A DNA stretch of 63,784 bases, counting the filler, from Collodictyon triciliatum (taxonomy: Eukaryota), in NCBI GenBank assembly GCA_043381765.1. It is 6 parts of 6 records of this genome, joined end to end, with 100 filler letters (N's around TTAATTAATTAA, not from the genome) between each part and the next. Parts side by side here need not be neighbours in the genome. Positions count along the whole stretch, not along the records: positions 11,940 to 23,778 come from JBHJMP010002299.1; 5 more parts are not named here. The stretch is one strand, 5' to 3'. The notes under the pieces are model-generated. The model was not told where the DNA came from, searched no databases, and saw nothing but the letters and a program-made list of their open reading frames with translations. A program made the translations under genes and the position numbers. Shown here in pieces: positions 1 to 63,784 of this stretch. Position 1 is the first letter of the stretch; each line of letters begins with the position of its first letter.

Positions 1-97
1 ATACATACATACATACATACATACATACATACATACATACATACATACATACATACATACATACATACATACATACATACATACATACATACATACA
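1..97. repeat. (TACA)n microsatellite at segment start
   Basis: Perfect ATAC repeats from position 1. Confidence 0.97.
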
Positions 98-282
98 AAC
101 CTGGATTACCCCATGTAATTGATTCATTCCAACCATTAAGGGCGAGACTATTTTACGCGATGCAGGACCCAAGTGAGGTGAAATTTTTAACAATAATCTA
201 TTAAAGCTAATGAATTTTCTACGGAACTATTTTATTCGCCTTGGTGCTATGTTCTAATCATCCACGTCATAAAAATGAACAG

Positions 283-1387
283 GAGGTTCAACTGATGAAC
301 AATATGAAAATTAAACAATACTACAACCGCCTCAACTTATTTCTTGTTGGAGTTCAGGTGAGCCCAGTCTTGGTGAATTTGTGATTATTTTGTTTTCCGG
401 TCTCTTGTCTATTATAAAGTTCAAAAGTATTACGTACATAGATTTGCTTCGTTGGACTCTTTTTGTCAGTTTTCAAAGATGACGAACAATACTACACTAT
501 TCTTCTCGGTAATTACTAAAATTTAAAATGTGCAGTTTCACTCATTCTATTCTTTATACCAAGTACCAAATATGGTTATATGCAATATATTTGCACTCAT
601 ATTAATTGACTACCATCCCAAGCGAATATAATCTTTCTGGCCACCTTGATGATTATGTGGGCTATTGGATTCGCTTGGGTCGGTCTTCTTCTCTACAATA
701 ATATGAAAGTTGTTGCCGCAAGTACATTCCTCCGAAGCCGTCAATTGGTTCTTCGCAGATTACGCAAAGTAAAGCAACTGCAATTCCAAATTCCAAAACT
801 ATGATATCGATTACGATAGAGTTCCCTGCTATGACATTCAACCTTTCCTTTGTATATACACTCAATTGCGCACATTTACACCAGGTCTCCATCATCACTG
901 GAATATGCACTCTCTGCTTTATGTTTCGTGCTGTCATAACTCTCCTATACGTGAGTGAGTCCGAACTAATGAAACTCCCAGACAAGGACATGTCTGCTAT
1001 GTTATACTGCACAATGTAACTATTGTCTATTCATCCACATATCTATTTGATGGGTTTATTTTCTCTCTGCACAGGAACACATCATCACACCGCAATTAAC
1101 CACATCAATTTATAACCATTTTAATCATAATTTTATCCGATTAAGAAATCAAATTGCTGTGATAGCATTTTTTTTTTCTTCTTCTCTCTCATTTTCTCAT
1201 TCTTTTCAATCTAATCTCTATCACTCTCCTCCCCTCTCACTACAGATACTTCACCGGAGAAATCATTCCTTTCCTCCTTGTTCTGACTCATGGAAGTCCT
1301 GTGTACTTTTCATGCTTCGGAGAGAAGCCAGAATATCTCGACGCCGACGACCACCACCCATCACCTGCCTTCATCACCCAAAACTAA
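283..1387 (+). CDS. THH1/TOM1/TOM3 (GPR137-like) multi-pass membrane protein, 5' part missing, multi-exon
   Basis: Spliced exons read ANIIFLATLMIMWAIGFAWVGLLLYNNMK...RRLRK|VSIITGICTLCFMFRAV...|YFTGEIIPFLLVL. These match the last three TM helices of the TOM1/GPR137 family. Stop TAA at 1385-1387. Confidence 0.7.
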
Positions 1388-1478
1388 CGCGACAAAACAA
1401 CCATAAAACAAAAACAAAAACAAAAACAAAAACAAAAACAAACAAAAACAGAGGCAAAAGACCAAACCAACTCCCGCA

Positions 1479-4187
1479 ATGAACCCGAGCAACAGCCTGG
1501 AAAGCGTCCAGAAAGTCAGGGCCACTGCAGACTGTGTCCTGCGCATCTCAGCCTGGCTTCAGCAGCGGCTGCCGGACGAACCTGCCGCAACACACGTCCA
1601 AACAGACAACCTCCTCTCGCGGCTCTTCTGGGCCGGCGCAGCAAAGCACAATCCCGGCGCACGAGAACGGCCGCAGTCCGGAAACACAGGAAGCGAGTCT
1701 CTCGCCCGCCTGGAACAGGCCATGGCCTCGGCCGACGCGCTTGGCAACGAAGCCGGCTGGTTTGTGCGGGCTGCTTTGCTTGCCGAGACCGACTGCGAGG
1801 CTGATTCTCCGCGCGTGCGCAGAGCCGACTCGCAGCAAGCGCTCCCCACCGCACCTTTGCCCTGCGTGGTTTTGCAGTCGCCCAGGCAGCTGCGTCGCCC
1901 GCACGAGTCTGCTCTGCGCTTTGCAGAGACTCTGCGCCTGGTGCGGCATCCAAACATCTGTGCCGTGTGGGCTCTGCAGACTTCGCTTGCGGGCGAGGCC
2001 GAGTGCGCGATGGTGGCTGCGCAGTCTCTGCGCGCGAGCGGCCTGCGCGCCTGCTTTGCGGACGGGAAAGGCCCGGACTCGCAGGCCGTTGCTCGGCTGT
2101 GTCTCGGGCTTGTGGACGGGGTTGCGTGTCTCGCGCGTCTCTTTGAGGGCGGGCAGATGAGTCTGCCTCCATCGTGCCCGTCGCCTGACTCGGTCGTGCT
2201 GCAGGGCGGGCTCTGCAAGATTGCCGATGCGGCTTTGGGCTCGTGCTGCCACATGCTGGGCCGGCCCTGCCTCACGGGCCTGCAGGCTGGTGAGTGGCCC
2301 GTGCATTGCTGCGACGAGGCCTTGCTGGCGAGTCCGACTCAGCCCCTGCTTTCCGGCCCTGTCCTGCTCAGGCTGCTTGCGTATTCGGTGGCGCGCCTTG
2401 TGATGGCTGTTCTGCGCGCAGCCTCTGCTTTCCTTGTCGGCGCAGACTCTCTCCATGGCGACATGCTGCGCGTTTGTGCGGCGAGTTTGGAGGACAGACC
2501 CGGGCTGGAGTTTGTTCGCTCGTCGCTGAGTCGCTGGCTGAGGGCCCAGGAGGAAGGCGAGTAAGTCCTTGTTGTCCAATGCATCCCGTTTTATTGTCTA
2601 TCCTCTCATCCATTGGTTACATGTTCACGAAACAAAGAACAAAACAAAGAAACAAAAAAAACCAACAAACCAACAAACAAACAAACAGAACAAACAGAAC
2701 AAACAAACAGAACAAACAAACAAACAAACAGAACAAACAGAACAAACAGAACAAACAGAACAAACAGAACAAACAGAACAAACAGAACAAACAGAACAAA
2801 CAGAACAAACAGAACAAACAGAACAAACAATCAGTGTGATGGTCTTTATCACGTCTTTTCTATGGATGAGTGTGGCATATAGGTACTGATTTGCATATGA
2901 TGTAGGGCGTATCCAAACGTGTCGGTGGGCGCCGCCACCAACGAGAACAGAATACACAGACCGGCAGAGGAACGTATTTCGAATGAGGTCAGCCAGATCC
3001 GCATGCAGGCGGCAAGAATCGAGTCTAAGCTTTCTCAGCTGCAACATCTGTTTATGCCCATCCCGGCTGCATATCCCCTCGTGGCCAGCGGAGGTGGCGA
3101 TGCCGCCATTCGATTGTGGAGTCCCATCGCAAAAGAGGCCGACGATTTGGCCGACCACAGCCCCTTCAGCGACACACACTGCCACGGAATCCTCAAAGAC
3201 ACCGAGACAAGCGGAGGCTCGATACTTGGGCTATGCAGAGCCGGCCCGGACCTGCTCGTCTCATGCGGCGATGACCGGCGCATTCGTGTGTGGGAAAGGC
3301 GAAAAGACGACCAGAAACCAAAGCAGCAGCCCGACAATCAGAGCGAGTCGAACCCTACGAGCTGCAGCCCGGCGCTGGAGTCCAGCATGCCGATGCAAGT
3401 GCGCCACAGAATGGACGGACACACAGGGTTTGTCAACAGCGTCGCCAGCATCGGACGAAAGAAAGCAGAATATCTCGTGGCCAGCGGCGCCGACGACGGC
3501 ACCATCAAGATCTGGGACGCGGGAAATGGGCGGCTGATTCAAAGTCTGGATGAAGGCGGAAATGGGGCGGTCCTCTCGGTCTGCAACGCCATGGACGGGG
3601 ACTCGCTGGTCGCAGCCGCAGGGTCATGCATCGGCTTATGGGACGTGGAGACGGGCCAGAGCAGAGTCCGTCTGCGCGGACACACAGGAGATGTCTACGG
3701 CGTGTGTGCGCTTCCCAGCGGAGCACTATCGCAATCGCTCGGCGCAGCAAACAGTGGACTCATCACAGACACCAACGTGGACCTGTGTTCTCTTCGTCTG
3801 GTGGCCTCGTGCAGTGGGGAGCCGTGCGGAGCAGATAACACAGTCCGGGTGTGGGACGTTGCATCGGGGCGCTCTGTAATCATCCTGCGTGGGCATGCGA
3901 GTTGGGTCTGCTGTGTTACGCATCTGGGCGAACACAGGATTGCCTCTGCAGGGTATGACAAGGTTCTTCGCTTATGGGATTTGCGCAAGACATCCGCCCC
4001 GCTGGCCAATCTCCACGGACACACCGGCTGGATTCACGCGCTCATGCCTTATTCTTGGGCCGGTCGTGCGTGGCTCGTCTCTGCTGCTCGGGACCATACC
4101 GTTCGCTTGTGGGATGCTGAATCGCAAACGCCTTTGGCCATATGGCGAGGCCATTCCCGCACCGTTCATGCGCTTACTGGGCTGTGA
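1479..4187 (+). CDS. Protein-kinase-like (probable pseudokinase) + coiled-coil + WD40 repeat protein, two exons (1479-2560, 2906-4187), 787 aa
   Basis: The first ORF's stop lies inside a perfect GTAAGT donor at 2561. The AG at 2904-2905, preceded by TACTGAT, joins it in frame to the WD40 ORF. Kinase remnants: LVRHPNICAV and CKIADAAL. Several GH...WD repeats. Confidence 0.8.
2629..2830. repeat. Intronic (AACAGAACA)n / (AAAC)n microsatellite
   Basis: Direct reading of the sequence. Confidence 0.95.
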
Positions 4188-4543
4188 TGGATGGGCGGTT
4201 GCTTCGGTGATTGTACAGCGCTCGCCTGATAAAAGATTTCATGGCGGGGATATGGCATATCTGTAATATGCGCGTTTCAATAGTTCTATGGTGTAATTCT
4301 TCTCTATATATCTATATCTCTTCCATTTGGCGGTTCATACGCATGTTGATTATTATTTTTTTTTTGGTATTTTTTGAAAGTGATTTTATTTTTGGTACTA
4401 TAGAGGGTTCTTGGTTTTGATAATACAGCCTTTGTGCCTTTTTATTTTCATAATCATTATTATTATATTTCTGTGGTTTTGCGCACAAAACTTTATCAGA
4501 CTTTTTCAAGTAGGTGTTTGTTCTTTCCCATTGTTTTGCGGCA

Positions 4544-7500
4544 TCAAAAAGAAAAAGTTTCCCCGTCTGGTGTTTTGTAAATACCCAATGCACACTCATC
4601 GTCTTCCCAGACACCTTCCAGTATAGAGCCGTCTGTGTTCAATTGCTTTCCTTCGCCATGGCGTTTACCAAGCAACCAGTGCCCTGAAAGGATGAGGATT
4701 ATTTGCACTGAATCTGCTGATACAACCCCAGAATTCGATTTTATCTTACATATATTTTCGTTTTCGTCGCTTTGTTCATCAAATTGCAATTTTGGTCACG
4801 TAGATACCATAGAACGAAAAATGATACAGACACAAATAGTGTGGTTTTACCTTCGTATGACGAGCATTTACCATCAGGTGCATGCTTAATCATAGTCCCA
4901 AACCCATGCATTTTGTTTGATTCCCTAGAATTTCCCATATCATGAGTTCTTGAATAATGAGTGAGAAAAACAACAACAATAAAAATAATAATGACAACAA
5001 CAACAAATACTAATACTAATACTAATAATAATTGAATATGCATCAAATAAAACGATTTTTCAGCATCTAAAGCCATAACCACCAATCTCCTTCATAAAAA
5101 GATCTGTTGCTCCATGTGAATTTCCCTTTTCCGTGGTAAACTCCACACTTCCAATCACCCTCGTAAATCGAACCATCATGGAATATCTTCATTCCACTTC
5201 CGTCTAATCTGTCATTGACAAAGTTGCCTTCCAAGACTGTGCCGTCATGCAATATGAATTTTCCTGTAATCAGAGATTCCTCAACAGATATTCATTCACA
5301 AATACTGGATAATAAACATTGCTTGTGTGCTGTTCACTTGTAATTTTTCCTAAAATAAGAAAAAGAGAAAGAAATGGAAAGGAGGATATGAACAAATATT
5401 TTATATTCTGCGTATTGCAACGTGCCTTTCCCATGAATGTGATTTGCTTTCCATTGGCCTTCATAGGATGCTCCATTTATCCAGACATATTTTCCACTTC
5501 CATGCATCTGCCCACTTTTCCAGTTTCCTATACGTTACATGCATTTGATAAAATATCGTGTGTATTATAAAACAAAAAAAAATTGGAATTTAATATGGCC
5601 GATACAACAGAAACAAAACAGAAACAAAACAGAAACAAAACAGAAACAAAACAGAAACAAAACAGAAACAAAACAGAAACAAAACAGAAACAAAACAGAA
5701 ACAAAACAAGTGGGAGTAAAGAAGAACAGAAAAAGAATGGGGCTTACCTTCATATTTTCCACCTTCAGATATTTTCAGATTTCCTATGAGCAAGCTACCT
5801 GCTTTACCCGTCTCCTATTTTTTGATTCAATAATCTGTAATATTTAAATATTTTTGAAACCATATATTAAAAGAAAAGGAAGATACATTTGATGCCGCCA
5901 GGGATGGCTGTGATTCATTAAATTCTGGCCAAGTATATGAACCTATCCCTTCGATTCTGTCATTTGACCATGAACCTATATACACCCTGCGGTTCAACCA
6001 GACCGGATAGACGTATTGAAATCAATTCAGTAGTTCATAATTGCATGGAAATAAAAAAAGGAAATACAAATCACACGTTATGAAGCAATTTCCTCCTGTT
6101 TTTTTCTCTTGCTTGCTGAAATGTTTCTAATGAACAAAGTCAATATATCTACCGGCCATCGTCCCATGTGTATATTCCCCATCCATGCTTCTGAGTATTC
6201 AGCCATGTTCCTTCGTATACTCCATTTGCTTCAGGATGTTCAGCTCCATGTAGCATTTCTTTTTTGTAGACCAACTCGGGGTTCTTTTTTAGTGCAGTAT
6301 ATATTCTAGAGTCCAATCCTCGTGGTACCTTATGCTACGATTAAGCAACAAAACTATAAGCCATTGCGTGTGAGCGTTCTCTGAATGGAAAAAGATAATA
6401 TCATTCAAGTAGAGATATAAGCATAAGGTAAGTACGGTTATTCGTGATTCAAGAAGGATATGACAGCAAAATGTAAACTATCCACCATGCATATTTTTTT
6501 GTAGAATATATTCAATGATGTCATTCTGCACTTTGAATCGAATAGAGGAAAAAAAATGCTGTCATTCTGTAGAAAGTAACCTGACTCATGAACTCTTCAT
6601 TTAAACTCGTGTTTGATTGGTTAAGCATATCTAATTGAACTACTTCTTCGGCTGGCGTGGATACTTTGACAAACTTGAAAGCTTTTGAATGCACAGATTC
6701 TATCGATGTGGGTTCTATGAATAAAAAAATGTCTTTGAAAGGAGATTTATCTAATTGAAAGAAAGTTGTTTATTATTCTACATCGAAATAAATGAGTCAA
6801 TATGTTTTAAATTAAAGAATAAAATTTTTATTGCATAATAAACACACACACAAAAAAAAACCTAAGTCCTCATTTACGACCTCCTCGATTAATTTCGATT
6901 GCTGTAAGTTTGGCTCATGAGTTGGATTCTTATTGGAATCTGCACGGCCAGTTATTTCATTCGAAGTGCCGCGCTCAGCTCCGATGATTAATTCTGATTT
7001 CCTACTACCAAGAGAAAGCGAAATACTCTCATAATTCCCTTCAAAAATGGCATCAGAAGAAGCTGCTGCAGTTGAATCATGATTGCTGTGACTGGATAAT
7101 TCGTGATGTACTTGGCTGTCTGTACCATCTAAAAATGATGCATCCCCCTATTTTGCGGATGATTGGGCTCATATGATACTATTTTGGTCTCTCCATCACG
7201 TGATATAATAATATATTTTACAAGTGCTTAATAGTGAGTGTTCATTTTTTATAAGAAAACACGGTTAGAATTGAAGTACTTTGAAAGAATTCAAAGAATT
7301 AGGATAGTATGTCTCTGCGAGTAGTACAACCGAGCCAATCAGCGATTGATTTGAATCTCGAAAGGTAAACCTTTACAAATATATTGTGGAGTTCAAAGAA
7401 AAATAATGAGCTGTGGTAGAATAAAAACAAGGGTTGAGTTTCTATACTCAAGATATATGAAGTTCTACAAAAGGAATTTGAGTGATTCGAATATCACCTG

Positions 7501-8052
7501 TGTTTCAGGGAATTTTTAATGTTGACTTTGAATGAAAAGTCTTCTTCATCACATGAATATATGCCCACATCACCATCTTGATTTTCGATGAGCTTCCGAA
7601 TAGAACCACAATCAAGGATTTTTGAAGGAAATAGTCATATTAATCATTATGAATCTTCTTTAATTATATTAATTCAATAAATAACATGCTGTGAAAATAT
7701 AACAGAATGTCGCACAAAATTAATCTGTAGGCATGTATCATCCATACTGAAATGTGAAAATTTAACATCATAAACATCCAGGACCAAAACACATGATGGT
7801 AAAAGTGATAAGCATCATATTCATATCAAGATTTATGCAATGTTCAACACAACATAAAGTTTTTTTTTAATAGCCTTAGGCCTTTGTTTTGAAATAGATG
7901 AAAGGCAGATGCCACCATTTAAGAATACTCACCAATACAATGATATAAATGTTGTCTGGACTGCACTCTTGCTCCAGAACCGGGTGCAGTGTTTTCGTAT
8001 CAAATAATGCTATGTTTGATAAGTCACTTTCGCCGGCGCTTATCTGAGTCAT
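4544..8052 (-). CDS. MORN repeat-containing protein with uncharacterised N-terminal region, multi-exon
   Basis: Exons give 23-aa MORN repeats (YEGQWKANHIHGKG KFILHDGTVLEGNFVNDRLDG...IYEGDWKCGVYHGKG). Putative ATG at 8052; linkage of the upstream exons is less certain. Confidence 0.75.
5605..5709. repeat. 11-bp tandem repeat (ACAGAAACAAA)n in an intron
   Basis: Direct reading of the sequence. Confidence 0.9.
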
Positions 8053-8944
8053 TTTGTGCCGATGCAGACGCCAAAAAATAAAATAAATAAGAGTAAGTAA
8101 AAAGTCACGAAGTAGGTCAGAAAAAAATGACAGATAGTTTCGATAATATGAGAAGGCATTATGGGTGTTGACTTCAGTGTGGGGCGTGAATAATTCTGAA
8201 AAAGAAGAAAAGAAGAAAAGAAGAAAAGAAGAAAAGAAGAAAAGAAGAAAAGAAGAAAAGTCAAAATGTTTACAAAGAGGAAAGAAGTCAAGAGGAATAA
8301 TAGTACCAAAATCGAAGTGAAGTTTTTCTTGAAGCGCTCGTCAATCGCCTCTTCAATTATGCTGAAACGAACGTGCATTTATTCTTTCTTCACCTATCTC
8401 CTAATATCCAAGAATCCTTAACCCAGGATAATATAAGTGTTGACTGTGGAGAATCACTAAAGCCCAGTCGAACAAGAAAGCGTCTTATCAATTTAGATCA
8501 AATAAACAAAAAAGAAAGAAAAGAGGAGCAAAAATTAATGAAAACCCCAAAAAAGAACATTGGATGAATAGAAAAGAAAAGAAAAAAGAACAAAGAGAAA
8601 AAAAACAAAAATGAATAAGAAAAAGAAAAAAGAAGAAAAAAGAAAAATAAATAAGAAAAAGAAAAGGAAAAAAGAAAAAAAAGTATGATACCATACTAAA
8701 GTTATCGCATAACGTTATCTTTATTAGGGCGCTGATAGCTCCAAATTAGGTGAAGGTGAAGAAAAGAAAAAGAAAAAAAGAAAAGAAAAAAAAGAAGAAA
8801 AAGAAGAAAAAAGAAAAAAGCAAAGGAAAAGCAAAGAAAAAGCAAAGAAAAAGCAAAGAAAAAGCAAAGAAAAAGCAAAGAAAAAGCAAAGAAAAAGCAA
8901 ATAAAAAGCAAAGAAAAAGAAAAAGGCATTATCATATCTATGTG

Positions 8945-11236
8945 CTAATCATCTTCCCAGCGAAACGAATAGACGATTCCGAGAGGCTCTTCATGGGCAG
9001 GATTTGCACCCAGCCTACTCGCAGAAATCAGAAACAGATTATCGTGCAAAGCCAACGACTGCCCAAAGGCCACGTACCCAGGCGTACTCGATTGCGCCGG
9101 GGAAATGGCGGAGCCAAACTTCCATGCCTCATCATCGGAAGATAATTTGAACGTGACAACAGGCCCGTCTCCTCTTGTCTCTGGCGTATTTAAGTCCTTC
9201 TCAGAGTCTGTAGCATCACTCCGACATCTGTACAAATTGTCCTCAGATATCTGGCAAGTTATTTCTGAACCAGCAGTTTCTTCATCTCCTTTGCTATTAT
9301 CACCATTATCACCATCATCGTCATCATCATCATCGTCGTCGTCATCCTCCTCCTCTTTATTGTAGTTTTCATGGTATTTGTCATCCAGTTGGTAATATAC
9401 GTCAGAAGGGCACGTAGAAACAACTAACTTCCCCCCGTGGATGGACATGGAGCAACCGAAATGCAGCCAAACGGACCGAGCAGGGAATCTTCTACTCCCC
9501 GGGTGGCCATCCATACCAAAGTTGAGCTGGATTGAGATGTTTTCAAGAGCTGTACTTGGTGGGTTTATGACTTGAGTCAGTGACATGGATGAGTCCGCCG
9601 GACGAACCTTGTATACTTGAATTTCACCGTGTCCACTTGGATACGCAATCATGAGCCAACGCCCATCGTTATCTGCGCCCAGAACAAGCCTCTCTTCTCC
9701 TGCATCGGCCTTTGAACTCGAAGGTGGGCTTTTCATTTCATCGGTGCGGGAACAGTCCAGCACCTGCGACACAGACCATTCATTTTGAACCCTATAGACA
9801 ATAACACGGTTTGGGTTGTGGATGGCCACTGCTATCCATTTCTTTGCACCAGCCATCGCATATCCAAATCTAGGACTGATTGAACTTTCACTACTTGATG
9901 TCTCCGCTTCCCTTTCGTGTCTGCTCTCCGCCGAGCTCTTTGGGGCGTTGATGGATGGATGTAATTTGATTGGGGTTTTCGGAAACCGTGGTTCTTGAGC
10001 AGCTTTTCCTTTAAAAATAAAGACAGCCCCGTTTCCTTTGTTATGTGATGGTGCTGATATCACCAAGACAGGCATCTGGTTCTCCTCTGGTGTGATAAAA
10101 ACCATAGCAGCCCCAAAGTCTCTATCTGGAGGGGACTGCCGTGACCTCAGCCCTTCGACCTTTCTCCAAAAACCAAGTGTGCTATCGCTCCCACCTGCAT
10201 TGAGTGCCTTCATCAACTTTCCGTGCTGCTCGTCGATTTTACTAACAACGGAAACATTCTTTCGAAAAGAGATAGAGTCTTCATTCTCATCATTCCCTTC
10301 ACCAACATCTGAACCTCCTTTTCCTTGTGACTTACAAACAGCGTGCTTCATACTCAGCGGATTTCCAAGAAGATCAAGTCTTTCCTGTGCTTGGTTCTTT
10401 TCATCCACTAAAATATGCTGCTCTCTGCCCGCATCTGCCTCCAATATACGCGAGAGCCTTGAGTTCTGGTTGGACAAATGATAGACGTGCACCAATCCGC
10501 GAGTAGAGGATTCATACATGGCATGGTCCGACACAACCACAAGCCACTTCTCATCTTCAGATATGCGCAATTGCGACCCAAACTGAGCCTTCCTGTGCCG
10601 ACCAGGATTCGAAAAGACTGTGTGCAGTTGAGGCGGATTTTCACGCGACTCTGTAAATGAGCGCATATATAAATAAACTCGGCCTCCGAGACATCGGGAT
10701 GGGGCGGATGAACACCCTGGCTGAGAAATCGCAATCCATGAGCGACTGAGTGCGACTTTGTGCCCGAGAAATCGACCAGAGACAGAGGACATGGACGAGT
10801 CTTTAAAGCCATCGGTCTTTGGCAGACTCTGTGCGTCTGATTCGGTTTGTGAAAGTCCGCGCGTGTTTTGGTCTTCCACTCGATTTGGCTGCACGTCACC
10901 TGCAATCAAGTGTTTTGTCGGGCGCTCGTAAAGGTCCAGATAGAGTGCCTCTGTTTGGGTGGGTTTGTCGTGTGCCTTTCGCAGTGGCTCGGGCTCTTTG
11001 CCTGGGGCGACGTTTTCTGGTTGGATTCGTGGGCTCAAGTTGGCGCGGACGGGTTCACCGTTGCGATGTTTGAGGATCGTGTCTTTCGTTGGAGGGAGAA
11101 ACTCAAAGTCTAAGGTGATGTTTGTCCACGATGAAGGCACGAGGGAGAGGAGGACAAGTCCCACAAGGACAGTCTGTTGGGCTCCGCAGGTTTGCTGGCG
11201 TCTTGTGCAAAAACATGTTCTTCTTTTTGTTGGCAT
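8945..11236 (-). CDS. Secreted or N-anchored FG-GAP-type seven-bladed beta-propeller protein, intronless, 763 aa
   Basis: Hydrophobic segment VLVGLVLLSLVP. About 7 FG...(G)xVY blades, e.g. DFGAAMVF..VLVISAPSHNKGNGAVFIF and AFGQSLALHDNLFLISA..GIVYSF. Confidence 0.75.
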   Translation of the reverse strand: MPTKRRTCFCTRRQQTCGAQQTVLVGLVLLSLVPSSWTNITLDFEFLPPTKDTILKHRNGEPVRANLSPRIQPENVAPGKEPEPLRKAHDKPTQTEALYLDLYERPTKHLIAGDVQPNRVEDQNTRGLSQTESDAQSLPKTDGFKDSSMSSVSGRFLGHKVALSRSWIAISQPGCSSAPSRCLGGRVYLYMRSFTESRENPPQLHTVFSNPGRHRKAQFGSQLRISEDEKWLVVVSDHAMYESSTRGLVHVYHLSNQNSRLSRILEADAGREQHILVDEKNQAQERLDLLGNPLSMKHAVCKSQGKGGSDVGEGNDENEDSISFRKNVSVVSKIDEQHGKLMKALNAGGSDSTLGFWRKVEGLRSRQSPPDRDFGAAMVFITPEENQMPVLVISAPSHNKGNGAVFIFKGKAAQEPRFPKTPIKLHPSINAPKSSAESRHEREAETSSSESSISPRFGYAMAGAKKWIAVAIHNPNRVIVYRVQNEWSVSQVLDCSRTDEMKSPPSSSKADAGEERLVLGADNDGRWLMIAYPSGHGEIQVYKVRPADSSMSLTQVINPPSTALENISIQLNFGMDGHPGSRRFPARSVWLHFGCSMSIHGGKLVVSTCPSDVYYQLDDKYHENYNKEEEDDDDDDDDDDDGDNGDNSKGDEETAGSEITCQISEDNLYRCRSDATDSEKDLNTPETRGDGPVVTFKLSSDDEAWKFGSAISPAQSSTPGYVAFGQSLALHDNLFLISASRLGANPAHEEPLGIVYSFRWEDD

Positions 11237-11839
11237 TCCTGGTAGTTGGTGAGAGATGTTCTAGGTCTTTGCTTCTTGCTTTATTTTATGTTCTTTTTTG
11301 TGGTGTTTTTGTTGCTTTGCTTTGTTTTTGTTTTTGTTTTTGTTTTTGTTTTTGTTTTTGTTTTTGTTTTTGTTTTTGTTTTTGTTGTTTTTGTTTTTTT
11401 CGTTATTTTTGTTTTGTTTTATTTTGGAGTTCGTGAGCCGCGATCTGCCGAGATGCGTCACAAGCCTAAGACCTTTCAGAGTTGAATTAGGATTGCTCAT
11501 TCCTTGTTAATAAGCACTTTATTATGCATAGATTTAAAAATGTATCAGTTTTAGTCAGAGAAATCTGTATTTAATCTAATAATAAGGTATATCTATATTT
11601 TCCATATATATTCTACTGTAGACTTCCTAGAACTGGAATTTGTTTTTGTCTGGCAACAGACAGTTTTTGCACGGATCTGTCTTTAAATAAAAAAATATAA
11701 GCAGAGCAGTAAGACAGAGAAAAGTAAAAAGACAAAGAAAAGTAAAAAGAAAAAGAAAAAGAAAAAGAAAAAGAAAAAGAAAAAGAAAAAGAAAAAGAAA
11801 AAGAAAAAGAAAAAGAAAAAGAAAAAGAAAAAGAAAAAG

Positions 11840-11939
11840 NNNNNNNNNNNNNNNNNNNNNNNNNNNNNNNNNNNNNNNNNNNNTTAATTAATTAANNNNN
11901 NNNNNNNNNNNNNNNNNNNNNNNNNNNNNNNNNNNNNNN
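11840..11939. other. Assembly linker (44N + TTAATTAATTAA + 44N), flanked by (GAAAAA)n and (AAAAC)n microsatellites
   Basis: All-frame stop linker repeated five times in the window. Confidence 0.97.
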
Positions 11940-12429
11940 AACAAAACAAAACAAAACAAAACAAAACAAAACAAAACAAAACAAAACAAAACAAAACAAA
12001 ACAAAACAAAACAAAACAAAACAAAACAAAACAAAACAAAACAAAACAAAACAAAACAAATATAAATGTGAGTGAAGATAAATGGATAAGCACTACACAA
12101 CCAGCCTTCCTTCCTTTCGAACAACTGAAACAAAGACTGCTTCGCCAGTTCCGAAACCTTGAGATAATTGCAACCACCTTTCGCTATCCCTCGACCACAA
12201 CCACGTTCTTTAGCAGTCCCACAAGACGGACTTTGCAGGTTTCCGCGCCGCAGTTACCGAATCGATAAAGCCGAAACAAACCTCCCACAAAGAATCAGCG
12301 TGCAAGTGTGGAAGATGCTATGAACACGCCGCTATACTTACTTTATTGCCTGGTAGAGATATTGCCCCGCAACTTCGTCTCCTGCGCCGCCCTCCAGAAA
12401 AAAAAAGTAAATAAGACGCTTTAAAGAAG

Positions 12430-14844
12430 ATGGCTGAGAGAAGGGCGATGCAAAAATATTACCCGCCAGACTGGACACCCGATCAGGTATTTCTCCCTCC
12501 CATTCATCTTTTTTCTTTCGTTTTGTTTTCCTCTTGGTTGTTTTTATTGTTCTATTCCATTTATTCACTACAGAGGGCTTACAAATTTCTTTTGACTTCT
12601 CGCATCCACTCACTCAGACCCGTCGCTTTCTAATGACAGGGCTCCATCAACAAGTATGTTGGACAGCATCCTCTGCGAGACCGTGCCAAGAAGCTTGACC
12701 AGGGAATTCTTGTTATTCGGTACTGGACTGTCTTTTAATTGATATATTACTTCACTTAAATAATGATCCGCGATAGCAGAAAACGGATTACCACACGTTG
12801 AATTTGATTTTTATTCTTTAATGTGAAGCTTGACTTGGGTGTGGAAGATGATGACCGAAGCATACCTAGAATACAATAACTTTACAAATANNNNNNNNNN
12901 NNNNNNNNNNNNNNNNNNNNNNNNNNNNNNNNNNNNNNNNNNNNNNNNNNNNNNNNNNNNNNNNNNNNNNNNNNNNNNNNNNNNNNNNNNNNNNNNNNNN
13001 NNNNNNNNNNNNNNNNNNNNNNNNNNNNNNNNNNNNNNNNNNNNNNNNNNNNNNNNNNNNNNNNNNNNNNNNNNNNNNNNNNNNNNNNNNNNNNNNNNNN
13101 NNNNNNNNNNNNNNNNNNNNNNNNNNNNNNNNNNNNNNNNNNNNNNNNNNNNNNNNNNNNNNNNNNNNNNNNNNNNNNNNNNNNNNNNNNNNNNNNNNNN
13201 NNNNNNNNNNNNNNNNNNNNNNNNNNNNNNNNNNNNNNNNNNNNNNNNNNNNNNNNNNNNNNNNNNNNNNNNNNNNNNNNNNNNNNNNNNNNNNNNNNNN
13301 NNNNNNNNNNNNNNNNNNNNNNNNNNNNNNNNNNNNNNNNNNNNNNNNNNNNNNNNNNNNNNNNTTGAAGTTCGAACCGACCCGAAGGTCAGGCAGCTTT
13401 CATTTCATCCACCGCTTCTCTCATGTTCAAGGTGTATTCCTATGGTGAAGAATCTTATCAAATAAATATAAAAAAATATCACTTACACAACATACCGAAG
13501 GCGCGGGATTATGTCTTGGAAAAAGGTGCACGCAGAGTCGAGGAGACACCGCAAGAAACAGCAGAGGAAAGAGGAGTAATCGAATTGCAGGTACATGCAA
13601 CACCACACAACAATTTTGCAAATGGACAAAACCAACATTTTGAAGCAAGAATTCTAAGTCATCCCACTGGGAGACTTTTCTTGCTGCTTTAAAATGAATC
13701 AGATATTCGAAGTGGCTAAATATTTATTGAAGAGGAAGGAGTCACCTTATTTGAACATAATTTTAGACAGATGAAGAAGTGAATAAAATTCGGAGCGATG
13801 CATTTTACAAATTAGAACATCAGCAGGTTGACATTTGTACGCATACATGCTTGAGAAATAAAGGAATTAATGTTGAATTATTTTTTTTTTTTGAAATCGA
13901 ATCTCACTATTCTTAAGTTTTTTTTTTTTTACGCCATCGATATCTTTTTCAAAAAATGAGATCAAATCTTCGCGACGATTACATCCAATAATCTCATTTC
14001 TTTTTCTTTCTTGAGAAGAATGAGCATAATTTTTTTTGACATATCTAATGTTCTTTCATCGAATCAATTAGAAAGACGAAATTAAAGGTAAAGATGCACT
14101 CGTATATTTGACTGAACTGAAAGAAGTCACTGACCGTAACCACCGGTTGGACTATGACCTTGGGAGCATTGCAAGGAAGAAATTCAGAGTATGAAACTGA
14201 TATTGGTTAATATTCTGTCTGACTAATTCCAATTTGCATGAAACAAATGGTGCATCCTACAAATTTGAAAGCTATTTTTTGATTTACCTGCTTATTTTGC
14301 TTTTCAAAAGCTTTTCAAAATACCGTGAAAAGGCACCGTTTTAAAATGAATGACGTGTTTGTTGAAACCAAAGGAGGAGAAAAAGACCCTGGAAGCAAAG
14401 GAGAAAGAAGACCAAAAAATACGCGATTCCGGTATATACATCCCGCTACTCGAAAAGTCAGAAGAAGATGCATCCTTGGCAAACCGCACGACATTCAGAA
14501 GCGAAATGGTATGCAAGAAGGTGTACCCGTGGTGTGTCCTAATTGAACACGTTACCCACTTTTCTTTATCTAAATCCTTCTCTTGGGGCGCACAGCAACT
14601 TTGTTTCACATATCTCAATTTTTAGGCTAGTCAGAAGCAGCGCATGAAAAGAATGCAGATACAAGCCGCTCCTATTTTCCCAAAGAGCCAGAAAAGCGCC
14701 ATCACAAACACCCCGCAACTGCTCTTGCTTGCAGCGAAAGTAAAAGCAGAGCGAAAGAGGAAACTTGCAACCCAAAGCGCCCCACCAAAGAAATCATCTC
14801 TGACCGTCGAAGTGATTTCCAATCCGTCTGAAAAGAAAAAGTAA
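12430..14844 (+). CDS. CCDC130: Splicing factor CCDC130/YJU2B (CWC16 family), multi-exon, with an internal N gap
   Basis: MAERRAMQKYYPPDWTPDQ|GSINKYVGQHPLRDRAKKLDQGILVIR; EVRTDPK|ARDYVLEKGARR. Confidence 0.92.
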
Positions 14845-15150
14845 TGCAAGTAGCAGGAGATGCCTCACTAATTAAAGTTAGAAAGCAACCTCGCTGTTGT
14901 TGTGTGGGTGTTCACCAAATGCCAAACAAACGAAAGGAACAAACCAAAGCTGTCAGCCGTTGTCGTATACTTTATGCTGCATCATATGCAGATTATCAGT
15001 ATTTTCTTGTGTGCGATCGTTTTGATCAATCCGTCAAACTCCACCTCCAAAAAAGAAGAAAACAAAAAACAAAGAAAAATCACCCTTACCGCGCACCCAG
15101 ACTCAGTCTAACAAAACCCTCGGCTTTCTCGACCAGAACCCAAGAAGTTG

Positions 15151-18093
15151 ATGAGATCTCAAGGCCCGCAGCGCCAGATTCTTCGTGCACTCGCTGGAGT
15201 CGTCTTGCTGTGGACTCTTTTTGCGTTGTGGGCAAAGGTCAAAGAATACAGCGTTACCCAATCAGCGATCAGCGAAGGTTCGCCGCACACTCTGGTTTCA
15301 TGAACCCAAGAAAAGATTCCCCAGTGACACAGCATTCAGTGCTGCCTTTTATTTTTATACATAACTGCGTAATTAAGGCGAATAATTAACATAATTAATT
15401 TGTTTAATTAAAAATATGAAGAATACATAACATGTAATTATGCAGCATTCAATAAACATAATAAAATGAAAACAAGATATAAAAAGATATAAGCAAGATA
15501 TAAAAAGATACACGCCAGATATACACCAGATATACGCCAGATATAAAAAATAGAAACAAGATACTTAAAAATATAAACAGTATATAAGCAATATATAAAC
15601 ACGATATAAACAAGGTACAAGCAATATAAAAAGCACACAAATCATTTCATATGAAAGGAAACAACACGCCACTTTTAAATCATGCAAACTATATATCATT
15701 TCTCTTTTGCTGCCATAATTTTTTTAAAGGATACCAAATATCGGGTCACTGTTAAATCAAAAAAAAAAAAAACCCTACTAAACAACCAGTGAGTGGCCGA
15801 GCTTTTGTCACAATCGTTGAAAGGGAGGATGATGTGTTAGCAGCTGAATTCTGGGTCCGTTCTGTCTATCAAAGTCATGGACGTAGTGCTCACCCGGTTT
15901 TGATTATCCCGACCGCAATATCAGAGGAATCCATAGTGCGATTAGAGTCTGTTCGTGCAGCAATTGTGACAGAGTCTATGCTCCAGGAGTATCTCCAACC
16001 CCCGAAGCAGTCTACAGGCAACACCAACAATAAGGATACCACCAAAAGTATCAATTCTAATCGAAGTTCTGAGAGCGAGAGCGATAAGCACCAGATATCT
16101 GGGTTCCCAGTAAGCTTTTCGAACTTGCGACTGGCTTGCAAGGATTATTCCAAGATTCATGGGAGCCAAAATTGCCCCTATTGGAGAGCTTTGGTGTTTT
16201 CACTAGGGAAATATCATACAATAGCATACAGCGACCCGAATATTATACTTCTTGGCAACCTATCGCATTTGATGAAGGGAAAGGATTCTTACCTACTCGG
16301 GCCATATGAAAAGGACATCACAATTCCATCTTTCTTTGTATGGAGAAAGTCTCATCAATCGAAGAGTGTTTTCTACAACTCCTTTAGACAGTTGGAAGAG
16401 GGTCTTTCAAAAAGAACCCCACAAAAAGATCCACTTACTCTGCTTGATGTTGCCATTCAATACAGTCTGTCCATAGAAACAGTACCGAAGGATGTTCCAT
16501 ACACATTGGAAAAACTGTCAGATTTTTCAAAAACACACCCAATTTCCAAAGTCCATCCCAAGGGCTTCATCATGTACTCTTGGGACAAAGTAAAGGGAGA
16601 TTCTCAATCTGGAAAGAGTTCGATATGCGGGCCAGAGCCGTACAGTCCGAGAGGAAAAGGCCTGGATGCAGCACTTTGGTCTTTATGGCATGATGTTGAC
16701 TCAATTTTAAATGGTCTGAACCATTGTAATGTCCTATCTTCTTTCCCTTCTCTTTTATTTATTTATTTATTTTTTAATATTTAGATTTGAGCTGTTATTT
16801 CTCCGAACCGTTTCGTCACTCCACTTTATGAAAACCATTAACTTTTTTTTAAAAAAATAAAAAAATATGCCATCTAGATGTCAGGGAACCTCTTGTAAAT
16901 GCGCAGGAAGAAAGCGACTGCCGTTATATTGCAGACAATCTACACGAACATAACTTCACCGCTGTTGTGTATAGTTTAGGATACGTAAGAAAGCTGAAAT
17001 GTTGATTAATGAATATATGATTATTCGCCTTGTGCCCTTTGATTGTTTCGAACTTTATTTTTTTTTAATATCAGAATATCAATCGCGTGGTGCATATGAA
17101 GACTATGATTGGAAAGCTTTCAAATTTTAAAGAATGCCACAAAATCATACTTGTTTGGAATACGATGCAAGAGCCCTCCCCCTCATTTCTGGGATTATGT
17201 ACTCTATTCATCACGAATCATGCCATGCTTAATTTTTAATTCCAAGTAACCATGCGTCGACAATTTTTTTTTCGTCGTATGGTGGGTTTTTATATAAGAG
17301 AAAATATGACCAGACTTGTAACATCAAATTGCCATTTCCAGATGAAAAATATCCGAATCTTGAGTCGAAGCTGGTTGTTAAGGCGCAAGATTATGCGAGC
17401 CCCAATAACAGATTCCGACCCTTCAAAGAAATCGAAACAAGGGCTGTTCTTGTGATGAACGACAACGTTCTTCTCAAAGACGATGACATTCCTCTCATAT
17501 TCCGGACCTCAATTCAACTCCGAAAAACCCTTCTCGGAATCGACGGAGAACTTCACCACGATTTCAACGGTAGTTGGAAGATTTTGGAGAGTAAAGGAAA
17601 GACTTTCGAATATTCCATAGTATTGCCTCATGTATTAGCCTTTGACAGGGAATATCTATACAACTACACATGCAAGATGAACAAGGGTATTCGGAAATAC
17701 GTCGATTCGGCCGGTTATTGTGAAGATATAGCACTCAACATGCTAATTGCTGATGCTACTAAGATTCCTCCAATGTTGGTAGAGGCTCGTCCTACGATAT
17801 ACAATGAGGCTGATGGGGTTGATGTCCAAACCTTAAAAAAAGTCCGTGTCCAATGTCTCAATTCGATTAATGACCTATATAATTCAAAAATGCCACTCAA
17901 AACCACATCCAATATGATTCGCCCATATTTTTCAAACAATGTGGAGAGATTTGTGATGAAATCAGATGGGTCTATTGAGAACGTTTATGTTTACTACGCA
18001 CACATGGCCAATTCTGCAAGTGTCTACGTGTTGATTTCCTGCATCGTAATCTACTACGTTTTTAAGAAATCGAACCACCCAATCTTTCGCTGA
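15151..18093 (+). CDS. Membrane glycosyltransferase with fused GT8-like and GT64 (EXTL2/EPC1-like) domains, five exons
   Basis: N-terminal TM in exon 1. GT8-like RAFVTIV...VFSLGKYHTIAYSDPNIILLGNLSHL. GT64 motifs FTAVVYS, KIILVWN, SPNNRFRPF, CEDIALNMLIA, RVQCLN. C-terminal TM. Exon phases are compatible. Confidence 0.8.
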
Positions 18094-18496
18094 ATGGAAA
18101 ACATGACAGACTTTGACCGTCCCCGAAGCGATTAATCTATTATATTCTTTCATTCATTTTTTTAAAATAAAATTAAGATGAATAATAAAGCTTCACATGA
18201 TATTTGAAGGGACAAAAGGAGTGGGCGAGGCCTTTGAAGCACAAAGCATGGAATAAAAAAACGATAAAAATAAATATAAAAGTATAAAAAAATCGCATTT
18301 TTTGCATTATCTATGGGGAACCCATGACAGAGCCTGAACACATTCGCCTCGTTAGGGTTCATCCCTTTATATGAAAAACACTAAGGAAAAAGATATTCCA
18401 AACGTCTTCTTCCTTGATGCAGGCCGCTCGAATCAGGGCCAAAAGTGGTGTTGTGCTTTGCGCGAACATTCCATCGGTTTCAACACATATGGAAAA

Positions 18497-19139
18497 CTAA
18501 TGACGCGTTTTGAGCTCTACTCTTGTAGAAACACGCTTCGATGGTCTTTTCGCAGTCTCCGCAGCCTTATCTATGGGTAATTGCCAACACGGTCGAGGGC
18601 TGAGCCAATTAGAAAAACCGGACTCAAAAAACAACTGGTGATTGTGGTGTTGCACAAACTAGAAGGCAGCTTGAGCCTGTTGGGGCGACGTTTATCAACC
18701 CTAACAAGTGGAACCCCTACCATACTTTTTTGCCTGCCACAAAATGTTGTAACCACAGGCTCGTTCAAAAGTATCGAGAAACTCTCGATTGTCATTTATT
18801 TCTTGCAGGCTTCAAAGCGATTCGGTCTTTTCTACCAACGAGTGTTTGAAGCCTCGAGCCAAGGAGTCACGCATGTTATCTTGCCTTTCCTTTATCCCCT
18901 TTCTGCCCACTGACTACCGTGAGCACTTTGTCGGTGAATGAAGTTATGGATATTCACAACACGCACTTGCTGCATCCGGTCTCTTTTCAGTGATCTCTTT
19001 CCTCCCCTCCCAACATCTGCTCATCTCTGCTCGTGTGCCTCGTCAATATCAGAACCACGCTGTTCTTTCCATCTCCCCTTTCCCACATTAACTGGCTACC
19101 AATCCTGAGCCTTATCAAACGGAAGCTCAAGCTCTGCAT
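18497..19139 (-). CDS. Hypothetical small protein (~85 aa), four exons
   Basis: Three phase-1 GT-AG introns join MQSLSFRLIRLRI|DRMQQVRVVNIHNFIHRQSAH|EINDNREFLDTFERACGYNILWQAKKY|DKAAETAKRPSKRVSTRVELKTRH*. No family recognised. Confidence 0.45.
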
Positions 19140-19513
19140 CTTGGCTCTTTGAGTCTGGTGTAGAATCACTGAGCGAATACCCCTTTAATCGGTTCTGACG
19201 AGCAGCGTCGGCATAAATGATGTCATTCGGCCTCGTTTTCCTTCCAGTTTCCCGCAATTATCAGACAGGAATTGCGAATCCGTTTTCTGTTGTGATCAAA
19301 CGCGGATTGACAGATCATCGCTGTTCATCCAAACGAGCTTTTCTATTTGCCTTTGCCTTGGTGTTTCTGTTTGTGTTCGTCTTTGTCCTCGTGTTTGTCT
19401 TTCGGGTGAACTAACTAGTTTCACACTTTATGAGCGATCTGCGGATAAAAAACGTTTTCTGCGTTTCTTTTTCTAACCCCGTGGAAATATGAAGGTTTGG
19501 TGGAAGCTTTGCG

Positions 19514-20019
19514 ATGACCCGACAAGGACGTGTTCCCTCGCAACTCATGCGCTTCCTTGTGCTTTGCTTTGCGCTTCACTTGCTCTCTCTGACTGCAGAG
19601 TGTGCGCCTCGTCTTCGTGCGAAGAAGGATGGAAGCAGCGCTCAAGATGAAGCAGAGCACGCTAATCTACTTGATATCGAACTCAAACGTGCTGAGGTAT
19701 GTCATACCATGGTTCGCTTAGTAGCCTTTTGGCATAGCGCAGATGGAGAAGAAAGAGCTTTGCAACGAACCTCGCGTTCAAAGCTTGTATTAACGATGCT
19801 AATTTCGTTTTTATTGTGAACCCTGGATAGGTGGATGGCCAAGGTATTTTCTCTTCGAATAATAAATATATAAATACCAAACTACTCATTCCTTGCACAA
19901 TAAAGGATTGGTTTTGATTCATTTTGATTCCATAATACAGGAAGCGAGACCTCCGATGTTGAAAGTATTCGCCCTACGCGTAAAAGCTTTACTTTTCATT
20001 TACTTTTTTCCTGCGTCAT

Positions 20020-20111
<92 letters not shown>

Positions 20112-22882
20112 AGTTAATATGAGGATTTACTAAATCTCCTTGGAAAAAAAAAAGCCAACTTTAGTGCATCATATTGGGCGGACCCTGAAGAGCCAACTGG
20201 TGACCATGAAGGTAGCTATCATGACATTGTGCGGATTACCGAACCATTGATAGTTTTTCAAAAAATCAATGAATATAACTTTTTCTTTTCAGAGACAACT
20301 ATTTCAACGCAACGCCCGCCTCGCCCATCTCCCACCAGACGTGATTTTAATCATGATACCACATACATGTTAAAGCGTAATACAATTTGCATTATATTTA
20401 AACATACATATGACAGAGCGCTTCAATGTGACACGACGCCCGCCTCGCCCATCACCCACCAGACGTGATTTTAATCATGATACCACATACATGTTAAAGC
20501 GTAATACGATTTGCATTATATTTAAACATGCATATAACAGAGCGCTTCAATGTGACACGACGCCCGCCTCGCCCATCACCCACCAGACGTGATTTTAATC
20601 ATGATACCACATACATGTTAAAGCGTAATAGAATTTGCATTATATTTAAACATACATATGACAGAGCGCTTCAATGTGACACGACGCCCGCCTCGCCCAT
20701 CGCCTTCTAGAAGTGAATTTCGCTTATCGCTCTGCATACTTTTCTTTCTTTTCATTATTTCTATATATATCTGTGAAGCCAAATCGTAGAACTTCATTAA
20801 CTATATATATTTAGAATCGATAAAAATAACACGTCGTCCAATGCGCTCTTCATTCTCGAGAAGTCAGTTTTCATTGCGCCTACACTATTTGTTCAATATA
20901 TGTCACTAAAAATTGAGAGCCTTTTTTTTTCGGCACAGGATCTTCCAAACCTACCCGATTCTCCAACATGCCATCGCTTCCTTCGAGAAGTGAATTCATA
21001 TGGAAAATAATGATTTTTTTATATTTTTTTGAATACCAGTGGATGTGTCCCATTTACATGGTATACATTTCATGACCAATCATTCGAAATAATGGTGGCT
21101 TCATTCTGTTTCAGACCCACTCAACCCAACTCGATTCCCGAACATGCCGTCTCTTCCGTCAAAGAGTATAACTTGCTTCACAAAAACAGATATACTAATT
21201 AGGAATCAACTTCATATACACTTTTAACAAATGCATACCATTCTAGACCCCTTCAATGTTACTCGGTTCCCGAACATGCCGTCTCTTCCATCAAAGAGTA
21301 TAACTTGCTTCACAAAAACAGATATACTAATTAGGAATCAACTTCATATACACTTTTAACAAATGCATATCATCCAGACCCACTCAACCCAACTCGGTTC
21401 CCGAACATGCCGTCTCTGCGTTCTAGAAGTATATTTTCCAACCACCAAGAAACCTTCTTTTTACTGAATGCCCCAACTAGAATCCCGATATTTTTTCGTT
21501 GCTCATATATGTCCTTTAATTTGTAAACATATTTTTAACTTATTGATTTTTCTTTTTTCAATTTAAAAGACCCTTTCGACATGACCCGCCTTCCACCAAG
21601 GAGATCTCCATCACGAAGTGAGCCAATCATGATATTACATAACCACATCGCAATCGTATCTGTCTACATGACCAACTTTTTCCTTTTTGATTTGATTCCT
21701 GCTGAGGAACATATGCGACCAAGCCAACCATCTGCAAACTGCCTTCATTAGGACCTAGGAAGCCAACAAAGACCCGACAGCCGGAGAGGAGTCCAAGTCA
21801 AACACGTAAGAGTCATTAAACCGGCACATAAACATCATATGGGGCACAGTGAAATGCGCTGTTTCTTGTTCCACACCTGGAGGATACCCCACTTGTTAAT
21901 TTTAATTGAAGCCGTGATGCCCGCGGAATTATCATTTCCTGCTACTTGCAGTCACAGAAATAACCAGGCATTTTTGTTTGTATTTTTACCTTAGGAGAGC
22001 CTCCACAAATGATTCAGATGACTTTGAAAGGAGAGGTGGCCACTTTCAACCGAGATGAATTTATTCGCCATGTTTCCCAGGCATCAAAAGTTGCGCACAG
22101 CCAGATTGTGATTGTTTCCATCACGAACGTCTCCGACCGACTCATGAAAACCTCAAACAACACATCACCGAATGCCCGCGTTTTGGTGATGTTTGAAGTC
22201 CACGGACACAAGTCACAGTCTTCCCAGGCGGCTGCAGAAAGTGTCATGTCTGCCGTAGAGAAGGGACACCCGGTAATCCGTCTTTTTACTCTATTGCATA
22301 CTGCGTGATATTTCCGAAAAGATAAACTTATCAGTCTCGAATCCCATGCAACTTTCGCAATCAAAACTAGGACTTGGTGAATATCAATTTGATTCATGCG
22401 CAAATGAACGATTCCGATCCGGTCGTATACGTGCCCGACGTGAGTAAACGCGCCCCTCAAAACCTGCTGATGCATCACATCCCCGCTTTGCCCTTACATC
22501 GTCTCCCTCATTCGTAGTTTGAGTATGATGACAATGAGGATGACGACAACGACGAGGACGAAGGCGATGACGATGATGATGACGATGAAGACAAAGCGGA
22601 AGGTTTCAAAAAAGTCATCATCGTGGTTGCTGCGCTCGGGGCAGTTTTCATCTTGATTCCACTGGCCTATTTCTCCTTCCGTCCGCGACCCAGTAGCACA
22701 AAAGGTTATCTATACACCCTTCCACTGCCTCGTCACCATTATCGTCATCATCATCAAGAAACTGATACATGCCATCAACCCCAGAGTCATTGCTCGACGT
22801 TGAAGCCACGGGAGAAATGGAGGCTCAGCAAACAGAAAGAGACGCCCCCGAGAACGCAGTCTTCGAGATGCGTGAGCTCTGA
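19514..22882 (+). CDS. Type I membrane protein: signal peptide, mini-exon-encoded Pro/Arg/Ser/Thr stalk, SEA-like domain, acidic tract, TM, short tail (~19 exons)
   Basis: Signal MRFLVLCFALHLLSLTAEC. Mini-exons 19831-21805. SEA-like IQMTLKGEVATFNRDEF...IVIVSITN...VLVMFEV. TM VIIVVAALGAVFILIPLAYFSF. Stop TGA 22880-22882. Confidence 0.8.
20293..20712 (+). repeat. 124-bp tandem repeat (48-nt exon + 76-nt intron), about 3.4 copies
   Basis: GTGATTTTAATCATG recurs at 20341, 20465 and 20589. Confidence 0.95.
21115..21428 (+). repeat. ~132-bp tandem repeat (51-nt exon + intron), about 2.4 copies
   Basis: GTATAACTTGCTTCAC recurs at 21166 and 21298; three exon copies. Confidence 0.92.
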
Positions 22883-22937
22883 ACAGATGAACCCATGGCG
22901 GGGACATAAAGCAACCCTTACAACCAAAGCCGGTTGT

Positions 22938-23665
22938 TTATAAACCCACGCCACGAGGCAGAGCCCACGGAGGCGGATTGCGCAAAGCCAGCCGCGCGTG
23001 CGCTTGTTCAGCCTCGCGCTCTTCCCGCAGCCTTCTCTGCTCGGCTCTCCACTGGTCGTCTTCCTTCATGCAGCAGCGCTTGTACTGCCGCAAAGACCCG
23101 CAGTGGCACGGCCGCCGGTCGCTCCCACAACATGCCTTGAACTTGAGTCCAGACCCACACGGGCAGAGTTGGCTGCGTCGCGCGTCAAGCGGCTCCTCCG
23201 GCAGCGGCGGAAGGACGGGCTGTTCTCCGCGCTGGAGACTGCAGTTTAAGGAAGAAGAAAAAAAAAGGCATGAAAAAAAAAAAAGGAAAGAAAAAGGACA
23301 GGCACGAACGGTCTGATGCTGGCGATCAGCAGCAAAGTTGCTTACGTGGCAGGCTGATTGCGAAGCTGGCGATCGAGCTGCTCCGCTGTGTATGTGCCCG
23401 GCAAGGCGATTCCGTCTGGATTGAAGGCTGCGTATGCGCTCCACTCGCCTGCTTTCCTTGTCCCGAGATTGCGGAATGGAAGGACTAGGCATGTCACAAG
23501 AAAGAAGACAGCGACAAAGTCCGCCCACACAGAAACGCAGCCGCAGAGGAGCCACGCAGAAAAAGCTGTTCGATGGGTGTTGATCCAGCTGACGACCTGT
23601 GACCCGAGGCTGCTTGATGGGCTGGAGGACGCGGTCCGCGCGTTTTGTGGTGTTTGTTGCGGCAT
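22938..23665 (-). CDS. SAYSD1: SAYSvFN-domain protein (SAYSD1 homolog) with two C-terminal SEC-C metal-binding motifs, two exons
   Basis: TM hairpin then NLGTRKAGEWSAYAAFNPDGIALPGTYTAEQLDRQLR. A phase-2 GTAAGC...CAG intron joins it in frame to CPCGSGLKFKACC and CHCGSLRQYKRCC. Confidence 0.85.
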
Positions 23666-23696
23666 AGCTGACTGAAGCCGTTGTACTCGTATTTTG

Positions 23697-23770
<74 letters not shown>

Positions 23771-23778
23771 TTTTTTTT

Positions 23779-23878
23779 NNNNNNNNNNNNNNNNNNNNNN
23801 NNNNNNNNNNNNNNNNNNNNNNTTAATTAATTAANNNNNNNNNNNNNNNNNNNNNNNNNNNNNNNNNNNNNNNNNNNN
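23779..23878. other. Assembly linker
   Basis: 44N + TTAATTAATTAA + 44N. Confidence 0.97.
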
Positions 23879-24061
23879 AACAAAAAAAAAAACAAAAAAC
23901 AAAAAAAAAACAAAAAAAACAAAAAAAACAAAAAACAAAAACAAACAAAAAACAAACAAAAAACAAAAACAAAAAAAACATTTTTCTTGTTGAACTCGTT
24001 TCATGGAGCCCTTTTACCAGGAGATCATTTGCATTGAGATAACAAAACTCAGCTGGGACCG

Positions 24062-27000
24062 ATGTCACGAGAAACTTGGCTCCCTATTCATGCGGTCGAG
24101 CTCTGCACTATCCTCCACTACCCAACGACCAACATACCATCTTCGCCCGAACATTTTTCTGATGGTAGATGCATATCCTATGTATATAGTTTTTTTGTTA
24201 CTTTTTTTTTAATTCATTTAATTAAATGATTATCAAAAACCATCTCAGAAAACTGTGCCTCTCTCTGGAAGCTAATTATGTCTCAAGCAAATCTACTGCG
24301 TTCAGGAAAATATGAAGAGGTTCAGCGCTCTTTAACCTCCCTTTACCCCATCTGTTGAATGCAAAAGCTTTTTAACATGAAAATTGAAGAAGACAATAAA
24401 AGTGGTCAGGCAGTCGCTCAACCATCGTGATTACAGATTACAAACCATTTTCCACTAATATGCCTGCATCGCAAATTAATCAATGACTTTTCTTCACTCT
24501 TGCGTAGGTCTGGGCTCTCCCTGGCGCGTTTGATCCTCGCATCCCCAGCCAGGAGGAAATGTCTATAAAGATTGTGTCAAGTATGCACATATTCCTATAG
24601 ACCGTAGTCATATTAAATAAATGCAATTTGATAACCGTAACCGTAACCGTAATCGTAATCGTAATCGTAATCGTAATCGTAATCGTAATCGTAATCGTAA
24701 TCGTAATCGTAATCGTTATCGTAATTGTGATGACGATGCTCTCTTTTCTCCATCTCTCAAGAAATTTTCTCATATAGATAGACTTGGATTTAAGTTGTCT
24801 GCTTTCTTGGAAGGCCCAGAAGAGCTCGAGAGAAGCCCCCACAACAAAGGTGCGTGTATGCTTTGTTCCAATATCCACCCGCTGCTTCCGTTGAATGACT
24901 TCAGTTTTTCACAGTATCATTCCGGCCTGAGATGTTCAATTCTGTTATTAAATATCTATTTCTCTTATTTTTATTAATTTTTTTTTTTTTACAATTGTTC
25001 CAAGCTAACATTTCTATTCTTCTTGTCGATTATGAAGATTTGTTCCTCCTGCGAGCAACATCAGCTATGATGTCTACCGTAGCATTGATATATGTCTACA
25101 CACAAACAAACCATACAGGTCAGTATATAAACTACATTTTCATATTAATACTTGTGTTTCAGGATCATCTTTCTCACTTTTTTTTAAAAAATAAATGGTT
25201 TCGGCACATTTCCATGCTTACAATATGCTATGTGTAATCACCCACATAACTAACGAAATGCATTCACCAGGCCCGGATTTTAATGTAACTGAAGCTACGG
25301 TATCAGCATATGCATCCAATGAGGATGTCCTGGAGGTTGCATGTCTTTTGAACAAATAGTGTAGCATATTGCACTTCCATGTGAAGAGCCTGTTTCATGG
25401 CTTAAGCATTTACCATTATGTACATATATGTCTAAAATCCAGGAACTCTCTATCGACGGAGAACGCTCCTTCCGATTTGCAAAATTTCCAAATCTTTTAT
25501 ATGGTGCTAGGACGATCTTAGAGTCTATTTCAACATTTTCGGCTTACAGACAATCAATTGTATATCAAAATGCTTTCATATTATTCCCACATTGGTTTTG
25601 GTTGCATGCAAATAATTCAAGTGCACTTTATTTTCTGTGTTTTTTTTTTTTTTGTAATAAACCCGTTTTAAAGAGAGGAAAAGGAACCCAAATGGGCATT
25701 CAATCATATTATGAATAAAATATACAAAAGGCTCTCTCTTGGTGGACCGGTCGATGCAGTTCACTTCACATGGGTCTTTTTGAAGAAGTCTCTCCGACTC
25801 TCTCCGAAATTACTATTAACAGTTTGGAAACAACACTGCATAAGATTAAAATTCTTTGCGACGGCAAGTTTTTTTTTTTTTTGTTGTTGTTGTTGTTCCT
25901 TCCGCTTGATTGAATTTTGAATGAAAAAAACATGAAAATTATATTATTTGACTACATTTCTTTACTTTAGATGTAGTCGAATTCACAAGAATACTCATCT
26001 TCGCTATATTTCTTGTTCCTTACCAACTCCAACAGAACCTCCTTCGTCAGCATTAAATGATTATCTGAAGAATGGCGATCAATCGGAGGTTCTGGCTCCG
26101 AGAAAACTTGGGGAAACAGCCGCATTCAGGTTTTACGGCTTCCAAACATATACAATAGTAGCAAAGTGATTTTTACCATACCGCACATTAGACATTTGCC
26201 GAGCGTGACCTAATATATGTATTTATTCCCAGTGAATTATTGGCAAGGATTCACATCGAAATTGGTATTTTTCATCGAAATCACTTTAACAGTGACTCGG
26301 CCATGGTATAGAACTCAAAGACAATCAAACACCACAACGAAGACTACCATAATTTTTTTATTTGCAATTAAGCTAATACTTCTATTATATACCATTTGCT
26401 CTATAATACATCCATAAATTTCTTTCTTTTCTAATTTCCTTTATATTATTAATATTATTCAGAAAGCTTTTTCCGAAGCTAAGAAAGCACGTGGGATTGA
26501 TATCGAAATGACGGGTGTTCTTGGTATTCGCATGAGGTACCAGACGTTTCAAGTCAGCCAGCTTATCCTCAAGGCCCGACCTAAGCTAAACGCTGAAGAC
26601 GAAGCAGGTATGTTTGTTTCTCGTTGATTTCTCTGTTTTATTTATTGAAATATGTGCACCGATTTTTAGAAAATATGTTTCAGGTGTTATTGCAATTTAT
26701 TTTTATTTTATTTTCTTAACCAAGCTATCGTTAAATTTCAGCATAAAAGTAAAGCAATCGAGGAAATTAGCAACTGAAAAGAAAGAAAGAAAAGTACAAA
26801 CAACCTTTTATTTAGAATCGGCCCCTTATGAGCAGCCATTGGACCATCCGGACCTTTTACCGGCACCTAAGTTAGAGACAAGTGACGAGGAGGAAAACCT
26901 CCACCCAATCGACCAATCCATCATTCTATCGCTTTGGTAATGAGAAAAGGAAAAGGAAAAGAAAAGAAAATAGTTGGCTGAATCACTATGCTTAAATAAC

Positions 27001-29470
27001 CTTGTGGTTCGTTTAGAATTTGTAGTTTAACACCTACTTACATTTTATTTTTTTTCTTCTCGATGGTTGCTTCGTATATAGTTTGGATGTGAAAAGCCGC
27101 AATCCCAGTGACGTCTTGACAAATGAAGAAATGATGCCTTATGTTCGACGCGTCATGAAAAATCCTAATAACTGGATGGTGCACTCCATGACGTTGCTCA
27201 TTAAGAGTCGGTTGGAGGGGAAAAGGACGAAAACGGTCGAACGCTCTGTTTTACAGATTCAGGTTTGATATCATATCGCTATCTATTTTTGAATTGTAAT
27301 GAGGTTGATTTGTCTTCCATGAACCATTTCTGTGGCTTTTCATCATAGGAATATTTTTACTTTGTAATCGCTTTTTACTTATCAACGACGAACTTAAGGC
27401 CCTTGTAGACCAACACAACGACAAGGATGTGCCTGGATACGAAAGATTACGGTTGGATTTCAATTATTCTTTTATTACGTCTATGAAACGTGATCTATTT
27501 AGTTAAGGAACAGATGGATTGAGCGCATTTACAACAGATTTGTATTTAACCTTGCATACCCGAATCGATGGGAGCTAAAGAGAGAGCTGGGTCAATCTTT
27601 CTTGAGCCTTGGTGTTGCTCGTTCTGCTCTTCAGCAATTTCAAGTATTTGAAATATTTTTATTCTACTCTTGTTTTGTTTCCTGAATACCTTTTTCCCTT
27701 CCTTTCCTAGTATTATTATTCACTTATTTTGATGAACTTATTTGTGTGCTAGGAATATGAAATGTGGTCCGAGATTGTGCAGTGCTACAGAGTTATGGAA
27801 CAAGAGAGAAAAGTATATATTTATATCAACTTATACTCGCGAATAAATCACGCATCGAAAAATATTTTTCAAATTTCCAATCAATCAGGCTGAAGAAGTT
27901 GTCCGAAAACAGCTGGACCTAAAACCAACTCCGGAGCTTTGGTGTATTCTTGGAGAACTAACCAGTTATTTTCCTTCATTTTTCTTGCTTTAAACAAAAT
28001 ACCGAAAGTCTTTTGTATTCACCACTTTTTTTTGTATTTAAATATAATTTCATACTAGCATGTGAAGAGCGAATCATATGTTTTTGATTTCTCTTCTCAT
28101 TCATCATATGTATTGAATTTTTGCAAATCTGGTTTTGTCAAATGAATCTCTTTCCTCTCTTTTTTGTGTCCACGAGATTATTTTTCAAAAAAACAAAATA
28201 AATAAATTCAAAAAAAATAACCTAGATGATGAAAGCTGCTTCGAGAAATCGTGGGAACTTTCAGGACACCGCTATTCTAAGTGTCAGAGATTCTGGGCTC
28301 GTCACCTCTTACTGAAAGGAAAAGTAAGACAAAAGCATGCGATTCATTTATATCACAACCTATGCCCTGGGACTAACACCAAGCTCTCAACTTCCTATAT
28401 AATACACGCAGTATGAAGAATGCATACCCCATTTTGAAATCGCTCTGAAAATCAATCCGATGTTTCCCATGACATGGTTTTCATTGGGTTGCGCTGCTAT
28501 GAGAGTTCCAGGGCAATTGGACAAAGCCTCGAATGCATTCACACGAGTTATCCAGCAGGAACCCGAGGTTAAAACACCAACGAAATTGCTCAAATCGAAA
28601 ATAGCGAACTATATATATGTTGTTTTCATAGCAGGTTTTTATATGAAGACGAAAAGCAGTAATCATAGTTTCAACTTTGACTGAATTTAAAATAAATATA
28701 ATTATTATAGGACGGAGAAGCCTGGTGCAATCTGGCATCAGTCTTTGTAAAACAAGAGAAACTGTAAGGATTCGCATTTTACCCAGAGGTGTGCAATAAG
28801 ACTAATTTTAATACACGTAAAAAGGACTGAAGCATGGCATGCTCTCCGTGAGGCACTAAAGCACAAGAGACAAAGTTGGAAGATTTGGCAGAACTTTATG
28901 TACATTTCAATAGTGAGTTCTTCCCATGATTCGACGTAGGGTTTTGAATACTTCCAGGCCTTACTTTGCTTCCTTTTGGCTCACATCAAATTCGCAAATT
29001 ATGATTTTTTAAAATGAAGTACATTTCAAACGACAAATGCCATTTCCTCTTAATCTTAAAATAGTTCGAATATCACCGTCGCTTACATTTTACCATTCCA
29101 GGATATCGGTGAATACTCTCAGGCTGTTTTGGCTTATGAGAGCATTCTTGACTTGCGAGAAAAAGAAGGTGTTGACTCTAAGGTAAATCTTAATATCTCG
29201 AGGCCATTTGACTAAGGAATGTACATATTCCTTGGGTTTTTTTCAAATATTCTTTTCTTCAAAAAAAAAAAAGAATTTTTTTTCGTAATTGAAGCAATAT
29301 TTTCTTTAGATATTGAGTATGCTTGTGACGGTTGCCGTCGACTTCCACAGAAAAAAGCACCAAGGATACGAACGATATGTACAATCTGTTTTGGCTCTTC
29401 TTGGAAAAATATGCTCCAAGGTATTTATATCCTGGCAATCTTTTCTGTCCAAGCTGCTTTGTGTGCAAAA

Positions 29471-29504
<34 letters not shown>

Positions 29505-30570
29505 GAACCCGTGTCACTCACGTCCTAAAGAGCGCGAATCTTCTTTCCTTCATTCTTTCAATTAATCATTATATCTTTTGTTTGTTTTCTCCTCCTTTTT
29601 AATAGTTTCCTTTCCTTTCCTTTCCTTTCCTTTCCTTTCCTTTCCTTTCCTTTCCTTTCCTTTCCTTTCATTTCATTTTGATCCTCATATTTTGGCGACC
29701 TTGACTTCTAATGGGATGAGTTTGTCAGGTCAGCACAAATGCTGAAGTCTGGGATGTGTACTCTAAGCTTCATTACGAACTAGGAAACCACGAGAAGGTT
29801 TGATTCTATGATGCTTCTTGGAGCAAATCGCCTGAAATATCTTCAAATTCAATGGATATATATGCACATATATATTGGTGTGTTGGAACGCGTCATCATA
29901 GGCAAATAACGATAACTCTTCTTTCATGTACATATTGACGCACACGGCTCGTCGTTGGCACAGGGGAAAGATTGTCTCCTGCGAAAATACCGCGCCCTAA
30001 CAGTGACTGGCTGGGACACAGACCCCGCACTTCTCCAAAAGGTTGTTGACGGCCTCCGACAATTGACCGATGCATACATGAAGCACCCAGTTTCGTCTGA
30101 GTTGAAGTCCCTCGACACTATTCTACGCTCCGCCTTGAAGAGAATCGAAGTATTTATTACATATATTACTATGATTATTGCCATCTTTAGCGCGTTTTCC
30201 TTTGCTTCTTCTGCAAATTCACGGCGCCTTTTTTATTTAATTTCTGCCTCTTTATGTACTCATATTATTGTTATTTTTTAGCTTGTGACTGAAAAACACA
30301 ACAAATATGATTCAATAAGCGTCCTTTTAAATCTTCTTTGCAATAATATCATAAAATAATCACAAAATCCAGCACATTTAGAGCACAACAACCCGCCGTC
30401 TCAGTTTTTTTTTTTTTTTATTATTATTATTCCTTCCCATCAACCCGCTTTCTCATCATATTTGCATCCACACTCACCCGTGTGTGCATTAGCCCACGTT
30501 CAAGGAAGCGTCCGACTACAGCAGAATCCAGGAAATGCTCGACGATGTTTCACAGTCCGTTCAAAACTGA
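24062..30570 (+). CDS. TTC27: Tetratricopeptide repeat protein 27 (yeast EMW1), many exons
   Basis: NWMVHSMTLLIKSRLE..TVERSVLQIQ; RWELKRELGQSFLSLGVARSAL; LWCILGEL..DESCFEKSWELSGHR; TWFSLGCAA; EAWCNLA. Confidence 0.9.
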
Positions 30571-31069
30571 GGATTTGATGTGTTTGGGAATAAACTCGGT
30601 TCACAATCTTAAAAATAATAATAATAAAATAATTGCTGGCATGAGTTATCGCATAATTATTATTATTATTTTTTTGGATATTCGTGTCATTTGATGCATA
30701 TTTCAAAGGCGATGACAAAGAATTGCGCTTGAATCAAATCACAATATCATGTCTTTCTAGAATACACAAGAGGAAGAAAGGCGATTCGTTTTAATGAATC
30801 CTGACATTCTCGTGCAAATTGATGACACTTTATCATCATGGCCAAAATAAAAAAAAATCAACATATGTGTGAATTTTTTTAATATGTATATGTTTATTCT
30901 TCAACTCTGCGTTCCTCAGCTTCTTTTCTTTCCTTCCCTTTTTTGTTTTTTCTTTCTTTTAGATTTTTTGATAAAGAAAAAAGTAAGGGAACATGAATGA
31001 ATTGCAATAGGCTTTAAGGATTCCGTGCTGGAAAAACGGGGTCAGAAGAATGTGTGCAGCCGGTGGGCG

Positions 31070-33046
31070 CTAGTCCAACTCGTCCTCATCATCGTGTGCC
31101 CCATGATTCTCATCAGATCCGTCATCACCCGAATCCGCATCGTCATCACCGTTCTCTCCCTGCGCAAAATGATTCTTATGAGCGGAAACAACTCCTGATC
31201 AAAAGGCAAGAACATGAACCAAAACCAAGAACAAAGATAAGATAGGAAAAGAAAATATTCGCCAGAAGCGCAGCGGAGCTGTATGTTGTGATGCTCAAGA
31301 AGCACGCTGTATATGCAATATATAATCGCAATCATACAGAAATACATAAAATCAAAAGAGAAAAGAAAAGAAAAAGGGCCATCATTCTCTTTTATCATCA
31401 GAGAAACAGAACGTTCTGGGTGCGTTACATACCGCGGTGTGGTACTTGAGAGGATTCGGCCAAACATCCTCCTTTAGAATCTCTGCAAGATCGATTTCCT
31501 GGTCGGACTCATCAAACCACAGAAAGAATGATTGGCTCTCGGTCGAACGTTTCTTGGATTTTGATGATGCTCCGGTTGATGGCTCCGTAAGATTCTGAAG
31601 GCCGATTAGTTTTAATTTTTGTTTTGTTAAAATAAAAAAAAAAGTGTACATAACCCGCCAGAAAACTTCGACAATCACTTATCTTAATAATGTGTATTCA
31701 TGAATATTAATTACATATTCAGATTTTATAACGAGAGAAAGCTGATTCACAAAAACAAAACAAAAAAAAGGAGTGATTTAATATATTTCATGTCCATAGC
31801 GTGGAAGCAGTTCTCACTGTTCGAAAGCGCTTACACGGTACATCAACTGGAGCAAGCGAAATAGAGCCACAACCATAAAAAAAAATAAAATAAAGAGATA
31901 AAGATACAACAAGAAAAATTGGAATAAAACTGCAAACCTTTCCTGGCTTCCAAAGAATCTTTGTCGGGGTTACCTGGAGCACACCGTCGGGACTGTATTT
32001 GAATTCTTTACAAAGGACGTCGTTTGCAAAGTACGGATTCGGGGAGAATCTCTAATCCAAAAATGAAAATAAAAACAAGGAATAAATAAATAAAATTGTG
32101 AATGAAATGACATTCCACAGCGTGTTCACAACGATGTGTTTGTTGATGGTATCCAACTGGGTGTATCCCTTTCATGAATACATAAATGGATTCTTTTGTG
32201 ATATTGCCCAGGCGTGCGCGTATCAGACCATTTTTATCCTGAATCCTGACTTGACATCTTCAAAGTCCTCCACTTCAAGATCCACCAGATGCGAGAACAC
32301 CTCGAGGTCTTCTCCTTCCAGCAGTCCATAAAGCAGGTCGTGGTTGGTGAACTAGTCGTGGTCCGTCGCAAATGTGCACGTATTGTCAAGGAGCTTGTCA
32401 TTCAACCGACTCAAAGTTACAACATGATACCAGAGACAACTTGGACGAAAGATAAAAGAAAACATATAAAAACATAAAAGCATATAAAAACATATAAAAG
32501 CATTTGAAAACATATATAAACATTTATAAACATACGAAAACATATAAAAACGTATAAAATCACATTTGAAAACATTTGAAAACATATATAAACATTTAAA
32601 ATCATATGAAAACTTATAAAATCACATAAAATCAGAAGAAAAGAAAACAGTATGAAGCAAAGTATAATAAAGATAATATAACGTATATTAAAAAGAGAGA
32701 GAAAAGCAGAAATAAAATAAATAATATAGACGCATTGACAAATGCAAGTATGTATCCACAAAGAAACAAGAGCCTCCTCTACAAGCCGACGGCAGGATAC
32801 CACACGCTTCCAAAAGTTTGGGATTCTTGCGATGAGCTCGGAGCGCCGCTGATAATGCGGTTGTCTGCGGAGATTGTAGTGGCGTTCGATCTCGACGATC
32901 TTTTCGGAGGCCTCTTCGTTGAGCCGCTCGATCTCCTGCTGCACTCTCAACACCTGCTTCAGCTGCTCGGCTTCCTGCTCGGCCTCACCCGCCTCCGTCT
33001 CGGCCTCGCCTCGTTTCTCCACACGGGGGGTCTTTGCGTGGCTCAT
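31070..33046 (-). CDS. Nucleosome assembly protein, SET/NRP-like histone chaperone
   Basis: [64 protein letters not shown]; acidic tail. Confidence 0.92.
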
Positions 33047-33695
33047 CTTCGGCTCTTTGTGGCTTCCGTCGTTTTCTTTGCGTTCTTCTTTTTTGGATAT
33101 CCTTCTTGAAGGGGCGCGGAGTAGGTTAGTTCAATAGCGTTTTAAGATAAAGAACAAAATGAAAAAAAAAATGAAAATGAAAAAGAAAGAAACGGCAGAG
33201 AAAAGAAGGTAAACGTAGAGTGGTTGGCTCACAAAGGGAGTCTTGTGTGTGCGGTTCATTTTATTTTTTAATATATATTTATTTTGCAAGCAGAATCAAA
33301 TTAAATGGAAGGATTAAAGAAAACAGACATTGCGCGAAGAACGCACACAAAGGAAACAATTACTCGCGTTTGTTGGTGTGGGCACAAAAGAAAAAAGAAA
33401 AAAGAAAAAAGAAAAAGAAAAAATAAAAATAAAAAATAAAAAAAACAAAAACAAAACAAAACAAAACAAGAATAGATATAAATAAAATAAAGAAAAAAGC
33501 TCAATAACGATTAGATAAGAAAATTAAAAAAAGGGAGAATGATTGTATCGCTGAGAAAGCCAACCCAATCAACGCTGTTTCTTTTTTCCCTCTCTTTTTC
33601 CCTCTCTTTCCTTTTTTACCTCCTCTCCTTCTTTTCCCAAGGAGGGTCATAAATAATGGATGTCTTTCGAATGGCCGTAAGCAACCGTGCCCATC

Positions 33696-35714
33696 TCACA
33701 AAGGAAAGCCCAGGCGCTGCTTGAGAAAGGGCACAAAGCGGTGAATCTTGTTCTTGGACTTTGGCAGCAACATCGAGCGCCGAACGCCGATGTCCCACAT
33801 CCTCTTGACATCCTTTTCCGAGCGGGACAGCATTCTCCCTGCCGTGTCTCCCATCCTCTTAACGCGAAAGTCGTTCCAGAATCCATACCGGTAGTGATAA
33901 AGAGTCAAGTGTGCGGACGTAAACACCGACGCGTACGAGTTCCTCAATCCAATATCTTTGTGCAGGCGAACTGCATGAGGCCCATATCCCTGGACTCCCG
34001 CAACATACTTTGGCTGGAACGTGGGCTTCGAGAGCCACCGAAAGGTCTTTGTGACATAGTGACACACCTCAAAGAGAAGCTTCGATGGCGGCAGCGCTCC
34101 TTGTCCACACGGGCCAAAGACCAACCACGGAGACGAAATGTATTCCTTGGTCGCATATTTCTCTGTGAGGAGCTCACGCACCGTTTCATAGGAGCCTCCA
34201 GGGACAAGATATTCGTCCACATCGATGAACGTCATCCACTTTGTAAATGCCCCGAAGCGGTGCGTGCAATCCGTTAGTGCCTCTGTTTGTGCATGTCGGT
34301 GCGGCCAGGCTACCCGCACGATGTATCTGTCGTAGTTTCTGATGACTTGCTCCATGACCCTGTCTGGTTCCACGTTGTTGTCATAGAGGACAAATCGAGC
34401 ATATCCCATCATAATGTGGTATTCTATCCAGGGCTGCAGATGTACGCCTTCGTTTTTTACGATGCTGCATATTGTCATCCTCACGTTCCCCATGTAGCTG
34501 TCTATGGACGGTACTATAATACGAAGAAGAAATGGGAGGGTATATATTTTGAAATCATAGGTCATTCTCATAACAGTGGTCGGCCTCATCAAATCTGCGT
34601 TTTGGGGAATGGGACAAAACGAAAAGCTTATGTCGCCAACTCTTGCTACTCTCTGCTCTGTGGCGTTTGTGAGTGGATTTTCAAAGACACAATAAATCTG
34701 ATTGCACTGGTTGGGGAAAATCTTTCTTGGAAAAAAGAATCCTACCACAATATACTCACTATTTTTACTGTCAAGAAATACTGACTTGATTTCAAACGGC
34801 CTGTGTGGCGTTATGACCAATCTAGACAGCATTTTGTTTACGCTTGCTAGCAGCTGTGTTCCTTCGCCTCTATCTTTTATCTTCTCCTTGTTTCTCGTGA
34901 GTAGACTCTTTGGCTTATTGCTATCACTGCTGACATTCGAAGGTATTTCAATCTTGACATCCCATTCGTTCATCGAGCTTCCTGAACAATCAGTACCTCC
35001 AGGCATGCTGCACATGCCTTTTGTAGGGGAGAGACATATGATTTGCTGTCTTTTGTACTCCTGCTCATAATCCGGGAAGGGGATACCATTTATCACCTTG
35101 CGGCGTTGTTTAGGTGATATGGAAAATAGTCCGGCTTCCAGTACTTGCTTGTGGAAACGACAAAGCATATCTGAATTACATGGCAGGGAAACTGTCGGGA
35201 ATTCTATCATAAACTCGACTTTCTGTGTGCAGTGCTTCGCACACGAGGGAATGTACGAACCGTTGACTATGTTTTGCTTTGCAACTGAGAAAGTGGTATC
35301 ATATCCTGTAATATTTGTTTTGAAGTTGAAGGTCACTGGTGTCGCTGGTTCGGCTGTGTCTGTGCATATGATAAAATATAAACAAAAAGAGAAATGCTGA
35401 CGCTCTGTAAGCGGATTGCCTGATGAAGAATTATGTTTATGTTTTATGTTTTATGTTTTATGTTTTATGTTTTATGTTTTATGTTTTATGTTTTATGTTT
35501 TATGTTTTATGTTTTATGTTTTATGTTTTATGTTTTATGTTTTATGTTTTATGTTTATGTTTATGTTTATGTTTATGTTTATGTTTATGTTTATGTTTAT
35601 GTTTATGTTTATGTTTATGTTTCAAGAGCAAACCTTCACTCTCGATATTGTTGAGATCAGCAGGAAGGGGCACGGTGTTTCTCATGATGAACATGATAAC
35701 CCCACAGTGGAACG
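33696..35714 (-). CDS. Glycosyltransferase family 92 / DUF23 (GT-A fold) protein, 5' truncated at segment end
   Basis: ICSIVKNEGVHLQPWIEYH..GYARFVLYDN; QTEALTDC; WMTFIDVDEYLVP; LYHY. Confidence 0.85.
35433..35622. repeat. Compound (TTTTATG)n to (TTTATG)n microsatellite in an intron
   Basis: Direct reading of the sequence. Confidence 0.95.
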
Positions 35715-35814
35715 NNNNNNNNNNNNNNNNNNNNNNNNNNNNNNNNNNNNNNNNNNNNTTAATTAATTAANNNNNNNNNNNNNNNNNNNNNNNNNNNNNN
35801 NNNNNNNNNNNNNN
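35715..35814. other. Assembly linker
   Basis: 44N + TTAATTAATTAA + 44N. Confidence 0.97.
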
Positions 35815-35982
35815 TCATTTTTCATTTTTCATTTTTCATTTTTCATTTTTCATTTTTCATTTTTCATTTTTCATTTTTCATTTTTCATTTTTCATTTTTC
35901 ATTTTTTATTTTTCATTTTTTATTTTTCATTTTTTATTTTTTATTTTTTCATTTTGTTTTGGTTTTTTCTTTCTTTCATAAG

Positions 35983-36481
35983 TTGGAAGAGACGCAACGG
36001 CGAATCAGACAAAGTGTCAAACATAATGGAGTCAGAACTCGCTGCATTCGTCGAAAAGTACGTCGCAGAAGCGGCCGATGCTGACCAGCGAGCGATTAAG
36101 GTATTTGGATATTCAGAAAGTAAAATAAAATAAAAATAAAAAAACCTATTCCAAAAAAATACTACAATTGTTTTTGAATGTTTTAATACCACGTATATTT
36201 TACCAGGCACCTCTCATTTTTGAAGGAAAATCATGGCAAAAATTTAAATAAAATATATATAAACAAAAAAGAGAGCCGAGGCTGAAGCTGCATTTTTCAA
36301 GTTCAAGTATGAGCAAGAAAAACAGCGTGCTAACTTGGAGAAGAAATTGAGAAGGCAGTGCGAATCCACTATTGCATTGTTGAAAGAAAGAGAGGTTCGC
36401 AAGCTAGGTGCTTGGATATATACTTTAATGCTTTCATCTTTCTATGGCTTAACTGTTGATTTTGGAAACTAAGATTATTAC

Positions 36482-36574
<93 letters not shown>

Positions 36575-37597
36575 CATCATCATCATCATCATCATCATCT
36601 AATATTTCGTTCGTTTTCTGTCCTATTTCTTTGTCATCACCACGATGGATTCTCTATTTATTTATTCATTTAATTCCGGATATCAGGAAGCACGACACAG
36701 CTACTCCTCGCTCGACAGGCCATGGATTATGAACTTAATAAGTTTGTTGAATACCACAGAGACAAGAACGAATCCCACTTTGCAGAACGCCCTCATTGCC
36801 AAGTATTTATGATTCCACATCTACAAAAATATGATTGTGCATATTAATCAAGCTACACTTTATTTATCTGTTCTTATCTATTTTCATTAATTAGTACCAT
36901 CTGCCCGCTCAACTGCCCCACTGAACTCATCTCAACCCACCGGAAAATAGGCTTTTCGTGTGCAAGTCAGAAGTGCATCAGACCGCCGCAAAATCGCTGA
37001 TGAAGACATACTGGAACATTGGATTAATTGCCATCATATACACCTTTCTGAAAGGAACATTTCTGACACCATCTACACATCCAAACAAGAGCCAGTTGTG
37101 AAGGCAAAGTAATCATGTGCTCGATTTTATATCACACATCCAAGCGATGTGGTATTATCACAATTTTTCTTTTCCCCTTGTGGGACAGCTTTGATTACTT
37201 CACTTTATTATTCCACTCACGCATCCAATACTTTCTCAGAAGCATAGTGAAGGAAGCGATACCGAAACTCTCATCCAAACTCCGAGCGGCTGGACAACAA
37301 GTGGCTCTGAAGGAAGAAAAGACCGTTATTGTCCCGTCGTCTGTTTTGTCTGAGGTATATAAGATTCGACCGCCCCGAGTTCGCGATTACTCTGTGATAA
37401 TACATGCGACTGCGTTTATTGCTCTCTTTTTTCTTCTTTTTTCATATAAGCATATAACTCCAATCTGAAGCGAAATTGTATCGTTGACCAAAATGATGAT
37501 TTCAAATCTTTTCGCATTTATGTTCTTTTGGTTTGACTTTAGGTCGAAACGCTCGCGATGGTTACGTTTTTCCAAAGGCATCATTACGTTTGTGTGA
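35983..37597 (+). CDS. Hypothetical coiled-coil protein, ~6 exons, 5' end uncertain
   Basis: Phase-compatible exons: MESELAAFVEKYVAEAADADQRAIK, AEAEAAFFKFKYEQEKQRANLEKKLRR, ..., VETLAMVTFSKGIITFV*. Confidence 0.55.
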
Positions 37598-37789
37598 CAC
37601 AAGGAGAGGAAGTTAAAAATTCAAGCAACAAATAAGTGTGCGTAAAATGTAAGTTTTTTTTTCCCCGACGAATCAGTGGGTTTATGTCCTTCATTTAATT
37701 TTGATAGGTTGGTTTATTTTGTTTTTAGGATTGCATCTGTATACAATGAATCACCTAGGAGAGTGTCAAGAAGAAAATGAACGCCAATA

Positions 37790-40700
37790 TTAAATCAAAA
37801 ATCGGTTATCTACAAATGTCTTGTTGCTTAAGTTTGATTGGCTAAGATCTCCACGCTTGTAAGAAATGTACTTATGGACAAGAAAGACAATAAACACGGA
37901 TAAGAGCGGGTCATCCTGTGATGTGGTGAGATTTAGCCTTTTCATGTGCATATTCAAATATGACAGCGTTAGCTACTGTTTTCAAGCATTATATAATAGA
38001 ACAAATTTGCCTCACTTACTTCAAAATGGTCCACCATGGCATAAAGAAAAAAGTCGAACAAAAATACTTCGTATTCAACCCCTCCCCAGAAATTGCGCTT
38101 CCAGTTATTCAGAGGGTCTAGAGACAGAGGAAATAAATACGGGCTTCTTTCATCATACCGAGCTTGTTGTTTGAAATTATCAAATATATGCAAATCCTTT
38201 CTATGTGACAAAATCAATCGAGCAGGTCGTTCGTTGTGTATTATAATACAAAAATAAAATAGAATAAAATAGAGCCAATAGACGGTGATTTTTTTTCCAG
38301 TGATTTCACGCAAATACCCGTATAAAAGATGTTTTTGTTGAGCTTTTCGGTATCCGGTGCAAATGGGAAGTATGTTTCGAAGAAGGTTTTGTCAGTCACA
38401 GAGTATTCGAGGTCTGCGCCCTCATTCAGGCTCTGCGTTGAAGGCCCGAAAAAAAATAAGAAATGAAGAGCAGACAAAGGAAAGGTATGGGTCGAATCAA
38501 AAACAGTTTTCGAAGGCTTGTCTTTCGTTCTCGCGAAGGCACAGACATATGTTACGAAAATGAACTGAAATACATTTTCGATGAACTTGACCAAAAAGCG
38601 ATTCATAGCGTTATGGGCTTGCATGGTCTTTTCTTCTATAGTCCCTCTTCTGTCTTTGTCTAACCCATCGTGAGTATTTAGAGTGAATCATATTGGAAAT
38701 ATGAGAAGAAATATAGAAAAAAATTTTAAAGATAAATAGACTTGGGGTAATAAAATTGTAAAAGAAAAGGGATGAGGATACTACAGCAATTAGATACCTT
38801 TCCCTCTCGGACCAGCGTTCTGGTTCTTGGTCTAAAGCACAAATGTTTTTTGTTTTGTTTTTTTAAGGAATCGGTGAACAGCTCGATATCAAACGACTGA
38901 GTTTAAGAGGTGGACTTACATCGTTGGCTAGGAAATGGAAGGCGGCATCATATTTCTCCCTTAGTTTCGGAGTGATGAAAATCTCGAAAGATTGAAGTTC
39001 TGTGTTCGCCACTAAACCACGTTTCGAACAAAGATTCTCCTAGAAGGCAGATATGCCGAGGGATTATAAAGTCAGTAGACTGGTGTGACAGGAATATTAT
39101 TTTTCTTCTCATATCGCCCTGGGTTGGGGTATTTAAAAGCAATAAAGTGACGATGTAAAATAGTATGTTATAGAGTATTCTTTTGGCCACCGCCTCTCTT
39201 TTGAACATGTCCGATATTTCCATCATGTTTGTATCAGCGAAACTGTGGACAGATTTTCCATGCAAGTAGAATCCATGATATTTTTGGTCCAAAACTATGC
39301 GACAGTAATCAATATACCAGTAAATATCAGCCCAGATAAAATACAGCACCAAAGCCTTAGCAGCATCGATAAAAATGACTGAATCTATCCTTTTGGAAGA
39401 AAAATAACTTACTGATGATGCTGATGTTACAAACAGATATAAAGTCAAGAAAGTTTTCATATGGGTCACCAAACAGAATTTTCTTGGATACAGCTGTAGT
39501 GAGATACTATAAGGAATTTGAGGTTGTCAGAGTTAGTAGCAAAATCTAATTCATCTTGGTATATGTGCACCTTAATAAAGTATTTCAATGCTGACGATTT
39601 TTCAATAACCAGCAAACAAGCGGGAAAAAAAACTTTGATAAGGCCACTAAGTGCATCTTCGTGTTGAAATTCAGAGCAAACATAAACAAATGCAAGTAGA
39701 AGACCTGTATGATAAGTACTATTGACCAGAATATGACAGCTACAGCGTAACGAAGAATCGGATGTGTAGGGCCTTCACTTAAGTCATCGCCCCCAGGGCG
39801 AGCAGCAGCCAAATAACTGCAAATATATTGATTTTAATTAATGATAAATTAGGTCGTTCATAAATTATGATTTTATAGATGCAAATGAAAATCGTACTTA
39901 AGGCCCAATATCTGAAGGAAGAACAACACACCAAAAAGAGTCGTTTCTGATTTGTACATCGGCTCGTTCTGATAAGTAATAATTAAGTAAAAAGGATGAC
40001 CATAAATAAGTCATATCAACTACACGTGATCAAAATCGTAGTATTCTTTCAATATAGTACTGAACTACCATCAGTTCGTTTAATTCGTTAGCCACAAAAA
40101 GTGTCCTCCACACAGGCACCGGGGCTATGGAGCCTTGTTCGCTCATCTTTCCAAATAACTTGCTTCGAGGCTTTTCCCAGTCGATGATGAAGAAATTATT
40201 TGTTACTTGTGTTCTTATCGTGGCTACCAAGCTTATAGTCTATGGATAGAAATAAAGTTGCGATTAAGTAAAGAATCCGTTCCGTTCCGTTTTTTTTTTT
40301 AACTCTGCCAAAATAAAGTCTCAAACATAACATGTTCCTTAAATAAATAGGATGGTAATGTAATTTTAAAAATCGTATGAAAAATGTCAAATTTTGAATA
40401 AAAAAAGCAAATAAATAGGCATATTTTCATCAATTCATTAAATAATATTATAGGCTACTTGGCACAAAAAAGCCACGATCAGCATTATTTCGAATCTCCT
40501 GTCGCCTCCTGGTCCGGGCAAAAGCAGATTTACCTCCTCCTGAAATATTTATTAGATGTTAACAAGTTACATACACCATATAACAAGAAATATATCAATA
40601 TGTAATTCGTAAAGACTCGCCTGTCCCTTGAAATAACAAAAATAATATAATGTTGATATGCCCAGAATGAAAAAGAACATCTGGGCTGCATACTGACACA

Positions 40701-43700
40701 AGCACACGAAAGAGAACACCAGGAACTAATCGTGAAAATTTTAAAATCAAAATCAAATAATATATGTGTTTTCATTTTCATAAAAGTATACTACCAAAAC
40801 ATGGAATAGAGCTTTTCTGGATTGTAATAATCATGACATTGTATCTTACAGTAATAAGTCAAATACCTCTCCATCGACATTAAAGTTTCGTCTCTTTCTC
40901 ATAAAGATAGAGCATGTGTATATCCAAACTAGGCCATATATAGCTGACAATAATCCATACACAATTTCGGCCCAATCCCAAAATTTCCCCATAGACATTT
41001 CATATTTTGTTTCAAACCAAGTCTAATGCGGTCAATATTTAGATCATTCAAGCGATATTTTGTTTTCAAACAAAGAGTAGGTGTGAGATTGCCTAATAAC
41101 GCGACATTTTACTGCCATTTTCAAAGGAATTCTTCAAAGATAACGAATCTATGAATTTTTTTTTAGACACAAAAAACGATGGGCATTCGAGAAAGGGCAT
41201 ACCTTTGGTCGTGCAAGAGTGACTTGTTCAACATCTCTTGAATAAGAGCTTGATATATCAGTCACCAATCTTTCTCCATACTCCACAGTCATGAGCGGGA
41301 TATATATTCGCCCAGGAGAATCCGATTGCAGCTGAAAACTTATGTATTGGGATATATAACCATTACTATAGACCTTTAACAAATTGGCTATTGTACTTAT
41401 TTACTTAAATACGTCAATATGAGAAAATATGCGAGTGGCTGTAATAAAGAGATAAAAATATAAGTAAACTGGAAAAATGCAATCATAAATAGCAGGCATA
41501 TAAGCATGTAAAGTCTAACAGTAAATCGAAAAATAAATACACAATTTTTGTCGATTGCAAGAACCGAACAACTTGCAGTCCTGAAGAAGAAATTCCGGAT
41601 ATATTGTCAACAAGGAAAAACCGGCGGGTGAGGAATGTTTCACTCTTAACGCCTCCGTTATTTACTTTGACTCCGCTAGGATTTCGATAATTTACCACCC
41701 TTACTGTGTAAATAGTAAAATGAGTAATATCTATGAGTGCTTTAGTCGAAAATGGACTAAATTGACGATGCTGATACTGATATTGAAGATAAAACAGCAT
41801 TAAGCAAACACAAGAAACCTGGAACAGGTCGAAGACTCTCAAGGTCGTCATCAAGTAAGTCTCATCGAGTAAAGGAATTCATAGAGCTTGTTTACAAATC
41901 TTGTTTTTACAGTATTTTCGTATCATTTTTTGAAGATGAGAAATTTCATTTGTGAAAATTATTTTAAGACGAAGAACAGCAGCTTCGTGGATACAGAGGT
42001 CATAAAAATACATATTGTTTGTACTCTGGACATATGGTGTTAGGTCAACCAAACACTCTACAGAAAATTGGTATCCAAACACCAAAAAGTCATTAATTTG
42101 CTTCTCAGACATCGGGCAAAACTATACAAACAAATGAAAAATCATATGCGTTAAAAACAATTCGGCTGGGAATTGTTGGTAAATTATTTGAATATCAGAA
42201 GAATGAGTAATATGTACTTGTATCGGGGTGACTAAGTCTTCCCATCCCTGAAAATCTCCACTTATATTATATTTCGCAAATACAAACTGTACTTGAGAGG
42301 TCTTTTGTGAAGGGCTTGAAGCCTATAATCGTATTAGTATTGTTAGTTATTAAAAAGATAGATATATAATTTGATTTGCAAAGTTAAAATGATAAAGGTA
42401 ACCATCAAATATATATGCACCCTTGATTGGTGCTCAATATCAGTCAAACAATTTAGCCTCTTGGAGGTTTTTTTTGGGAAAGAATAGCCTTATAATTGTG
42501 AGTGTTTCATCAATAGAAGGAACAAACATATCCAACTTCCTTGAAAGTGTATTTTTGCCGAAAAATCGATTCGTCATTAAGCACTACTTTGGCATCAGTG
42601 TTGTAATAGAGCCAAGGTAATCTTTCAGGCCTTTGTCATTACAAATAATATTCAATCATGGTGCAATAATTAAGTCGGGAATAAAAACAAAAAAAAAAAA
42701 ACATGTATGCTACGTAACATTTAGGTATCACCATTGTGGATAAGCCGTGTTTGTGCTGGCGCTTGACGAAGCAATCTCAGCATATGCAAGACATGCACTG
42801 GATGACTGTTTAAAAAGCTGAAGAACACACAAGTTTCCGAGCACCTGGCAGGACTTCACATCTTTAGCAGACTATTGGTCATTGCCCGTGCGTTAGTATA
42901 TTTATTCAGTCTTGTAAAAAATTGATCAATTGAGCATGAAAAAAAATGAGTACATCGTTCTCAGACAAAACAAGAAATACAAAAGCTACTGACTGAACCT
43001 GGCATAGAATATACGATGATATGAAGAACGACTTGAATGTTTCTGATTCCACTGATAAGGTCTCGCGATTGTTATCCGCCGACAAGATATCACTGAATAC
43101 AACCTATCAGAAAGGATAAATGTTTACATGAGTTTTGATATAGGTATATGAATTCAAAAAGAGAGATATATAGAACTGTGTAATTATATATAAGCACCAT
43201 ACGCTCGGTAGGAATATACAATTAGAGTAGATATTTATGAAGGAAGCAAAAAAAAAAAAAAAAAACCTGTGAGCTTGTAGAGGTTGGGTACTTTGACCGG
43301 ACAGTTTGCAATATATTTTGTTCTATACACATCGTACCTATTGCCCTCTACATCAAGTGGGACGATATTCGTAAGCAAATGAAAAGTGTGATAAAGTAGG
43401 GCGATAATTTAATTTGATATATTCGAAAAAATTGAGAAAATTGAGAAAATTGAGAAAATTGAGAAAATTGAGAAAATTGAGAAAATTGAGAAAATTGAGA
43501 AAATTGAGAAAAACGTGATCATATTATTATTTTTTACTAATGACCTTCTTTTGGTATTGGGCTCATGATATCGAAATTGGTTTTGAACCTCAAAGAACTT
43601 ACATTTTCAGGGATGGAAACATATCCTGCCGGGCAGTCACAGGTAGTCTGCGATGTTCTGGTCATCAGCGGGTCTGGACAGGTCAAACATGTATGCATAT

Positions 43701-45298
43701 CTGAAGCAGAAGCTAATGAGTTTTCTGGGCAAGATTGACATATCCTCTGTGCCAAGAGAGATCCTGCGCTGCTTCTTTCAACTATTACAGATGATTGGAT
43801 ATAAAATTACACACGAGGATAAATGAAATGCCTCATCCAAAAAAAATATAGTTTCAAGAGAAATTAATATCAGGATAAAAAAAAAAAGACGGAAGGAATT
43901 ATGTGAATATCAAATGAATATAAACTATGCTTCCTAATAAGGCGATGAATCTATTTTATAAGAACTGCACCGAGAACTCGATTGCCGGAGCACCTTGGAC
44001 ATTCTTTGGCGGAGTTTGGAGCGGTTCCATTTTGGCAAGGGATACACCCAAATCCATCAAAACGAGTAACCTTTTCAAGAGGAAATGACAAATAAATAAA
44101 ACACAATCTTTGTCTTCATTCGTTTCAAATGAAACAAAAGCATAGTCTAATTTGTTAGTAGAGTTTAGATTTTACTTCATTTAGGGAAAAAAAATTGGTC
44201 ATATATGCAGGATGTATTTGTGAGTAGCCGAAAACTTTGAAATATTATGGCGGTCCTGTTTCTTTTTTTAAAAAAAAAAATTGATAGGAAAGTAATGTTT
44301 AGAATTATATAATAGACACCGTATTGACTGGACAAGCCACACAAGTCTTTGAGGTGGTCTGGTAAAATCCTGACAAGCAGACACAGCTCAGTCCTATAAA
44401 AATCAAAATAGATTGACAGACTACCCCACTGAGATGTTCAATCTGTCATTCGTCCATAAGCATATATACACATATCACACAAATAGGAGAAAAGTAGGAA
44501 ATTCATTAAAAATGCATACCATCAGCAGATGGGCTTGTGTTTGTTGGGCACGTCTAAACGATATCATTTGGAAAAAGAAAGATAATTTTACTTTAAGTAT
44601 TCATGTGATTATGTGTACAGTGGACATTTAGAATAATTTGTTTGCTTGCTTGCTTGTTTGTTTGTTTGTTTGTTTGTTTGTTTGTTTGTTTGTTTGTTTG
44701 TTTGTTTGTTTGTTTGTTTGTTTGTTTGTTTGTTTGTTTGTTTGTTTGTTTGTTTGTTTGTTTGTTTGTTTGTTTGTTTGTTTGTTTGTTTGTTTGTTTG
44801 TTTGTTTGTTTGTTTGTTTGTTTGTTTGTTTGTTTGTTTGTTTGTTTGTTTGTTTGTTTGTTTGTTTGTTTGTTTGCATAAAAATAAAAGAATTTGAAGA
44901 TATAGAGAAAAGTGACACATTTCGGAGAACAAGAGAATAATCGAGCAAGAGTTTTAAAATAGAGTTTTAAAATAGTTAAAAAAGTTAACGTGTAATAGAT
45001 ACAAAACATATGACTTAACATGCACAACAGAGACAAAAATGGGGATCATATTTCGTGCTCATCTCAAAAAGAAAGGGGAAGCATAGCATTTCCAAAATAA
45101 TTGCAATTGTAATACAGCTTCGATAATTCAGTAAACCTTGCATGTTAAGTCAGAAATATCCAGGTAGAAGCCAGTCCCAAGATATGAGCAGCTTGAAATG
45201 CGCGTTAATCCAAAAGTATGTCCAAAATAGCTGCATAACACAACTGCGCCCAATACACACGCCACAGCAGCAGCGACCGGGGAAGTTGTGTGACGCAT
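37790..45298 (-). CDS. TMEM67: Meckelin (ciliary transition-zone protein MKS3), many exons
   Basis: Signal peptide and YLDISDLTC; Cys-rich ectodomain; FFIIDWEKPR; VPVWRTLFVANELNEL; HGFYLHGKSVHSFADTNM; C-terminus NLSNKTFVDNRFLI*. Confidence 0.95.
44638..44876. repeat. (TTTG)n microsatellite in a meckelin intron
   Basis: Direct reading of the sequence. Confidence 0.97.
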
Positions 45299-45331
45299 GT
45301 GCAGCCCCTTCTGTATTGCTCTTCTTCCTAA

Positions 45332-45653
<322 letters not shown>

Positions 45654-46541
45654 ACGAAAAAGAACAGTAGAATGGACTATAGCGAATCTTGATAAATATT
45701 TTTCTCGGCCAGGCGCAAGAATGAATTAAAAAAAGAAAAAGAAAACCAAGGGTAATCAAGAAAGTGTTACACGGCAAAAGTCATGCTGCAAAATATAAAA
45801 CAAAATAAAACACTGGAAGAAAAAAAGAATAAGAAAACAGGAGTAAAATAAACAAAGGCTGTCCAGCTTTCAGACAACAGTCTCATCAAAGAGTGCAAGA
45901 GAAAGATAAAAAAAAAAAAAAAAGCAGGAGTAAAACTGCGGCCATTCTCTCCCAATGCAAGCAGAGAATATTCACTCCAGTCCGCGATTATTGCTGACGC
46001 ACCAAACGAAGGCACCTCCGAAGAGCGCAGCGGGTCTTTCTGGCTGGGTAATTGCACTGGCCAGACTTTGTGAGATCGGCGCAGATTTAAATTTTTGAAT
46101 ATTGAACACTTCCACATGAGGTATGATTGCGCTGTGGATTTACGCTTGGAACACATCACCCACTCTTTGTGGAACTTTGCGCTTGTGCTGCGCTGGGTTC
46201 GCCCACCCCACAGGCAACAGCGCGAAAGGACAGAGTCTGGGAGACGTGGCGATATTGTCTGCGATGATGGCGACAGTCCTAGTTCTAGTATGGGAATGGA
46301 GGGATTTTGCTGGACAGGGAAAGGTCAGATAAGCTTCTCTTTTTCTTTTTTCCAGTCAGTTGACTAATGGTTCACAAATCAGAACTAAGCGTCAAGAACA
46401 AGACATGCCGAAGCATCGTCGTCAGAATCCAGAGTGTGTGACACGGTGACAGGGCGTGAGGAAAGAGAAGCACAAACAAGGCTGTGGCTATTGTGGAGAG
46501 TGACGAAAGAATGTTTCTGAGAATCCGCAAGCTGAGCTTAT

Positions 46542-47420
46542 TTATTCCGTCTTTTGCTTGGCATCCTTGTTTCCGTAGCTCTTGATGTAGAAGTTTCCGA
46601 AGAGGATGAGAAGAGAAACCATGTAGCCGACGAGGATGTAGAAGAGATACGCGGGGTACTTGCATTGGTTGGTGATGTCGTAGGTGCCCTGTGTTGGATG
46701 GAGCGTTGAATATTACAAGAAAAAAGCACATGATAATAAGTAGGTGAGCAAAAAGTAATCGAATGGCAACTTCTTGATAAAGTAATTATCGGTATATGCG
46801 GTGAGGTACCTGGAAGAAGTTCAGGGTAAACTGGAACATTTGGAAGAGAGTGATGTAGCTTTTGAATCTGAAGATATTGCCAGTGGAGGCAACCAAGTAG
46901 TACGAATACATCACAACATGGACAAAGGAATTGAGGAACGCGCTGAAGTAAGCTGGTGTGAGCGCCCAAGCCGCGAAAGAATACATATGAGAAATGCATT
47001 AGGCCAAGACTGCTTCATGAATACAAACAAGAAAGAACATAGGGACGTTGAACTGGCCCATAAGAAAAGCAAAAGGCGTAATAAATCTCATAAATATGTC
47101 TAGTGATATATTTATAAGCTTCACCATCGCCTCCGGGACCGTAGAAGATGACTGCCCACCAGATAAGGAGGATGGTGCTGTGATGGTAGACATGCAGGAA
47201 GCTGATTTGGCGGTTATTCTTCTTGAGGACCATCAGAAACTATAAACGAGGGAGAGAAGTTGAAGAATCCTGATTTTGCAAAAGTTTAAGAGGCATAACG
47301 GTTCCATATGATAGTTCAATGAAAAGCATCATTCGAATTATGGAATTGTGTTTAAAGGCATACAGTATCTCCGAATTCTGGGATCTTTGAGAAGTAAAAG
47401 AGCCAGAGAACGCGAGCCAT
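46542..47420 (-). CDS. ELO/GNS1/SUR4 fatty acid elongase (PUFA-elongase-like), 5' part missing
   Basis: FYFSKIPEFGDT; QISFLHVYHH; NSFVHVVMYSYY; ITLFQMFQF; LFGNFY; C-terminal KQKTE. Confidence 0.93.
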
Positions 47421-47657
47421 CTGCATCACAAGAAGAGAGAACAAACACGCAGTTGCAATTAGATTTGAGAGCCACTCAACATACAGTACAAACTTAAAGG
47501 TATGTGCGAACACAGCCTGTCAAATCCAGAAGTGGGACAAGGACAAGGACAAGGACAAAGACAAAGACAAAGACAAAGACAAAGACAAAGACAAAGACAA
47601 AGACAAAGACAAAGACAAAGACAAAGACAAAGACAAAGACAAAGACAAAGACAAAGA

Positions 47658-47757
47658 NNNNNNNNNNNNNNNNNNNNNNNNNNNNNNNNNNNNNNNNNNN
47701 NTTAATTAATTAANNNNNNNNNNNNNNNNNNNNNNNNNNNNNNNNNNNNNNNNNNNN
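47658..47757. other. Assembly linker flanked by (GACAAA)n and (TTTTCTGTC)n
   Basis: 44N + TTAATTAATTAA + 44N. Confidence 0.97.
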
Positions 47758-47917
47758 TTTTCTGTCTTTTCTGTCTTTTCTGTCTTTTCTGTCTTTTCTG
47801 TCTTTTCTGTCTTTTCTGTCTTTTCTGTCTTTTCTGTCTTTTCTGTCTTTTCTGTCTTTTCTGTCTAGTTTCCATGTCCGTTTCAGACCCGACGAAAAGT
47901 ATGATTGTGGTACGTAC

Positions 47918-50031
47918 ATTTGAAGAGCGTGGGGCCAGTACGGGACGCTGTACGAGTCGTGGCCGATTGAGGCAACGGCATCTCTGGCAAAACGCTCCGG
48001 TGTTGGGGTGAAGAGCGATGCCTTGCGAATCTTTGACATGTTGCTGACTACGTAAAGAGGGACAACCAGCTGGATGTGGATTCCGTTTTGCCTGTACCTG
48101 CAGAGAATAGCGATAAGCGTGGAGGGCGGTTGATATTCTTTTGGTGCAAAAGATTGGAAACACAGCTCTTTGCGATGAATAGCCTGTATGGCTCATGGGA
48201 AAGTATAGTGCGTGGATGATAAACACATAGAAAATATGAAGTCGGAAAGTAAAGAATATGTGTATGAAAGGGACGTCAGCAGACGTAAGAAAAGATTTTG
48301 GGTGTGATACATACTCCTCCTCAAGTGATTTCGTGAAGTAGGAAACAAATGCTTTGGTGGCAGAGTAGACGGACAGGTAAGGTGTGGGGAATTCACCAGC
48401 AACAGAGGTGACATTAACAATGACACCAGCACCGCTAAAAATAAAATAAAATAATAATAATAATAGTGAACCGAATAAAAAAGCGAATATGTCGCAATGT
48501 GCTTCATTCAAGTACATGAACGAGAATAATAATATATCAAGTTGAAAAAAGATTGGTTCATAAATGGATTACCATTCATTAAAAGTTTCTCATGCCAGTT
48601 TGCAAATTAATTTCATGGTGAATCCTCAAAAANNNNNNNNNNNNNNNNNNNNNNNNNNNNNNNNNNNNNNNNNNNNNNNNNNNNNNNNNNNNNNNNNNNN
48701 NNNNNNNNNNNNNNNNNNNNNNNNNNNNNNNNNNNNNNNNNNNNNNNNNNNNNNNNNNNNNNNNNNNNNNNNNNNNNNNNNNNNNNNNNNNNNNNNNNNN
48801 NNNNNNNNNNNNNNNNNNNNNNNNNNNNNNNNNNNNNNNNNNNNNNNNNNNNNNNNNNNNNNNNNNNNNNNNNNNNNNNNNNNNNNNNNNNNNNNNNNNN
48901 NNNNNNNNNNNNNNNNNNNNNNNNNNNNNNNNNNNNNNNNNNNNNNNNNNNNNNNNNNNNNNNNNNNNNNNNNNNNNNNNNNNNNNNNNNNNNNNNNNNN
49001 NNNNNNNNNNNNNNNNNNNNNNNNNNNNNNNNNNNNNNNNNNNNNNNNNNNNNNNNNNNAACAAGCCCACACCAAGATGTTATGAGGACATATACGTAAA
49101 GGCAATTCAGCAAGCAACAAGCTTGTACAATAAAGCCATTCACATACAAATTAATGGCGAAATGCTCTCTAAATATGTTCTTGTATCTGGTTATTATCAT
49201 AAAATGAATACGGCTGATGTCAAGGATTTCTTACCGACAATTCCAACTTTAAGGCTTTCAGTGGCAGAGCGAATGTCAGAGACAACTTTTTCGATATCAC
49301 CAGAGAAATCGGCCTTGACAGTCTTGACTTCAACATTATATTTGGCCTCTAATATTAGGAAATATGAATGACTCTGTAAACACTGGCTTTTTCATGTGGG
49401 AAGTTTTATTACGAAGTTTCTCACAAAAAGATCGCTTCAGATAGTTGGAAAATGGAATAAATAATAAAACGCTCAACAACAACATTGGAGGAGGACTATC
49501 TACTCAACTGATTTCAGTGGCAACTTGCTCGAGTTTTTCATTGTTGCGACTGACGAGAATAATTTTGAGACCTTTCTTGGCTAGTTCAAAAGCGTATGCC
49601 TTGCCAATCCCATCAGTGCTTCCAGTGACCACTACAAAGTGTAGGATGAAGGAAGAGAATAAGAATAAAAACTACAAAACTAACACAAACACAAACACAA
49701 ACACAAACACAAACACAAACACAAACACAAACACAAACACAATTTTTTTTCTTCGGTTGATCGGGTTGTCACGGCTGGGAAAACATCGTGGGTGAGTATC
49801 GATCCGCTACTTACCAGCCCAGTCGCCATACTTGGAGAAGTTGATGGAGCCGCGGAGGAAGTAGCGGTACAGAAATCCAAGGACAAGCAGAGCCAGTTTG
49901 AGGGCAACATATGCTGTAAAGGCAACTCCGACAGTCGCCGCGGTGGCAGAGACGCACGGATGCAGTGTGTGAACGAAGTTGACCACGCAAGTGGGGAAGC
50001 CTTTGACGCCGTCCATTGTGCTATGAGCCAT
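47918..50031 (-). CDS. Very-long-chain 3-oxoacyl-CoA reductase (KCR/HSD17B12/IFA38-like SDR), last exon missing, internal gap
   Basis: [34 protein letters not shown] (YxxxK); [26 protein letters not shown]. Confidence 0.93.
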
Positions 50032-50045
50032 TTGATAAGTTTGCG

Positions 50046-50290
50046 TTGGGTTTTGTGTTGGGGTTTTCTTGTGTTGGTGCTTCCTTGTGTTGGGGTTTTC
50101 TTGTGTTGGGGTTTTCTTGTGTTGGGGTTTTCTTGTGTTGGGGTTTTCTTGTGTTGGGGTTTTCTTGTGTTGGGGTTTTCTTGTGTTGGGGTTTCTTGTG
50201 TTGGGGTTTTTTGTGTTGGGGTTTTTCGTGTTGGGGTTTTTCGTGTTGGGTTTTTTCGTGTTGGGGTTTTTGTGTTGGTGTTTTCTGTGT
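50046..50290. repeat. 16-bp tandem array (TTGTGTTGGGGTTTTC)n with degenerate copies, upstream of KCR
   Basis: Direct reading of the sequence. Confidence 0.9.
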
Positions 50291-50905
50291 TAGGGTTGTA
50301 TTGGGTTGTTCGCCCTTCTGTGGTTAATGGGGCAGAGATGATCGTGAAAAGTGTCCAAAAGCTGTGGATTTCATCATGTGATTTCAATGATTACCATTAT
50401 TGAATTCGAGTTTATCATACTTTATTTGACGCATTTCTTGGAGTTATTTGCCCTGCGTTTTGGCTTTGTTCAAAGGAATGGGGTGGTGGTTTGCGTTTTT
50501 TTTTTTTATTATATTGCTACTCACGTGAAGTGTACTAGTTTTCAATCGCATTCCAAATTCTCATAATCTGAATGTGCTGCACGGAATGTGAACTTTGCTA
50601 CGTTGAGTACCCTTCCCAACTCTCAACTATAACCCCAAACTGTACGAGGTGGGGAAAAATACAATCTCGCATCATCGACTTGACTGATGGATTGTCTTTT
50701 TTATGAACGAAACACTCTGAACTGTCCTGATTTTTTCGGTTTGGTCTCAGACTCGGTGTTTGTCTCAGTGAAAGGGGTTTGTTTTCCAAAGGAATGAATT
50801 CAAGCATTTTCATCCTTTTGTCGTCCAGAAGTAAACTTAGAAGAATTTGTATGTCAGAGAGAATCAGAATATGTGAATCGCAGGCTCAGCACGACAGAGA
50901 TTTCA

Positions 50906-52154
50906 TCAGTCGTACTTTATTGTTATTCCTTGATAACCTCGTGGCTCAGTGCGAGATCCAAACCTGTCCACCACATAGGAACTTCCATCGGATGGACCTA
51001 GGGCCTATAAATTACCGCGTGAGGCCTAGTGCTCAATAACAATAAGAAAAAAAATGGTCGGTCGTATTTGGATTTTTTTCAAAGAAAAAAAAAGCGCCTT
51101 ATTCATCCATAATTTTCATATATCTTCAATTATACTATACGGATATTGTGAAAACCTGAGTCGATATCAGAGCTATATCTATTATATTTCCTAGAACGAA
51201 AAATCCAGATGTGAAAAATTTAAGCAGTCCAATGGCTGGATATCCGAGATAAAAGCGATCGATTCCGAGGACTCCGGTAAAAATAGATAGGGCAAGTGCG
51301 GTGCGGTGTTTGTACCCATTTCTATTAAGTTAGTGAAAGAATGAAGAATGAGGAATATTTTAACTTTCACAAGAAGCAATATGATGGAAATGAATCATGG
51401 ATGTTGAAGAGGACCATACTGAAAACAAATCGTCTGTATAATTTTTGGTTATCGAGAATTTAAAAACATTATTAAATAAATAAAACTATAAAATATTGAA
51501 GAGAAATGAACAAAAATATTAATTCGATACAATTGGTATCAAAACTTGGGAAGGTATTTAAAGCTGATGTAATAAAAGAGGGAAAATAGAAATTGTAGCA
51601 TAAGGTTGTACGTGTATCTACAAGGATAGTCCGCCATGAAAGACCTCTCCCCAGTGCATTGCACTCCAGGAATGACGGTACAGTTTACTAGTGCAAGAAT
51701 CATATATTCACTCTGTATCTGAATTTCAAATATTCAAGTAATGTTGGCAACCAAACAGAAGGGAATAATGCATAATAATGTTGCCCATATTGAGACCTTC
51801 CACTGTCCTTGAGGAGTGGCATCCTTTGATTTCTTGTGTGTCGGAGTCATACGGAGGAATTTCACAGTAGAATCTATGCAGATCTCTTTCAGCATGAGCT
51901 TATCTATGGGACAAGTACGTAAAAAGAAGAACCCTCAATAACGAAAGGGATGAGGCTATTGGTTTGTCTGTTCTGATCTATGGCAGATGAAGACTTGAGG
52001 GAGTGACAAACTGTTCGTAAGCAACTTGGTCGCAAGGAGCTAAGTCATCAAAGACATCCACGCTGTTGAAATCTGCATCCTCTGCACAAAAGCAGCTGCT
52101 GATCAGAAGACAAGCAAGAGCAATGGCAGCCTGAAAGGCTAGTTGTCTGGCCAT
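50906..52154 (-). CDS. TM2D1: TM2 domain-containing protein (TM2D1/BBP-like), five exons
   Basis: Signal peptide; QFYCEIPPYDSDTQEIKGC; NGYKHRTALALSIFTGVLGIDRFYLGYPAIGLLKFFTSG; GPSDGSSYVVD. Confidence 0.85.
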
Positions 52155-53607
52155 GGAAAACCCTATGGTTAAAAAAAAAAAAAAAAGGCCAAGAAAAAGG
52201 AGTGATTGGAGGTCTTCCGTCCTTCTGGGATGTAAGCTTCTGAATGTAATCATCTGGCCCGTGTAGACAGGAGCAAGTGGGAAAGGCTCGGGGTGATCAG
52301 GGGACGTCCAAGGATCGCAAGGCGGCAAGGTTTCCGGGCGTGATTTTTGCTGATTTGATCCAACCGCGAAGGAACCTCAAACCGCAAAGTATAATTTACA
52401 TGTCTGGAATATATTACATAAGCAATATTTTTATTTGATTGTAGCACTCAAAATGTAATATCAACAATAATAAATTATTTTGCTGTATTCAATTACAAAA
52501 TCCTAAGAATAGTTGAAAGGATTATGGTCTTGGTTCTATATGAGGCAGGAGTTTGCTGCTGGCGGAACGACAATTAGCCGACCTTACTCCATATTAGGAA
52601 TACGAAAAATCCGGGTTTCACTGAAAAGTTGGCCGAGAGCGACCAAAACTGGCATTGGAAAAAAACCTTTGTCCAAGAATGGTGCAAGTGACGAACATAG
52701 GTAAGACGTTGGGATATCCATATTCGGTTAGAAATGAAAAATCAATGGGTTAAACTGGCCGCGGTTATGGTGAATGTCTTTGTTCTTTCAAATTTTCCTT
52801 TCCAATTCCAGAACTCTTTGGAATATTTTGGTTTCCCAACGTGTAACGACCTGGAAATCTCTATTTGGGTTCTCAGAAAGCAGACAAAATAAGTGTATGT
52901 TTTGATTTTTCGTCATTTTTGATCATTGATTTTTTTCGTTTTTCTTTGTTTTTTTTCGTTCTCCTTTTTGGGCCATTACACAAGTAAAACCTCAAGCAAC
53001 TATATAACAGAACCCACGAACCTGCCAACGCAGTCATTTACGCAAGCCAATGCCACTAGGAGGACGCAATTCTGGCCAGTCACCCAATGGCATGAGCGCG
53101 TTGTCCATTCAAAAACCCTCCGCCCAACAACCCAAGCCATCCGCTTCTGTATGGGGTGGTTGGGGTTTCCTCGACAGAGCAGGTAAAGGCGCGTCCTGAA
53201 TTGCCCCAGCCATCAACCATCAACCAAGCGGTTCAGTCCAGCTGGCTATTGTGCTCAATCGAATCACAACGGAGGAAGCCACCGCGGGATAGAGAGATGC
53301 TTCAGACACAGTATAGAATAGAGAGAGGGTGACCTTGAGTAGGGGGATAGCCGAACAATACTCATACCGACACACACACACATACGCACACACATACGCA
53401 CACACATTCGTTCTGTCCATACCTCCCACGCCATTCAGCACAAAGCTTGCGATTCTGAGCCACCAACCACGACCCAGACTCGATCAGAAGGGCCCGTGTT
53501 TGTGTATGTGTGTGTGTGGTTGCTTTTGTTTTGTGTTGCGAATCGTGCCGCTTTCAAAGCGAAGCAGATCTGAACCGCATATTTGCCCTGTGCAGAAACC
53601 ACGCCCG

Positions 53608-54756
53608 ATGAATCAGAACAGCACACCGACGAGCGACCCGGCCGCATACTCTGTACACGTGGCAGCCAATCTAATGCACAAACTCATGCGCGGAACATCC
53701 ATGGGCCACATAGAGCGGGGACTTGTCGCCTCCAGCAACAGCAGCAACAGCAGCAACAGCAGTAGCAGCAGCAATAGCCGAGGCGCAAACGACGACACAG
53801 ACACTGACACAGACGTCGATGGCAATACGGAGACACAGACAGAGTCAGAGGAGTCGCCGGGACTGCTGCCCTCCTTCAGCATGTCCTTCCCGCCCGAAAC
53901 CCACCCTGCCGCCACAGCCTTCTTCCTGCCGCCCATACAGCTTCTGCCACAGCCACAGCCACAGCCACAGCCACAGCTTCTGCCACAGCCACAGCCACAA
54001 CTCCAACCACAGCCCCACGAGCGCAGCAGCGGGCGACCGAGCAGCAGGCCGTACCGGCTAGACAACATTCGCCCGTCCAAATACGTGGAGAAGCAGCAGC
54101 AACAGCGACAGCGAGAACAGCAGCTACTGCAGACACGGACACCGGCACCGGCACCGACAATATCGACAGCACCGACAGCAGCAAGCAAACGAGCGGAGAG
54201 TACAGGGATGGTACGGTACTTTGTCGAGGAGCCCAGGAGCGAGAGCACAGCGTGGGGACCGAGACAAGGGACAGAGGGCTGGGCAGCAAACGGAAGCGCA
54301 AATGCGGCCATGAATGGAATAACAATTGCAAGTGCAAGTCCAAATGCAAACGGAAACGGAAACGGAAATGGAGGGGGCGGGCCAAGCAGCGGGACGGGGA
54401 CAACCAAGGGGGTGAAGCCGTTCATCCAGTTCTGCAACCGGATGCGACCGGTGCTGCGGCGCGAACACCCGTTCATCTCCAACAAGGAGCTGATGAAGCT
54501 GATTGGGCAGCGGTGGATGCAGCTGAGCTCGGCCGAGAAGCTGCAGTACCACCGCACTGCCCCGACAGGCAGCCTCTCCTTCTTCGACGTGACCTCCGAC
54601 ATGCCCATGGTCTTCCGCCGCAGGGAGATCCACGCCAGCAGCGCCCCTCTCAACACCAACATGAACACAAACGCTAATGCCAATGGCAATGCTAATGCTA
54701 ATGCCGCCTTCCACCCGGCCCGGTTCATCGCCTACCCGACCCCCTCTGTCCTGTGA
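53608..54756 (+). CDS. Single HMG-box protein with low-complexity regions; an upstream exon near 53050-53182 is possible
   Basis: PFIQFCNRMRPVLRREHPFISNKELMKLIGQRWMQLSSAEKLQY. Confidence 0.85.
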   Translation: MNQNSTPTSDPAAYSVHVAANLMHKLMRGTSMGHIERGLVASSNSSNSSNSSSSSNSRGANDDTDTDTDVDGNTETQTESEESPGLLPSFSMSFPPETHPAATAFFLPPIQLLPQPQPQPQPQLLPQPQPQLQPQPHERSSGRPSSRPYRLDNIRPSKYVEKQQQQRQREQQLLQTRTPAPAPTISTAPTAASKRAESTGMVRYFVEEPRSESTAWGPRQGTEGWAANGSANAAMNGITIASASPNANGNGNGNGGGGPSSGTGTTKGVKPFIQFCNRMRPVLRREHPFISNKELMKLIGQRWMQLSSAEKLQYHRTAPTGSLSFFDVTSDMPMVFRRREIHASSAPLNTNMNTNANANGNANANAAFHPARFIAYPTPSVL

Positions 54757-55058
54757 CCTCTCCCTGTACCACACCGTTATCCAGACACATAAGCACACAA
54801 CCACATAAACAAACACGCACATGCCACCCGATCCGCGACGCATCCAAAAGCCCACCACACACGCATGACAACAAAACACGCCACCTGTCACCCGCGACTA
54901 CACAGATCCCAACCAACATGGAGAATTTCTGCCACTCCCTTTTTTTTTTTTTTTCATCCTTCCTTCCCTCGCTCCCTCTGCGCGCCTTCGCGTGAGCCGT
55001 GCGCTGACCGCGGCGATCTGCCCCGCATAGGGAAGAGACAGGGCAGGCAGCAGCGGGG

Positions 55059-56531
55059 ATGTCGCGGGCGTCGGTGTATCTGGAGTCGATCGAGCTTGCC
55101 AGCGACGAGGAAGAGTTTCTGAGCCGAGCGGAGCGGCGGGGAGACGAGACGCAGACGCAGACGGAGGCGGAGGCGGAGGCGGAGACGGACGACGGAGGGT
55201 TCGTGGTGGTGGCGGAGGAGGCGGACGGGCGGTGGGGGGCGGAGGGCGAGTGGGGCTGGGCGGTGGTGCGGGCGTGCGTGCTGCCGGGGGCGGAGGGGCA
55301 CGCGGCGGGGGCGGGGGCGGACGAGGCCGGGGCGGACGAGGCGCAGACGGGGATCCCGGAGGAGGAGGTGCGGCGGCTGCAGGCCAACGCGGCGGACGCG
55401 GAGCAGCAGCAGCACATGCAGCGGGCGCAGCAGCAGCAGCAGCAGGGGCACGTGCAGCGCGTGCGCGAGATCGAGCGGGAGGCGGCGCTGGCATACGCGG
55501 CACTGGCGGCCGGGGCGGGGGCGGGCGATCGCGAGGCAGCCCTGCACGCGGCCCACTTTGCGTTCCACGGCGTCGGCACGGATGCGGACGAGGCTCGCGC
55601 GCGGGGGCTGATCGACCAGGCCGTGGGCACAGGCGCAGATGGTGATGCGGAGGCGGAGGCGGAGGCGGATGCGTGGGCACACTTTGTGGCCGGGTGCGAG
55701 GCCTTTGCCACGGGCCGCAGCCTCCGCGCGCTGACCCACCTGCTCGCGTCCGCCCTGCACGACCCCGGCCTCGTCTGCCCCCTCGTCGCCCTGCGCATGC
55801 TCTACCTGCAGCACCCCCACCTCGTCCCCACCCCCCGCGTGCAGCACCCCACCCGCCGCATCGTCGCCCTCATCCGCGCCGCCCCGCCCCGCGCCCACGC
55901 CCGCTCCGTCCGCAGCCTCCACGCGCTCGCCCTCGGCGGGGCACAGCCACAGCAACAGCCACAGCCACAGCCACAGCCACAGCCACAGCCGCGCCCCTCT
56001 CTCGTGCAGCACCTCGCCGCCGCCCTCCTCGCCTCCTGCTACTACCACGGCTGGGGGGTGGCCCGCGACCGCCTCTTTGCCGTCCGCCTCTACCTCGCCC
56101 CCGCGCACCACGGCCTCTCCTGTGCGCAGAATAATCTCGGCAACGCGTATCTCGACCCGGCCTATGCCTACGATGCTCGCCAGGCCGCCCCCGCGCACGG
56201 CGCCCCCGCCAGTCTGGTCGATGCCTACAAATGGTATGCTCGGGCTGCAAAGCAGGGCCATGCCGCCGCCCAGACAAACATCGGCGTCTGCTACTACTAT
56301 GGATACGGCGTCCCCGTCGATGCAAAGCGCGCCGTCGCGTGGTTCAGGCGTGCTGCTCGTCAGGGCGATGGCCGTGCCTATGCAAATCTTGCGGCATGCT
56401 ACTATCTCGCACGAGGGGTCGACAAAAACATCCCTTATGCTAAAAAACTCTTCCAGTCTGCTTCCTATGCTGGAAATCTTCAGGCCGAGGCGCATCTCGA
56501 CAAGCTCGAAACATCTTGCTTTCTTCAATGA
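55059..56531 (+). CDS. Sel1-like repeat protein, intronless, GC-rich
   Basis: AQNNLGNAY; AYKWYARAAKQGHAAAQTNIGVCYYYGYGVPVDAKRAVAWFRRAARQG. Confidence 0.9.
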   Translation: MSRASVYLESIELASDEEEFLSRAERRGDETQTQTEAEAEAETDDGGFVVVAEEADGRWGAEGEWGWAVVRACVLPGAEGHAAGAGADEAGADEAQTGIPEEEVRRLQANAADAEQQQHMQRAQQQQQQGHVQRVREIEREAALAYAALAAGAGAGDREAALHAAHFAFHGVGTDADEARARGLIDQAVGTGADGDAEAEAEADAWAHFVAGCEAFATGRSLRALTHLLASALHDPGLVCPLVALRMLYLQHPHLVPTPRVQHPTRRIVALIRAAPPRAHARSVRSLHALALGGAQPQQQPQPQPQPQPQPRPSLVQHLAAALLASCYYHGWGVARDRLFAVRLYLAPAHHGLSCAQNNLGNAYLDPAYAYDARQAAPAHGAPASLVDAYKWYARAAKQGHAAAQTNIGVCYYYGYGVPVDAKRAVAWFRRAARQGDGRAYANLAACYYLARGVDKNIPYAKKLFQSASYAGNLQAEAHLDKLETSCFLQ

Positions 56532-57180
56532 CGGGAAGAAGAAGAAGAAGAAGAAGAAAAAAACCAACCACCGCCATTTTTTTTTAAAAAAACAAAAAGG
56601 TGATAGCTTTTTTTTTCTCCATTTCGTTCTTTTTTTTTTTAACCTTTCCTCTCGTCTCATTACCTCTTCTCTTCAAAGGACATATATTTCACTCTCTCTT
56701 TATCCCTTGGCATCGTTTCATACTCTATTTAATTATGTGATTTTTAATATGCACCCGCAATCGTACAAAACTCATTACATACTTATCTTACATATATATG
56801 AATATATCCATTTTCTTATTGCCCAACAAATTCCAAGTATCCTCCTTTACTCACACATAAGAACTGCATCTAGATTTTATATCCTGCTCTCTCTCGTGGA
56901 TATCTTCTAGAGTCATTCCTGTGCCACTAGTTGTGATTCGCCAGTTTGCTCTGCGTGATTTTACTCCACCAATCCAATCACCAGATATAATATATCCTTT
57001 CTTTTATCTTTTGAATAATAAACCATCACAACCAACCTTATCCACTGCGTCTCTCTTTCAAACAATCTTACACCTATTACAGTCTTAGCCTTCTACCCCG
57101 CCCATTGCGTTGATGTTCCTATTTTTTTTTTTTTATTTATTAATCTTATAGTTGTTGTTTTGTTTTGGACAGTTCTTTAT

Positions 57181-58007
57181 TTACTGGGGAGTAGCGGCAC
57201 TAGTGGCAGCAGTGCCTTTCTTTGCCAATGCGTCCTTCACAGCTCCCTTGATGGCATCCTCGGCGAGCATGGAACAATGCAGCTTCACAGGTGGCAGCGA
57301 AAGATAGCTGGCGATGTCCGAGTTTTTGATTTGTAGGCATTCCTCGAGAGATTTTCCCTTGAGCCACTCCGCCGCAACAGAGCTGCTGGCTATGGCTGAC
57401 CCGCAACCAAACACTTTGAAGCGTGTGTCGACGACCTGGCCGTTTTCGTCAACCTGGGGGGTAAACTTGGGGTTACTGTACAGAAGACCAGAGCAGAGAA
57501 TAAAGTGCGGAGTTAAGGAAAGGAAAACGAAGGAAAAGAACGACAGGCAAAAAAATGGGCGGAAGTTGCACTCATGGAAGGTCTTCCGACGGGAGAATTG
57601 CCCGTATTGTGCATATTATTCCAAACTTGTTGGGAGAGGCCAGAGAAAAGATCGAAGGCAGACAATAAAAAAAATAAAAAAAAATAAAAAAAATAAAAAA
57701 AAAATAAAAAAAATAAAAAAATAAAAAAAATAAAAAAATAAAAAAAATAAAAAAATAAAAAAAATAAAAAAAATAAAAAAGATAATCGAGTAGTGTAGCA
57801 GCCAAAGGGAGAGATAATCTGAACCTTAATCTGCAGCTTCATCACATCCCCACAACTCGGCGCACCCACAACAGCAGTGCCAACACTCGGGTCGTTCTTA
57901 TCAAAGGAGCCAACGTTGCGGGGATTTTCAAAGTGATCAATGACATTCTTGTGGTACTTTGCGACTCCAACTGTGTTGCGGGTGAATACACGAGTAGCTG
58001 CGAGCAT
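57181..58007 (-). CDS. ISCU: Mitochondrial iron-sulfur cluster scaffold IscU/Isu1, one intron (57454-57824)
   Basis: Presequence-like N-terminus; YHKNVIDHFENPRNVGS; GAPSCGDVMKLQIK; FGCGSAIASSS; LPPVKLHCSMLAEDAI. Confidence 0.97.
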
Positions 58008-59350
58008 CTTGCCTCCTTCTTGTCTGTTTCTTTCCTAGTGCTGTTCGAATACGGGTGTTGATCTCTGTGTAGTGACCTGACTCTGGGATAAGGTTCGTGC
58101 TTACTGTTTGCCGATTGATCTGATGGGGCTCTGGCTGCGGAATCATCTTGCGTTGTTGGGCGCGTGTGATATGCAGGCTCTGTCCAGTTTTGTTTGCACG
58201 TGCTACATACAAATGCGGAAAACTAATGAATTGCAGTATTTTAGTTCTCTTGCAGCATCGTGGGCCATATATTTCGTTAAATACTGATAATTGTGCTTTG
58301 AATCGAATAAAGGAAAAAAAAATACTGATAATTGTGCATATTCCTAAAACTAGACTAGTTATTTACTTTTGAAATTATCCTTAGATATGAACAAATATGC
58401 GGAGGAAGCCAGGACAGAGTCGCATCACCTCCACAATAGGGCAATAGATTGTTCAGCCACATAAAATCGTCATCGCGCCACGAATCGAAGCAGGCACCCT
58501 CAACTTCGTGCATGCCCAGGCCAGATGCGTGATTCTGCGATCAGTTACCACACTTGCAGCTCTTGCCGTCTTGCGCTTTATCCCTCCTACCACACAATTA
58601 TTTGTTGTTTATTCTTTTTTTTTTTCACTTCCCCTTTTCCATTTCCCCCTTTTCCATTTCCCCTTTTCCATTTCCCCCTTTTCCATTCCTTTTCTATTTC
58701 GTATTCCATATTATTTTTCTTTTCTTTCTATTTTCATTGGATTTGAATTGCTTTCATATTTCTTTTTTTCGCTCACCTTACTCTGAATATGTTTATATAT
58801 CTAATTAATTATTTGCTTCTTTAATTTGGGATAGCCAAATATTGGCGCTAGAAGTCAAGAAAATCAACTGTCGATAAACTTTATTGCTGTAATTTTTTTT
58901 TTTTTATCATTTATCATTTATTATTATCATTATTTAGAAAAATTCATATAATTGTTGGACAAATCAACTTGAGAGTAATTAGGCTTGAAAATCATTCAGC
59001 AGTGGAGATTGAATGAAAAAAATAAGTTAAATAAACAGCTACACGAATCGCAATTGCTTCTTTGATATTAGTTTAAACATTCAGCATTGAATCGAATAAA
59101 AGAAAGTAAAAGACATATAGTATTTAATACCACGTATTACATATGCGAAGAAGCTATTTTTACATATTCATTTAGAACAAGAAGGAATCATTTATTCTCG
59201 TAGCGAGAGTGGTAGATGTAATCGAACAGAAACCAATAGCCAAAACCATACAACCAAAACATATTATAATGACCGATGGAATCAACTTTTTTTTTCTAAT
59301 CAGCCATTCACACACTAGCTCGGCCTAATTATTGCACACGTTTTTCACCA

Positions 59351-59585
59351 AAACACACAAAACACACAAAACACACAAAACACACAAAACACACAAAACA
59401 CACAAAACACACAAAACACACAAAAGAAACAAAAGAAACAAAAGAAACAAAAGAAACAAAAGAAACAAAAGAAACAAAAGAAACAAAAGAAACAAAAGAA
59501 ACAAAAGAAACAAAAGAAACAAAAGAAACAAAAGAAACAAAAGAAACAAAAGAAACAAAAGAAACAAAAGAAACAAAAGAAACAA
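59351..59585. repeat. Compound (AAAACACAC)n-(AAAAGAAAC)n repeat at segment end
   Basis: Direct reading of the sequence. Confidence 0.95.
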
Positions 59586-59685
59586 NNNNNNNNNNNNNNN
59601 NNNNNNNNNNNNNNNNNNNNNNNNNNNNNTTAATTAATTAANNNNNNNNNNNNNNNNNNNNNNNNNNNNNNNNNNNNNNNNNNNN
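59586..59685. other. Assembly linker
   Basis: 44N + TTAATTAATTAA + 44N. Confidence 0.97.
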
Positions 59686-59735
59686 TGTTTACTTGTTTGT
59701 TTACTTGTTTGTTTACTTGTTTCTTTGTTTTGCAG

Positions 59736-59862
59736 GCACCCACCCACAAATTCGGAAACAGTGTGGTATGAGATATCACTGATTCGTGAGCCGCGCAAAC
59801 AATCGCACTTGGAAATCTCATCATTTGAAGAATTGATCAAAAAGTATCAGCAAGAACGGTGA
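59736..59862 (+). CDS. Possible terminal coding exon of a truncated unknown gene
   Basis: T-rich tract and GCAG acceptor, then HPPTNSETVWYEISLIREPRKQSHLEISSFEELIKKYQQER*. Confidence 0.3.
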
Positions 59863-60796
59863 CACCAGGTATGCCCCACCATTATGTTTTTGATGAGTAG
59901 CTGAACTAAAATTTCCAACCATCATAACCAAAGTGACACGCTTTGGCATCGGCCTCTTCAATTGCTCAAATACATCTCCACAATTTGCGAATAGGTTGTT
60001 CAATTACTGGTTTTATCAATTGGAAAGCAGCTTGGCAATCGATGTATTCGGTAAATTCCCCTGACCATCATATTAAAGAAAAAACCACTCGAGAACCCTC
60101 CGTGAACTGGTCAACTTGCCCTTTGTTTGTTTGTTTGTTTGTTTGTTTGTTGGTTGGTTGGTTGGTTGGTTGGTTGGTTGGTTGGTTGGTTGGTTGGTTG
60201 GTTGGTTGGTTGGTTGGTTGGTTTCTTTTTTTCTTCTTTTCTTCATACGGCATATCGACTGAAATTGTATTCCTTGAGTCTCTTGCTTTCAAAAAGTAAC
60301 CCTCTGGCTTACTGCAAGTCTGATGAAATTGATACACGTCCAGTTGCTTGATTTTATCTTGTTAATTCATATTTACAACTATATCTAGCATCGCCAATAT
60401 ATATACAGAAAAAAGGAAGGGCATGAATCTTTTCAATTGAACCAAACAAAGTACCCCATATGAATATGAATTCTGCATGCCGCAATATATTTTTTTCTTT
60501 GGGAATATGCTTGGTTGCTCATCCTTTCTAACGTATCGCTTTTTTTTCTTTTCATTGTTTTCTGCTTTGTTTTTTCGTTTCGTTTCTTCACAAGAAAAAA
60601 GCATCCCATAAATATATATATATATATATGTAACCCCAAATTCAGACACCCGCACCAGGAGTCACAATACCACTTGCAAAGGTTGTTTTATACTGCCTTT
60701 CGACTCGATAGTCGGTTACCTCGCAGTAATCAACTATCGATCGAGAATCCCAAAATCGTGACCACTGTGTGGGATATCGCGCAGTGGCAGATTGAA

Positions 60797-63599
60797 TTAG
60801 CACTGACTGGAAAACGCTTCCTCCACAACGCGACCAATCCAGACGGACGGAGCCGGAATCCCGAGTGCGTGGAGAATCGTCGGTGGATAATCTATGGCCG
60901 TGGGATATGTGTTATATGATGGAGTAATGCCGTGATGCAATGCTGATATCAAACTGTGGTGTTGGTTGCCAGACCCATGTTGCGAATGTAGCTGGTCATA
61001 TGGTTTTCTGGGTTGATGCATGGCCCATTCACTATGAAAGGGATGAGTAAACAATCGTTGCTGAAGATGCCATGCGAGCGAAGCTGTCCCCCGTGGTCTG
61101 ATGTGATGATAATCTGATGGGGAGGATGATTTTGTAACATGTGCGATATTAAATGATAAACTCGTCGCCCACAAGACATACTTTGCCTATTGTTATTTGT
61201 GTTTTTCGAGTCCCAATATATTTTGGGATATATATAAAGATAAAGTCGATAACCAGCCTTTTTTACAGGTTGGCAGATATAGCATCATTTATCGAAACAG
61301 CATCAAACCATAGTCTCCTGAATAATTCCCACGCGCTCCAGCGCAGCAATCAGTTGATTCACGAGGCTGTCTGCACGGGTGACTGCGTCGTAGTAGTATT
61401 GCGACCCCCACCCACGCAGGTGTCCAGCAGCGTCGATAATATCATAGTGGATAAACATCAATTCCGGAGGGCCTGGGAAAGAAAAGCTGCGTGGTTTAGA
61501 ATAATATGGGGAAAATCGACATCTACCGCTCAGTTCAATCAGAATTATTCATCAAATGCAATAAAGAGCGACTATGGACTATGTTGTCGTGTCCTCTTTA
61601 TCGCGACAAAAGACTATAAATCATACACCGATCATCAACACTCAGCAATCAACACATGATTTAACAACTGCGTCAGATTCTAAAATTAAAATAAATACAA
61701 AAGCCCTCCACTTGAATCGAATAAAGGGGAGAAACCCCTCAAATATCATTGTACAAATAGTAATAATCATAAGATATAACCCAGATGGGCAGATGGGCAG
61801 ATGGGGAAAATAAATGAATAAATAAAAAACAAAGAAAAACCTCGAGGTGATTCAATAACTTCGATGAACTCGCGAGTTAGCTCGTCGGCATTCCTTTTTT
61901 TTAAAAATAAATAATCATCAGTGTTGCTTCTCATCGCTCATGCATCTATATCAAAAAAAATTGACATGGGAGAATGACTACAATTATGTAGCGGCAGACT
62001 TTAATTTAGATACAGACAAATATTATATGATCGAATTGGCCATAGTATTCCCAACAAAACATGAAAGGCTGATTATTACTTGTTGTAACTGAAGTGGTCG
62101 ATATCATTCATATCTAACAGGCTTAATTTATATTGTTAAAAATGTGTGTATACCTAACCTGAAAAGAAGTGTTTAAATACGCCACATAGCCCTTTCGCTG
62201 CAATCTCATCAGTCACTCAAAAGAAAGAGAGCATTTCACGATCGAACCATATATTCCAAATACAAATACATACTTGATTACAACATCGTGGTCTGTATAC
62301 ATAGCTGTCTTAAGAGTGCTGTTGTACTGCTTCGCAGCGTGGAACATACTGGGAAATAACGTTCCCTTTCCCGTTATTGGGTCCACATCTAGGTGAAGAC
62401 AAATACGAAAAGAGAAAACGTATATCCTTTCATAATAGGGTAATACGATATACCTAAAATTTTCAAGAAACATTGTGTGAAAGCAGAAAAGAATAAATGA
62501 AAAAAACCAGCGGGTTCAGGAGGCGAATCCCAGCCATTGCCATCGATTCCTGTTTCCTATATTTTGTTAAATTATTTACAAAATTATAAACTGATTAATG
62601 TAATCAAAAGGCCTTGGGCAAATAGATTCCAAGCATTAGTCATAATCATATTCATAAGTGTAAGCATCCTGTGAAAATCGCATGCCTCTGGACCAGCTCC
62701 CATGAATATCGCAGACCAATTCGGCTTACTGTCCTGTAAAAGTTGATTTATCATTATATTTGTTTTAAAGGCTCTAGTTAGTGACTTCTTCCGACGAAAA
62801 AAAATATATTAATTTAAATCGCATGAATAAGCACCATGTCATGCCATTTGTTTCAGGCTTATATGATATGATAAAGGAATTATAAATAGTAGATTATGGT
62901 AGTTGGACCAATAAGAGAATAAAGTACCGTAACCATCACCCCGCGAGCCTTAAATTAAAATTATTTTCATTTTCTCAGTTGAAAGGGAGACATCAGATTG
63001 GATTTAATATAAATGAGTATGTGTTCAATGCATCCCAACAATAAGATACTTTAGTAACATAAATATAAATTCAGCTAGAATAGTAAGAAGATGTAAAAGA
63101 AATGAATATGAATATGAAAAATAGAAATACTGAACATATGAAATCTCACATCTAAAGTCCATGAACCACGTTTTGCAAGTCCGTTCAAGACAGGAGGAAG
63201 TGCATCAACTCCGTTAAAATATGGAGATCCGCCCTGGAAAAGGTCAGCCACCGAACAAATAAATGACATACAATGTGAGATAGAAGAAAATGAACGTATG
63301 GATTGATATTGGAAAAAAATTGGATTCCTTAAAAAATGCCCATGTTTTATTTTTATTTCTTGTTTTCATAAGTTCTTTTTTAATTCATCCTTTCAATATG
63401 CGCAAGAAAGCGGGAATGTTTGTATTTCTTGTTTTCTTAAGTTTCTATGAGTTGCAAAGCCACCAACCATTCCGTCCAAGCCAATAGCGAGTACATATTT
63501 CGCAGAACCGAAACCAGAGGAGATTCTGGGAGGGCGCAAAGGAAGTGCCGCCACGAGAGAAAGCAGTAGAAGCACGGAAAAGGCGATCTTTGGATTCAT
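60797..63599 (-). CDS. Secreted alkaline phosphatase superfamily (type I phosphodiesterase/NPP-like) enzyme, multi-exon
   Basis: Signal peptide; VLAIGLDG; MVTDSKPNWSAIFMGAGPE; IIITSDHGG; DYPPTILHALGI. Confidence 0.88.
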
Positions 63600-63684
63600 T
63601 TGTGTGCCTGTAGTACTTCAACTCCTAAAAGCAAATTGTTGTGGGAGTAGAGATATTGAATCAAGCGCAGATTTTTTTCATTTC

Positions 63685-63784
63685 CTTTTATTGTCTTTTA
63701 TTGTCTTTTATTGTCTTTTATTGTCTTTTATTGTCTTTTATTGTCTTTTATTGTCTTTTATTGTCTTTTATTGTCTTTTATTGT
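63685..63784. repeat. 10-bp tandem repeat (TTGTCTTTTA)n
   Basis: Direct reading of the sequence. Confidence 0.95.

What the first reader, a model, noticed from the sequence alone, without database searches (positions are those of the whole stretch)
19831..21805. Micro-exon cassette array: 13 consecutive symmetric phase-1 mini-exons build the stalk of a surface protein
Seen: a 13-nt exon (19831-19843) switches the gene to phase 1. It is followed by 13 GT-AG-flanked exons that are all multiples of 3: 24, 57, 48, 48, 48, 48, 48, 51, 51, 51, 51, 48 and 54 nt. They start at 19941, 20155, 20293, 20417, 20541, 20665, 20815, 20939, 21115, 21247, 21378, 21570 and 21752. Most encode related peptides (QRFNVTRRPPRPSPTR, KSIKITRRPMRSSFSR, PLNPTRFPNMPSLPSK, PFDMTRLPPRRSPSR) between a signal peptide and a SEA-like domain + TM. 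Known: Schistosoma micro-exon genes use symmetric exons to diversify secreted and surface proteins by exon skipping. Inference: any subset can be skipped in frame, so this may be a combinatorial surface-variation system in a microbial eukaryote. The ORF track does not show it.
Basis: partly seen in the sequence, partly recalled or inferred. Interest (0 to 1): 0.8.

Follow-up and report, generated by a model that had tools for sequence, protein, structure and literature searches.

The report
Expressed mini-exon array encoding surface-protein repeats
A real, transcribed gene of an unidentified freshwater eukaryote builds the repeat region of a membrane glycoprotein from a row of tiny in-frame exons that arose by copying exon-plus-intron units, an architecture already known from schistosome mucins and spider silk; whether the exons are shuffled by skipping is still open.

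Summary
The mini-exon array is real. RNA contigs from two studies carry GT..AG joints at 14 of the 18 modelled introns, and a loose end supports a 15th. The 13-nt exon is in the mRNA.

There are two corrections. The "24-nt" exon is 39 nt in RNA (19941-19979). Exon 20293-20340 was not seen in RNA: one contig joins 20211 directly to 20417.

The 19-exon model gives a 489-aa protein: signal peptide, acidic segment, 181-aa Pro/Arg/Ser/Thr-rich repeat region, orphan globular domain, acidic tract, transmembrane helix and tail. "SEA-like" is not supported.

The repeat exons lie in 124-bp and 132-bp exon-plus-intron tandem units, whose introns are as alike as the exons or more so. My reading is growth by unequal crossing-over, which only symmetric exons survive, so symmetry alone does not show a skipping system.

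Any subset could be skipped in frame: 0 of 105 possible junctions makes a stop. Only one skip joint was seen, in a different strain, so it may be a copy-number difference.

The closest known analogues are SmPoMuc mucin genes and spider Flag silk. This is a new variant of a known kind, of moderate interest.

The parts
19495..19513 (+). 5' UTR after a probable splice acceptor (AG at 19493-19494, pyrimidine run upstream)
   Evidence: the X1 and X2 contigs fit the window only from 19493 and are preceded by letters absent from the window (0 matches with up to 3 mismatches). Sequence read.
19514..19696 (+). Exon 1, 183 nt: start codon, signal-peptide-like N-terminus, start of the acidic segment
   Evidence: hydrophobic window at aa 10-14; covered by X1 and X2 contigs, with the joint at 19696/19698.
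19831..19843 (+). 13-nt micro-exon that shifts the gene to phase 1
   Evidence: AG/GT borders. tables 5 and 5c: the letters between the two sides of the joint equal the middle of this exon, in X1 and X2.
19941..19979 (+).
   Evidence: joint 19979>20155, GT..AG, in X1 and X2.
20023..20109 (.). (ATT)29 microsatellite inside intron 3
20155..20211 (+). 57-nt symmetric exon (acidic, with an NFS sequon)
   Evidence: acceptor 20155 used in X1 and X2; donor 20211 used in X2.
20293..20340 (+). 48-nt repeat exon 1 (TTISTQRPPRPSPTR). Good splice sites, but not seen in RNA contigs
   Evidence: the X2 joint 20211>20417 leaves it out. The DNA contig of X3 at 20171-20321 shows that the exon exists in DNA of a freshwater strain.
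20312..20701 (.). 124-bp exon-plus-intron tandem unit, 3.1 copies, 96% matches
   Evidence: introns are 95-99% alike.
20417..20464 (+). 48-nt repeat exon 2 (RFNVTRRPPRPSPTR)
   Evidence: acceptor used in X2.
20541..20588 (+). 48-nt repeat exon 3, identical to exon 2
   Evidence: joint 20588>20665 in X2.
20665..20712 (+). 48-nt repeat exon 4
   Evidence: joints 20588>20665 (X2) and 20712>20815 (X1, X2).
20815..20862 (+). 48-nt repeat exon 5
   Evidence: joints 20712>20815 and 20862>20939.
20939..20989 (+). 51-nt repeat exon 6
   Evidence: joints 20862>20939 and 20989>21115 (X2).
21112..21417 (.). 132-bp exon-plus-intron tandem unit, 2.3 copies, 89% matches
   Evidence: introns differ at 4 of 80 positions, exons at 8 of 51.
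21115..21165 (+). 51-nt repeat exon 7
   Evidence: joint 20989>21115. The loose end before 21247 equals this exon's last 11 letters.
21247..21297 (+). 51-nt repeat exon 8 (carries an NVT sequon where its neighbours have NPT)
   Evidence: joint 21297>21378 (X1, X2)..
21378..21428 (+). 51-nt repeat exon 9
   Evidence: joints 21297>21378 and 21428>21570 (X1, X2).
21570..21617 (+). 48-nt repeat exon 10
   Evidence: joints 21428>21570 and 21617>21752 (X1, X2, X8).
21752..21805 (+). 54-nt repeat exon 11, the last symmetric exon
   Evidence: joints 21617>21752 and 21805>21995 (X1, X2, X8).
21995..22272 (+). 278-nt exon: most of an orphan globular domain. Returns the frame to phase 0
   Evidence: joints in X1, X2 and X8; no family, no real homologue, no fold match.
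22371..22439 (+). 69-nt exon: end of the globular domain
   Evidence: joints in X1, X2 and X8.
22518..22704 (+). 187-nt exon: Asp/Glu tract and the transmembrane segment (about aa 424-446)
   Evidence: hydropathy up to 2.78; joints in X1, X2 and X8.
22785..22928 (+). Last exon: cytoplasmic tail, stop codon at 22881-22883, 3' UTR up to the poly(A) site
   Evidence: table 7: 19 A's follow 22928 in X1, while the window continues with other letters.

Best explanation
This is an expressed 19-exon gene (19514-22883, + strand) for a type I membrane glycoprotein of 489 aa.

Protein layout, from the N-terminus:
- a signal peptide;
- a short acidic segment;
- a 181-aa very basic Pro/Arg/Ser/Thr-rich region made of 11 related 16-18-residue units, four of them with N-x-T sequons;
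- a globular domain of about 115 aa with no known relatives;
- an Asp/Glu tract;
- one transmembrane helix;
- a 43-aa tail.

Each repeat unit is one 48-54-nt phase 1-1 exon with its own short intron. I infer that the array grew by unequal crossing-over or replication slippage of exon-plus-intron units of 124-132 bp, with some patchy conversion between units. Only exons that are multiples of three can be amplified this way without breaking the frame. The uniform symmetry is therefore a filter imposed by how the array grows, not a sign of a splicing programme. In the RNA seen, the exons are joined mainly one after another. Variation most likely arises at the DNA level, as differences in unit number between strains, and changes the length and glycan load of the distal extracellular region.

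Shown: exons, splice junctions, poly(A) site, tandem units, protein layout.
Inferred: membrane topology, glycosylation, the growth mechanism, and that splicing is mostly constitutive.
For: - Splice sites and phases.
- RNA joints at 14 of 18 introns, plus one loose-end support, in contigs of two studies (X1 and X2; X8), and a poly(A) tail after 22928.
- Tandem units of 124 bp (3.1 copies, 96% matches) and 132 bp (2.3 copies, 89%).
- Introns as alike as exons or more so. For 20293 vs 20417, exons differ at 13/48 and introns at 3/76 (Fisher p = 5e-4). For 21115 vs 21247, 8/51 vs 4/80 (p = 0.06). For 20417 vs 20541, 0/48 vs 4/76. All.
- The 124-bp block starts 19 nt inside exon 20293, as expected for crossing-over within the shared 3' halves of the exons.
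- Exon 21247 differs from its two neighbours mainly in a 10-nt patch, part of which it shares with the 20417-type exons.
- Protein features: hydrophobic N-terminus; one window with hydropathy above 1.6 at aa 422-432; repeat region P 23%, R 21%, S 14%, T 10%, pI 12; 9 sequons.
- The same architecture, with introns more homogenised than exons, is described for SmPoMuc, and through that paper for spider silk genes (PMC2576457, passages read).
Against: - One RNA contig (X2) joins 20211 to 20417 and omits exon 20293-20340. This could be true exon skipping.
- Contigs keep only the dominant paths and collapse the identical exons 20417 and 20541. They therefore cannot show that splicing is constitutive or count the units.
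- Strain-level differences in copy number are not demonstrated. No DNA and RNA from one strain were compared.
- Signal peptide, topology and glycosylation rest on simple sequence rules, not on a dedicated predictor or an experiment.
- The exon-versus-intron contrast rests on three pairs, and only one of them is significant.
- No paralogue or orthologue was available to test the growth model. No genome is held, two metagenome scans found nothing, and there is no paralogue in the window.
Confidence: 0.6

Rival explanations
1. One reading: a combinatorial cassette system. The symmetric mini-exons are skipped in varying subsets, so that one gene yields many surface isoforms that differ in repeat number and type.
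For: - All 13 exons between the 13-nt exon and exon 21995 are phase 1-1, and 0 of 105 possible junction pairs gives a stop.
- One exon-skipping joint with GT..AG ends (20211>20417) occurs in an X2 contig of depth 13.9.
- Exon 20293 has a good acceptor, yet a contig joins across it.
- Schistosome micro-exon genes use such exons in this way (PMC4350168, passages read).
Against: - Of the 15 joints listed, 13 link neighbouring exons and only 1 skips an exon.
- That run differs from the window at several exon positions, so a unit-number difference in its DNA explains the joint equally well.
- Introns are 76-190 nt. From general knowledge, not tested here, genes with short introns are read intron by intron and show intron retention more often than exon skipping.
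- Symmetry is already explained by tandem unit duplication.
Confidence: 0.2
2. Polyprotein precursor. The Pro/Arg-rich units are released by proteolysis at the basic residues as short cationic peptides, in the manner of proline-rich antimicrobial peptide precursors. That comparison is recalled from memory and was not tested.
For: - Eleven 16-18-residue units have 21% Arg and 23% Pro and a pI of 12.
- Each unit ends in Arg or Lys, except the last, which ends in Thr.
Against: - The protein keeps a C-terminal transmembrane segment and a globular domain.
- No spacer or processing motif was tested.
- No homology to any peptide precursor was found: the only sequence search possible was on the globular domain, and it found no real relative.
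Confidence: 0.05
3. The array is not part of a functional gene: chance AG/GT-flanked open segments, or a decaying pseudogene.
For: No homologue of the domain exists outside this locus, and exon 20293 is unseen in RNA.
Against: - Spliced, polyadenylated RNA with the predicted joints was found in runs of two studies.
- The reading frame is open over 19 exons.
- Exon and intron GC contents contrast strongly.
Confidence: 0.03

Closest known systems
Schistosoma mansoni polymorphic mucins (SmPoMuc)
   Same: The N-terminal repeat region of a secreted or surface mucin-like protein is encoded by a small exon (27 bp) that is repeated in tandem together with its flanking intron. The intronic parts are more than 93% alike and homogenised more than the exons. 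Unit number varies, up to about 20. Exon loss is seen in some transcripts (PMC2576457, passages read).
   Different: - Units there are about 1 kb and separated by microsatellites; here they are 124-132 bp.
- Exons there are 27 bp; here 48-54 nt.
- SmPoMuc is a multigene family of a parasite with demonstrated polymorphism; here there is one gene and no polymorphism data.
- Homology could not be tested: no SmPoMuc sequence was used.
- This protein is very Arg-rich and has a transmembrane anchor.
Spider flagelliform (Flag) silk gene
   Same: Protein repeats correspond to genomic tandem repeats made of exons and introns. There is concerted evolution, with introns more homogenised than exons. This is stated in PMC2576457; the original paper was not read.
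   Different: It is a secreted structural fibre protein of an animal with far larger units, and has no signal-repeat-domain-transmembrane layout.
Schistosome micro-exon genes (MEGs)
   Same: Very small symmetric exons follow a signal-peptide exon, and skipping keeps the frame (PMC4350168, passages; abstract of 10.1101/2023.06.21.545858 in the listing).
   Different: - MEGs have most of the coding sequence in micro-exons of 3-81 bp with long introns (up to 5 kb), encode small secreted proteins, and are reported as restricted to platyhelminths.
- Here about 45% of the coding sequence is in exons of 57 nt or less, introns are 76-190 nt, the product is a 489-aa membrane protein, and skipping is not shown.
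Vertebrate membrane mucins such as MUC1 (recalled)
   Same: The order of parts is the same: signal peptide, Pro/Ser/Thr-rich tandem repeats, a juxtamembrane globular domain, a transmembrane helix and a short tail.
   Different: - Mucin repeats lie in one large exon (abstract of PMC13345508 in the listing).
- The domain here has no Pfam SEA match.
- The repeats here are strongly basic.
Troponin T 5' mini-exon cassettes
   Same: [quoted passage not shown]
   Different: It is an intracellular muscle protein. The exons are not tandem exon-plus-intron copies, and combinatorial use is demonstrated there but not here.

Membership tests
Schistosome micro-exon genes (MEG) | Most of the coding region is made of very small symmetric exons (3-81 bp) | tested here: not met
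   Fourteen of 19 exons are 57 nt or shorter, and 13 of them are symmetric. Together they hold about 655 of the roughly 1470 coding nucleotides, about 45% (exon lengths).
Schistosome micro-exon genes (MEG) | Signal peptide; small secreted product | tested here: not met
   The N-terminus is signal-peptide-like, but the product is 489 aa with one transmembrane segment.
Schistosome micro-exon genes (MEG) | Long introns between the micro-exons (up to 5 kb) | tested here: not met
   Introns are 76-190 nt.
Schistosome micro-exon genes (MEG) | Isoforms produced by exon skipping | tested here: inconclusive
   One skip joint among the 15 listed, in a run of another strain.
Schistosome micro-exon genes (MEG) | Sequence membership of one of the MEG families; platyhelminth origin | not tested
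   No MEG sequence was compared, and the lineage of the window was not identified.
Exon-plus-intron tandem-repeat genes (SmPoMuc / Flag silk type architecture) | Each protein repeat is one exon, and exon plus intron is repeated in tandem in the DNA | tested here: met
   the junctions are in RNA.
Exon-plus-intron tandem-repeat genes (SmPoMuc / Flag silk type architecture) | Introns homogenised as much as the exons or more | tested here: met
   exon vs intron mismatches are 13/48 vs 3/76, 8/51 vs 4/80 and 0/48 vs 4/76. Two of three pairs have more mismatches in the exon, and one of these is significant.
Exon-plus-intron tandem-repeat genes (SmPoMuc / Flag silk type architecture) | Unit number differs between individuals or strains | tested here: inconclusive
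   The X2 contig lacks one unit, but skipping and copy-number difference cannot be told apart.
Exon-plus-intron tandem-repeat genes (SmPoMuc / Flag silk type architecture) | Multigene family with recombination between members | not testable with these tools
   No genome is held, there is no paralogue in the window, and two metagenome scans were empty.
SEA domain (PF01390) | Match to the Pfam model | tested here: not met
   0 families at E <= 0.1 for the 92-aa domain exon.
SEA domain (PF01390) | SEA-type alpha/beta fold | tested here: inconclusive
   - Single-sequence model with pLDDT 62 and element order E-E-H-E-H-E-H.
- Foldseek against the PDB gave 0 matches at E <= 0.001.
- In the protein atlas a SEA cluster appears only at rank 7 with score 0.81, a lead only.
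- The last 23 residues of the domain lie in another exon and could not be included.
SEA domain (PF01390) | Autoproteolysis motif (recalled) | not tested
   The motif is recalled from memory and was not searched with any tool.

The most novel reading that the evidence does not exclude
A free-living freshwater eukaryote of a poorly sampled lineage uses this array as a true cassette system. Stochastic or regulated skipping of any of about a dozen interchangeable phase-1 mini-exons, on top of rapid gain and loss of units in the DNA, would give each cell or clone a different cationic glycoprotein coat. That would be micro-exon-style variation outside parasitic flatworms. It may be coupled to spliced-leader trans-splicing and to an antisense transcript over the array.
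Probability: 0.15. Interest if true: 0.75.

Novelty: new variant of a known kind. Interest (0 to 1): 0.42.

Why it matters
- The locus is an RNA-verified case of a 13-nt micro-exon and eleven tandem exon-plus-intron units of only 124-132 bp. That is far more compact than the roughly 1-kb units of SmPoMuc, and it sits in an organism whose proteins have almost no database relatives.
- It gives a clean natural example of how repeat proteins can lengthen by copying whole exon-intron modules, and of why such arrays end up uniformly symmetric.
- Such genes are invisible to ORF-based annotation, so surface-protein repertoires of protists or small freshwater eukaryotes may be under-called.
- If skipping were shown, the locus would extend micro-exon-type variation beyond platyhelminth parasites.

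Tried and rejected
- **Whole-genome search for paralogues:** no genome is held for this window.
- **JGI metagenome contigs:** a protein-pattern scan with the domain exon matched 210 stretches, none confirmed. A degenerate DNA pattern of the 124-bp-unit exon plus donor gave 0 matches.
- **HMMER of the 92-aa domain exon against 1.84 billion representatives:** 3 hits.
  - One is the same locus (99 aa, 99% identical, from a 571-bp contig).
  - The other two are giant proteins. I looked at one, P0003, which is a bacterial Big_9/cadherin-like adhesin. Its match is about 31 bits per copy, spans the border between two adhesin repeats and is multiplied by near-identical copies, so I reject it as spurious.
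  - P0002 (7520 aa, 18 stretches, same query range and identity) was not inspected. I assume it is the same kind of match.
- **Structure:** PDB sequence search found nothing below E = 1. Foldseek on the low-confidence model gave 0 matches at E <= 0.001.
- **Lineage:**
  - The 771-aa neighbour has 1 relative (31% identity, a transcriptome protein without an organism name).
  - The GT64 neighbour gave no word-index hits in 'longer' or 'near' lengths.
  - Rfam and tRNA scans of the window were empty.
- **The 23-letter leader:** not in the window, and none of three overlapping pieces of it occurs in the paper library.
- **Bacterial promoter/terminator scan of 19000-19600:** 0 sites, and not relevant to a eukaryote.
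- **Literature:** searches for the same architecture in protists or free-living organisms listed nothing relevant (0 papers; 35 papers held the terms, 12 listed, none on such an array). Supplementary files were not consulted.
- **Parts of the array without RNA cover:** the bin 20292-20415 has depth 0 in X1 and 0.11 in X2. I do not use this as evidence of absence.
Full report
**What is in the sequence**

The window is eukaryotic, and no genome is held for it.

- Exon 1 (183 nt) is in phase 0.
- The 13-nt exon 19831-19843 moves the frame to phase 1.
- The next 13 exons are all multiples of three and open in that phase.
- Four further exons (21995-22272, 22371-22439, 22518-22704, 22785-22883) complete an open frame that ends in a stop codon.
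- Exon GC is 0.40-0.65 and intron GC 0.15-0.54.

**RNA evidence**

One run search listed 17 runs, all with small shares of the stretch's words. I laid four of them: X1 and X2 (one study), X8 (a freshwater metatranscriptome from another study) and X3 (a freshwater metagenome).

X1 and X2 are cDNA on three grounds:
- They carry GT..AG joints exactly at the predicted introns.
- X1 has a run of 19 A's after 22928, where the window continues with other letters.
- Some loose ends look like the reverse complement of a template-switch oligo. That identification is recalled, not tested.

Joints confirm 14 of the 18 modelled introns:

| Introns | Runs |
|---|---|
| The two introns flanking the 13-nt exon (one joint with the exon's inner letters between its sides) | X1, X2 |
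| 19980-20154 | X1, X2 |
| 20589-20664 | X2 |
| 20713-20814 | X1, X2 |
| 20863-20938 | X2 |
| 20990-21114 | X2 |
| 21298-21377 | X1, X2 |
| 21429-21569 | X1, X2 |
| 21618-21751, 21806-21994, 22273-22370, 22440-22517, 22705-22784 | X1, X2, X8 |

Intron 21166-21246 is supported by an 11-letter loose end before 21247 that equals the end of exon 21115-21165.

- The exon at 19941 ends at 19979 in both X1 and X2, so it is 39 nt, not 24.
- Introns 20212-20292, 20341-20416 and 20465-20540 have no joint. One X2 contig joins 20211 to 20417 and omits exon 20293-20340.

Exons 20417 and 20541 are identical, so contigs cannot count them. An X3 DNA contig covers 20171-20321 with one differing letter, so that exon does exist in DNA of a freshwater strain.

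**The protein**

The revised model gives 489 aa:

| Part | Residues / detail |
|---|---|
| Hydrophobic, signal-peptide-like N-terminus | start of the protein |
| Acidic segment | to about aa 98 |
| Repeat region | aa 99-279: P 23%, R 21%, S 14%, T 10%, pI 12; 11 related units of 16-18 residues; NVT sequons at aa 117, 133, 149 and 215 |
| Globular part | aa 281-395 |
| Asp/Glu tract | between the globular part and the membrane segment |
| Strongly hydrophobic segment (the only other window above 1.6) | about aa 424-446 |
| Tail | 43 aa |

The repeats are therefore the distal part of the ectodomain, and the globular domain lies next to the membrane.

The globular domain has no identifiable relatives:
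- No Pfam family at E <= 0.1.
- No PDB sequence relative below E = 1.
- Among 1.84 billion representatives, the only real match is the same locus.
- The bacterial adhesin hit that I inspected (P0003) is an artefact of repeats. The other, P0002, was not inspected.
- A single-sequence model has pLDDT 62 with mixed strands and helices and no significant fold match.
- A SEA cluster appears only as a weak atlas lead, rank 7 with score 0.81.

"SEA-like" is therefore unproven.

**How the array arose**

Tandem Repeats Finder reports a 124-bp unit (20312-20701, 3.1 copies, 96% matches) and a 132-bp unit (21112-21417, 2.3 copies, 89%). Each unit is one exon plus one intron.

| Pair of units | Exon mismatches | Intron mismatches | Fisher p |
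|---|---|---|---|
| 20293 vs 20417 | 13/48 | 3/76 | 5e-4 |
| 21115 vs 21247 | 8/51 | 4/80 | 0.06 |
| 20417 vs 20541 | 0/48 | 4/76 | 0.16 |

(All.)

- Exon mismatches cluster in the 5' halves of the exons.
- The 124-bp block begins 19 nt inside exon 20293. This is expected if crossing-over took place in the shared 3' halves.
- Exon 21247 differs from both neighbours mostly in a 10-nt patch that it partly shares with the 20417-type exons. This suggests patchy conversion, and it turns NPT into the sequon NVT.

I read this as growth by unequal crossing-over of exon-intron modules. Only exons that are multiples of three can be amplified without breaking the frame, so symmetry is expected without any splicing programme.

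**Skipping**

Evidence that skipping is actually used is thin. Of the 15 joints listed:
- 13 link neighbouring exons;
- 1 skips an exon (X2 only);
- 1 (21175>21239, ends CT..AC) is not a sense-strand splice.

X1 and X2 differ from the window by about 1-1.5% in the exons, so the skip may reflect one unit fewer in that strain's DNA. Contigs also drop rare isoforms. The question stays open, and I give combinatorial skipping about 0.2.

**Comparison with known systems**

- **SmPoMuc mucin genes of Schistosoma mansoni.** A 27-bp exon and its intron form genomic tandem repeats of about 1 kb, up to about 20 copies. The introns are more than 93% alike and more homogenised than the exons. The authors note the same architecture in spider silk genes (PMC2576457, passages read). 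This is the closest analogue I found.
- **Schistosome micro-exon genes.** They share small symmetric exons after a signal peptide (PMC4350168, passages; abstract of 10.1101/2023.06.21.545858 in the listing). This gene fails their other features: the share of the coding sequence in micro-exons, long introns, and a small secreted product.
- **Prior description.** Searches for the same thing in protists or free-living organisms found nothing relevant. Supplementary files were not seen.

**Surroundings**

- No paralogue lies in the window.
- Neighbours include a GT64 glycosyltransferase ORF 1.4 kb upstream, a GT92 ORF, a WD40 ORF and a Sel1-repeat ORF in a 67% GC island.
- The lineage was not identified.
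- Near-identical DNA and spliced RNA occur in freshwater samples of two studies, X3 and X8.

**Verdict**

The interpretation as a combinatorial variation system is possible but unsupported. The architecture is a compact new variant of a known kind.

Noticed in passing
window 19463-19513: The X1 and X2 mRNA contigs fit the window only from 19493. Before that they carry the same foreign letters (23 in X2, and the last 8 of these in X1), which are absent from the whole 63.8-kb window. An AG at 19493-19494 follows a pyrimidine run, and the upstream ATG at 19489-19491 would be removed. This may be spliced-leader trans-splicing or a distant 5' exon.
   Followed up: partly
window 20843-21390: There are hints of an antisense transcript over the array. 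X2 has a joint 21175>21239 with ends CT..AC, which is GT..AG on the minus strand, inside a sense intron. Short X2 contigs cover that intron, and X2 depth is highest at 21036-21283. Loose ends behind 20843 (X1) and 21390 (X2) look like a reverse-complemented template-switch oligo; that identification is recalled, not tested.
   Followed up: no
window 54001-56700 and 1400-4200: High-GC islands (0.67 and about 0.57) lie in a window that is otherwise about 0.38 GC. They hold long single ORFs with Sel1 repeats (55008-56531) and WD40 repeats (2901-4187). They could be GC-rich genes, isochore-like structure or foreign DNA; this was not examined.
   Followed up: no
window 15756-18093 and 33696-35450: Two glycosyltransferase ORFs lie near the putative glycoprotein gene. 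The GT64 ORF (Pfam E = 1e-32) ends 1.4 kb upstream on the same strand. The GT92 ORF (E = 4e-18) is 11 kb downstream on the minus strand. Nothing beyond proximity links them to the gene.
   Followed up: no
window 22891-23822, minus strand: A convergent neighbour gene has an ORF with paired Cys-rich motifs. Its transcript and that of the mini-exon gene are merged in one 1529-nt X2 contig that runs past 23000, so their 3' ends abut or overlap.
   Followed up: no
whole window, e.g. 20023-20109, 44637-44876, 45334-45654, 35431-35622: Perfect microsatellites are very dense (27 arrays with score >= 150, including (ATT)29 inside intron 3 of the gene). The ORF listing also shows several runs of N, for example near 12.9-13.4 kb and 48.6-49.1 kb.
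   Followed up: no
window 8945-11260, minus strand: A 771-aa single-exon ORF has weak FG-GAP / beta-propeller signals. It has only one database relative (31% identity, a transcriptome protein), which suggests a poorly sampled lineage.
   Followed up: partly
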